Shown: in pieces, positions 1 to 64,000 of the stretch
Layout: each line of letters starts with the position of its first letter
Numbering within the stretch: position 1 is the first letter of the stretch
Origin: Podarcis muralis
Lineage: Eukaryota
Assembly: GCF_964188315.1 (NCBI RefSeq)
Contig: NC_135671.1
Coordinates: forward strand, 10,106,001 to 10,170,000
Direction of reading: 5' to 3'
Length of the DNA stretch: 64,000 nt
Notes under the pieces: model-generated
Told to the model about the DNA's origin: nothing
The model's input: only the letters and a program-made list of their open reading frames with translations
The model's database searches: none
Made by a program: the position numbers and the translations under genes

Positions 1-83
1 TGCATTCGCCCCATAGGACGCACACACATTTCCCCTTCATTTTTGGAGGGCGAAAAGTGCGTCCTATAGGGCGAAAAATACGG
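1..83. mobile_element. Right end of a Tc1/mariner-superfamily (Tc2-like) MITE
   Basis: ...GCGTCCTATAGGGCGAAAAATACGG followed by TA; same family as 913-1249. Confidence 0.7.
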
Positions 84-248
84 TAATTTTACAGGCCTTG
101 ATGACTTGGGAAATGGTAGTTTTATTTTCCCAGGGCAAGACTGCATCTAAGGGGGGTATGCAAGAAAGAGACCAATATGGAATGTAGTTCTCGTCTACAT
201 ATTTTATATACATTTCAGTTGAACTCAGTTCTGTTAATCAGCACTTAC

Positions 249-3200
249 CAGTCGAGTGCATTATGCCTCCAAGGAAAACAGGTCGGAAGCGCAGCTCCAT
301 GTTCCAGATGGGACGGTAGCGGCAGAGAACCTACATCAGTGAGGAAAGTTGATCGATGATCAGTAGCAGCTCAAAACTCACATGCGAGGAGAGGCAGAGA
401 GAGACGGACAGAGGCAGAGAAATAAAGCTATCTAGAGCCAGCAGGTGGGTATGGAAGGCAACTTTTGCAAGGCAGATTCAAAACAGCATCTGTGTTAGTC
501 TGCAACAGGGTAAAAGAGACAGGTTGCAGGTGGTACTTCAGAAGCAGGCTCACCATTGCATGAACTTTTGTAGGGAACAAACTACTTCATCAGATGCAAG
601 ATGAAGAATGTATCATGAACAGACAGCTGGGTTGGGGGAAGCCCAAAGATAAAATCAAGTTAATGCCAGAAAACAGGAGGAATGCAAGGACACTGGTTGG
701 CTAGAGTTCTAAGGTAAGGTAAAGGTAAAGGGACCCCTGACCATTAGATCTAGTCGTGACCGACTCTGGGGTTGCAGCGTTCATCTCACTTTATTGGCCG
801 AGGGAGCCGGCGTACAGCTTCCGGGTCATGTGGCCAGCATGACTAAGCCACTTCTGGCGAACTAGAGCAGCACACGGAAACGCCGTTTACCTTCCCACCG
901 GAGCAGTACCTACCGTATTTTTCGCCCTACAGGACGCACTTTTTCCCCTCCAAAAATGAAGGGGAAATGTGTGTGCGTCCTATGGGGCGAAAGCAGGCTT
1001 TCGCTGAAGCCTCTCGCTCTCCACGCTTCAGGAAGCTATCCGCTAGCGGAGAGCTTGCCTGCACCCAGAAGCTTGGGGCGCGCTGAGCTCCCACGGCTTG
1101 CGGATAGCAGCCTGTTCTGGGGGCTGGGGCTTCCCCTGCCCCAGCCCCAGCCCCACACCTGGGGGGGAATTATTTTTTTTCTTTCTTTCCCCCCCAAAAA
1201 ACTAGGTGCGTCCTATGGGCTGGTGCGTCCTATGGGGCGAAAAATACAGTATTTATCTACTTGCACGTTGACGTGCTTTCGAACTGCTAGGTTGGCAGGA
1301 GCAGGTACCGAGCAATGGGAGCTCACCCCGTGGTGGGGATTCGAACCCCCGATCTTCTGATCTTCAAGCCCTAGGCTCAGTGGTTTAACCCACAGCGCCA
1401 CCCGCGTCCCTTATCTGAACAGTAGCCTTGACTATTTGTGCAAACTACGGAGGAATCTTAATTGGGCTGGGGCATGAGCTGGAAAGGATGAGAAGGCGGC
1501 CATCTAGCCTTGTCAAATAAATGGCAGGATCAACCAACTCCTGTATTCCTCTGGTGATTAATCATCTAGACCAGGGGTCTGCAACCTTTAAGACAAAAAG
1601 AGCCACTTGGACCCATTTCCGAAGGGAAAAAACTGGGAGCCGCAAAACTCGTCATTATACAAATAACTTTTTTGTCACTTTTTTATTATTTCTTTGTTTG
1701 ACCCCTGAGAATTACTCCTCCTCATAGAAATAAACATTAAATTAACAAGTTACCTTTTTTGTGTGTGTGTTCTTCACTCCCCTTCAAAACAGTGACCAGC
1801 ATACATGCCCCTTACAATGTAGCGGGCGGGCGGGAAGGTGACGTCGGGACGGTGTGTGACTAACGCATGCACCGCCCCCATTGCGACGTCACAGCCAGTA
1901 CAGCGCCCGCCACAGTGAGGAGTGTCGGGGCGCACAATGCACCTCCTCCCCTCGCTAGTATCCGCCCCGGAGCCGCAGGAAAGGTGTAAAAGAGCCACAT
2001 GCGGCTCCGGAGCCGCGGGTTGCTGACCCCTGATCTAGACAAACACCTGCCCAAACTTCCTGCATCATTGCACATGCCACTCTACAAGTTTTCTAAAGCC
2101 AACCCCCGCGTCATGCTAGCTATGAACATCATTTCTAAACTTTAAAATTTCTATACTTAAGGCAAAGGCAACCCCCTTCTGCATTCAGGATGAATGCTCT
2201 ATGGGCAGACTGGTTGGAAGCGACCTCTATACAGCCTGGCAAACTATTTGGTTCAATTCCTAATGAACACCCACAATCGGAACATGGAAGAGATGAGTAA
2301 CAGTTGGAAAGTTGCAACACTTTCAGCAGCAGCAGTAAACAAGGCAAAGTTCAGACAAAGGTATTTATACTGTACAAAGGTACCGGGTATTTGGAAAGCT
2401 GAGATCCCTCTGGGTATCTGCGAAAGCTGCCAGAGCTGCTTCCACTTCAGTCATTTCCTTTATTTTATTTATAAAATGCCCTTAGAATTACCGTCCTGTG
2501 CTCACTCAATTTTATGCAGCAGTCAGATGGCAGTATTATCACAATAACTGTTGGGTAAGACCAGGGGTCAGCAAACTTTTTCATCAGGGGGCCGGTCCAC
2601 TGTCCCTCAGACCTTGTGGGGGGCCGGACTATATTTTTTTTGGGGGGGGGAATGAATGAATTCTTATGTCCCACAAATAACCCAGAGATGCATTTTAAAT
2701 AAAAGCACACATTGTACTCATGTAAAAACATGCTGATTTTGTGCACGGGGCGGATTTAGAAGGCGATTGGGCCAGATCCAGCCCCTGGGCCTTAGTTTGC
2801 CTACCCATGGGTAAGACTCTCCCCTAAAAAAAGCTCATCAACTCTGGGCAATGACAATAGATCACTGCCAGTTTTATTATATTGGCAGTAGATCGCAGTC
2901 TCTAAAGAGTTGGACATGCCTTCTAGTCCAACCCCCTGCAATGCAGAAATCTGCAGCTGCCCCATACAGGATCGAACCTGCAACCTTGGCATTATCCGCA
3001 CCAGGCTGTAACCAGCTGAGCTACCTTTGCACCTGGTTCCTGTGCAAGGTGGCAGTACCTGGAAGGGTGCTCCCGGGTGAAATCCCTGCGTGGAATTGCA
3101 GCCTCGGACTGGCAGTGGGTGCAGTTTTAGATTTAACGGGTTGTTCTTCCAGAATATAATATTGTAATCCAAACACCTGTTGGCCTCACTCTGCGTTTCG

Positions 3201-3682
3201 CAGCCCTCCGCGCAGCAGCCGACGCGGGGACTAAATGCCTTAACAGCCCGGGGCGCGTCACGAGCGCTCAGGGGCGACCGGGCGACCACTTATTTAACTA
3301 CCGCGATCGACCGGAACCACACCGGCGATCCACCTGTCGATCGCAGGTCAGCCAGGACACTTCCGACTTTGCAATTCTACTTTTCGGGACCCTCCTAAGT
3401 ACGGAAGGAAACCCGACGCGACCCACGGAGAGTGGACATCTGAGCAAAACAAAGTTGCGCCGGAGTTCTTGGAGAGGGGCGCAAGGGCGGCTGTGCCAGC
3501 AGGGTGCTGCAATCTGGGGGGAGAGGGGGGGACTGTCCCGGTCCCCCCTCCATGCCCCCTTCTTCCACCGCTGTTACCTCGAATCCCAGCCAGGAATACG
3601 GAGACAGCACGTCGTAGAAACACTCCACCAGTTTCTTGCTGCTGCTGCTGCTGCGCAAACCTTGGCGCGCCGCCGCCGCCAT
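249..3682 (-). CDS. GSTK1: Glutathione S-transferase kappa 1(-like), coding exons 1-2 (partial; gene continues beyond the left edge)
   Basis: Exon 1 CDS 3578-3682 gives MAAAARQGLRSSSSSKKLVECFYDVLSPYSWLGFE, donor GTAAC. Exon 2 249-330 (82 nt) gives VLCRYRPIWNMELRFRPVFLGGIMHST(G), AG acceptor and GTAAG donor. FYDVLSPYSWLGFE is the kappa-class catalytic Ser motif. Confidence 0.9.
711..1410 (-). mobile_element. Sauria SINE interrupted by a MITE
   Basis: AAGGTAAAGG tail to ...CGCCACCCGCGTCCC head; continuous once 913-1251 is removed. Confidence 0.9.
913..1249. mobile_element. Tc1/mariner-superfamily (Tc2-like) MITE nested in a Sauria SINE
   Basis: TIRs CCGTATTTTTCGCCCTACAGGACGCAC / GTGCGTCCTATGGGGCGAAAAATACAG; TA target duplication at 911-912 and 1250-1251. 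Confidence 0.85.
1572..2032. mobile_element. hAT (Charlie-type) non-autonomous transposon
   Basis: CAGGGGTC...GACCCCTG termini; 8-bp TSD ATCTAGAC at 1564-1571 and 2033-2040. Confidence 0.88.
2562..2809. mobile_element. hAT non-autonomous transposon
   Basis: CAGGGGTCAGCAAAC / GTTTGCCTACCCATG termini; 8-bp TSD GGTAAGAC. Confidence 0.8.
2900..3022 (-). mobile_element. tRNA-derived SINE fragment
   Basis: Reverse complement has TAGCTCAGCTGG A-box-like and GGTTCGATCC B-box-like motifs followed by non-tRNA sequence. Confidence 0.5.
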
Positions 3683-3920
3683 AGCCCTCCCTGGGCTGCC
3701 GGCTGAGCCGGAGAGGAGAGGACGGGGCGCTCGCGCGAGGAAGGCCAGCATGAGATGGGGAAACGGGGGCTGCACCTCGACGGAAAAGCACCTCCTCGCT
3801 CGGGACGGTCGAAGGTCTCCGGGGCTCCGCCTTCCTTTGGCTCAAGGGCCGAATCACATGAGGCCGAGGGAGGGAGGCTGCTCGCTGCCGGCCCCCAGCG
3901 GCAACCACGCGCTCAAGTCC
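3180..3920. promoter_or_regulatory. CpG island over the GSTK1 promoter and exon 1
   Basis: Visibly GC- and CpG-dense segment containing the first coding exon. Confidence 0.7.
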
Positions 3921-4034
3921 CATTTCCATTTTATTTCTTTAAAAATATGGCGTTTTAAACATTGGTCCCACCGTTAAGGAGAATCATGTATAATGGACCA
4001 GCTAATAATTCCTTCCTTATTAGAAATTAAAAGA

Positions 4035-4475
4035 AAAGCCCAGAACTTGTTCATGTACGCCACAGCCGCCGCAAGAACTTTACTGGCCCGAAAGATGGAA
4101 AACACAAGATTTACCAACCACCCAGGAGTGGCAGGTGAAGATGATAGATTTTGTGAAACTTGCCAAATTGACAGGAAGGATCCGGGACCAAGAGGACCAG
4201 AGATACAATAACAATTGGAATAAATTTATTGAATATATAAAGGAGAACAACAAAAATATTAAGACACTAGCAGGACTGGAATAACACCTCCAATGTAAAA
4301 CAGTAGAGTTATGACAATAATATACGCAAAAAGTATGTGATGTATATACCAGCGGTCGGGAGGGAGGGAAGTCAGGGCTCGGCAGAGTCAAAGGGATTAT
4401 AATGTGACAATAAGGATTGTTGGAAAAATAATTTTATTGTTGAAAACAATAAAAATTTATTTGCAAAAAATAATA
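4035..4475 (+). mobile_element. L1 LINE 3' fragment
   Basis: Frameshifted LFMYATAAARTLLA..KWK...EWQVKM...NWNKFIEY resembles an L1 ORF2 C-terminus; A-rich end. Confidence 0.65.
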
Positions 4476-4556
4476 ATTTCTTCCTTCCTTCGTTTTATTT
4501 GTTTGCCACTTTTTGCACCCAGGCACAAAAATCAACAACAAAGACGGACTTACTGA

Positions 4557-4598
4557 TGGTATCTGAAGAAGTGTGCATGCACACGAAAGCTCATACCA
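4557..4598 (+). ncRNA. Minimal type I hammerhead ribozyme motif (Penelope-like element remnant)
   Basis: TGGTAT-CTGAAGA-A-GTGTGCATGCACAC-GAAA-GCTC-ATACCA: helix I 6 bp, CUGANGA core, helix II hairpin, GAAA, palindromic AGCT helix III, UC cleavage site. Confidence 0.65.
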
Positions 4599-6229
4599 AT
4601 AACAAACTTAGTTGGTCTCTCGGGTGCTACTGGAAGGATTTTTTTAAAATTTATTTTACTGAAGAATATTATTGTTCCTGACAACCCTGATGAAATTAAT
4701 ATTTTTAAGCTGCTTCTAGAATGCTTTTAACGGTCGAGAAATGACAAGAAATTACTATCTTCACTTGTGCTACTCTCAGCTGAGCACCAGCTTTTGCAAG
4801 AGGAAGAAAGAAATCTGAAGGTTTTGTTAAGAAACAAAAGAAAGACCACAATGTACATAATCTGAAGGTAACCAGTTTATGAATCAGTATTCCCTGCTCT
4901 CTTGGTCGAGAGAGGGTCACAGACACTTCCAACACAAAGATGGATCCACAATCAACTCTATAGATTGTGATCATGTCCCTTCAGAGAAGTGGACCACCAC
5001 AAACCCATGTAGATGAACCACCCACCGAAAGGACTAATCTGCATTCTATTTCAGTTTACTGGACCTCATCCACTTCATAGCACACCCAGACACTGGTTTA
5101 CCCAATCTGTCTCACCTGAAATGGATGAATAAGCGTTGGGTGTCATCTGCATATCGATGACACTTTGCTACAAACTCCCAGATGACCTCAGTTAGCAGTT
5201 TTATACAGCTTTGAGTGGCTCTCTAGGCATTGTAGCATTCCAGCTCCCTTCAATCCCAGTCAGCATTGCCAAAAGTCAGGAATGTGGGTTTGGGAAGTGT
5301 TTGGAGTTTGGCAATACCTGGATAGCTAGAGGTTTTTCAGCCCTGAAAAACCAATGGGCGACGAGATGGAATCCCATAGCACAGATTCCATGGAATTTAG
5401 CAATAGTCCCCCCTCCACCACAGATAGCTTGATAATGAGCTACACCATGAGCCATGAAGAGCTGGCAGAGCTACCATGCATCCGTCTTCTCCAGCCAGCT
5501 GATCAGCAGATCTATTCTCCCGCTTGCCCACCAACTCCCTGTCACCTCCACTTCAAACTGGGTGTGCATATTGCTTCCTCCCTATTCCTTGGGGTTTACT
5601 TCACTGACACGCTCTAGGATGAGCACAGAAACACAAGGTTTTCCCCATTATCTTTTCACCCCATTCTTGCCTCAGGGAGGTTCACATGCTTTTCCCATCT
5701 TCCTTTATTCTCGCAACAGAACATGCCTGGCTCTGAATGCAAGATACCCATTTATACCCCAACTAAAGACCAAAATGCAGGCGCTTTGACAGAAGCATCA
5801 TCAGTTGCAGTGCAATCCTTGCACAATGGATAGGTTTTTATAAACTGCTTTGAGGGTTGCTTTTTCTTTTTTTAACCATCAAGCAATGTAAAGGTTTTAT
5901 GAAATAAAAGTAAATAAATATATAAGTGGCTCAGGCCATTATTAAAATCTGTTGGGGAGGGGGGGAATTATTGGGCTGTTCTTATTTTTGTAATGTATTT
6001 TGTAGTTTGATATTGTGATTTTATATTCAGATGTTGTGATTTTATATTGTGAACGGCCCTGAGACCTGCGGGTATAGGGCAGTATACAAATTTAATAAAT
6101 AAATAATAATAATAATTTGTCTGGCTTTTGTGCACTTCATCCTACAATGGATTCCAACTACTAGAATCAGTTTTTGATTTCCAACAAATGCCATGGTGCA
6201 AACTCTTATGAGGCAGCATCTCTTTACAG

Positions 6230-6365
6230 CAGGCACCCCCAAACTCGGCCCTCCAGATGTTTTGGGACTACAATTCCCATCATCCCTGACCACTGGTCCT
6301 GTTAGCTAGGGATGATGGGAATTGTAGTCCCAAAACATCTGCAGGGCCAAGTTTGGGGGTGCCTG
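6230..6365. mobile_element. Palindromic hAT MITE
   Basis: Near-perfect fold-back; 8-bp TSD CTTTACAG at 6222-6229 and 6366-6373. Confidence 0.85.
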
Positions 6366-6550
6366 CTTTACAGGAAGCATAACAATACACTTTGAATAAA
6401 TGAAGTCTGCTTTTTATTTAACGTATCAGTGTGAGAAATTACTGGGTGTCACTTACATGTTTCCAAAGGTATTAGTACTGGCCACACAAAATGTAGTATG
6501 AAATACTTGTACATACAGACTTAAGTTTCCAAGGCTGACAGTGATGAAAA

Positions 6551-6684
6551 CAGTGTTTCCCAACCTTGTGCCTCCAGCTGTTTTTGGACTACAATTCCCA
6601 TCATCCCTTGCCACTGGTCTTGCTAGTCAGGGATGATGGGAGTTGTAGTTCAAAAACAGCTGGAGGCACAAGGTTGGGAAACAC
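6551..6684. mobile_element. Palindromic hAT-type MITE, related family
   Basis: Fold-back around GGACTACAATTCCCATCATCCC...GGGATGATGGGAGTTGTAGT. Confidence 0.7.
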
Positions 6685-7150
6685 GCATTCCTATGCCACC
6701 CAGTCAGTTCATCTTTTGAAGTTGTGTACTGAAATCTATTTATTACACAAGCAAACAGGCCAACTGTATTGCCTAGAAGTGCAACAACGACACCCCCTAC
6801 AAGCGGCTGACTTGTAACTTACTGTCCTATTATCTGGAAAAGTCTAAATTACAGCAGCAGCGCAAGGAAACCAAGTGTTCTTTCACACAGACAGCTGAGA
6901 ATTAGATACTGCTTCGATTTTCACAAATATTGCCGCATGAAAAGTAATATATGCAAACCTCCTGCTTGCTAGATAAATATGAAGGAGATGATTTTATGCC
7001 ATTTGTACTTTGCGCATTAGTGAATCTGACAACAGCTCTTCCAGCAACTGTTTATTGATGTAAATAAGTTTGTGTTTGACACTTGAGATCCAACTACTTC
7101 AAAATTTCATATATTGGATATTAAAAGGTGAAGATGAAGATCAAGCCGGT

Positions 7151-10100
7151 TTATTTCAGTATTGAATCGTCGCTAGCTGAAAAGGAAAGAATAAAACGAT
7201 TAAGATAATTGGTTCAGCATTCAAATAACACCAGAGTATACAGACTAAATATACTGCAGCAAGCCACGTCAGATATACTGTTGGCAGCTGATTTCTGCAG
7301 TCTTCATTAAATACTGTAAGATGGTCAAGAATGCAGCCATTTAATTGTCCCCATAATATGAGATACATTGTAATATAAGATGAAAGAAGGGGTTCATAGG
7401 TGGTTACATATATCTGAAGCATGCATCAAGCATTTTACAACAAATTCCCATTTTTAAACCACACATAGTAGTTAACAGGAGCTTGTTAAACATCCTATTT
7501 GTTACATCTGCTTCCAAGTATTTTTCTAACTGCACTAGAAGACAACTGCCCCAAACACCATGCAATTTAGTCAGTTATTGTTTAATAGGAAGTGAATTTC
7601 CTATACTCATAACTGGTATTACTATTTCTTCTCAGTTATTTCCAAAAGCTGCTCTTAGCAAGGAAAGAATTGCGCAGAGAGCCATACACAAGGAAGCTGG
7701 TACTATTCTGAAAGATGTTCCAAATTGTTCTTAGCTTTGAGTCTCTTATAGGTTTACAGGGGGCGGGTGAGGGAATAAATTTCTTTTTAAGGCAGATCAT
7801 CAAAAGAATGTACAAAAACAATTTTTTCTTGTAGAACAAGCTTCTCTTTGAAATAAGCCATGGAAAGTACAGAATATCAACTGTGGAATTCTGCTCACAG
7901 AAATCCAGTCTATTGAGCAGTTTCTGTTCTTTTGCTTCCCAAAGGTTAACTCTTCAATTAAGTCCTTTTTAGTGACTAGAATTTTAAGTGTCACCTATGA
8001 TCATTTCCATCACATGACCTGATAGACTTGAGACATTGTACTCTAAGATTTTATACACACACACACACACACACACTTGTTTTTAAACTTAAAAGATGGA
8101 CTATATTTAGGAAAAATACCTTCTGCCAGTGCTTTTGCAATTCGTTCCATTTCCTCACGCTTCTTCTTCTCCTCTGCTTCTATTCTCCTTTCCTCCTCAG
8201 CAATAGGCTTCAAATAGTCTATAATAAAAAAAAGGATTTTCAAGATCACTGTATATTTACAAATGCATTATAATCTTTCTGACCAATGGAAGACTTGCTC
8301 AGTAAATATTGAGTGTTCATCGTATACTACATATTGCTTCAACCTATTAGATACATGCAATATTTCAAAGTTTAAGTGAAATACATCAGAAATGCCTCAG
8401 GAGAACCATAGCGCTTTAGGTGGACTCAAATTTAAAAACATGGCCCTTTCTGCATTTCTGAACACTGGCAGAAGCAGTGGATTCCCAAGCTGGCCAGAAA
8501 GGAGAAAGGTGGCCAGTAGTGGTGTCAGCTGGCCTGGGGATCTGGATCCCAGAGCTGGCAGGCTGAAGAGCCAGTGGGGCTTGGGGGCTGCTGGGGGGCT
8601 GCTGAAGCCTGTCCTGGATGTCCCTATGCAGCTCGTCTGGGCCACCTATGCACTGCTTCTCTCCACACTGTAATTTACAGTGCCACCAGTGAGTGGCGAA
8701 GCAAACTGCGGGGTGATGACGCTCTTACATTTTTTTATATGTACAGATATGTACCAACAGTGAACTTACTACTTGGAATTCTTTCCAGAAGATAGATTCT
8801 ACAATACAATTTCCCCACTTTATGTAAATTATTTTTGGTTTTATTGTTACAAAGCTTTGGAAAGATAAACACAGATACACTAAGTCGAAATATATAGAAA
8901 ATAAAAAAATTGTCCAGTAGCACCTTAGAGAACAACTAAATTTGTCTTAGTTAACAAGCTTAGTTGGTCTCTAAGGTGCTACTGGACAATTTTTTATTTT
9001 TTTATATATTTCGACTGTGTCAGACCAACATGGCTACATACCTGAATACAGAAACACTACTTGAACTCATCAGGAATATTTTCTACAATAGCTTTTAAAA
9101 CACTTTATAGAAAGTCTTTCATTGAACATGTGCATGTTATTCCCATCTTAAAAACCCCCAACACAAATAAACTCAAAAGCCTCGGGATTCCTGACTGATC
9201 CAAGTGACCAGGCACTCTTTTTGCAACTGAGGATCTATTCTAGAACATCTTGCAAGGGATTTATAAGAAAGAGGAACACTTTAATACAAGAAGCAACAGA
9301 GGAGAAAAGCAGAAGTATTTGCATAATGTAAATCCATGGAGAATCACAAGCGTCTGGAATGTAGAATCACTGCCTATCTTCATATTTACAATTTAGTTTT
9401 CAAGCGCAAATGCAAAAAACTGAATATGGTTAATTGATCAATTAGAAGCTTATATAAGCACAAGGGACCTGATGCCCTTCAGATCTTGTTGGATTCTCAA
9501 CTTCCACCAGCCCTGTCATAGACAACAGCCAGGGATACTGAGAGTTGTAGAACAACATCTGGAGGACCGCAGCCTCCCCAACCCTCGATTAGATAACAGT
9601 TTTCCTTACCATATCTTTTCTTTCCATAGACTATCCCAATGAGCAGTGCTGAATACCTGCCAAACTGTAAAATAAATTGCACAAGGATGAAACAGAAAGA
9701 ACATGTCTTAAATACACAAACACATACACACTTTACCTTGCAGTTCTCAGATTTTAAGGACTACACAATTTAGAGCAGGTTTGGGGAACCTTTGGCTCTC
9801 CATATTTTGCAGAACTATAACTCCCATCACTTCAGCAGCATCTGGTGGTCCAAAGGTTCCCTATTCCTGATTTAGGACAAGCCTTTTACACTACAGCTAA
9901 AATAGAAGGCCAAGCACCTTCAGTTAAAAGTCAAATAGGAGGACATTCCATTCTGGAAATGATTTCACAAAAAAAGGATTGTATTCGGTTAAGTTTTACT
10001 CAAAGTAATGATTTTTGCTCAATTATGAATATTGAGTGAAGAGCCAAATGCTTGCGTAAGTACCTTTACCCATTTTAACATTCTGCCCATGTTTGTTTTA

Positions 10101-11497
10101 ACAAATTTTACATACCACTTGATTACAACAGAACCTCTAAGCTGCTTACAAGAATAACAAAACTATCAACAGAAAACATTTAAAAGCAAGTAATTAAAAA
10201 CAATTAAAATCAGCAGTTAACTAAACAGAGATTAAAACACATCAACATATCTAGATAGGTTTGCCCAAATAAACACACACACACACAAAATATGCAGGCA
10301 CCAAAGATAATAGAATAAAGGCCTGATCTCTAAAGACAGGGAGTTCCAATGCACAACTGATGCCACACTAAAACTACAAGCAAAAACAGTTGGCTTTCCA
10401 ATTAGCTTCCTCTCATTTCAGCTATTACAGTTCATATTCCTGCTGAGCATCTGAAAATGCCTTTTAGTATATTTGCATAAGACACACAACATTCACACAC
10501 ACACACTTTGCATTTTGAGTTGTTAGCTACCTTGCAGGCATTAACTCCAGAAAATCCAGGCTGAAGGTATTTTCATAAGTAAACACATTAACAGATTAGA
10601 GGGTGAATGGCAAGCCCACCGGAAGGCTTTTAGGAGGGCGGAAAACAATCAATTGGAAAACGGTTATTGAATACAGCGGACGCTTGGGTTGCAAACGTGA
10701 TCCGTGCGAGAAGCATGTTCGCAACCCACAGCATTCACCACCCGCAGCGCTGCGTCTGCACACGTGTGGGTCGCGAATCGGGGCTTCTGCGCATGCACAA
10801 AGTGTGATTTAGTGCTTCTGCACATGCGCCGAAACCCAGAAGTAACCCATTCCAGTACTTCCAGGTTCGGCATGGTGTGCAACCCAAAGCGTCTGTAACC
10901 CGAGGTATGACTGTATATGGGAAATACTGTGTACACCTGAAAACGCTGGCAGCATTAAGGTAAATTCAACAGTGTAAATAAGTTTTGATGGATGCAATAA
11001 TGGAATACTTAATGGCATTGGGTTTTTTTTTTGAAAACATGCAGGGATTTATGAACCATGGAAAGAGAAGAAGCGAAGTCACGGATATCTTGAGGATGTA
11101 AAAATGAGTAGTTTAAATTGGTGGTGGTGATGATGATGATGGGATGGTGAAGGTTGGTTCTTGGCCTGACCCAGCAGGGCTCTCCCTATCCTCGCAGGCC
11201 CTTCAAGAGGGGCCTGGGAACCAGAGCCGACCCCGTCTCCCCGCCGCCTGAGGCTTCCAGCAACCGGCATTCGGACGCCCAGCTGCCTCGGACGCGCAGG
11301 CGCAGAAGGCCAGGCGCTTCCCAGCCGCTCTCCTTGACCTCCTCCTCCTCCGAGGTCACCTTCCGGCAGAGGAGGGGAAGCGCCTGACTCGGGTCCCCGC
11401 CGCGCGCGGGTGGCTGGCCGCCCCGAGAGAGCGAGCGACGCCGGACATGGGGCTCCGTTACCTTGATCAGCGGGGAAACCTCCACCGGCGGGATCAT
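7151..11497 (-). CDS. ATP5ME: ATP synthase membrane subunit e, 4 exons, 71 aa
   Basis: Exons 11462-11497, 9610-9664, 8120-8218 and 7151-7176, all GT-AG, total 216 nt. Protein: MIPPVEVSPLIKFGRYSALLIGIVYGKKRYDYLKPIAEEERRIEAEEKKKREEMERIAKALAEASDDSILK*. AATAAA on the minus strand at about 7052-7057. Confidence 0.96.
8883..9045. mobile_element. Penelope-like terminal remnant, inverted repeat with about 57-bp arms, ribozyme core absent
   Basis: 8883-8939 and 8960-9015 are near reverse complements; same family motif as 53233. Confidence 0.6.
10674..10913. mobile_element. Tc1/mariner (Tigger-like) MITE
   Basis: TA-CAG...CTG-TA ends; same family as 28260 and 58065. Confidence 0.7.
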
Positions 11498-12010
11498 CTT
11501 GCCTTCTCCTCGTCCGACCGCTAAGGAGGAAGTGACGTCAAGGCGCCCAGGAACCGAAGGCCTCAAAGGAAAAGCGTCTCTGAGCAGGTGGCGTGACGTC
11601 AGTGCGTCGCGCCTGCGCGGAGTTGAGAGGAAGACGATAGAGATAGGAAAAGGGTAGCGTCTTCTTTAAGTCCTTAACGACGCTTCCGTTGAGGGGGCTT
11701 TCGCGGTCTAAACTTCCGGCGAGCCACGAATAAGAGACGCGGGCAAAGAATCATGGTTTATTTCGGTTTTACACACAGAAAATAATTAAGGCTGTAATCT
11801 CAATTATAAGGACGGTTGAGCTTAGTAGCGCTTATTCTAAGTACAGTTTTCACGTCTACTGGCTTTTTAAGGCCGTATATCCTATTTTTTCTTATCTCTG
11901 CAAGAAGGCGACGTGAGGGACGCAAGAAAGAACCAATCCGCATGCGCAGAAATCTGCACGCTCTCCCAAGCGGATGAATTCCCTTGACCAAAAAAGTAGA
12001 ACCGGCCCGA
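11200..12010. promoter_or_regulatory. CpG-island promoter of ATP5ME with CRE, ETS/GABP and NRF1-like motifs
   Basis: TGACGTCA at 11533-11540 and 11594-11601; GGAAGTGACGTCA composite at 11528-11540; CTTCCG motifs near 11684 and 11714; CGCATGCGCA near 11939-11948. Confidence 0.7.
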
Positions 12011-12409
12011 CCCTCAGCATCTTCGTTTTTAAGCTTATAGTCCTCAGTGCTCTTGTTCTTGCGAGGTTGAAAAACTCATAGTGGTGTTGATTTTTTTAGT
12101 ATTACTAAATACTTTTACGTGATGGATTTTTTTAAATTTTAATTTTTGCTCTGCCCCCTACAACTCTGTTATTGTGGGGAACTACAACATCCAGTCCTTC
12201 TGCCCAAGGTTCTTGCTAGGCTGCCATGCCTTCTTTCAGATAGATGATGGTAATTAATTTATTTACATTTGTATACCACCTGCATCTGTAGATCTCAGGG
12301 CAGTTCACAACATTAAAAGACAAGATTAAAAGATTAAAAAGATTAAAAACACAAAATGCATAAAGTCACGCACAAAATACACAAACCAAAAAAACCCCAC
12401 CCATCCCCT

Positions 12410-12928
12410 TGTTACGGAAGGGGGGGGCATGTCTTCTTCACCTTCTTCGCTACAATATACTGTCAAATCACTCTGCTAAACCTTTCCTCCGGGCAATGCC
12501 AGGTGACAGACTATGCATACATGGACCATTGTCTTCCCATCACCGGCACTCAGGAAGCGCTTATCTGCGCATATCTCCAGCTCTGCATATTCCCCCCTCC
12601 CTCCTCCATATGTTAATCCGGTGTAACCCAACCTCTCCTTAATGTATTCATGATGTAATCTGTATAACCCAACCTTTCCTTAATGTATTCATGATGTAAC
12701 TGGGATGTATTTTGCACTGTATTCTGGGACATGGAGGGAGTTTCAAAAGTTCATGTCACCCCTTTCTCGGGGTTCAATCTGGTCTTGAACCTGTTGCGCA
12801 ATAACTTGGATCTTCTGCAGTTTGCTCCTGTCCGGCTGAGCTCATTTTCTTCCGCAGGGACCCGCGGACTTACTTAGTCCAACGAGCTGGGTGGCAGGGT
12901 AGGCCCGCACCCAGATTTAGCCGTAACA
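12410..12928. mobile_element. Solo LTR (519 bp)
   Basis: Perfect 8-bp inverted termini TGTTACGG / CCGTAACA; 4-bp TSD CCCT; internal 42-bp tandem duplication at about 12615-12699. Confidence 0.8.
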
Positions 12929-12963
12929 CCCTAAACACATTTAAAAGGGTATAAAGGCTGCAT

Positions 12964-13305
12964 TATGAATTCTGGTGCTGGAGGAGACTCTTGAGAGTCC
13001 CATGGACTGCAAGAAGATCAAACCTATCCATTCTTAAGGAAATCAGCCCTGAGTGCTCACTGGAAGGACAGATCATGAAGCTGAGGCTTTGGCCACCTCA
13101 TGAGAAGAGAAGACTCCCTGGAAAAGACCCTGATGTTGGGAAAGAGGAGGGGACGACAGAGGACGAGATGGTTAGACAGTGTTCTCGAAGCTACCAGCAT
13201 GTGTTTGACCAAACTGAGGGGGGCAGTGGAAGACAGAAACGCCTGGCGTGCTCTGGTCTATGGGGTCACAAAGAGGCAGACGCGACTAAATGACAAAACA
13301 ACAAC
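12964..13305 (+). mobile_element. RTE-BovB LINE 3' fragment
   Basis: [32 protein letters not shown]-type coding remnant; (CAA)n tail; 11-bp TSD AAAGGCTGCAT. Confidence 0.85.
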
Positions 13306-13782
13306 AAAGGCTGCATGCACACACACTGTAAGTTTAAAGTCCATCCACCCCACTCCCCAAAAAAGGATTCTTGGAAACAAGTTTGTTCAGGGTGATGGGA
13401 ATTGTAGCTCTCCGAGGGGTAAACTATAGCACAAGATCCTGTGTGTGGATGGAAATGCGCTGTTAATGTATGGTGTGTCTGCACCCTATGACAGTTTAGA
13501 GGAGATGGCACACAGAAGCCATCTGACACCTCCCCGTGCCTTCTTTAGCAGCTGGTTCCCATCAGTGCATCCAACCAAAAAAACGAGTGCCGTTTGCTCA
13601 GCTGGCTTGTGCCAGAGTATTGGACAAAAAAACGGGACATTCTGGGATCCAATCAGAAGGCTTCTGTAATTCTGGGATGTCCAGCTTAAATTGTGGCAGC
13701 TGAATTTATATACTACTGGAATCAACAGTAGCTCCGAAATCCTGCAGTAGAATAAAATAGGTACTATAAGTAGGTAGTTGGA

Positions 13783-14100
13783 GGGACCCGGGTGGCGCTG
13801 TGAGCCTAGGACTTGCCGATCAGAAGGTTGGTGGTTCAAATCCCCACAACGGGGTGTGCTCCCGTTGCTCGGTCCCTGCTCCTGTCAACCTAGCAGTTCA
13901 AAAGCACGTCAAAGTGCAAGTAGATAAATAGGTACCGCTGTGGGGGGAAGGTAAATGGCGTTTCCGCGCGCTGCTCTGGTTCGCCAGAAGCGGCTTAGTC
14001 ATACTGGCCACATGACCCGGAAGCTGTACACCGGCTCCCTCACCGCAACCCCAGAGTAGGTCACGACTGGACCTAATGGTCAGGGGTCCCTTTACCTTTA
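13783..14100 (+). mobile_element. Sauria SINE
   Basis: GGGACCCGGGTGGCGCTG head to CCCTTTACCTTTA tail. Confidence 0.88.
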
Positions 14101-15227
14101 TAAGTAGTTGGTGGAGTGGGAATGGCACCTTCAAAACCTTTAGGAGGTATACAGATTGTATGTGGGGGTAATTCATGTAAGAGTCTGTGCAAGAAGCTTA
14201 TTCTGACAACTCATTTAAGAAGAATATATTGTCTTAATAATCTACCCCTATTGCCTGGAAGCTGTTTCAATAACTATATAATACAGACTTTAAAAGCTGT
14301 TTGAACATTGTTTCCTAAATTGGATCCCGAAGAGCAGGGAAGTAGCAGATGCTAAAGATACACACACAGAGAGAGCCAACCAAAAGCCCAGAGAGAATAT
14401 CATAACACAGTATAATTAGTGAATATTATTAGCATGAGCAGCTGCAAGCAAAAGATATGAATAGCAAGAAGCAACTGTGCAAGAATGTTAAAAGGGTAGA
14501 GTTAATGGATATTTCCAAAGTGGCTCATCATTTTAATTATCAAATATATGGTGCAGCCAAGTTCCTTTTGGTGTTAATGGATCACGGAAACTAACATTAC
14601 CAGATTAATTCCTGCAATGAGGATATTGCTGTCATTGACATTCAAACTGACACACTATTGTAATGCCTTCAGTGAAATCTAATGTAAATGCCATGCAATA
14701 TTGGGTTCAGTGTTTGTAGCTTATGTAAATTATAAATAAATAAATAAGAAAAAGAAAGAGAGAGAAAATTATACAGATATTAATTGCCTGCATGCCGCTT
14801 TTTTAAACAATCCTACTGTGTTCGCACACAAACCTATTTAAATATAATATCCCTAGAAGCTTTTTTGAATCAGGATGGTGTTTTATGAATCCTAATGCTT
14901 TTTGCTTTACTTTGTCCTAAGTAATGAGTATGATCCACCCAATTACCGGTACACTTCTGTCCCACTTATTACTATGGGAAAGCCACTGCTACCATTCTGA
15001 ATTTTTGATCCCCGTTTACTTTTGTACATTGGCAAAGGCAGAGGGTTTGTCATGAAATCTTCCAGAATCCCTTCCCATTCCTGCTTTTAAAATAAAAATG
15101 CATATCAGAAGCCGCCCAAGAGTGAGCAGGTCCCCCCTCCCTTGCTAGAGAGGAAAATGTTGTTAAATTCTGCAAAATTTAACATTTTGGATCTTCTCTT
15201 TTTTTGTAAGTTCGCTGAATTACAGTA

Positions 15228-15461
15228 CAGTGGTACCTCGGGTTAAGTACTTAATTCGTTCCGGAGGTCCGTTCTTAACCTGAAGCTGTTCTTAACTTGA
15301 GGTACCACTTTAGCTAATGGGGCCTCCCGCTGCTGCCGGTGCACAATTTCTGTTCTCATCCTGAAGCAAAGTTCTTAATCCGAGGTACTATTTCTGGGTA
15401 AGCGGAGTCTGTAACCTGAAGCGTATGTAACCTGAAGTGTCTGAAACCCGAGGTACCACTG
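15228..15461. mobile_element. Tigger-like MITE
   Basis: CAGTGGTACCTCGGGTT / AACCCGAGGTACCACTG TIRs, TA TSD. Confidence 0.85.
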
Positions 15462-16048
15462 TATAGCAGTAATGGTTGAGTAATGGAAGACCCAACATTA
15501 TTGCCAGGGAAGACAATGAAACTTCCCCTCCCTCTTCTCCCTCTTGCAGTCCCACTCCAGCCGCTGATCTGTTCCTAAGGATCCTGCAATCCGATGTTAT
15601 TCAAGTGGAACTCTGTGCAAGTGGGACTCCACAACTGGATATTATCCTAAAATATATATGTTTTAATTGATGTTGGATGGTGCATTTAATATTTGAGGGG
15701 GTTGGAATTGCACTACCTAATTAAAAAGAAAGAAAAAACTTGTGTTTTGTCTGCACTATTAACGCTTCTGGCAAGCCGTCTAACAGATAACTGAATCCAA
15801 ATGTGGCACACACATTACAACGATCTCAAGAGTTTTTCACTGTATGTACTCTTAGTTCTCTTTCAGTTAAAGCAAATGACTTACTAGGCAAGTTCACGTC
15901 TAAGGAACAGTTGCCCGGCCACTGGGGAACAGAAGGTATCTCGCAGTTCTAGCCATGTATGGAATAGCTCTTGCGAGCTCAGGGTTCTTAAGACGTTTGA
16001 GATCTCCTTTGGGAGATCTGAGCTGTAAAGACAAGACCCTCCCCTTCA

Positions 16049-16054
16049 TATAAG
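16049..16054 (+). promoter_or_regulatory. Candidate TATA-like box of MYL5
   Basis: TATAAG about 60 nt upstream of the ATG|GTGAGT that ends the first exon. Confidence 0.35.
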
Positions 16055-16114
16055 AGGCAATTCATAAAGAAAAATTTGCCAGAGAAAGGCGGGCAGAGTA
16101 GCTTTCCACAAAAG

Positions 16115-19100
16115 ATGGTGAGTTTGGCCTGCGTGGCGAGATAATCTGCTTTGTTAAAACTTACAGCAGCAGCAACAACATATTCTGATTTAGGCAGTTT
16201 GAAGAGTACCTAAATTAAAGTGTGCCTTCTGTGACTCACTGCACATTTTGATGGCTGTTAATTGGAAAAAAGTCCAAATATGTATGGGATAGCTCAGTCC
16301 GTAAAGGGCCTTCTTGGTAGTGGCACCCTCCCATCATATCTTAGATAAACAAGATATCTGAAGGCAGCCCTGTTCGGGGAAGTTTTTAATGGTTGATGTT
16401 TTATTGTGTTTTTAATAATATTGTTGGGGACCATCCAGAGTGGCTGGGGCAACTCAAGACAGATGGAGGGCATATTGTTGTTGTTGTTGTGATTTTGAGT
16501 CCCATGTAGAGCAAAAGGACCCTGCATTGCAGGGCGTAAGCCTAGATGACCTTTGAAGTCCCTTCCAACACTACAGTTCTATGATAATGGTTCATGGGTT
16601 GCCATTGCTGCTGCTGAATTGTCATGCGGGGTCTATGCTGCACCGGCTGAGTTCATTTCCTGCTCTTTTCAGGCCAGCAGAAAAACCAAGAAGAAGGAAG
16701 GGGGAGCCAAGCGTGCTCAGAGAGCTTCCTCTAATGTTTTCTCCAACTTTGAACAGACACAGATTCAAGAATTTAAGGAAGTAAGAAAGTTCCCTGTCTA
16801 TGGCCGGGAGGCTCTAAATTACAAATAGGCTTGCTGTTCTGCATTTTTCTCCTCTAATATTTATCAGGGATCTGCAGCTACCTGAATCTTGAGATTTATG
16901 GAAATATGAAATGGAAAGGGGAGTGCACCCAGTCAGATGGGTGGGGTACAATTATCATCATTATCATCATGCTGACCACACCTGTAGGAAGAAAGCAGGT
17001 ATTCTCTTTGATGTCACAAACTTGGGATGCAGTTGCAGGACAGAACTTTGTAAACATTTGTTTTGATGGTTTTTTTTCATGTTAGAAACGGGGGTTATCT
17101 AAGGAATGAAGCATGTTTATTCTACAGATGAGCTGGTTGAATGCTCAATCCCTTTCCTCACAGAACCTTTGGGATCTGTAGTTCTTCTTGCAGGGTGAGG
17201 GAGATTCTCTTAACAACACCAAACTAAAACCATATGGAGCCTTTGTGGGAAGCCATCACACAAGTAAAAAAAATGAATAAATAAAGTCTGCAATCCTGAA
17301 TTCTTAGTAGTTTGAGGTTATCCCAGTTTTGAGGACTAAAGTGCAGAAAAAGTTCATTTGGAGACTAATATCCTGCATCACTGGGCTTAAACACAAAATG
17401 TTAAATCAGTAATTTATTCTAACCACAAGAACGTTTTATATCCCAATTCTCTCTCTCTCTCTCTCAATACTTTTTATAGGCTTTTACGCTAATTGATCAG
17501 AACAGAGATGGCTTCATTGATAAAGAAGACTTGAAAGATACCTATGCTTCTTTAGGCAAGTGTTGTGAAATGGTCACATCCTCCTTTAATCTCCATTTTG
17601 CAGTAACAATTGTGTTTTCCCCCATATAATGTCATTTAAATCTGTTCCTGAGCATATGTAAAATTATTTCTAAATGCATCCTGTTAACTGAAAGGCAGGA
17701 CTGGGGTCTGAAATTCAGATTCATATTTTGCTATTGCTCCTAATTTGAGCTCTCTGAGTTTTATACTGTATAGAATTTTTTAAAAAAAAAAGCCTGGGAG
17801 ATTAAATGAGAAACTGTTGAATGTTAAAAAAAATATTTTTTACTGGCACTTAAACAAATGATGGTGTCAGTGTCTCTATACCAGGCTTCCTCAAACTTTG
17901 GCCTACAACTCCCACGATCCCTAGCTAGCAGGACCAGTGGTCAGGGATGATGGGAATTGTAGTCTCAAAACATCTGGAGGGCCAAGTTTGAGGAAGCCGG
18001 CTCTATACCATCAAGCATATACAGTAGAAGTAATCCTGGTACATGCATGCTCTGATCATTTATTTTCCATTTGATTTTAGGTAAAACAAATGTCAAAGAC
18101 GATGAGTTAGAATCTATGCTTAAAGAAGCCACTGGACCGATTAATTTTACCATGTTTTTGAACCTGTTTGGGGAAAAGTTAAGTGGTAAGTTTAACACTC
18201 TCTTATTAAAACTACATCTTCCCAGAAATTTGCACGTGAAGCTAATCATGACATTTCAGATGAGTTAATTTTCTCTAAGGCAATAAAAGCAGTATTTAGC
18301 ACGGGACAAAAGTTAAAATGAAAATGAAAGGCAGAAAGGTTTAAAGTAGCAAAACTGATTGCATTTGAGGTTTTCGTCTTCTTCCTGGGGTTTTTTGGTA
18401 ACCTTATGGTAATCCAGAAAGTTACACCGGACAGCTCCCAATAAAACTAAAGCAAGCTTAAAGCACTCTTACCTTCGGCTGCATTGACTCTTCATTCCTT
18501 CTTTTTATAGGGTATCTGCACAATAACATCATCAAATCATTGTCATCCTGTATTTTCCCTGTGGTTCTTTCATCTTTTCTGCAGTCCCCCCCCCCCCCAT
18601 TTGAAAGGAAGAGTAGGAAAATCCCCCCAGACAAGAGATTCCTGTTAATACTCTTCTTTCTGGAGTATCCAGTTTTAAATGGGGTTCTCTATCGCTCAGA
18701 AGCAATAGCATGACCAGCCTAGCTTCAACTGTACCCCATTATTTTCTGCAGGTACGGACACTGAAGAGACCATATTGAACGCATTTAAAATGTTTGACCC
18801 AGAGGGTAAAGGAAACCTTAACAAGGATTAGTAAGTATTAGCTACCTAAGCAGAACCCCTGTTGGCCGCTGGACAATGAAAACACGAACCACACGCCTTC
18901 TGAATAGTTTCTATCCAAGAGCTCTGATTGCACTAAATAATGATCTCAGGGCCAGTTGCAAGAAATAGCAAGCAGGGAGTAGGAAGGAATGAGATAGGTT
19001 TTAGGTTATGTTATGCCTTTAATAGGTTATGTTATACTCTGGATTATGTTATGTTTTTATAGATTATGTCTGAATAGGATGAGAGTGTTGGAGATACGTG

Positions 19101-19187
19101 CAAATGTGTATGTGAACCCGGTCTTTGGGTGGGTGTTTGATTTTCGTTGTTGTGTATACTGTGTATATACGGACAATGACAATAAAT

Positions 19188-19239
<52 letters not shown>

Positions 19240-21038
19240 ATTGCCTGCTAAGGACCATGGACCCTTGGCTTTAAAAACGGCTCTGCTCCAATCACCTGTA
19301 GAGTGCACAAGCATGCAAAAGGAGTTATGGGTAGGAGGCGACAAACCCTTTCCCCCGCAGACCCCTTTCCCCTACCACAGGCCGTCCTCCAAAGGCATTT
19401 TGGCCCCCAACCAGGCTTTGAGTTGGAAATGAACCCAGCTCGGAGTAAAATGTTGCGGGGAAGGGCTGCGGGAATACGTGGCGGGTGGGGTGAGGGTTCA
19501 GAATGCCTTGACCATTTTGCAATTTGAAACGGCACCCCGCTCTCACTTTACACACACTCGGGAGCAGAGCCACACTGAAATGCTTAGATCCACTGCTGTT
19601 GCATGTAGTTTAGTCCTACCTTTCTACTCCTTAAGCCTGCCAACATTACACCTCATACATTGGCCTGGCTTCCATGTTATGGTTAAGGCAAAATTACTTC
19701 GTAACCATACAAATAGGCTGTCTTCCAGGTCTTCTAGGCTTGTGTATTGTCTAAATCAGCGTTGTCCAACCGTGGTCGATCACGGGTTCACTTCCGATCG
19801 CTGGTTTAAGGAAGTATTGTGTTAAAAGTCTCTGTCCCCGCCATCCTCGCTCTGTCCGACTGTTATATGCAATGGGCAGTTGTTAGTGGCAAGAAACATG
19901 CCTGTTTTGCTGCACCCACTTCTTACTGTGTTTTAAGACCTTGCCCTCCTAAAGAAAGCTCAACAACTTTGGCCTCCCCCCCCCCATGACAATGGGTAGA
20001 TAACTGCCAGTTGTTTTAGATGTGCCTGGTCTAAATCTACCATAGTTAAGGTCTTTCCTCCTTAATCAAAACTTGTAACCATAGGGAAAGCCTCGGCTGC
20101 AGTTTCTGGTTAAAGAAGTGAGATCTTAACAGTGACTCTTATGCCAGCCTTTTCATAAACAAGGTAATTTTCTCTGTTTCTCTTCTACAGCATTAAACGC
20201 TTAATGATGTCCCAAGGTGAAAAGTTCAATGCTGAAGAGGTTTGTATGTTCTATTTACCCAAAATCAATTATACTTGGCTTTTTTGTTGTTTGTTGTTTA
20301 GTCGTTTAGTCGTGTCCGACTCTTTATGACCCCATGGACCAGAGCACGCCAGGCACTCCTGTCTTCCGCTGCCTCCTGCAGTTTGGTCAAACTCATGTTC
20401 GTAGCTTCGAGAACACTGTCTAACCATCTCGTCCTCTGTTGTCCCCTTCTCCTTGTGCCCTCCATCTTTCCCAACACTAAGGTCTTTTCCAGGGAGTTTT
20501 CTCTTCTCATGAGGTGGCCAAAGTATTGGAGCCTAAGCTTCATGATCTGTCCTTCCAGTGAGCACTCAGGGCTGATTTCCTTAAGAATGGATAGGTTTGA
20601 TCTTCTTGCTATAACTATACGGACCTTAAAGCCATGGTTTTCCCAGTAGTGTTGTATGGAAGTGAGAGCTGGACCATAAAGAAGGCTGATCGCTGAAGAA
20701 TTGATGCTTTTGAATTATGGTGCTGGAGGAGTCTCTTGAGAGTCCCATGGACTGTAAGAAGATCAAACCTATCCGTTCTGAGGGAAATCAGCCCTGAGTG
20801 CTTTTAGGATGTCTGTTTTCCAAAATGCAACCAAACTTTTCAAGATGTGGCCAGGATCACATTAGTTAGACTGGTGGGAGGTGTCTCTGTTGCCCCCAGT
20901 TCTAACTATATATATATATTTCTCCCTGTTGATGTGCAGATGGATCAGATGTTCCAGAGTTCTCCTATTGATGCAGCAGGAAACCTGGATTACAAAGCTC
21001 TCTGCTATACCATCACTCACGGAGATGAAAAAGAATAG
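16115..21038 (+). CDS. MYL5: Myosin regulatory light chain 5, 7 coding exons, 172 aa
   Basis: Exons 16115-16117 (ATG only), 16673-16780, 17480-17555 (GC donor), 18081-18185, 18752-18830, 20191-20239 and 20940-21038, total 519 nt in frame. [55 protein letters not shown]... matches the MYL5-type N-terminus and EF-hand. Adjacent to ATP5ME as in human. AATAAA at 21087-21092. Confidence 0.93.
17882..18000. mobile_element. hAT MITE in MYL5 intron 3
   Basis: CAGGCTTCCTCAAAC / GTTTGAGGAAGCCGG termini; 8-bp TSD CTCTATAC. Confidence 0.82.
19190..19240. repeat. (TATC)n microsatellite
   Basis: Direct read. Confidence 0.95.
20285..20802 (-). mobile_element. RTE-BovB insertion with an inverted 5' segment, in MYL5 intron 6
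   Basis: 20285-~20612 is the BovB 3' end on the minus strand; ~20613-20802 is the upstream BovB part on the plus strand. Confidence 0.8.
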
Positions 21039-21362
21039 TCTGCCTGCTTTTGGAAACTGTGTCAACACCCATGCCCATGCAATAAGAATAAAACAAAATA
21101 AATGCATTACTTTCTCTATGACTGCAAGCACTGTGTATTTTATTTGAATATCAACCCTACAGGAAAATGTCGAGTTGGAACGTTTCATTCTTCAACAAGC
21201 TACTATATAAAATTTTGCCGCTGAAAAGAATTATTTTCAGAAAGGTATCAGTCTGGGGAGACTGCAAGTGGCATTTGCTCAAGAGCAAACTAGATGGGAT
21301 CTGTGACCGGGATCTCCTGTGTGGCTTTGTTTCCTCCTAGTTTGCAGCTTCACACGGCTGCT

Positions 21363-24300
21363 GTAATAATAATAATAATAATAATTTATTATTTGTACCC
21401 CGCCCATCTGGCTGGGTTTCCCCAGCTACTCTGGGCGGCTTCCATAGAAACCAAAAACCCCACTAAAATACCATACATTAAAAACTTCCCTGAACAGGGC
21501 TGCCTTAAGATGTCTTCTGAATGTCAGGTAGTTGTTTATCGTTTTGACATCTGATGGGAGGGCATTCCACAGGGCAGGCGGCACTACCGAAAAGGCCCTC
21601 TGCCTGGTTCCCTGTAGCTTTGCTTCTCGCAATGAGGGAACCGCCAGAAGGCCCTCGGCGCTGGACCTCAGCGTCCGGGCAGAACGATGGGGGTGGAGAC
21701 GCTCCTTCAGGTATACTGGGCCGAGGCCATTTAGGGCTTTAAAGGTCAACACCAACACTTTGAATTGTGCTCGGAAACGTACTGGGAGCCAATGTAGGTC
21801 TTTCAAGACCGGTGTTATGTGGTCTCGGCGGCTGCCCCCAGTCACCAGTCTAGCTGCCGCATTCTGGATTAGCTGTAGTTTCCGAGTCACCTTCAAAGGT
21901 AGCCCCACGTAGAGCGCATTGCAGTAGTCCAAGCGAGAGATAACTAGAGCATGCACCACTCTGGCGAGACAGTCCGCGGCCAGGTGGAGTTGGTAGACAG
22001 CTGCCCTGGATACAGAATTGACCTGCGCCTCCATGGACAGCTGTGAGTCCAAAATGACTCCCAGGCTACGCACCTGGTCCTTCAGGGGCACAGTTACCCC
22101 ATTCAGGACCAGGGAGTCCTCCACACCAGCCCGCCCCCTGTCCCCCAAAAACAGTACTTCTGTCTTGTCAGGATTCAACTTCAACCCATTAGCCGCCATC
22201 CATCCTCCAACCGCCTCCAGGCACTCACACAGGACCTTCACCGCCTTCACTGGCTCTGATTTGAAAGAGAGGTAGAGCTGGGTATCATCTGCATATTGAT
22301 GGACACCCAGTCCAAACCCCCTGATGATCTCTCCCAGCGGCTTCATATAGATGTTAAAAAGCATGGGGGAGAGGACGGAACCCTGAGGTACCCCACAAGT
22401 GAGGGCCCAAGGGTCTGAACACTCATCCCCCACCACCACTTTCTGAACACAGCCCAGGAGGAAGGAGCGGAACCACTGTATAACAGTGCCCCCAGCTCCC
22501 AACCCCTCTAGACGGTCCAGAAGGATGTTATGGTCGATTGTATCAAAGGCCGCTGAGAGATCCAGCAGAACTAGGAAACAGCTCTCACCTTTGTCCCTAG
22601 CTCGCCGGAGATCATCAACCAGTGCGACCAAGGCAGTTTCAGTCCCATGATGAGGCCTGAACCCCGATTGGAAGGGATCCAAATGGTCCGCATCCTCCAG
22701 GCGTGCCTGGAGTTGTTCAGCAACCACACACTCAATCACCTTGCCCAAGAATGGAAGATTTGAGACTGGGCGATAGTTGGCCATACTGGCCGGGTCTAAA
22801 GATGGTTTTTTAAGAAGCGGTTTAATGACCGCCTCTTTCAGCGGATCTGGGAATGTTCCCTCACAGAGGGAAGCATTCACCACCCCGCAGAGCCCATCGC
22901 CCAGCCCTTCCCGGCTTGCTTTTATTAGCCAGGATGGGCAAGGATCAAAAAGACAGGTGGTTGGTTTCACGCGTCCAAGCAGCCTGTCCACATCCTCGGG
23001 GGTAACGGATTGAAATTGGTTCCATGCAACTTGACCAGACAGAGCTCCAGCACTCTCCCGCCCCAGCCCTGCTCCCACGGTGGTGTCTAGCTCCTTCCGA
23101 ATATGAGTGATTTTATCTGCAAAAAACTTTGCAAAATCGTTGCAGGAGATCTTGGGGTCTTTACAAGGCCCCGATGTTAAAGGTGGTTCCGTTAAATTGC
23201 GGACCACCTGAAAGAGTCTCCTGCTACTATTTTCTGCAGATGCAATAGAGGCGGCGAAGAAAGTCTTCTTCGCCGTCGCTATCGCCACTTGGTAGGCTCG
23301 ACGTTGAGCTCTAACCTGTGTCCGGTCAGATTCGGAGTGAGTTTTCTGCCACCGACGCTCTAGCCGTCTCAGCGATTGTTTCATCGCCCTCAGCTCCGAA
23401 GAAAACCACGGGGCTGTCCGGGCTCCATGCAATCGGAGAGGGCGCTTCGGAGCCAGACAGTCGATAGCCCTGGTTAACTCCACATTCCAGCGGGCCACCA
23501 GGGAATCAGCTGAAAGGCCATCAACATGGGATAAAGCATCCCCTACCACTCTCTGGAAACCATTTGGATCCATTAAGTGGCGGGGGCGGACCATCCGAAT
23601 TGGTCCCACCTCCCTGCAGAGGGGGTCGCGGAGAAGTCCAGTTGCACCAGGAAGTGATCTGACCATGGCACTTCTTTAGTTTCACTTTTACTTAGTGTCA
23701 GATCACCCACGTCACTAGAGGTGAATTCCAGATCTAAGGCATGTCCATGACTATGAGTTGGGCCCAACTTATTCAGGGACAGCCCCATGGAGGCCATGCT
23801 TTCCACGAAGTCCCGAGCGGCCCCTTGTAAGGTCGTGTCGGCATGGATTTTAAAATCCCCTAGGACAACCAAACTAGGTGTCTCCAGGAGAACATCCGCC
23901 ACGACCTGAAGCAGCTCGGACAGGGAATCCTTGGTGCAGCGGGGAGGTCGGTACACCAAAAGGAATCCTGTACTGCCCCTATTGCCCAACTTCCAGAACA
24001 TGCACTCAGAAAACTGGGTCTTCCCAGTAGGACGCCTGATGCAAACTAATGACTTCCTAAAAATCACTGCAACCCCCCCCTCCCCGCCCACATGACCTGG
24101 GTTGCTGTGCGTAAGAGAAACCTGGTGGGCAAGCGGCAGCAAGGACAGGCCCATCCGCTTCATCCAACCAGGTCTCTGTCACACATGCCAGGTCAAATCC
24201 TCCATCCACAATCAGGTCGTGGATGGCAGTGGTTTTATTCATCATTGACCTGGCATTACACAGCAACACCTTCAGGTTATGTGGGTTTCCCCTGTTGATT

Positions 24301-24892
24301 CCAGTATCCATCCGGTCAAGGCCAGACCCGGAGGCAGGGATAGTCTTCAAACAACGACTAAACCTGCCTCCTCGGTAATGACATGGTCTGGTCTTGGCGT
24401 AACTCCGCCTCCTGCCCATGATCACCGAGATCGGATGTCCCAGTGCTTCCCCCCCTGTGGAACTTGTCCCAGCCATCGTGTTGGCTGGGGCCCCACTCCC
24501 AGGCAGCCCTGATCCCGCCCCTTAAAAACAAAACACAAACTATACAGAACCAATAAAACAACAGAAAACAAAAACAGAACAATTATACTAAAATTAATCC
24601 CCAACCAAATATCCATCCCACCCTCCCACCCCCAACAAGGGAAAAAGGAAAAAAAGAAATACAAATTTAAATTGCCACCGACTGCTTGAGGACATTTTAA
24701 AACACATTGGAACAGGGAAGCAATTGCAGAACACTTCCCAGCTTCCCCAAAAGTTTGTTCCAAATAAGGGCCTGGGCCACACCCCCTGGGCCAGATGGAA
24801 AAGGCCCTGGAAGGGAGCAGGCCCTGCAGTCCTCACCCAGCCGATGGTCCGAGGCCTCCCCGCAGCAGGAGTCCCTTTATAGCCGGGAGAGA
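21363..24892 (-). mobile_element. L2-clade LINE, near full length (about 3.5 kb), APE+RT ORF2 broken by two frameshifts
   Basis: ORF2 split over 24057-24476, 23573-24163 and 21426-23666. APE motifs (LCNARS, CVTETWL, LGDFKIH, WSDHF) and RT motifs (FQSGFRPHHGTETAL, LDLSAAFDT, GVPQGSVLSP, YADD). (TTA)n-type tail at 21363-21395. Confidence 0.92.
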
Positions 24893-26504
24893 GGATTGGT
24901 GAAATGGTATTCTGGTATTCTAATGTGGAAGAGAGATGGTGAAGTGGAATAAAACTCCTGCCAGTTTCAATTGTAAATGCAGCATTTTATTCAATAAAAA
25001 ACTGTTCTAGCACATTTTAAAATTAAGGAATGTATAAAATAAGGGACCAAAGAGAATCATTAAGAGGACGTATCTTAGATTGTAGGTTGAATCTCAACAT
25101 ACAATATAGTGCATTTCTCCAAAGCAAGTATTATGATGATCAGTCAATCAATCAATCAATCAATCAAGTAAGTATAGGTAATTGTGCATCATAAGCCACT
25201 CAAAATATAAATACTATTTTACGTTTATAATAAAGTGCAATCAAGGGAAAAGTACAGAAGCTATTAGCTAGCCTACGTAGGTGCATTTCAAGAAAAAAGA
25301 CTGTTTTTTTTTCTGAATGGCATAATGCTGAGCATTTCATTGAGAAGCTGCATCAAACATTAGGTATAGAAAGTTCTTCCTTCCAGCTAAAGGCAACATT
25401 CAAGATAAACCGGCAGCTTAGTGCATTAGCCAAAGCTCAGATGACTTTATACCGGAAGTGTATCGGCTCAGCAGAACAACACTGAAGGAAAGAGACATTA
25501 AGCAAGAGCTGGAAAAAGACTTAATATCCGTAGGTACTACCCTCAACTTTCTGCAGAAACCAGGATGAACCCTGGTACAATTTTCACATGCCTAGACTCC
25601 AGATCCCTGAGAAATCGGAGGTCTTCCGATTTTCCAACCAGAGATGAACCACCTTGTCTATTGTCCATGAAAGCCATTTGTTTTGGAGATTCACGGGCAG
25701 TTGCCCAACACTATACATAATAATTTTCACTCATATTCCAGGCCAAATACATCCTGTATGTATTCCAGGAAGCAGATGTTGATTTACTACAACAGCCGTA
25801 CCCTATGATATGTAACAACTTAACATTCAAATAATGCCCCTGATAACATGAACATGACATGAATATGAATCTTACTACTTTTACTAATTATGACAACTGA
25901 AACTTGACTTTAGGAACTAGGGAAAGCTACCTTATTCCAAGACCATGGATTGATCTAACTTGTATTATTAACACTGAAAACAGCTCTCCGGTTTCAGATG
26001 GCCTCTCCCAGCTCTACCTGGCAATCCTATGAACTGAATCTGGGACATTTTGCATGCAAAGCATGTGATTTAACACCAAGCCGCAGTCCCGTCTCCTTAT
26101 TCAACGCCTCAAAAACAGACCCAATGCTATAATTCTCCCTTAATCTTTCTGTGCTCCTTCTGTCACCATGCTGGGGGAAACCAAGCCAGATGGACGGCGT
26201 ATAGATAATAAATTATTATTTTTATTATTATGCAAAAAACTGACTACATTGGTGGTTAGATGCATCATCATAGCACTAATCACTGACAAAAACGTCCAAC
26301 CTGCAGCCAAAAATATGGCCCGTGGACTTTGCACGACTCCATTTCTGGGTTTGCAGCTGAAATCTCTCTACTCAAAGCGTTTTATGTTCCATGAAGCAAA
26401 GCATCTAAACAGGTAAAATGTTGAATATACCCAGTTGTGGCTTGGACCAGGTACGTTCAAGTAGAAGCAATTCCACAGGAATTCCAAGGAAAGCAGCGGT
26501 AAAG

Positions 26505-29500
26505 CTATGACAAGGTCTCGGAAGGAGACAAACAGGCTTCCTCTTCTTCTGATACGTTTTTCCGTGGCCTGAACAGGAACTTCAACGCCACCAAACCAAC
26601 CCTGACGAAGATGCGCAAGACGAGGAAGGCAAAGGGGACGACGATCTGCATGAGGTGGAAGATTTCTGTACTCAGCTCGCTTACAACGCAGGTCAGGAAG
26701 AAGGCTGCGAGGCTCGCGCAGGGGTAGAGAGCCAGCTTGGCAAACATTAAGGCGTGCTCTTTGCCGCCGTATCGTGCAAAAGGATGCAGCGTTTCCCTTT
26801 CGTGGAAGAGGGCCGCGGTCCAGATGCCAAACTGGAAGATGCTGGCGAAGAAAATGGTGACGCAGCTCACCTGGATGGCTTCTGTTTCGTTGTGAGACTT
26901 CTCCGCAAACTCGCTGGTCAGCTGGTAGGCCAGAGGCAGACCTCCGATGAAAGCCAATGAGAGGGTGTTGAGGAGGCCCATCAGGCGCGTCGCTTTTGTC
27001 ACGTGAAGGAAGAGCGAATGGTGGACAAACCAGAGAAGGCCGATAGTAACAAAAGACCCAAAGTAGGCAAGGAAATTCGGACCGTATTCACTCAAGGCAT
27101 TGATGAGATTCCCGCGGTATTTCTCTCGCACCTCTTTAGCGTCAGGAACGTTATCTTCACTGTTGGGGTGGGAAATGATCTTTCAGTTATGCATGGACCG
27201 GCATCCTTTTATATGGTGATATTCTATCATTTTCTGCATGTTACTTTAACACTTAGAAATATAGTGGTACCTCAGGTTACATACGCTTCAGGTTAAAGAC
27301 TCCACTAACCCAGAAATAGTGCTTCAGGTTAAGAACTTTGCTTCAGGATGAGAACAGAAATCGGGCTCCGGCAGCACGGCAGAAGCAGGAGGCCCCATTA
27401 GCTAAAGTGGTGCTTCAGGTTAAGAACAGTTTCAGGTTAAGAACAGACCTCCGGAACGAATTAAGTACTTAACCTGAGGTACCACTGTATATACATATAT
27501 TTTTTAAAATCCTTTTTATTAAATGATTTTCATAGTTAAACAATGGTACATATAACATCTCTGTTTTCTGTAAAGGAGGAGGATTAAAATGAACTGGTGG
27601 TTTTTGGTCAGTTAGTGGGATAACAGGAGACTGCAGATCTAGGTGACTTTTCTATTTTGCAGGCAACCGCTATGGACAAGCGCTATGTGATATGCAGCGC
27701 TCATGCTTCCATCTATGAACTACCAACATGAAGCAAGGGTGGAAATTTCATCATTTCACTTCATTAAGGGTAGGTATTTCCCATTGGGATGTGCAAGTAC
27801 TAATACGATTGCACAAGACACTGGTGGAGGGCCCATGCTCAAGAGAGATTAAAGGGAGGTCCACATTGTAAACCCCGCCCCCCAAAGTCTATGTGGGGAT
27901 TCCCTTGTGCTTGACGCAGAAGGTGCAGTTGGTGCAGAATGCTGCAGAGCAATTGCTGATAGGAGTGAGGCTTTGTCAGCATATAGCACTTGTGCTCAGA
28001 GACCTGCTCTGGTTGCCAATTTGCTACTGGGCCAAGTTCAAGGCGTTACTATTCGTATATAAAGCCCTTAACAACTTGGGACCAGTTTACCTACAAGATT
28101 GCCTTAACCCATGTGTGGCCACTTGACTGCTTCGATTGGCAGAAGTGGACACTATTACAGGTGCCACATAATACCCGTTCCACATTGGTAAGAATTCGGC
28201 CGTTTAGTGTGGCACTTTGGAACTCCTGCCTATTGAGATCAAGCAGACCCCTTACTGTACAGTGGAACCTCGGGTTGCGGATGTAATCAGTGACAAGAGG
28301 CACGTCCACAATCCACAGCGTTCGTAACCTGCACTGCTGCGTCTGCGCATGACATGATTTAGTGCTTCTGCGCATGCGGCGAAACCCGGTACTTCCGGGT
28401 TTCCCGCGGTCCACAACCTGAAAACACGTAACCCGAAGCATTTGTAACCTGAGGTACCACTGAACTTTTTTCAGAGCCTGCTAAAAACACTCTTGTTTAG
28501 ACAAGCCTACCCGGAATCTTACAAAGTTGACCCCATTTTAATCTCCTTTAGTATTTTAACTTTTGTATGTTTTAAAGTAGAGCTGTAAATCTTTCCTGGT
28601 TTTCTTGTTTTATCTTTTTGTAAACTGCTTTGAGTTGTTTTGGTTTTTTTTAACAGTGAAGCAGTGTATAAATTTTATGAAATAAAACTCTATACAGTGG
28701 TACCTTGGTTCTCGAACTTAATCTGTTCTGGGAGTCTGAATTCCTGCACTCAAGCAGAAGCTGTGTCGGATGTTCGGCTTCTGAAAAACGTTCGCAAACC
28801 GGAACACTGACTTCCAGTGGTGTTCGGGAGCCGAATTGTTTGGGAGTCAAGCTGTTCAAGAACCAAGGTACCACTGTACACACTTTCCCCTCCAAGCACT
28901 GTATTCTCATATGAAAAACAATCAAGGGCTATACTGGATAGAACTAAGATTTCTGAAGACCTACCATATATCCAGAATCAAGAGGGTTGCTACGATTGCA
29001 TAAACTCCATCACTGAATGCTTCCACTCGTTCCTTACTAAGGGGTTCTGTAAGGTAAGAAGTAAAAGACTCCAGAGGGACTTCGTCTTCTTGACCTGGAA
29101 GGCACAATAATAAGCATGCTGAATGAAAGCGCTAAGCTTTTCTTTTATATAGTTGAAAAGCCATTATTCATTTGGTGTCATCCTCTTTTGGATTCCAGAT
29201 GCAAAGTGATCCCCAGTGCCAGCTGCTCGAAAACTGAGCACTCAGTAACCTGTGACGCCAATTGAGTGGAAACCAGAGTTACTAGGCTCCCCCTCGGTCG
29301 TCCCCTTCCGAGCGGTTTAGAGGCCTTGATTTCATAGGCGTGGTAACCATCGAGAACTATGTTGCACTGTGCAAAATATGAGCAAGCCAGGGCTGAACTG
29401 ATATTACCCTTGCTGGTACCTTTCCCGGGAAAATCAGAGGCTCACTATGTCAGGTTCCTATTGGAAGACCGGACAAACACTAGAACATTAGCAGTGGCAA

Positions 29501-32500
29501 AGTTTTTATCGGTGGTTGCAAGAACCAATGATCCCTATATTCTGAACAAAATGTTTGTTTAACCTGGAGGTAGGCTGTATGAATTGTGTATTGCTTTGTA
29601 ACGATTTGTTGGGTCTCTGGACCGTAATAAAGATTGATGATGATGAAATCTCATCCTCCAGAAATAAATAAAAATACCTTCACCATGTTATTCCTGCCTA
29701 CCTCCTCCCATAGCTATGTTGCTTATCCAAGGCTTGATAGGAGAACCTTTCCTGTACAGATTATTGTTGTGTGACTTTGGATCATGTGTTTATCCTTAGA
29801 CTCCCAACCGGCCAGCTGCCTATCCTATTTCAAATATAATATTATATTAATTGATCTACATTCCTCTCTTCTACCAGAAGTGCCCAGAGTGGCATACAAC
29901 ACCATCGTAAAACCGTATCATATAAGCAATAAACGTGTGAATAGACACTTTCTAAAAGCAACAGAAACCAGATACCTAAAGCAAAACAAGACACAAACAT
30001 AGCAGCAGCAAGAGTAAAACATATTGTACATTAAAGCGAGAAACAATAACACTAGGTATTACTTTTTAAATTAAAGGCGTTTTCAGCTTTTGGTGACAGA
30101 CGAATTAGGATGATCATTTCCCATTAGCATTGGAATTCCAGAGTTGTGGCATAGCCTCAGAGGCGGCCCCGTGTGCTCTGCTCATTTTAGAAGACTGGGA
30201 GACAGACTTTCTGTCACAATCACTGTGCAACACAAAGCAAGGAGAAAACAATTTCTTTGGCCTGAATTGTACTTCTATTTTCATGCTGGACCATACTTTC
30301 AAAATCTGCCTCCTACTCAGTCACCCAAGGAGGAGATAAAGCAATCCCATGCAGAAGAATTAAGTCAGAGGTCCTTCTGCCTTGCTGTGTCTCAGGCAGA
30401 GGACAGATTGCAAAGTCCTCTCCATCGAGTGGGCTGGGACCAGCTGCCATTTTGCTGCCTCCTAGGCCATTTCAGCTGGTCACTAGGGTATCAATTACCG
30501 TATTTTTCCATGTGTAAGACACCCCCATGTATAAGACAACCCCTATTTTTTGAGCCCAAAATTAAGAAATAAGTAATTGCAACACTGCATGTATAAGACG
30601 ACCTCCAATTTTAAACTTTAAAAATTTGGGGGGAAATATAGTCTTATACATGGAAAAATACAGTATGTAACTAGGGCTAATGAAGGACTCCTGAACTTGC
30701 TTACTTTCGGTTCAGTTCCTTTCTCTTTTTGTATAGTGTCTATTAGATTACCAATTTGGTGGCATGAGCAGCCTGGTGTGTGTGTGTTTTTTTTAAAAAA
30801 ATCTTTAAATAAATAAACATAAAAGGATACTCACCAAGGACCTTGCTTTTAAACCATTTGGTTAGGTGGCTGACGTGTGGGAAAAAAATAACGAGCCCAA
30901 GAAACACGTAAGCCTGGAAGGAAATAAGAGCTTGTTTATTGCATGGTAACATGCTCAGGCGAGTTCCAGGGTTTGCAGGAATACAAAAAAACTCTTTAGG
31001 GGGAATAAACGCCCAAACCAACCCCTCCCCACAACAGCCTGATGAAGACTGAACATGCTCAGCAGACACAAAATATAGGCTGACAGTTGGAAGCGGTAGA
31101 GAGAATGAGGAAAAGGAGAACCCCAAGTAGGGCATGGGGGGGGGGGCTGGCAGGCTGAAAAGCCCCCACTGTAGAACACCATCCTGCTCTTGCACACAGT
31201 TTGGTAACCGCTGTTTGAATGTAAAGGAGGCCTTACCAATGGGATGAAGAAAAAGGAGACGATGGCAGCAAAAAAGCTAAGCGTCGGCCCTCTTAGTATA
31301 ATCTTCAGAATATGATTTTTGTAAAATGCCTGGTTTTCGGACTCCTGTATTTGATGGCTGAGTAAATATGGATGGTGGAAGCCATACACTACGATGATTG
31401 CCTGCAGAGCGAAGAAAACACTGCATGAGTACAGGAGACTAAGGCCAATCCCAGACATAATGCCAAACCATGGTTTGGTGTTACAAGAACAAGCCTCAAG
31501 CCTCTGCTTATTTCCCCGCCTCCCTCTTACCCTTGCACACTGAAGAGTTAGCCAATTTCCAATTCCAATTTGCATCAAACCTTTGTTTACCATATAAAAT
31601 TATTGTGAACAATTGTTGTCCACTGTGGTTTGTGCTTGCCTGCAAATCTGAATAGCAAACCTGTGAGCACAAAGCAATGCAATAATAAGCTGGTCTTGTA
31701 AGTGCTTGCAACTTTTGCTGCCTCTACTAGCTGCTGCAAGAAGGGAATCTACGCTTTCCTTTAGGGACTAAACAATTATGTTCTCATATAAGGTAAAGGG
31801 AAAGAGACCCCTGGCCATTAGGTCCAGTCGTGGCCGACTCTGGGGTTGCGGCGCTCATCTCGCTTTACTGGCCGAGGGAGCATGACTAAGCCGCTTCTGG
31901 TGAACCAGAGCGGTGCACGGAAACGCCTTTTACCTTCCCGCCAGAGCGGTACCTATTTATCTACTTGCACTTTGAGGTGCTTTCAAACTGCTAGGTTGGC
32001 AGAAGCAGGGACCGAGCAATGGGAGCTCACCCCGTTGCAGGGATTCGAACCACCGACCTTCTGATCGGCAAGTCCTAGGCTCTGTGGTTTAACCCACAGC
32101 GCCACCCGCATCCCATGTTCTCATATAAGGAGGATAAAACGTGCATCATCACCATTTTCTGACTATAACCTATGGAATCTTTCCTGCTAATAGTCCCTAA
32201 TTTTAAATACTGAAATGAAAGCAACAAGACCTGGATAGTGCCGATTACAACACTGCAGCTACTAAACATGAAAATTCCAAATGGTACATCTGGAAATGAG
32301 GCCATCAAGGAGAACTGCAAGACAAAACGAGAGATCAGTGATATGCTGCAAAATACACTCATGGAAAGTAAAACCTGATAAATATGTATATATAGTTGCT
32401 TGGATCAGCTTTTTTTTAAAAAAAATAAAGTTATATATTTGCAAGCTCTGCTTTTCATACCCTTGACACTCAGTTGAATCAATAAACAAACTTGTAAGAT

Positions 32501-35500
32501 CTGCAAGTTACTCTGAGAGAGTCCAAGAGCATATCCAGGGATATTGCATTAACTTGAAGAGGAAAGCAGTAAGAAGTGCTGAATTGCTGAATTTCACTCT
32601 TTCAGTGAACAGGTGCTTGAGTACAGAATTCTAGGATGGACTGAGAAGCTTGCAACTTGGGTTTATGAACCAGCATATTATGCCGAAAAGCTACTGGAAG
32701 GCATCGGTGCAAGTGCGGTGAAATTTCTATGCTAACTGGCAGAGCCCAGTTTCAAGTCTGGGTGAGAAAATTCTGGGACTGTCTGAACAATTCAGACCAT
32801 TTAGTTAAAATAATTTACCTTCAAAGATTAGGTTTAGAGTTGCAAGCCTCACCGCAGTCACAGAGAACAAAATTCACTGTGACAAATACATAGTAAGCTC
32901 ACTCTGCATTTCCTCTTTGTGGTCTCCTTAATCCTTATTCTTCATAAATTCGCTTAAAATCAGCTTCTGGGTTTTTGACATGCATTTGTGACTGAACGGA
33001 TTAGCAGCCGGAATCGCTTTGGTTTCATGCTAACCCTAGTCTGGAGGCAAGGAGATCGCAAGGAAAGGAAACAGGTTCTGGTCTTGTGGTGGGAGGGTAG
33101 CTTTTACTGCTCACTTATACTCAAAGCCTGGGGATTTGCTCCTATCCAACACCAGAGGCAAAAAGGAGCTGGGGAGATTTCAGAGAGCCATGGTCTGCAA
33201 AGGCACACTGACCACTTTGTTCAAATGGCTTTCTATACCTGTACAAAGTGTTCCATAATGAGACGTGCTCCAGAATAGATAAGAGTATATACACTTTGTT
33301 TGCCTTTCACTTTAGGTATTATTTACTTGTAATAAGTGAAGTTTTGTGATAACTGGTTAAGCGATTAACCTTCAGCTGACCAAATGATATACCATACATA
33401 AATTAAAGTGAAAACACAAGAGTTTATTAATGTTACGCTTAAGCTTTTTAAGCAAATAAGAGTTGTACCCATTTCAGGAAGATGTCAACTCTATTCCAAC
33501 AGGTAGAGTCTTTAAGTTTTAAAAGGAGTTTACACCTCAATAATCAAACAGAGGGGAAACGTTAGGCAGGAAAGAAGCAGAATGCTTACTTACTGTGTAT
33601 GGCAAAAAAGTAATGAGCATCATACATGCCTAGGAGAGAAAGAATTCAACATGTGAGAAAAAATGGCTCCTCGGCAGGTAAATGCAAGTCAGTGCCCCTT
33701 CTCACATTATCTGCATGGTATGGAAGATGATGCAGTTTGGCTCCTTTCTGCTTAGCAATGAAATGTCAGAAGCCCAGGACTATACTCGGGGGCCTAAGCT
33801 GTAGCCTCTTCCCACTCTAACATTGCCCCAGTTTTAGGGAGGAATGACACTAGCATGGAAAGGGAGCCAGAGAACGTCCAAAGACGTTCAAGCAGTTCAC
33901 ATTGAACAAAGTTAATGCAGTAAATGTTGCCTATGGAACCTCTACAACCCTCAGGCTTTATCCAACCCAGGCATGGTAGTACAAAGAAATGCAGAAGAAC
34001 TCATTGGAAGACATCAGTGGCTTCCCACAACCATCTGTTTGTAGCCTCAGGCCATTTTCCTAAGTTACGCTCAAATCTGTTTCTTGTGTTAGATCACAAC
34101 AATTTTAGGGAACAATCAAACAGGTTGTTCTCTCGGCAAAAGACATGCCGAAATGAATGGCAGCTTTATAGGGTTGACATATTTCAAGAAGTAAAAATCC
34201 AGACACAAAAAGTTGTTGTCAAACACCCAGACATTTTGCCTATTTCCCAAAATTCTCCCCAGACGCTAATTCCGTCATTGGAATCCTGGACTTGCCCAGG
34301 AAAATCCAGAGGTATGGCAACCCTAGAAAGGCAGAAAGACTCCTGGATAGCTCCCTTACAGTTGAAGAAGACTTGGACAGAAGGTAAAAAGGTAAAAGAC
34401 CCCGGATGGTTAAGTCCAATCAAAGGAGACTATGGGGTTGCAATGCTCATCTCACTTTCAGGCCGAGGGAGCTGGCATTTGTCCAGACAGCTTTCCGGGT
34501 CATGTGGTCAGCATGACTAAACCACTTCTGGTGCAATGGAACACGTGACGGAAACCAAAGCGCACGGAGACACCATTTACCTTCCTGCCGCAGCTCTACC
34601 TATTTATCTACTTGCACTGGCGTGCTTTCAAACTGCAAGGTTGGCAGGAGCTGGGACAGAGCAATGGGAGCTCACCCTGTCACGGGGATTCAAACAGCCA
34701 ACCTTCTGATCGGCAAGCCCAAGAGGCTCAGTGGTTTAGACCACAGCGCCACCCACTCTGCTAAAGGCAGGACTCCTGGACAGCTCCCATACATTTGAAG
34801 AAGACTTGAACAGAATGTCCCTCAAGATCACACAATTCTGTATGTTATACACTGGGACAAGTTAAAACCTCCAACTGCTTCGGGTAATTATTAAACTATT
34901 CATATTTTGCATTTCACCGTCAACAAATGAAGCAAAAAGCATTACACATATATCCAGGGTGCAGTTATGATGTCCTGGGTGACTCAAACACTAATATTAA
35001 ACAGTGGTGCAGTAAAATGGATAGAAAGCATCATAGCCCATTGCTGGTCTAGATAATTTTGTTTTTTGAAACATTAGGATACTGAAATTTGTAAGAAGGA
35101 GATTCAGAACTGTTCCGTCTTGGTACTGATAATATTCAAGGCTGGGAATATCTTGATCTTTACACCAGCGTGTCTTTTTTTAACGGACCTTTATTTCACT
35201 CACCAAATTTAGAAGGGCAAGCACATCATCTATGAGTTCGATCACCTGAAAAAGTCTGAGGGGGAGAGAGAACAAAAGCCATTAATAATTTGGCCCTGGT
35301 AAAATACTCAGAAAGTTCTGACTGACAGACACGTTCACTGAACAAGTCTTAATTTTGATGATAGTATCACTTGGGAAGACTTATGCAGTGTCCCTCCATT
35401 CTATGATGAGTCTACTCATATTCAGCAGTAAGGGAGAAATGATTGTGAAACTCAGAAACTTCCCTTTCTGAAGCACCACTGACAAAGATCAGGCAAGCAG

Positions 35501-38500
35501 GCCTGATGAACCAGGCAAATCTGCTCACCAGCTTGCTAGCCTCTTTGGTAAGTCAGCCAACAGGACGATTCCCTTCCCCATCCCTCAAGGTCTTACACCT
35601 ACTGTGGCTTAAAGAAACTAAGAGATGGAAGATTTTCTTATCTTATCAAATAAGCTCCCACCTCTCCCTTGACACATGCAAAGGGCTCAGCTTATTATCT
35701 CACTTCGGCTGGTCATAACTCCAGTGTGTTGAGGACTGGATAAGACAGGAAAAGAAAGGAGTTTCTCTCCACTGTTTCATATCTTCTTTATACACTAGCA
35801 GAAAGGAGAAAGAACTCTGCCTTCCCTGCAAGCCCTCTGTGAAAGTCACAGGACTTTTTTCGGGGGGAGAAGGTAGGTGGGGGAAGAGGCTAATAAGCCA
35901 AACTACTTATTTGTAGATCCTTCACAAACCACCAATTAAATGGGATTTTGAGAACAGCCAAGCTTGTAAAGAGTGCTCCTGAGCCAGTAACAATTCTATC
36001 CAGGTAATAACAACAATTTTATTATTTGTATACCCGGCCCATCTGACTAGGTTGCCTCAGCTATTTTGAGTGGCTTTCAACACATATAAAATCATAATAA
36101 AACATTAAGCATTAAAATACTTCTGCAAGATGCAGCAGAAGCTTACAAAAGTTGTTTCTTCTCCTAAGGCCACAAATGGCAAACAGATGTATGTGCAGAC
36201 TGGTGGTAACCTAATGAAATTGTCTGGCAGGACAAAAAAGAAAAAAGGACTTCTTTTAACCAAATGCAATTCATTTTTTCTGATGTGGAAAATAGGGGGC
36301 TGGACTTGATTGACTGTCGGTTTGATTAAATAGGTAAAGGTAAAGGGACCCCTGACCATTAGTTCCAGTCGTGACCAACTCTGGGGTTGCGGCACTCATC
36401 TCGCTTTACTGGCCGATGGAGCCGGCGTACAGCTTCTAGGTCATGTGGCCAGTATGACTAAGCCGCTTCTGGCGAACCAGAGCAGCGCACGGAAACGCCG
36501 TTTACCTTCCCACCAGAGTGGTACCTATTTATCTACTTGCACTTTGACGTGCTTTCGAACTGCTAGGTTGGCAGGAGCAGGGACCGAGCAATGGGAGCTC
36601 ACCCCGTTGTGGGGATTCAAACCACCGACCTTCTGATCGGCAAGTCCTAGGCTCTGTGGTTTTAGAGGTCTTCTTATGTTCTCTTGAGGATTCGTTTTTC
36701 CAAGGCTAGTTTAATGTGTTCTTAGCGGCAGTGAATTCAACTGGCATGGCAGGGCTCAACACAACCTGCAAGCTCTGTTACAGGATGCTTTCCCTCCTTG
36801 GACAAGCTACATGCTGCAATTCGCAAGAAGGGCTGGTGTGTGTGTGTACCTTTTCCAACACATTCCTAAATGCATACCTGACATGAGCTGCCCAAGCAAC
36901 TGTTACTATTAAAAAGGTCATCAGGTAAACGGCAATTTTGGTGGCTAGGAGCTGCTGAACACTTTCACCCAGTTTCTGAAATAAAACACAGCATTTGACA
37001 AATAAGTGCCTGTTATTCATTACAGAAGTTAGTGAAACATGACATGCTGTACTTGTTTTTCACACAAGCAAAAGCACAAAGAGAAAGCGTGTTGCAAAAC
37101 GAACCTCAAGGTGCAGACTGTGAATTTAAAACCAGAACAAAAAACAAATCTAATCCATTCTTCCCCCTGCTCTCTGAAGACACAAAACCTGAGAATGAAA
37201 CTCCCTGAATAAAGACAAGTCTAGCTGGTGGACACACTGAATTCTTTATGGTGCCTGGTAGTTAAATAGGAAGCAGTATAGATGTCTTCTGCTCTTTCTA
37301 ACCTGGAACTGCTACCCTGTGAACTGATCAGGAAAGCAGTGCTGCTAGGTCAAAAGCAAAATATGGAGACTGTGCTGTTCCTATCCTGGTGGTTGCATGC
37401 AAAATAACAGGAAACAATAAGAGGCCAGTCAAAAGAGACCCACTTGCCACCTGGGTGAGGGAAAGTGGGGTAGGGGAAACTGAAGACGAGGGGGCTGGAT
37501 GTGGTCTGTGGGGCACCTATTGACAGAAACTTTAAAATGAACCTGAAACGGAAGTTCTAATTTCTTTTAGTACTCAGAGCTAAATGTCCTCTATACTGGA
37601 ACAGCCATACTGGAGATTCAAAGTGCAATCTAAATTAGTAAACCGAAATACAATCAAAAATACATTTTATACGAAATATACCGCCTATAATTATTAGTAG
37701 TAGTAGTATTATTATACACAATACCTGATCTGGGTGTATCTTTGTATGGGCCACGGGCAAAATCTGCAAAAGAAGCAGCATTTGTAACAAGCAGTGAAGA
37801 AAAAACAAAACACCAAAGAGCATAAAAGGGACTTTTGGGGAAGGAGGAAATGATCTCTAAAGAGTTTTTGGACGCATAAGCAAAATGGGTATTTCCCAAC
37901 ATGCATTCCTGACCCTGACCTTGCTCACAATCACAGTGATTAAAGCATGGTAGAAGGGTGGTGTGTCCCCCCCCCCCCCAATCTTTTCAACCTATCCTTT
38001 ATTTTACTATTAAAATAGTACCACTTTACTGAGTGGTGCTTACGCTGAAGTAAATAAAGATGTTATTATGTAAAGGTATGCAGCCACAGCGAAGAGAGGG
38101 TTGGACATGGGCTAGCGGTGTGGGCGCAAATCTCCTTTCAGCCACAGCGCTCATTGGTTGACCTCACCCACCCACCTCAGGAGTGTTGTGAGCAGTGCTT
38201 TTTTTCCTTAAAAAATGTTTCGGGGTATTCTCATTTTGACTCAAGAAAACCACCATTTTATAGTTCAAATCAGGAAAAATAAATACAGTAAATGGAGAAA
38301 AGTACAAAGATTCACAAAATGTTTAGGGGTATGCGTATCCCGGCCTGCATCCCCCCCAGAAAAAAGCACTGGTTGTGAGACTAAAATGGGAAAACCCGCA
38401 TGTTTGAATCTCTTGGAGGCAGAGCAGGGTCTCTGCCCCCTGGAGCAGAAGGGAGAAACTGAAACTGAGGTCCTAATCTGATTTGAGGATTGTGAACACA

Positions 38501-39868
38501 GCATGAATGAAAGGTGACAAGTCCCCCCCCCCCCCAAAAAATAAGCAGTTTTCCCAAGTGGTTAGAGCTGACCAAGGCCTAGGGAGCCCACAGTTCAGTC
38601 ATTCTCTCTGGGGGCTCATCCACACTTCGGTTTTGTCCTGCCACTTTTTCCTTACAGCTTAATCAGAGCAAATGTTCTGCGGGTTGACATTTGCTCCGAT
38701 TCAGGGCTGTGTGCATTGTTGAGTTGTTGTTTTTATTTTGATTACATATTTTGTGCTTTTATATTCTAATTCTGTCCTGTGAACCGCCTTGAGACCTCCG
38801 GGTATAGGGCTGTATATCAATTCAATAAATAAATAAAATAAACAAAAAGTGGAGTTGTGCTGGGGATAGCGGCAGGGCAAACGGGAAAAGGGCTCTCAAG
38901 ACCCCTGGTTTCTAGGCACAGGTATGAGGCAAAGTGTGATCCAAGAGCCCTCGCAGGGTTGTTGTGTAGTAGAAACAGGAGAGGGGAAGAATCTCAAGAG
39001 GCTTGGGCAACCCAGCCAGATGCAACAACATTTACTACTATTTTCCTTAGACAGGGTAGAAACGTAAGGAATAAAGCAATATTATTATTGCCTGTGTATT
39101 GCAGAGGTGGCTGCGTGATGAGATTCTGAAAGAGTTTGTGACCCAGGTTCTAATCCAGCCATGCTGCTTCACCTTCAAAAAGGAAGAGGCGTTGGGGTAT
39201 AGTTTGGGGGTTTTCATACCTTTATTTTATATCTGGTTACGTAGGAATTGTTCAGTCTGATTGTGTATTTTTGGGTGTTTCGTTTATTGTTTATGATTGC
39301 TTTTGTTACGCTGCAATTGTGCATTTTTTCCATGTTGCATGGTCTGAACTGATACCACAGCTCATTCCGTAGAGCATGAGACTCTTAGTCCCAGGGTCGT
39401 GGGTTCGAGCCCCACTGGGGGAAGAATTTGTGCATTGCGGGGGGTTGGGCTAGATGACCCTTGGGGTCCCTTTTATAAATCTAACTTTGGAAAGGTGGCA
39501 TACCATAAAAATTATGTGTGTAGGTATGTTAACAAATAAATAAAAAGGAAGAGGCGCTGCTGCAGAAACCTCGCCCGTTCCTGCTCCCAGCCTGTGTAGC
39601 GCAGCAGGCGGGACTCCGACAGGTGCAGCTCCACCCGCCCTCCCGCAGCAAGGGGCGCGCCTGCTTCGCCCTCGCCTGCCTGGGCTGCCCGGCCGCCCTC
39701 CGAGAGACTCACCATGACGGTGGCGATGATGGAGAGCAGGGCGTCGCTATAGGCCAGCAGGCGCTGCGAGGCCTGGGTGCCGCCGCCCAGCTCCCCGCCG
39801 CCAGGCCTGCCCGGGCCGGGGGGCTTCGACGGAGAGACCACGGCGACGTAGTCCCCGGCTTCAGCCAT
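26505..39868 (-). CDS. TMEM175: Endosomal/lysosomal K+/H+ channel TMEM175, 10 coding exons, 497 aa
   Basis: Exons 39713-39868, 37725-37763, 36878-36975, 35204-35255, 33594-33629, 32231-32314, 31237-31401, 30835-30913, 28965-29094 and 26505-27159, total 1494 nt in frame. Both repeat signatures are present (QRLLAYSDALLSIIATVM and ERVEAFSDGVYAIVATLLILDI). Candidate polyA signal on the minus strand at 24986-24991. Confidence 0.96.
27262..27487. mobile_element. Tigger-like MITE
   Basis: Same family as 15228 in the opposite orientation; TA ends. Confidence 0.82.
27890..28255 (+). mobile_element. Old L2 LINE 3' fragment
   Basis: GIPLCLTQKVQLVQNAAEQLL...LRDLLWLP...KFKALL resembles the L2 RT C-terminus. 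Confidence 0.7.
28260..28462. mobile_element. Tigger-like MITE
   Basis: TA-CAGTGGAACCTCGGGTT...AACCTGAGGTACCACTG. Confidence 0.75.
28695..28876. mobile_element. Tigger-like MITE
   Basis: CAGTGGTACCTTGGTTC / GAACCAAGGTACCACTG, TA TSD. Confidence 0.8.
29345..29645 (+). mobile_element. Non-LTR retrotransposon 3' end (clade uncertain)
   Basis: HC..Y...R..LI.PLL..FPG.S...LL.D.....VAKF remnant homologous to 60417; (GAT)n tail. Confidence 0.6.
30498..30663. mobile_element. Tc2-like MITE
   Basis: CCGTATTTTTCCATGT / ACATGGAAAAATACAG, TA TSD. Confidence 0.78.
31791..32114 (-). mobile_element. Sauria SINE
   Basis: Full length; TSD ATGTTCTCATATAAGG at 31778-31793 and 32115-32130. Confidence 0.9.
34381..34753 (-). 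mobile_element. Sauria SINE, second subfamily
   Basis: Diagnostic differences (TTTCAGGCCGAGGGAGC..TTTGTCC; GGAACACGTGACGGAAACC) shared with 59062. Confidence 0.82.
36331..36663 (-). mobile_element. Sauria SINE
   Basis: Colinear with the other copies; head slightly truncated. Confidence 0.88.
39356..39472 (+). mobile_element. tRNA-Lys-derived short SINE
   Basis: GTAGAGCATGAGACTCTTA..CCCAGGGTCGTGGGTTCGAGCCCCAC followed by a CTAGATGACC..GGTCCCTT tail; no intact acceptor stem. Confidence 0.65.
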
Positions 39869-40080
39869 CCCGCTCCTCGCATGCCGGGCGGGCCTCAAAG
39901 CAGAGCCCGCCCTCCCTCCTCGTCGCGGAGGCCGGCCGCCAACACCGCCCGCCTCCCCCGCCCAGGCCCGCCCCGCTCTCGGCGGCCTCGGCTTCGCGAG
40001 GAGGCGCTGCCCGGTTCCCTCCGGGGGCGGGAAATTCGAAAGGGAAAGACGCAAAGAAAAAAAACCCGCTCCTTAGATTC
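39570..40080. promoter_or_regulatory. CpG island over the TMEM175 promoter and exon 1
   Basis: GC/CpG-dense segment around the first coding exon. Confidence 0.7.
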
Positions 40081-42890
40081 GCTTTGCATTGGGTTTCATT
40101 ATAAACGAGGATCCATGGGGAGGCAGCTCGCTAGACCCGAGTCTTCTCGTGTCGTTTCTTTTAAAACCATTAATGGGGGGTATATGTAATTTTTATTGAA
40201 TTTTGTGTTTGAAAGCACTCGTTTTTACATCCTTAAGATATCTATGACTCCCCTTCTCCTCTTTCCATGGTTCATTTTACATATCAGATAACCCTGCATA
40301 TTTTACCAAAACTATACCATTCGGCATTCCATAAAACAACAGTATAAAAATATGGAAGAGCAAATAAAAATGGAAGAGATCCAAGCACAAAAGAACTAGG
40401 TCCAATCTTAAGGGTCAGAGAAAGTCTTGACAAGCTGTCCACAGAAACTGATGTTATTCCATAGCATAGGGGGGAATGGCAGAAAATGCCCATTTTTGTG
40501 TGTGATCGCCTTATGATGCTCTGTAGAGCGAAGGGCCATTAGTAGAATTTCCCCAGATCATGTGAGTGTTAACATGTGAAATACATTCAAGAATATGAGT
40601 CATGTTAGATACTCAGCAGCATTCCAGTCATAGCAGTACAGGACCTGCTTACTCTGGTCTGCCATCCCATTATCTGATTGGCATTGCTAACATAGCTGAT
40701 ATTGCAATGGCAATAGTTTGACATTCCAGTTCCAGCCTTACATACATCATATACTGGACTATTATCTAACAACAGAGCTTTCAGGCACAGTTATATTTTA
40801 AGGGCACAGCCAGCCGCGAAGTTCTCTTGTGCAAGCCTCACTGAAAGGAGTGGCATGTGTGCTAGGAAACTACTGTGCTCTTCCCCGACTCTGCCAGTGG
40901 AGAAATATATGAGACACACCAAAATGCGGGTGGAACTTTGGTCCCATTCACACTATACATGTAAAATAACATTTGCTTCCCCAGAGAAACCTGGGAACTG
41001 TAGTTTGTTAAACATGCTGAGCATTGTAGCTCTGTGAGGGGTAAACAATAGTTTCTATGATTCTGGGTGGGGGACACACCATGTGTTTAAAATGTGCTTC
41101 ACATCTATGGTGTGGCTGTGACCTTTCACACACGCTCAATTTTTTGAGAAAGCTGCAAAACAGCAAACAGAGGTTTATGAGTATTGCTGTAGATTTATGG
41201 TGAACACGATGGTTTGTAAGAATCATGTATAACTTTCCAAGCTGGTCTCTGGCCAAGCCAGAGCACCTCTGTGGCATGTAACCAGGCCCAGAACATTGGT
41301 ACCAAACGAGTGTCACATTTAATGTCACATGCACTTCTTTCTAATTCAGTAATTTTTGAACTTTCTCAAAGAGGGGAATTACACGCACTAAAATAAATAT
41401 TGAAAGAGGAAGTGCGAGTCATTGGTGCTCCCATTCCCCAATATATATATGTCACCTGCTAACACTTGTCTGTTCTTCACACCGTGAACCTACCATTTCC
41501 TGAACACACACACACACACACACACACACATGAGTGAGGTGTGTCTCCACCCCATGCATGCTGCTGAGGCAAGCAAAACAAAAATTGCTTTCGTTTTCTC
41601 TTGATTTGCAGGGTACCTGAGGCATCCAACGTTTTCTGAATTAAAATTAGAGGCACACTTCACCAATAGGATTTACTTTTAGAGAGGTCCAATGGTCAAA
41701 AATATGAACAGGACCATACCAGCTGGGTCACAGATTCCAGAGCTAGCAGCCACCCATTCTAGAACCAGGTCTAATTCAAGAACCAGGTCTAAAAACAAGC
41801 AGCCAACAAAAAACAAAAAACAAAAACAAAAACAAGCAGCCCACACTTAACCAGCAATCTAGTCATACAAAAGATGGTGCTATTTATTCACTTGCATGAC
41901 ACCACAACATCCCCATTGCAATGGTTTTTATTTTATGGTTGTAAAGATGCTGAAGGTAGCTCAGGCTTTGTTGCCAGCTTAGTACATAACATTGCCTCAA
42001 AGACAAAATCCATCTCATTAAATTTAAGACACTGTTGAGGCTTGGTTGGGGATGAACACTTGCCTCCATATTCCAAGTCGTTCATTTCCTTGGCCTTTGG
42101 TGTTCTGTAGCTTTCAATACACCTCAAGGAAATGGGAGCAATAAAGGAACGCCATGAACCTTCCAACAAGCTGCTAAGAATCAGGTGCTGGTGGGCTTCC
42201 TCCCCTCCCCTGAGATGACCTTTGGGTGGCCAGAGCACAGGTGCCTCCCAGGAAGGACATCTTTCCCACCCACCCCCTTCCAAGCCCAGCATGCTCCAGC
42301 CACCATCAACACACCATTGCAAAGGGAAATTTGCTCCTGCTGGGCAGTGGGGATGAATGGGCACCTGTACAAAGAAGGAAATCATGTGCTCATTCATGCA
42401 TCAGCTGATGCTTTGATTTCCCTACCTGAGGACAAAAGGCTATATAGCTCGTAGGTTATGGAACTGACCCTGAAACTGACCCCAGAAACCCTTAACAAAC
42501 TGCAGTGTCCAGAATCGATTGAGGGAAATAATATGTTTGAATGTCCTGTAAAGGTATAGGGTCGGAGTCACCTAATAAGTCCTTTCAGCAGAAACCCTGC
42601 ATATGGAGATTTGCTTGTGAAATGGAGTGTCCTCCCTTCTCTTCCCCGCTGCCCCCTGCCTGTGTGTTCCCCCTGTTACGGAAGTAACACCCCAAAATGG
42701 CTCTGGGAGGGTCAGGAGAACCCCCAGAAAAGCTTGCTCGGATGGAGTCTCAGAGAGGAGGGACTGTTGAACAACTTGCGCTGACAGAACATTCAATAAT
42801 AACACAACACTGAATTGCTCCCAAAGGGTGTACACAATCTCAAGAAGCACTTTTCAGACAAAAGATGTGCAATAGCTCTACAGTCTAGAC

Positions 42891-43221
42891 CAGGGGTCTG
42901 CAACCCGCGGCTCCGGAGCTGCATGTGGCTCTTTTACACCTTTGCTGCGGCTCCGGGGCGGATACTAGCGAGGGGAGGAGGCGCATTGTGCGCACCAACA
43001 CTCCCCACTGTGGCAGACGCTGTACTGGCTGTGACGTTGCATGGGGTCGGTGCGTGCGTTAGTCACGCACCGTCCCGACGTCACCTTCCCGCCCGCTGTC
43101 AGATCGGAGGGCAGCGGCGCGCATGCTTTAAATGTTGCAATGGTTTTGCGGCTCCCTTTTTTCCCCCCCTTTGGAAACGGGTCCAAGTGGCTCTTTTTGT
43201 CTTGAAGGTTGCAGACCCCTG
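42891..43221. mobile_element. hAT non-autonomous transposon, same family as 1572-2032, opposite orientation, shorter
   Basis: CAGGGGTCTGCAAC / GTTGCAGACCCCTG termini; 8-bp TSD GTCTAGAC. Confidence 0.88.
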
Positions 43222-44084
43222 GTCTAGACCATGTCAATTACAGGCAACTGCCCATTTGCATGGGGGTTGCGTTCCGGGTCTTCGCATGTGTTGGCGGGCC
43301 GTGCGTAAGCCCCCCCTGTTCCGCCCCCCCTGCCCTGCCCCCCCGTCTTGTTCCACCCCCTTTTCGGGCCACTTCCAGGTCCACAGAGATGAGTGAGTGA
43401 CGGTCACACATCAATCATATGCACGTAAAATAGTCACTGCCTGTACATTTAAAAACACACGCCAGGACTCAGACTCCATTGATTCTAGACTAAAATGTGT
43501 GTATGCAGTCTCAAGTGTCTGGAGTGGGAAACCACTGCTGTCCTTTTCAGCTGTGCCCCAGATTGCAGCCTGTTTATTTTGTTCCATAGAATTCAATGGG
43601 GCCCACTGAGTCCCAAGCATGGGGGGGGGGCAGGCTTTTGTTAGGGAAGGCAGAAACTCAAGTTTTTAAAGTATTTTTATTGATTGAGGGGGGCACCTGC
43701 CCCCTTGGCTAGACCCATGGTCCAAAGCCAGCCCTTCTTCCCATAGCTTTTCCCTCAGCTCTTTTTCACGGTGGTCACTCAAGAGTGCGATGGGTTAATA
43801 AATGCCAAGAAGTGATGAGCATGCACTCCCCAATTCAACATCTTCAGCTGCAATCCTAAAAACACAAAGGGGTAAGCCCCACAGAATATATCAGGACTAA
43901 TTTCTGAGTAAACACACACCTGTTTGCAGGTTTATTCAAGTGTGAGTCAAGATGAAATGGTGAGTTTGTCAGCATCGCCCTTGAGCCAGTGCACCAACTG
44001 GACTCATGCACCTCAACCCCGACTGGGCTAGGCGAGCTGGGTAGCACTGCCAGAGACCTCCTTTCTCACAGGAACAGGTCACAG

Positions 44085-44563
44085 TGCTGTGGACTCACAG
44101 CTTAGAGCTGAGAGCACCGGATTCACTGTCTCAATAATACAGTCGTTGCGCAGCAGAGTTTTGCAGAGTCTTGCAGAGTATAAACCACTCGGAGAGCAGC
44201 TCTGTAAAATATCTTCCTTTTATTCTGTAACTACAACTATGATACAAAACTATATACAGAGCTGAATATTCTAAGCATAAATCAATGCTACACTGAGAGT
44301 CTGCAGCTGCTCTTAGCAGCAACCTTATCTCTAGGATCTCTAACACACACTCTCTCTCCGATACACTGACTGACTGACTCTCTCACACACAGAGATTGAT
44401 GTGGTGCTGGGCAGAATAAGTAGATAGCAGGACACGCCTCCTCCTCTCTGGAGAGTCAGCAGAGACCATCAGGAGATCATCAGGAGATTCTTGGGTATGG
44501 GAGGGGTGAAATCTCCTCAGAGTTACCTTCATAATAAGATGATGAAAGGAACAGTGTGAAACA
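44085..44563 (-). mobile_element. Probable solo LTR
   Basis: TG...CA ends; flanks CACAG / CACAT (imperfect TSD); AATAAA on the minus strand near 44219. Confidence 0.45.
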
Positions 44564-45347
44564 CACATTATTTATTTCCAGAATGTATTAATGTGGGAAG
44601 AAAATACTAACTCCTCACCAAAGCCCTGCAATGATTGCATGCTGAAAATGAAGACATTTGCACCCACTGTATTAATGCTGCAAGGGACTTTTTTATGTGT
44701 CATTATGACCAACAGGTGGTGGAAGGAGCGAGCCAGAGTCTAGTGAGTGAGCCTGTCCCTGGGTATAGTACTGGTGTTAGCCCTCTCACTGGTCAAAGCT
44801 GAAGGAGTTAAGGGGCGGAGGGATTAGGAAAAAGACCCAGATGGGGAAGATGAAACAGGTTTGTAAACATAACTGCTTAGATTTTTTTAAGTAAACAAAG
44901 GGATTTTACTCTACTGTGATAGGAATTTTGAGGTCTTAGATATATGGTAATGTTCATAACCGCACGTACATAGATCAGCACAGGAAGACCGACCTGAAGC
45001 CATTTTGATTCCTAAACTGAGCAAATGTTTTCTCTGCAAGGTCAAAGTGGAAAAGCCTCCCCATTGTCTTTTTCTTCACAAACCCTGTCTTAAGGGTATG
45101 TGTGTGTTTGAATAGGGTGTGAGCCTGTGACCTGGCCCAGGAACTAAGTATTTATCATGACAAAAGACTGGCCAGGCGCCACAGGCAATCCAATCAAGTA
45201 ACCTGCCAGACAGGAGATAAACAACGACAGGAGAAAAACAACACTCAAATTTCTGTTTATTTTGTGATGTAGGTATGATGTATGGGGGAGGGTCTTAGGT
45301 TACACCCCTTCTGTGATGTATGATGTTTCTGGGGGTGGTCTTGATCT

Positions 45348-45679
45348 AAAGGGTAAAGGGACCCCAGACCACTAGGTCCAGTTGTGGCCGACTCTGGGGT
45401 TGCGGCGCTCATCTCGCTTTATTGGCCAAGGGAGCCGGTGTACGGCTTCCGGGTCATGTGGCCAGCATGACTAAGCCGCTTCTGAACCAGAGCAGCACAT
45501 GGAAAAGCCGTTTACCTTCCCGCCGGAGCAGTACCTATTGATCTACTTGCACTCTGACGTGCTTTCAAACTGCTAGGTTGGCAGGAGCAGGGACCGAGCA
45601 ACGGGAGCTCACCCCGTCATGGGGATGTGAACTGCTGACCTTCTGATTGGCAAGTCCTAGGCTCTGTGGTTTAACCCAA
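45348..45679 (-). mobile_element. Sauria SINE
   Basis: Colinear with the other copies. Confidence 0.88.
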
Positions 45680-47217
45680 AGCATACAGGGTGGCAATTTC
45701 AAAAGTCTTTAGAAGGCCTTGCACACCATTTTTCTGGGTCCCTCCTCTCTCCTGCGGGTGAGGGGAGCAGCCTGTTGCAACAGATCAAGCCTACAGGCTG
45801 CTGTTTTGCTCCAAGTTATCCTGGTTGGTGTCTTTGTTTTTGTCCAAGGGAGCCCTCGGATTTTCCCGTTAACACTACTGAAACATTACTGTTTACAACT
45901 TCAAAAAGAGGTACAAGTAATTTTCACCTGTGAGCTGATATATATGTATTAATTAGGTATCTGTCTAAAAAGTGTTAGGAGAGGCAATAATTTTGAAATC
46001 AAACAGAAACGGAAAGAAAATAGAAGACCAAAGAAGAATTAATTCTAATCAAAGAGGGACAGTCATTTGTGGACAAAAGATGGACTTTGTGAAAGTCCCC
46101 AAAAGAAATCTTAGCCAAGCAAAATCTTAACTGAAAACTCAGAAAAATACCAAGATGAAGATTTTAAGGATAATCGCCAAAGCAAAAAAACCCATGTGAA
46201 AACTGGAGAAGGCAAGAGAAAATGAAGGAATATGAAGGGGATAAATCAAGTTTTACTTACTTTTCAAACTAACTAGCCTTGGATGTAAAAAGGAGCACAT
46301 GAAAGCACATAGATGGATATGAAGTTTGCTTAAAGCACGGTGAAAAATAGGATGGGGAAATGGAAAGTTTTTCTTTTAAAAGGCAGCTGGAGAAGCCATC
46401 TGATGTTAGGGAAAGTGTGAGGTTTTCATTTCTCAAGCTAGAAAAGTCAAGATTGGGAAGACTTTAGCATAGGAAAGACTTGGAAGCAAGAAATGTTGGT
46501 GGATCCAGGCTGATGAAGTGTAGCTGGTAACACAATAACTAAAAGCCCTCTGCAATGTCCTTACTAATACTTTGATAATAAGTTTTTACTGAAGCCAGGA
46601 ATAGGAGAGATGAGAAGGGAGGGATTTTGGGAGCATTGCAGGCATACTTACTTCTTGTCTCTTGCTAGAAAGTCTGGAAAGTCCTTGTGTGTACCACCTT
46701 CCTGAGGTTCTAAGTTCTTTGTTTTTCATCTAGCCCTGAGAGTGGCATCTAGTAGCACCTGTAACCCTCCCTTAGAATGAGTGTGCCAAGATTTTGGTGG
46801 ACAGCAAGTGCCGCAGGTAGCAGCAGCAGAAGCAAAATGCACTCATCACGGCTCAGAGCATTTTACCTAATTTGAAGCTATGGGGGAATTGCAGAAGACG
46901 GGCACCAAAACATTGTTAAGTTTTTTGTTGTTGCTGGAGATGTTTCTAAATCCAGAAGGTCCCAAACATGCCAGCATTTGAGGAAGATAAAAACCACAAG
47001 CAAAATGAAGGCGACTTTGCCATTTCCACTGTGGAAAAGCAAAGAAGGCATTTTGAGGATGAAGCGGCTGATGGCAATGATAAGAAAGAGGTGGTTTGTC
47101 CTTGGCTCCTGTGGAGAAGGAGATGCAGAACGACTTCTCAGGGATGTAGCAACTCCAGGACCCTGCGTGAAAGTGTATTATTTCTCTTAGGAAAGTTCTT
47201 TAAGTCTGAATCTCATC

Positions 47218-48430
47218 TCTCTGTTGTGCCCCTCTAGATCAATGGATCATCCAGCTTCAAACAAAACTGGTGGTCAAAATGGTATTCCACGATTGAAGGA
47301 CATTTGGGTGAGTATCCCTTGCCTGGCTAGGGTGAAAATCTCTATTGTGTTCCGTCTGCAACTCATTGTGCTAAGACTCTTTCAGGTTGCGGTGACAGAG
47401 TTGTCAGAAGGGGCCGTATTCTGTTTCACCACAATGAGGCTCACCTGCAGGTAGGAGAAGACTTCTTCTTTTCTTCCAGCTCTTCTTTCCTGGACTGTGC
47501 TGCTTTAGGTAAGTTCACATTCCACCACTCAGTTGTCTTTTTTCAAGACATTGTTTTTTGTGTTGGTCTCTCCTTTTTCTCATTTTCTTTTCTGCTGGTC
47601 TCTTCACGGGTCTCTCCAAAGATCCTACAACACTGAGATGAAGCCAGCTCTTTCACAAGAGTCACAGAAAGCTGTGGTAAGAAAGCTGTTTTCTTCTTGT
47701 TTGTTTTTTAAATCTCATTTTCTGTAAGATTGGTGGAAGGTGACTGGGGACAAACCAGTGATTCTAGATGTCTCTGTTCTGCCCCTCTAGATTAATGGCT
47801 CATCCAGCTTTAAATAAAATGGCGGTCAAAATGGTATTCCGTGACTGAAGGACATTTAGGTGAGTATCCCTTGCTTGGCCAGGGAGGAAATCTCTATTGC
47901 GTTCTGTCTGCAACTCATTGGGCTAAGACTCTTTCAGGTTGCGGTGACTGAGTCGTCAGAAGAGGCCCTATTCCGTGTCATCACGATGAGGCTCACCTGC
48001 AGGTAGGAGAACACTTCTTCTTTTGTTCCAGCCCTTCTTTTGTTCCGGCTCGTCTTTCCTTCAGGTTTCTCAGAGTATTCCTTGCATGGCTAGGGGGAAA
48101 TCTTCATTGTGTTCCGTCTGCAACTCATTGGGCTAAGACTTTTTCAGGTTGCGGTGACAGAGTTGTCAGAAGAGGCCCTATTCCATGTCATTACGATGAG
48201 GCTCACCTGCAGGTAGGAGAAGACTTCTTCTTTTCTTCCAGCTCTTCTTTCCTTCAGGCTTCGCAGAGTTCAGTATACCTGAAGTGAGAGTCGCCTACAT
48301 TTGGACTGTGCTGCTTTAGGTAAGTTCACATTCCATCACCCAGTTGTCTTTTTCAAGACAATGTTTTTTTGTATTGGTCACTTCTTTTTCCTATTTTCCT
48401 TTTTCTCTTCACAGGTCTATCCAAAGAGCT
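47218..48430 (+). repeat. Local imperfect triplication of a 200-550 bp cassette rich in splice-site-like motifs
   Basis: GTGAGTATCCCTTG...CTTTCAG|GTTGCGGTGAC...CACCTGCAGGTAGGAG recurs at 47308-47490, 47860-48060 and ~48078-48251. Confidence 0.85.
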
Positions 48431-48817
48431 CTTCTTAACATCTTAAGGTTTTCTTTTTCCTGAGAGAACATTCACAGAATGTTCTCTCAGGTTTTGCTTT
48501 TCCCCTTGTTGCATTGCTCAAAAAAAAAGCAAAAGACACTGGTGGTCGGCGCTCCTGGTTCCCAGGACGGGGTTCAAATCCCTGCGGTGTCTGTGCTTAC
48601 TTCCAATGCAACTGCTATCTCTCTATCTCTCTATCCCTCTCTATCTCTCTCTGTCTATTCCTATCTATCTCTTTCTGTTTCTCTATCCCACACTGCCCAA
48701 ATAACAATTGGCTCCCTTTCTCTTAAGTATTAGCATGGGAGGGTGGTGACTTCAGTGACTAGCATGGAGCTATTATAATGATTTGTGTTTTTAACTACTT
48801 CCCCTCTCTTTTACCAG

Positions 48818-49229
48818 CATAGACAATGAGGCCTATGAGGCACCGGCATATGAGGAGGTGGTGACTACTGGCTACTTATCGGGACCAACCATCTGGACCA
48901 TCACCTCCAGTCCAGGGACAACCCCAGTGGAGCCCCCTCCGTACAGCGTGGTCATTGAGCCTCCTGCCCACGGAGAGACTGTGGTCGAGGCGTTCAGTGT
49001 TTCGGTGGCACCAGGCACACGGCGTGCCTCAGAGGCAGATCTACAGTCCCGGTTCCGCCTCAGATTGCTCATGCCACCAAAACTGCAGCGATTTGTCTCG
49101 GATACCCATGAACTCAAAGGTGTTGAAGAGCGGGCAGAACGTCCGGAGCCCCTCACACCCCCTCCTGCTTATGAGAACGCGACTGTGGAGGAGGTCCTTG
49201 AAGAAGAATTTCAGCCCTCCAGGCTATGA
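48818..49229 (+). CDS. TMEM139: TMEM139-like (TMEM139/TMEM51 family) terminal coding exon; upstream transmembrane exon not located
   Basis: Polypyrimidine tract plus CAG acceptor at 48817, phase 2. Open to TGA at 49229: IDNEAYEAPAYEEVV...EPPPYSVVIEP...RRASE...EPLTPPPAYE. This resembles human TMEM139 DNEAFEVPVYEEAV / PPPYSTVVIP / RRMASE / EPLTPPPAYD as recalled. AATAAA at 49566 and 49671. Confidence 0.65.
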
Positions 49230-50035
49230 GAACAGTGCACCGTGGACAATTTTTTGTCAGACTTTCTTCGGTGATCATCCTGTTGCAATCCATACGATAT
49301 GAGAAACATGGCCTGTGTGCAAGATGTTAGCTGCTGTACCTGCTTTTTAAGAGCTCTCCTGAGAAATCCGCACATACAGGTCTGAGTTTCTCATGGGAAA
49401 TACAAATATACAGTATATAAAAAAACGAACTTGTGTTTTCTGACATTTCCAGAATGTTCTTGGACTTACAGTGTAGACTGCTTGGAAGCTGGCTTTAAAG
49501 AAGATTGGACTGGTTGATGTCATGATTGCTGCTCCTTTTTAAAAAAATAACCACATCTGAAACCAAATAAACTGAGAGGGCAAATCTGGGGTCAAAACTA
49601 CGAACCACATCTTAATGATTTCCAAAACCTGTTTAAAAGCTTTGAGTCTGAGGGTTAGCAAACTGAGATTAATAAAGAATTCAGCTTCTGAAAATAGCAC
49701 TTACTCAATCCATATTTCTTTATTGTGGAACAAACTGCATATTATGTGCAGAAAAGTGAATTTGTAAATATGTAAAATCATGTACATTGATTGTGTACAA
49801 TTGAATAGCATTACGGAGAAATGCAATTGCTTCCTGCCCTTTTAAGAAACATACTAGCTGATTACCAAGGAATGCTGTAATGAACGAATTTACAAAATAA
49901 TTGGATCACAGAAAATCTGTCTGTAAATCTATTGCAGCCAGGATACAAACTGATGGAATATATCCGTTGACCAAGTCTTTTTCTCAACATTGCAAACAGT
50001 ATAACTTTAATAATAATAATAATTTTAAAAAAATT

Positions 50036-50147
50036 GTCTAGTAGCACCTTATAGACCAACTAAGTTTGTTCTGCTATAAGCTTTCATTTGCACACAAAAA
50101 CTTATACCAGAAGAAACTTAGTCGGTCTATAAGGTGCTACTAGACAT

Positions 50148-50198
<51 letters not shown>

Positions 50199-50236
50199 TT
50201 TCGACTGCATCAGACCAACATGCCTACCTACCTGAG
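50036..50236. mobile_element. Penelope-like terminal remnant, inverted repeat with about 33-bp arms, followed by (TTTA)n
   Basis: 50036-50068 versus 50114-50146; only a partial ribozyme (GAAAGCTT on the minus strand, no CUGANGA). Confidence 0.55.
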
Positions 50237-50461
50237 TCTAATGTAACTTTAAGAAACTTGAAAACAGGATAATCTGATTAACAACTGTGTTTATTGCCCT
50301 ACCTATCATGTACGCTACTGGCTGCCAAAAACAGATGACAGGCCAAGGGACAGGAGAGTATGGAAACCTGGAAATGGAATGGCAAATGGGTAAAGATGAG
50401 CATGTTGCTGTATTTAGTCATCTGAAACTGGGTCCAGAATGGATGGACATAGGGCTGACCC

Positions 50462-50680
50462 AATCAGTCTTTTTTTGCTGCTGCAACACACGCTTGACGC
50501 ATATTAAGCTTGTGGTCAACTAAGACCCCTAGCTCCTTTTCACATGTACTACTGGCAATCCAGGTATCCCCCATCTTATATTTGTGCAGCTGGTTCTTCC
50601 TGACTAAGTGTACAACCTTGCATTTGTCCCTATTGAAATTCATTTTCTTAATTTTGGCCCAGTTTTCCAAAGCAGTCATC
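50462..50680 (-). mobile_element. CR1 LINE RT fragment
   Basis: W...KMNFNRDKCKVVHL.RKNQLHKYKMG.TW..SS.CEKELGVLVDHKLNM. Confidence 0.85.
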
Positions 50681-50716
50681 TTGCACCTCAAGGCAGCTCT
50701 CACTTGTTGCTTAGAG

Positions 50717-51694
50717 GTAAAGCACGCCGGGCACTTCCACTGCCTCCCGCAGTTTGGCCAAACTCATGCTGGTAGCTTCCACAACACTGTCCAACCATCT
50801 CGTCCTCTGTCGTCCCCTTCTCCTTGTGCCCTCCATCTTTCCCAACATCAGGGTCTTTTCCAGGTAGTCTTCTCTTCTCATGAGGTGGCTAAAGTATTGG
50901 AGCCTCAGCTTCATGATCTGTCCTTCCAATGAGCACTCAGGGCTGATTTCCTTCAGAATGGAGAGGTTTGATTTTCTTGCAGTCCATGGGACTCTCAAGA
51001 GTCTCCTCCAGCACCAGAATTCAAAAGCATAAATTCTTCGGCAATCAGCCTTCTTTATGGTCCAGTTCTCACTTCCATACATCACTACTGGGAAAACCAT
51101 AGCTTTAACTATATGGACCTTTGTTGGCAAGGTGAAGTAAAATCTCTCACTGCCTCCATTTCTTCCCCTTCTATTTGCCAGGAGGTGATGGGCCCAGTGA
51201 CCATGATCTTCTTTTTTTGATGTTGAGCTTCAGACCATATTTTGCGCTCTCCTCTTTCACCCTCATTAAAAGGTTCTTTAATTCCTCCTCACTTTCTGCC
51301 ATCCAGGTTATGTCATCTGCATATCTGAGGTTGTTGATATTTCTTCCGGCAATCTTAATTCCAGCTTGGGATTCATCCAGCCCAGCCTTTCGCATGATGA
51401 ATTCTGTATATAAGTTAAATAAGCAGGGAGACAAAATACAGCCTTGTCGTACTCCTTTCCCAATTTTGAACCAGTCAGTTGTTCCATATCCAGTTCTAAC
51501 TAGCTTCTTGTCCCACATAGAGATTTCTCAGGAGACAGATGAGGTGATCAGGCACTCCCATTTCTTTAAGAACTTGCCATAGTTTGCTGTGGTCGACACA
51601 GTCAAAGGCTTTTGCATAGTCAATGAAGCAGAAGTAGATGTCCTTCTGGAACTCTCAAGCTTTCTCCATAATCCAGCGCATGTTTGCAATTTGA
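50717..51694 (-). mobile_element. RTE-BovB LINE 3' fragment with an internal deletion
   Basis: FKIGKGVRQGCILSPCLFNLY, NINNLRYADD and [22 protein letters not shown]; frameshifted. Confidence 0.88.
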
Positions 51695-51939
51695 TATTGA
51701 TTATTAATTGGCTTGGAGCCAGATGGGCAAGGATCACAGAGGACTGCTTACAAAGAGCTTCTTAAGAGCCGTTATCACCCTTTGGACTTTGATTATTATG
51801 ATAAATGGTTATTAAGGCAGCAGCTCAGGTACAGAGTCACTCTTTATAGTTCCCTTCCATGCATGCTGAGTGAAAACCAGCCCTTGCCGATTTCTTCCTA
51901 AGTTATTCTCTTCCTGAAAACAACCTTCTGCCAGGTAAC

Positions 51940-53029
51940 ATGTCACGTAATGTCGCCCTGAAAGAGAAGAGATTCCTCTTCACGTCTGAGTCTGTTGCTG
52001 AGGGACATTCAGGTGAGTGAATGTGGGTTTCCTGTCCAGCAGTTTGGTGAATGCAAAATGTAACTTTCTAATAGCCTCTTCTGAGACCTCCAATTTCCGA
52101 AGGAATGGAAGAGAGTAAGCTTCCAACCATGAATATTTTAAATTCTTGCTCCATCCCCACCTGACGGCTCATGTGGCTTTCACTGGTCTTAATACAGCAG
52201 GTTTAGTGCTTGTTATGTTTGCTCAGTGATGGGTACAGTCATGCTTTGAATTTAAAAGCATAGCTGTCAACTTTCCCCTTTTCTTGCGAGGAATCCTATT
52301 CGGAATAAGGGAATTTCCCTTTAAAAAAAGGGAAATGTTGACAACTATGCTTTAAAAGTGCTATTTTCAATTATTTACAAGAGAGCCTGAAAGAACTGGA
52401 TGCATAATGCTCTAACAGTCAACTCAGCAAACCGGCGAATGCCTGATCTTCTCAGGAAAACACCAGAAGCTGCCCTATACAGTGGTACCTTGGAAGTTGA
52501 ACAGAATCCGTTCCAGAAGTCCGTTCGACTTCCAAAACGTTCAGGAACCAAGGTGCGGCTTCCGATTGGCTGCAGGAAGCTCCTGTAGCAAATCGGAAGC
52601 CGCATAAGCCACGTCAGACGTTCGGGTTCCAAGGAAGGTTCGCAAACTGGAACACTCACTTCTGGGTTTGAGGCGTTCTGGAGCCAAAACTTTAGACTCG
52701 CAAGGCGTTTGGGATCCAAGGTATGACTGTACTGAGTCAGACAATTGGTCCATCTAGCACAGTGTTGTCTACACTGACTGGCAGCAACTCCCCCCCCCCC
52801 CCCCGGATTTCAGGCACAGGTCTGTCCCAACCTACCTGGAGATGGTGGGGATTGAACCTGAAGCATTACGCATGCAAAGCAAGTGCTCTACCACTGAGGT
52901 ATGTACGTTCTCAAATGTCATCCCAGTGGTTTCTTTATATAACTGCTTTCTAGCAAACCCAGGTGGATGTTTGATGTACTTGTGGAGGGTATTGTGACCT
53001 CTGAAAAGCTCAGAAAAAAATGTTGCTTT

Positions 53030-53075
<46 letters not shown>

Positions 53076-56000
53076 AATGGCGACTCAGCTATACAGCTGC
53101 AAATAAAATGTTTTAAGTATGTTTTAAGTGCAGTATACAATGTGATACTAGCTGGTGATGATGAGCCTTATGGAAAATTCAATGGTTTTTTAAAAAACGC
53201 TTTTTTAATATATAAAAAAAGCATTTTCAGAACAAAAAAATTCCTTCCAGTAGCACCTTAAAGACCAACTAAGTTAGTTCTTGGTATGAGCTTTCGTGTG
53301 CATGCACACTTCTTCAGATACCAAAGAAGTATCTGAAGAAGTGTGCATGCACACGAAAGCTCATACCAAGAACTAACTTAGTTGGTCTTTAAGGTGCCAC
53401 TGGAAGGAATTTTTTTGTTTTGACTATGGCAGACCAACACGGCTACCTATCTGTAACATTTTCAGAACGTTTTTAATATGTGCATAGATTCCACCTGGAT
53501 TGGCTTCCAGGCCAACGAGTGCAACCTAGGCAGCCTGTTCTTATACAGTTGACAACTAAATGAATTATAGAAACCTGGCTTATTTTTGGTTTCTTTCCTT
53601 TCCACCCGTGTAGATAAACTGTGTGACCAGATCAGTGATGCTGTTCTTGATGCTCATATTAAGGTTGATCCAGATGCTAAGGTTGCTTGTGGTAAGTCTC
53701 ATCTATTTGCAGAGCAAATTACAGAGGGTTTGTGTTTTGTGTTTCGTTACACCTTTGCAGGGTTGTTGTTTTTTTAAGCGTGCAGTAAAAATGCAGGTGT
53801 TCGTTACTGAGGAAGAAATGGCCTTTCTCCAACGATAAGCTTTATTACCGGGAAAATAAATATTCCCTTTCCTCCTCCCAAGGTAATGCATCCATTGCCG
53901 CTTGAAGCACCTGGTGTACTGCAGCTGGGCAACTATTATTGGCATGTATTGGCCACTTCCTGTGTCAGCACAACTCCTCTGTCCGTTTCTGCACTATTTT
54001 GAACCTCTGTAACATCTATTTTTCTGACTATTTTAGTAGGTGAACAGCCAAAATGCTTATATTTATTTTTTAAACAATAAGGCGGGGGAGGGGGGGACTT
54101 AATATGGAGAACATCAGCAAAACTCCTCACTACTGTACAGCAGACTACCACTATTATATGTGTGTCCATTTGTGCAAGCTTCATTCTAGAGCCTAAGCTA
54201 TTCAACATTACCCAGAACTATAGCGCGTTGTCTGCCTAGTTTAATTATAAAGGGGAGGGAGTAGCAAAGAGGTGTTCCCCCTGTGTTGTAATTGTATCCC
54301 AAGTGGTTGCAAAGAGTCATCATAATTTAAACATTTCAAGCCCAGTGTCGGCTAAATTCTAGACAAAGATTCCACAGTGGACAGCAGGACCTTAAAGCTA
54401 AGGCCTCCATGCTACTAGGAATTAGGTGTTGGAGACAGTACACAACAAAAGGGCTAATGCTGAAATTGTTTTACCAATTGGCAAACAGAAGCTTTATAGC
54501 ACAATTCTATACACATCCATTAAGGGATGCGGGTGGCACTGTGGGTTAAACCACAGAGCCTAGGACTTGCCGATCAGAAGGTCGGCGGTTCGATCCCCGC
54601 AATGGGGTGAGCTCCCGTTGCTCTGTCCCTGCTCCTGCCAACCTAGCAGTTCGAAAGCACGTCAAAGTGCAAGTAGATAAATAGGTACCACTCCGGTGGG
54701 AAGGTAAACGGCGTTTCCGTGCGCTGCTCTGGTTCGTCTGAAGCAGCTTAGTCATGCTGGCCACATGACCTGGAAGCTGTATGCCGGCTCCCTCGGCCTA
54801 TACAGCGAGATGAACGCCGCAACCCAAGAGTCGGTCACGACTGGACCTAATGGTCAGGGGTCCCTTTACCTTTATACACATCCATTAAAACAAAAACAAA
54901 ATTGTATACTCCTGGGCAGTGCTGTTTTTCTCGAAAAAGAGGTGCCAGAACTCACCATAAACACCGTCCTCATTCTCTTCAAATGGCAATGGCGCCCACT
55001 TGAGAGGTGCTAGAACTGAGCTCTGGCAAGTTTTGGCTGAAAAAATAGCCCTGCTCCTGGGTAAGGGGATATAGAATTATAGCTTTACAGTGCAATCTGA
55101 ACCATGCCTGCTCAGAAGTAAATTCAGTGGGACATACTCCTATGACACTGGGATTATAGGGTTGCCATATTTCAAAAAGTAAAAAAAAAGGACCCTACAC
55201 AAATTGTTGAAGACTCTGGAGTTCTTGAGAATTTTTTCTTTTAATGCCGCCTTTCGGAAATTCCCCCCGGGCATCAATTCAACCTTTGAAATCCTGTTAA
55301 TGTACAGGGAAATCAGGACACATGACAGCCCTATGAGATTAGAAGTGCCGCCTAAACTGTTTAATTATTGAACCAATTAAAATTTGCAGGACTAGTAATA
55401 ACAGCAGAACCTACACCCTTCAATTTCATGTAGAAGTTGTGTCAGTATCATTTACAAGGGCTGGAAACTTACAGCCAAGGGGGCATATCAAAACATGGCA
55501 GGCAATATTGACCACAGACGATTAGCTATTGATTATTAATTGGCTTGGAGCCAGACGGGCAAGGATCACAGAGGACTGCTTACAAAGAGCTTCTTAAGAG
55601 CCGTTATAACCCCTTGGACTTTGATTATTATGATACATGGTTATTAAGGCAGCTGTTCAGGTACAGAGTCACTCTTTATAGTTCCCTTCCATGCATGCTG
55701 AGTGAAAACCAGCCCTTGCCAATTTCTTCCTAAGTTATTCTCTTCCTGAAAACAACTTTTTGTCAGGTAACATGTCACATAACGTTCCACCTTTGAAATC
55801 CCATTAATGTCCAGAGAAATCAGGACGCATGACAGCCTTATGAGATTAGAAGGGCAGCCTAAACTGTTTAATTATCGAACCAATTAAAATTTGCAGAACC
55901 TACGCCCTTCAAAATGCAAATGCCCCCCAAAATGGAAAGGTCTTTACTTGCAAGTCGTCACCATTACAAAGAAGAATGTTCCATTTGGACAAGGCCCTGC

Positions 56001-56164
56001 TCTTAGTGGATATGTGCCTAATTTCAGGTATACAGGACAAGGCCTTAACTGGATGCCTTAAAGATACAAGCAGGGACATAAGTGCACACTGTCTATATTG
56101 GGGGAAAGAAATATTTGGTGTGTGTGTATCTATCTATCTATCTATCATCTATCTATCATCTATC

Positions 56165-56212
<48 letters not shown>

Positions 56213-59200
56213 CACTATCTATCTCACTATCTATCTCACTATATAACTAGCTTTCTTGAATTATGTTTCTGCAGAATGTGTGGCCAAAACTGGGATGATC
56301 TTGCTATGTGGTGAAATTACATCCAAAGCTATCATTGATTACCAGCAAGTAGTGAGAGACACCCTCCAGAAGATTGGTTATGATGACTCTTCCAAAGGTG
56401 GGTTGTGGTAACTTGAATAAGCCACTGGAGATAGACCAAGTATGGATTCTGTGTAAGAGGAAACAAGTACCGTAGGTGCTCATCAGAGCCTCTTGGTGAC
56501 TATAATGTTATTTTACCTAGAATCTACTCATTTAACAAGCTTCACTAACTGCTGTGAAAGGTATTGTGTGAAATGAGAAGTTTGAAGCAGCTTCTACATG
56601 TTATAAGGAGCACCGTCTCTTTGGAACAGGCATAGGCAAACTCCGCCTCGCCCCCGATGTTTGGGACTACAACTCCCATCATCCTCTGGCTATTTAATGA
56701 GCATTCGTTCTGAATTGTTTCTGGGAAGATTCAACGATGTTGTGTCGAAACAAGTGTTAGCCCACAGTTTCCAGTGCATTTAGTCATCGTTTCCCTTTCC
56801 GTTTTTTGCAAAAAGATATTTTATGGTAGCAGGTTTGTTGCACAAGATCTCACCATCAATTTAAATTACACAACCTGAATATATTGGAATGTGATTGAAT
56901 CCCACTCAAAATTAGTGACAGCCTGTGCAGTACAATGTGTCTAAATGGTTAAAAGGAGATTGATTGCAACAATTGCTCCTCCTATGACTCAGTGAGTTTT
57001 ATTTATTTTCCCAGCAATTATGATGTTTAGGTGAAAATGGTAAATGCATTGGCCACCATCAAACATTGAGTTAAGTGTAATGAAATCCAGATGTAAAAGA
57101 TACAGAGATGCTGAATTAGAATTAAAATTGAGTTGAAAACCATGCAAAACTCCACCACAAAAGGAATTTAATGTTCAGTTCACCTGGAAATCATACGAAC
57201 TACTTGCAGGTGTCCTTCAGAGATTTTTGGAATTAATTCAGTGATTAGTTAATTTGAATTAATTCATTCCAAGCACTGGTGTGATGTGCCAACCAGGCCT
57301 CTGCGTCCAAGCCAGTTGCCCGTTATTGTGGCTTGCTATTCACTTCACAGGGTTGGATTACAAGACTTGCACTGTGCTGGTAGCCCTGGAGCAGCAGTGT
57401 CATGAGATCAAACAAGCCATCACCGAGGGGAAGACTGGGGATGATATTGGAGCTGGAGACCAGGTAACACGCTTTTGTTTGGGTTCCCACCCTCTTCTGT
57501 GAAGCACTTCAGGCCCCTACATTTTCTGTCTGTGACCCCATCTGCATTATACATTTAAGGCAGTATCATACTACAGTGGTACCTCGGGTTAAGAACTTAA
57601 TTCGTTCCTGAGGTTTGTACTTAACCTGAAACTGTTCTTAACCTGAAGCACCACTTTAGCTAATGGGGCCTCCCGCTGCTGCCGCGCCGCCGGAACACGA
57701 TTTCTGTTCTCATCCTGAAGCAAAGTTCTTAACCTGAAGCACTATTTCTGGGTTAGTGGAGTGTGTAACCTGAAGCATATGTAACCTGAAGCGTATGTAA
57801 CCCGAGGTACCACTGTACTTTAAGCAGTCATGGCTTCCCCCAGAGAATCCTGGGAACTATCTTTTCTTAAGGGTGCTGAAAGTTGTTAGGAGAACCTTCT
57901 ATCCTCCTCACTGACCTCAAATTTCCAGAGTTCTCTGGAAGGGCGATTGATTCTTCAGCACTCTGGGAATTGTAGCTGTCTCTTGGAAATTGTAGCTCAA
58001 TTTTAGAGGGAAAGAAGGGGAAGAGGTTAGCTGCCTCACTTCTACCTGTGCATGTGTTGCTTTACAGTGGTAACTCTGGTTGCGAACGGGATCCGTCCCA
58101 GAGGCCCATTCACAACATGAAAGGAAAGCAACCCGTGTCTGTGCACGCACAGGTTGTGATTCGCCGCTTCTGCGCATGACGTCATTTTCTGCGTCTGCGC
58201 ATGCGCGAGCGGCGAAACCCGGAAGTAACCCTCTCCGGTACTTCCGAGTCGCCGCAGGACGCAACCTGAAAAAACGTAACATGAAGCAAACGTAACGAGA
58301 AGTATGACTGTATTGCTGATCTGCACTCGAAGTTGTAGAAGAAGCCAATATGCTTATGGTAAATATAGCCATGTGATTTCTAACGCAGGGCTTGATGTTT
58401 GGTTACGCCACCGATGAAACTGAGGAGTGCATGCCCCTAACTATCCTTCTTGCGCACAAACTTAACGGGAAGATTAAATCCCTGGAGAGAAATGGAGTTC
58501 TGCCCTGGCTTCGACCCGATGGGAAAACACAGGTTGGTATATACCAAGGACTGTCAAATATGATGAGCAGAGCTGAAGTCTGAAATAAGTGAGACATGCT
58601 TATGTCCCATTGAAATTATCCATTTGGAGGCTCATGTGAACATGGTCAAAGCTATGTTGAAGCTAGAATATTGTAAACAATCAACATATGGATACAGTTC
58701 ATCCCTGGCCTAGTGTAGAGAACTGGCAGAGCCAAGTGGTATCAAGCTTTTGCTGGGCTCTACAGCTTCACCCAACAAACTGTTCGTCTGTTTGAATCAT
58801 ACCCTATGAACATAAATCAAGCCCTGCTGGGTCAGGCCAGAGGTCCATCCTCCACTTCAGCATCCTGTTCTTAAAGCGGCCAAGGCAACTTCCTGTGTCC
58901 CAGCTAAAGTCACAGTGATCTGTGTGACTGCTGCTTTCTTTTCTGCAGGATAGAATGCTGATCCGATATCCTACCTATAGATTGGGTTTAATAAACATTG
59001 CTTATCCTTTAGCTTCCACAGTCCATCAATCCTGACTACTACTGTAGTAAGCTAACTGGTTAGGTAAAGGTAAAAGTAAAGTAGCCTTGGACAGTTAATT
59101 CCAGTCAAAGGCAACTATGGGGTTGCGGTGCTCATCTTGCTTTCAGGCCAAGGGAGCCAGTGTTTGTCCACAGACAGCTTTCCGGGTCATGTGGCCAGCA

Positions 59201-62200
59201 TGACTAAACTGCTTCTGGCGCAACAGAACACTGTGACAGAAACCAGAGCGCACAGAAACGCCGTTTACCTCCCTGCCACAGCGGTATCTATTTATCTACT
59301 TGCACTGGTATGCTTTCGAACTGCTAGGTTGGCAGGAGCTGGACAGAGCAACAGGAGCTCACCCTGTCACAGGGATTTGAACCGCTGCCCTTCCAATCGG
59401 CAAGCCCAAGAGGCTCAGTGTGCTGGTCCGGGGGGAGGTTACCGTGGGGCGAGGTCCAGGACCTGAGTCGAGGGTCGGCAGCCAGTCCTCCACGGGCGAA
59501 GTGGGGTCCACAGTGAGGAGCTGGGCAAGGACAGGCACTCTGGGGAAACCGGACTGGGTGCTGGCCGAAACAGCTCTTCAACGACGTTGCTCCTGCAATT
59601 TGGGACCGGGCTGACTGGCCTTTATCTTCTCTGAGGCCAGGGGCAGTCCCGGCCCCCAGGAGACCCGCCTCTCCTGGCCTTAAGGCGAGCACTCCTCCTG
59701 GGAGAAACCAGTTCCCTCCACCTCTCTGCCCTGAGCCTCTGCAGTTCAGGAGAGGCTGAAGGGTTACTGGGCCCAGGGGGAGACTCACCTGTAGGCACCG
59801 AGTCCTCAACCACCTCCGGAGCCAGAGTGGATTCACCTGGTGCCTGCTCCTGAGGATCCAGCACAGGTGCAGGCGCTTCAGAATCAAGGCCCTGCCCCAG
59901 TTCAGCCGGCCCTGGAGGCAGGGACTCCTGTGCAGGCTGGGATTCCTCCGGTTCATCCTCTGAATGGGATTCCCAGGCCATCACACTCAGTGGTTTAGAC
60001 CACAGCGCCACCTGCGTCCCCTTTGCTAGCTGGTTAGCAGCAGGTGGATGAATCTTTCTTGATATACCAGGATAGCATTCTCTGCACAATATTCCAAGTA
60101 GTCGGTGGCTACTGACCTTGATGGCTGTGTTCTTCCTTCCCTGCTGGAAGCAGTATTTTACTGAATATCAGTTTCTGGAAACTACAGGATGGGAGAGTGC
60201 TCTTGGTCCTCAGATCCTGCTTGCAGGAATTTGGTTAGCGACTGTGAGAACAGGATGCTGGACCAGATGGGTCATTGGCTGGATCCAGACACTCTTATTA
60301 TCTTCTTATTGTCTATACCGATTCATGTCTGCATTGCAGTAAAAGGAAAATTAAAGTGACTAATAGAAAGGTTCTATTGGGAGTTCGGTGGAACTTACTT
60401 TTTAGGATCAGGATGCTGATCTTGCTCCCTATATAAAGATCTCAGGGACGAGACCATCACGCCGCTCCTATCTGCCATCCCGGGCCGCTCTTGTGAAGCC
60501 AAATTGTTCTCACTCTTAGCCGACCAGAACAGCTCGACAACAGAGAAGGTTGCCAAATTTATTGAGAGAGCAATGAGACTGAGAGCTGCTATCTGAATGA
60601 CATCAGCGTCGTCACCCGGATTCCTCGCCTAGGATCTTATTACTTATTACTATTATCATTATGTTTTATTATTATTATTTTATTACCTCTGCTAAGTTTT
60701 AAGTACTGAGATTATTAATTTATCTGCATCTGGTTATTATTATCTTTCTCCCTGTCCTGACCATCCCTCCGAGGTTATATTTATAATCTTTCAATTTGGC
60801 TGGCCTATTTACTTAATCGACCTGGAACAATCTATCAGAGAAAAGGCCGCCGCCCATGGGACAGAGGGTCATTGATGAATGATAATCCAGCTTCTACCTA
60901 GGGTTTTAATAGGTCATAAGATTTTATGGTAACTATATTTGTAATGTATTTTTTGTCGGTGTTCGTCCTTTGATGCTATGGCCTGTCAGCTACGCAAATA
61001 AAGTCTATTGATTGATTGATCAGGATGCAATAAAATAATGCAACATAAGATAGCGGAAGATAGATGAAAAACAAAACAGTAGCTCAGGCTTGTTCAGCAG
61101 AGTTGTATAAAGTGGCGGAAGCAAAAAATATAACTGTTTAAACCTACGGCCAATCTTGTAGGTCACGATGGAATACCGAGATGTCGGCGGTGCGCTGGAG
61201 CCCATCCGGGTGCACACCTTGGTCATTTCTGTACAACACGCTCCTGGGGTGCCGTTGCAGAAAATACAGAAAGAGCTGATGGACAAAGTTGTGAAAGAAG
61301 TGGTTCCAGCGAAATACCTGGATGAAAACACAGTCTATCACCTCCTGCCGAGTAAAGCCTTTCTAGCAGGTGGTCCTAAGGTATTGTAACCTCCAAACCT
61401 CTAGATATACAATAATGAGAGAGAGAGAGAAAGCATGAATCTGACTGGTTTTTTATTTACCCTGCCTCTTTCTATGGGGAAACTGCTGTTTGCCACTGAA
61501 TCAGAACAAATGTCAATCTGCGGGGGGGGGGGGGGGACATTTGCCAAAGCTAGTAAATGAGATAGAACACAACCCCAATGCAACAAAGTACTGCAAGGTT
61601 ACCAGGCTATTGCTTGATTTAAATCTTAAATTTCTACCCTTGTTTGTAGTTTCCCTTTAACCTGAGGCTGCTTAAAAAAGACATTTGTGCTCCAAACAGT
61701 TCGTGCGCGTGTGATACCACTGTTGTAGTGGAATCCTATACATGCCTCCTCAAAAGTGTGCCCTGTTGATTTATGTTTACACCTAGATAAGTGGGCATGG
61801 GATTGCAATCCCGGTGCCAGGCTTTTTACACTGCAATGACATATTGAAGCAGTTATGATCTTGAGAGATGAATTTGACACTCTTATTGTTAGCAAAGTAA
61901 ACATCCTGGTGATTTTTTTTATTTACTGTATTACTACTCTATAAGACTCACTTTTTCCCTCCTGAAAAGTAAGGGGAAATGTGTGTGCGTATTATAGAGC
62001 GAATGCAGGCTGTGCAGCTATCCCAGAAGCCAGAACAGGAAGAGGGATTGCTGCTTTCACTGCGCAGCGATCCCTCTTGCTGTTCTGGCTTCTGAGATTC
62101 AGAATATTTTTCTTCTTGTTTTCCTCCTCCAAAAACTAGGTGCGTCTTGTGGTCTGGTGCGTCTTATAGAGCGAAAAATACAGTATTTAAAAAATGTATT

Positions 62201-63872
62201 TCTTTTCTTTTCAGGCTGATGCTGGCCTGACTGGCAGAAAGATCATTGTGGATACCTATGGAGGCTGGGGTGCTCATGGAGGGGGTGCTTTTTCAGGGAA
62301 AGATCCCTCCAAAGTTGATCGTTCAGGAGCCTATGCAGCTCGCTGGGTGGCAAAGTCGCTGGTGAAAGCAGGCCTTTGCAGGAGAGTATTGGTGCAGGTA
62401 AGAGGGGGCCAGTGGAGCCTTGGACCAAATGTGGGGGAATTGCACAACAGAGATGAAACCCAGTACGTTTGGAGGAAAGCTTTTATGCTGAGTGCTGCTT
62501 GATTAAAAACTGCTTGAAACAATTCTGCACTGCGGGTAACCTTAGGTGGTGTACACACTGCTGTTTACTCTGCATCCAGTGAGCTCTCACCAGTCGTTTG
62601 GGAAGCGGTAAAAGTTAAAGGTAAAGGGACCCCTGACCATTAGGTCCAGTCATGGCCGACTCTGGGGTTGCGGCACTCATCTCGCTTTATTGGCTGAGGG
62701 AGCCGGCGTACAGCTTCCGGGTCATGTGGCCAGCATGACTAAGCCGCTTCTGGCGAACCAGAGCAGCGCATGGAAACGCCGTTTACCTTCCCACTAGAGC
62801 AGTACCTATTTATCTACTTGCACTTTGACGTGCTTTCAAACTGCTAGGTTGGCAGGAGCAGGGACCGAGCAACGGGCGCTCACCCCGTCACAGAGATTTG
62901 AACTGCCGACCTTCTGATCGGCAAGCCCTAGGCTCTGTGGTTTAACCCACATCGCCACCTGGTACAGCCATTCATATCTATCCTGTTGTTTCTTACTAAG
63001 TGCTGCTATTCTGATCTGTTGTTCCCAAAACCAAATTTGATCTGAGCTGAGAAAAAGCATGACCTAATGCTGTTTTAAGCCAGCAACGTGTGCACAGCCT
63101 AAGTCTCGTTAGAGGAGATAGTGAAAAACTGTCCTAGGCTGTCGTTATTGAGTAGCACCAAATCTTTCCCTTGATAGAGTTTGCTTGAAATATTCTAAGA
63201 ACTGTTTGCAACTTTGCTCCCCTTGGATTTTTCTATAGCTGTTACTGATTCTCTATTTGTGAATCAAGGTTATCTTCCAGGCAGCATCCTTAGTCAATGG
63301 GAGCCATTGCGATGTTACAAATGCTGCATGTATTGTGGAAATCTTTTCAACTGGGTGATAAACAACAGGGGTTAATTGCATTCATAAAATGTATTAATTT
63401 TATGGGGGTGTGGGTACCTAAGTACATAACTGCTGTGCCTCATGTTGGTACTATGGATAGCACAGATTATACCAGTGTTTCCTCAAATCCCCTAATTACT
63501 AAGGGATCTCTTTTCTGAATGAAACTTGCGAGGGATGCTTCACACTTGCATCCAAAGTGGTTTAAAAAGAGCCAGTGTGGTGTGGTGTGGTGGAGAGAAA
63601 GTGTTGGACTTAGACAAGGGCAACCCTGGTTCAGGTATCCACTGATAAAGCAACCAGGAACAGATCCCAAGCTGTAATGCTATCAGTTCATATGAACTCA
63701 AATACTCTTCAGCTACAGCGAACTTCTATATCCTTCAGCTGTCTTACGCGATTGGATTGAGTCACCCACTGGCCATCTCGGTGTTCCATTACGGTACTTC
63801 GGACAGATCAGAAGATGAGCTGCTGGATATCATTCAGAAGAACTTTGACCTTCGCCTTGGGCCAATAATAAG
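51940..63872 (+). CDS. S-adenosylmethionine synthetase (MAT), divergent MAT2A-like paralogue, coding exons 1-8 (last exon beyond the window)
   Basis: Exons 51940-52012, 53614-53691, 56275-56397, 57351-57463, 58389-58532, 61162-61380, 62215-62397 and 63739-63872. Internal exon lengths 78/123/113/144/219/183/134 match the vertebrate MAT1A/MAT2A layout as recalled. Motifs [25 protein letters not shown] and GGGAFSGKD are present. All junctions are GT-AG and in frame. Confidence 0.93.
52259..52349. mobile_element. Short MITE (hAT-like)
   Basis: CATAGCTGTCAAC / GTTGACAACTATG inverted termini. Confidence 0.6.
52480..52729. mobile_element. Tigger-like MITE
   Basis: TA-CAGTGGTACCTTGG...CCAAGGTATGACTG-TA. 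Confidence 0.78.
53033..53073. repeat. (AAT)n microsatellite
   Basis: Direct read. Confidence 0.95.
53281..53324 (-). ncRNA. Minimal type I hammerhead ribozyme motif (Penelope-like), antisense in MAT intron 1
   Basis: Reverse complement TTGGTAT-CTGAAGA-A-GTGTGCATGCACAC-GAAAGCTC-ATACCAA, 7-bp helix I. Confidence 0.65.
53329..53366 (+). ncRNA. Minimal type I hammerhead ribozyme motif (Penelope-like), sense in MAT intron 1
   Basis: GTAT-CTGAAGA-A-GTGTGCATGCACAC-GAAAGCTC-ATAC, 4-bp helix I. Confidence 0.6.
54524..54872 (+). mobile_element. Sauria SINE, full length
   Basis: 16-bp TSD TATACACATCCATTAA at 54508-54523 and 54873-54888. Confidence 0.92.
55157..55333. mobile_element. hAT MITE
   Basis: TAGGGTTGCCAT / ATGACAGCCCTA termini; near-perfect 8-bp TSD TGGGATTA / TGAGATTA. 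Confidence 0.65.
55527..55785 (+). repeat. Duplicate of the MAT 5' region (51695-51953) inside intron 2
   Basis: 259 bp, 12 mismatches by manual count (about 95% identity); includes the splice acceptor and ATG. Confidence 0.92.
56108..56240. repeat. (TATC)n compound microsatellite just upstream of MAT exon 3
   Basis: Direct read. Confidence 0.95.
57574..57815. mobile_element. Tigger-like MITE
   Basis: Same family as 15228; TA TSD. Confidence 0.85.
58065..58310. mobile_element. Tigger-like MITE
   Basis: Same family as 10674; TA ends. Confidence 0.75.
59062..60020 (-). mobile_element. Sauria SINE (second subfamily) split by a solo LTR
   Basis: SINE runs 59062-59418 and resumes at 59986-60020. 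Confidence 0.88.
59419..59985 (-). mobile_element. Solo LTR (567 bp, Gypsy/ERV-type) containing an ORF
   Basis: TGTG...CACA ends; 5-bp TSD CTCAG at 59414-59418 and 59986-59990; ATAAA TATA-like motif at the ORF stop. Confidence 0.85.
60417..61017 (+). mobile_element. Non-LTR retrotransposon 3' end (clade uncertain) in MAT intron 5
   Basis: [23 protein letters not shown]...[12 protein letters not shown]; about 430-bp 3' UTR; (ATTG)n tail; 11-bp TSD GATCAGGATGC. Confidence 0.8.
61926..62183. mobile_element. Tc2-like MITE
   Basis: TA-CTGTATT...AAAAATACAG-TA; related to 913-1249. Confidence 0.75.
62611..62960 (-). mobile_element. Sauria SINE
   Basis: Colinear with the other copies. Confidence 0.88.
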
Positions 63873-64000
63873 GTTTGTGCTTTTAAAAATGGATCTTTGG
63901 ATGCCGACGGTAAAGTTTTCCCTTCAGATGAGAGACCAAGAACGTGTCCTCGCCTTAAGAGTGCACCCAGTGGATTTCTCACTTTGAAGAGAGGTCAGGA

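Follow-up and report, generated by a model that had tools for sequence, protein, structure and literature searches.

A probable squamate orthologue of a third vertebrate MAT gene beside TMEM175 in Podarcis muralis

A MAT (SAM synthetase, EC 2.5.1.6) gene lying beside TMEM175 raises the question of whether vertebrates possess a catalytic MAT gene in addition to MAT1A and MAT2A. Textbook MAT biology and MAT2A drug work assume two catalytic genes, the number reported for mammals (PMC6710175). The window examined here, a 64,000-nt stretch of Podarcis muralis DNA, carries such a gene, and a preliminary description had proposed that it is a separate ohnologue lost in mammals. A third MAT copy is present in birds, turtles and sturgeons and is not known in mammals, and the Podarcis locus is very probably its squamate orthologue. 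RefSeq already annotates the gene in birds and turtles (the bird cluster has 207 members), which makes it less new than the earlier wording, likely uncharacterised, implied; that wording holds to the extent that our literature search found no paper on the enzymology of the third MAT or on its loss in mammals. The gene occurs in most of the other vertebrates sampled, has been conserved since at least the split of ray-finned fishes and tetrapods, and matters for work on the methionine cycle in model fish, reptiles and chicken, in which the names METK1 and METK2 may wrongly be applied to it.

Structure and integrity of the gene

The MAT gene lies on the plus strand at 51940-63872 and comprises eight in-frame exons with agreeing phases and no stop codons (Table 1). 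All acceptors are AG and all donors are GT. The eight exons hold 355 full codons and part of the 356th, and exon 9 falls past the window end (base 64000), so that the intact reading frame described earlier stands for exons 1-8. Pfam searches run exon by exon recovered the S-AdoMet_synt domains in their expected order from six of the eight pieces (N in exons 2-3, M in exons 5-6 and C in exons 7-8), while exons 1 and 4, too short or too divergent when searched singly, gave no Pfam match. The full-length turtle, goose and sturgeon orthologues match all three domains (PF00438, PF02772 and PF02773).

Table 1 Features of the Podarcis muralis window (positions in the window)
Feature	Position	Strand	Remarks
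TMEM175	26505..40054	-	head-to-head with MAT, upstream of it; Pfam TMEM175 8.1e-12 for 26508-27131
Myosin regulatory light chain exon	16.6 kb	+	
Three ATP5ME-like exons		-	
265-bp segment	51689..51953	+	upstream of ATG plus first 14 coding nt
MAT exon 1	51940..52012	+	start codon to first base of D31; GT donor
MAT exon 2	53614..53691	+	78 nt; completes D31; S-AdoMet_synt_N 4.6e-08
MAT exon 3	56275..56397	+	123 nt; E57, E70; S-AdoMet_synt_N 2.2e-09
MAT exon 4	57351..57463	+	113 nt; gating loop Q113-G131; D134
MAT exon 5	58389..58532	+	144 nt; D179, K181; S-AdoMet_synt_M 3.4e-19
MAT exon 6	61162..61380	+	219 nt; S247, K248, A249, F250; S-AdoMet_synt_M; most divergent exon
MAT exon 7	62215..62397	+	183 nt; D258, R264, K265, K285, K289, D291; S-AdoMet_synt_C 3.2e-33
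MAT exon 8	63739..63872	+	134 nt; DLRLG; S-AdoMet_synt_C match

The exon layout is that of vertebrate MAT1A and MAT2A, as had been suggested: the exon lengths are those of the human genes, and the goose cDNA of the orthologue divides into nine exons with junctions where the window exon lengths predict them. When this cDNA was aligned to the window, the aligned blocks were exactly the eight MAT exons, the match to exon 1 beginning at 51961. Because intron positions are identical in the goose gene and in the window, a retrocopy is ruled out, in agreement with the earlier argument from shared introns. Exon 9 is intact in the goose cDNA and likewise in a bird locus (L001, reached via a word search with exon 6 that returned exon-sized ORFs only), where it ends in ...KKLVY and a stop codon. 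Given a goose-like exon 9 of 103 nt, the window protein would have 389 residues, the length of the bird and turtle proteins; intron 8, which precedes that exon, measures 3.8 kb in goose. In addition, the full ORF is found on one sturgeon contig and, in goose, on seven contigs of 1.3-2.9 kb that lack introns; in birds and sturgeon the gene is transcribed and its introns are correctly removed.

The surroundings of the start codon are unusual. The 265-bp segment that covers it occurs twice in the window, the other copy, 94.7% identical, lying within intron 2 (55521-55785). A LINE reverse-transcriptase fragment on the minus strand, about 200 bp upstream of the MAT start codon, overlaps the 5' 47 bp of the copy at the start. 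A LINE-derived start codon was considered and rejected, as the N-terminus encoded by exon 1 has the length and the pattern seen in birds and turtles (MSIHTAKKEKRFLF in the bird and MSSNTSKKEKIFLF in the turtle). Such an origin is further disfavoured by the reach of the reverse-transcriptase homology, which extends to 51735 only, and a Pfam search over 51815-51946 gave no reverse-transcriptase match.

The nearby LINE, the duplication of sequence around the start and the location of exon 9 past the window end could all be accommodated by a young pseudogene in Podarcis muralis, either silent or disrupted in a part that the window does not cover (exon 9 or the promoter). We regard this as very improbable, since eight exons with perfect splice sites and no stops argue against it, as do seven window-only changes that are all conservative and an exon 6 dN/dS of 0.10-0.19 against its two closest exon copies. 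The window gene is under strong purifying selection. Comparison with bird locus L001 gave a dN of 0.092, a dS of 1.6 and a dN/dS of about 0.06, with the alignment confined to exons; the strongly purifying ratio was the outcome of a check that the preliminary description had recommended. The exons of the active site are as strongly constrained as the others.

Phylogenetic position and genomic neighbours

A search with profile A6 found named turtle, bird and sturgeon proteins. The nearest relatives of each exon are 389-residue turtle and bird proteins named S-adenosylmethionine synthase-like, with 73-95% identity, compared with 66-95% for the sturgeon protein and 55-93% for MAT1A-like and MAT2A-like proteins. 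RefSeq examples include XP_027600961.1 (Pipra filicauda), XP_013043695.1 (Anser cygnoides) and XP_026519118.1 (Terrapene carolina triunguis). Identity to the bird and turtle proteins is 83-85% across exons 2-8 (80-92% for exon 2 and 82-90% for exon 3), and the window, turtle and goose sequences are each about 77-78% identical to the sturgeon protein. These proteins share with the window gene the exon layout (nine exons in theirs), the TMEM175 side of the synteny and the hallmarks GHSDK, Cys114, HLLPS, QLSYAI and DLRLG. Positions 248/249 read K/A in the window, E/K in birds and E/V in turtles, and position 257 is Ala in the window and Gly in turtles; these are ordinary species differences. Two other searches were less informative: exon 6 queried against a representative library of 1.84 billion proteins returned fragments for the most part, none of the matches being a named vertebrate protein, and a profile seeded with a protist protein (P0034) plus exon rows returned stramenopile MATs only.

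The backbone tree united sturgeon, turtles and birds in one clade (100/99), with the pair of a frog MAT1A-like and a teleost MAT2A-like sequence as its sister (96/92). In the exon-6 tree the window gene fell within the reptile and bird clade (100/100), itself part of a 20-row clade with the sturgeon protein and fish-like exon-6 ORFs (99/97), and MAT1A/2A-type sequences formed a separate clade (100/98). Exons 1, 3, 4 and 8, as short separate rows, were misplaced by MAFFT and were dropped. The deep topology is thinly sampled because MAT1A and MAT2A are represented by two stand-ins, namely one frog fragment (401 bits against MAT1A and 383 against MAT2A) and one chimeric teleost model, taken as MAT2A on visual inspection. 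In both trees the third clade lay outside these stand-ins, so the phylogenetic check proposed earlier came out in favour of a separate paralogue, as did the per-exon identities.

A recent, fast-diverging squamate duplicate of MAT2A or MAT1A would also have their exon layout. This origin can hardly be credited, given orthologues with the same signature in turtles, all sampled bird groups and sturgeon, the 100/99 split of the clade from the MAT1A-like and MAT2A-like rows, a synteny common to birds and a window lineage without rate acceleration.

The neighbours named in the preliminary description, ATP5ME, MYL5 and TMEM175, were recognised to different degrees. TMEM175 was supported by Pfam, although its extent to about 40 kb was read by eye, with 39512-40054 as first exon, and a Pfam search of that ORF gave no match. 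MYL5 is represented by a myosin regulatory light chain exon, and three exons are ATP5ME-like, resembling the human protein. The earlier suggestion to examine synteny was followed for birds and was fruitful: in Pipra and goose, TMEM175 (minus strand) lies head-to-head with MAT (plus strand), followed by GAK. The TMEM175 side of this arrangement is present in the window, and the GAK side would fall beyond its end. On the favoured interpretation, the third MAT is a gene of nine exons with the intron positions of MAT1A and MAT2A, head-to-head with TMEM175 and, in birds, with GAK downstream, in contrast to the human MAT genes at 2p11 and 10q22.

In human 4p16.3, GAK and TMEM175 adjoin (PMC5451169), and the bird order TMEM175-MAT-GAK fits loss of the gene from this junction. 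Together with the trees and the two catalytic genes of mammals, this upholds the core of the original proposal, a separate ancient copy, probably lost in mammals. The paralogon and the shape of the tree suggest an origin in the two rounds of whole-genome duplication (2R).

Zebrafish mat2al, the fourth zebrafish MAT, has been described as assignable neither to mat1a nor to mat2a and as 73-75% identical to the human enzymes, table and text disagreeing on which figure belongs to MAT1A or MAT2A (PMC3410756). Its distance from the human MATs is about equal to that of the third clade, a likeness drawn from the published description. Orthology of the third MAT to mat2al is plausible and yet unproven, given that the neighbours of the gene differ in sturgeon. 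The sturgeon gene, which groups with the window gene and forms with the fish-like ORFs the sister group of the reptile and bird genes, is not located between TMEM175 and GAK; judged by Pfam domains, it is flanked by RRM/CBFNT, longin SNARE and UBX genes. It also differs from the window gene in keeping G248, Q256/G257 and DLRPG.

These foreign neighbours, and a tree of the shape (A1,A2),(B1,B2) that 2R predicts, would also suit an early vertebrate with four MATs, in which MAT1A and MAT2A formed one pair and a 4p16-type and a fish-type gene (the sturgeon type, probably mat2al) formed the other, the reptile/bird and fish genes being different ohnologues. We consider this possible, although unlikely: P30S and S114C are common to both groups, the two types were never found together in one species, and one translocation explains the synteny equally well.

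Active-site residues and predicted function

Residues are numbered according to human MAT2A, with offsets counted on gap-free alignments. No gaps were needed to align exon 6 with human MAT2A 184-256, or residues 2-61 of exon 7 with 258-317; exon 6 scores 76.8 bits against each of human MAT1A and MAT2A. The turtle orthologue aligns gap-free with human MAT2A at about 76% identity and 667 bits, compared with 653 bits for MAT1A. Human MAT2A (PDB 2P02, 4NDN and 5A1I) and MAT1A (PDB 2OBV and 6SW5) belong to the same family and share with the window gene three domains and the ligand residues. All 16 ligand residues previously listed as kept are indeed present (H29, D31, E57, E70, Q113, D134, D179, K181, S247, F250, D258, R264, K265, K285, K289 and D291). 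Differences from the human enzymes comprise P30S, S114C, a rewritten gating loop at 114-127, G248K, R249A, Q256K, G257A, Y287P/T288S and P357L, with an N-terminus six residues shorter.

Three of these changes, P30S, S114C and R249A, affect functionally described positions and were omitted from the earlier list. The GHPDK motif reads GHSDK in the window gene, with His29 and Asp31 unchanged. Every one of the 16 clade members whose N-terminus is present has HSDK, as against HPDK in 220 of the 221 other MATs with the motif found; Pro30 reaches 99% in an alignment of 200 other eukaryotic MATs. The gating-loop sequence QSPDI, which includes Ser114, is QCHEI here. Of 19 clade members, 18 have Cys at position 114, where 96% of the same 200 MATs have Ser, and the loop as a whole is rewritten in the clade yet conserved within it. 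Arg249, which contacts SAMe in human MAT2A (PMC6850014), is present in no clade member examined and is replaced by K, V, A or T, and Gly248 is lost in reptiles and birds.

Normal enzyme activity would be an inference because Ser114 is replaced and the SAMe-contacting Arg249 is Ala. A human MAT2A S114A enzyme retains 2.5% of SAMe synthesis with unchanged tripolyphosphate hydrolysis (PMC6850014). This result, the substitutions at positions 30 and 114, which rank among the most conserved in the family, and the failure of the clade to conserve R249 would be compatible with a weak or inactive MAT-like subunit that serves a regulatory or scaffold role, for instance in mixed dimers with MAT1A or MAT2A, or acts as a tripolyphosphatase alone. 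We find such a loss of activity doubtful. The full set of metal, phosphate, methionine and adenine ligands is kept, Cys is nearer to Ser than Ala is, purifying selection on the active-site exons matches that elsewhere, and positions 248-249 and 256-257 vary also among active MATs of other eukaryotes.

The third MAT is more probably an active enzyme that departs from MAT1A and MAT2A in kinetics or regulation, as P30S and S114C fixed in the clade, the rewritten gating loop and the changed 248/249 would suggest. A more specific and rather speculative proposal is that its activity is thiol-dependent (redox- or NO-sensitive), or that it follows kinetics different from MAT1A and MAT2A, which would give non-mammalian vertebrates a functionally distinct, regulated SAM source that mammals have lost. 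The gating-loop Ser that positions ATP would, on this proposal, have been Cys since at least the ray-finned fish/tetrapod split, alongside P30S, and the extra clade cysteines C58 and C68, both carried by exon 3, adjoin the active-site residues Glu57 and Glu70. The natural Ser114-to-Cys loop and the altered GHPDK motif constitute a natural experiment on gating-loop control of SAM synthesis.

The preliminary description had also pointed to an exon 7 stretch with KDPSK and to DLRLG in exon 8, and both read as described. As a marker of divergence KDPSK carries little weight, as eukaryotic MATs differ from one another at positions 287-288; DLRLG is shared with the bird and turtle proteins.

Gene model and transcripts

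The preliminary description had reported an intact, in-frame MAT gene, and for exons 1-8 this reading held. All eight exons are open throughout with zero stops, AG acceptors and GT donors are present everywhere, the phases agree, and exons 2-8 measure 78, 123, 113, 144, 219, 183 and 134 nt, respectively. The window sequence contains zero N; exon 8 ends 128 nt short of the window end and exon 9 falls outside it. The gene was compared exon by exon throughout, and dN/dS and similar totals are sums over exons. In an exon-by-exon search, 6 of the 8 exon pieces gave Pfam matches, and together these cover all three SAM-synthetase domains in the correct order. Human MAT2A residues 184-256 align without gaps to exon 6 and residues 258-317 to residues 2-61 of exon 7, while exon 6 scored equally against MAT1A and MAT2A (76.8 bits each). 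Counted from these two gap-free anchors, all 16 of the conserved residues listed earlier are present, and the exon 7 string and the DLRLG of exon 8 both read as claimed.

The whole ORF is carried without introns on seven goose contigs (1.3-2.9 kb) and one sturgeon contig, and these are therefore regarded as transcripts. Goose cDNA aligned to the goose genome as nine exons, with junctions exactly as the window exon lengths predict, and to the window at exactly the eight modelled exons. This agreement validates the modelled exons and excludes a retrocopy, against which the shared intron positions had already been cited.

Relationships and selection

A word search with exon 6 returned exon-sized ORFs of 85, 79 and 77% identity, the last of these on a 16.9-kb bird-like contig (L001) carrying orthologue exons 2-9 with exon 9 intact. 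Alignment of the window with this contig is confined to exons (dN 0.092; dS about 1.6, saturated; dN/dS about 0.06), and the exon 6 dN/dS is 0.10 and 0.19 against the two closest exon 6 copies; a pseudogene in Podarcis muralis is unlikely. An exon-row profile search recovered named full-length proteins from turtles (Terrapene, Malaclemys and Trachemys; 389 residues, named "S-adenosylmethionine synthase-like"), sturgeons (395 residues) and birds, where the protein found in turtles forms a single 207-sequence cluster covering tinamou, kiwi, goose, falcon and passerines. Names within this bird cluster (that of P0336) are inconsistent ('METK1 synthase', 'METK2 synthase', 'isoform type-1-like', 'isoform type-2' and 'synthase-like'), and bird expression studies may therefore confuse the gene with MAT1A or MAT2A.

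Per-exon identity of the window gene is highest to turtles and birds (73-95%), followed by sturgeon (66-95%) and then by MAT1A-like, MAT2A-like and invertebrate sequences. Identity over exons 2-8 is 85% between the window gene and turtle, 83-84% between the window gene and birds and 89-91% between turtle and birds; sturgeon shares about 77-78% with each of the three. Seven window-only changes fall at otherwise invariant sites and all seven are conservative. At the level of sequence, the identity pattern is that expected of a squamate orthologue without rate acceleration.

In the full-length protein tree, in which MAT1A was represented by one frog fragment (401 bits to human MAT1A, 383 bits to MAT2A) and MAT2A by one teleost model, sturgeon, turtle and bird proteins form one clade (support 100/99). 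Its sister is the frog MAT1A-like fragment plus the teleost MAT2A-like model (96/92), and invertebrates fall outside both vertebrate groups. The exon 6 tree groups the window piece with its two closest ORFs (96/89), nested in a reptile/bird clade (100/100) within a 20-row clade that includes sturgeon and fish-like ORFs (99/97), and places the MAT1A/2A-type clade separately (100/98). Both trees thus bear out the proposed separate paralogue. A recent duplicate was excluded.

Unusual residues and probable function

Set against 200 other eukaryotic MATs, the clade has replacements at five sites where conservation among those others is 90% or more: P30S, which turns GHPDK into GHSDK, S114C, G248E (K in the window), A325S and P357L. 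P30S and S114C are old, since sturgeon has both. The gating loop (114-127) is rewritten yet conserved inside the clade (C114, E116, I117, G124 and K125). Ser114 of human MAT2A is the sole gating-loop residue touching the ATP analogue, via water; in the S114A mutant SAMe synthesis falls to 2.5%, and tripolyphosphatase activity is unaffected (PMC6850014). Human Arg249 contacts SAMe (PMC6850014); the window gene has Ala at this position, and its relatives have Lys, Val or Thr. The KDPSK string remarked upon earlier is present, but carries little weight as a distinguishing point because positions 287-288 vary widely among MATs.

As the gene is conserved, under selection and expressed in birds and sturgeon, its product would be an active SAM synthetase subunit with gating and regulation unlike those of MAT1A and MAT2A. 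The main rival explanation holds that the subunit has weak activity or a regulatory role. RefSeq already lists the gene for many bird and turtle species, and a relative from fish received its name in 2012. Full-text literature searches brought up no publication dealing with the sauropsid gene, its mammalian loss or its enzymology; it counts as known as a gene and, as had been supposed, uncharacterised as an enzyme.

Genomic setting

Features of the window
Feature	Position	Strand	Remarks
GSTK1-like (glutathione S-transferase kappa) first exon	about 3570-3640	-	motif FYDVLSPYSWLGFEV; matches PDB 1R4W and 1YZX, E about 6e-5
LINE reverse-transcriptase ORF	21426-23666	-	746 residues uninterrupted; RVT_1, 2.8e-37
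TMEM175 first exon ORF	39512-40054	-	assigned by eye
PPxY-rich ORF	48858-49226	+	123 residues
RTE/Bov-B-like LINE fragment	50711-51735	-	RT Pfam match 51174-51518, blastx homology to 51735
Direct duplicate (265 bp), first copy	51689-51953		94.7% identical to second copy, sole two copies in window; contains start codon, ends 14 nt into MAT exon 1
MAT-like gene, exons 1-8	51940-63872	+	
Direct duplicate, second copy	55521-55785		in intron 2; its ATG soon meets a stop

TMEM175 lies head-to-head with the MAT-like gene, about 12 kb upstream when measured from the first exon assigned by eye. Further upstream come one exon of a myosin regulatory light chain and several ATP5ME-like exons, in keeping with the neighbours first named (ATP5ME, MYL5 and TMEM175). 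The order in Pipra and goose is TMEM175(-), MAT-like(+), GAK(+). The human 4p16.3 order, CPLX1/GAK/TMEM175/DGKQ (PMC5451169), contains no MAT, as had been stated, and mammals possess two catalytic MAT genes (PMC6710175). Loss in mammals at the GAK/TMEM175 junction is the simplest reading.

The 265-bp pair appears to have arisen by local duplication of promoter-proximal sequence and not from a transposon. On the upstream side, the RTE/Bov-B-like fragment comes to within about 200 bp of the MAT start codon, and some promoter sequence may have been displaced by it. The uninterrupted LINE ORF possibly marks a young element. Between TMEM175 and MAT, the PPxY-rich ORF matches the C-terminal part of Pfam TMEM51 weakly (E 0.0076), and no gene is called at its place in the two bird loci.

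Zebrafish mat2al is described only as a fourth MAT with 73-75% identity to the human enzymes (PMC3410756). The sturgeon gene is flanked by an RRM/CBFNT gene, a longin SNARE gene and a UBX gene; because these neighbours differ from TMEM175/GAK, the fish gene is an orthologue that has been translocated or else a distinct ohnologue. At both sturgeon loci (L014 and L015) the clade member adjoins the longin/synaptobrevin SNARE gene. Human MAT2A lies near VAMP8 and VAMP5 at 2p11.2, and on the strength of these two proximities a MAT-VAMP linkage may be older than the vertebrate genome duplications.
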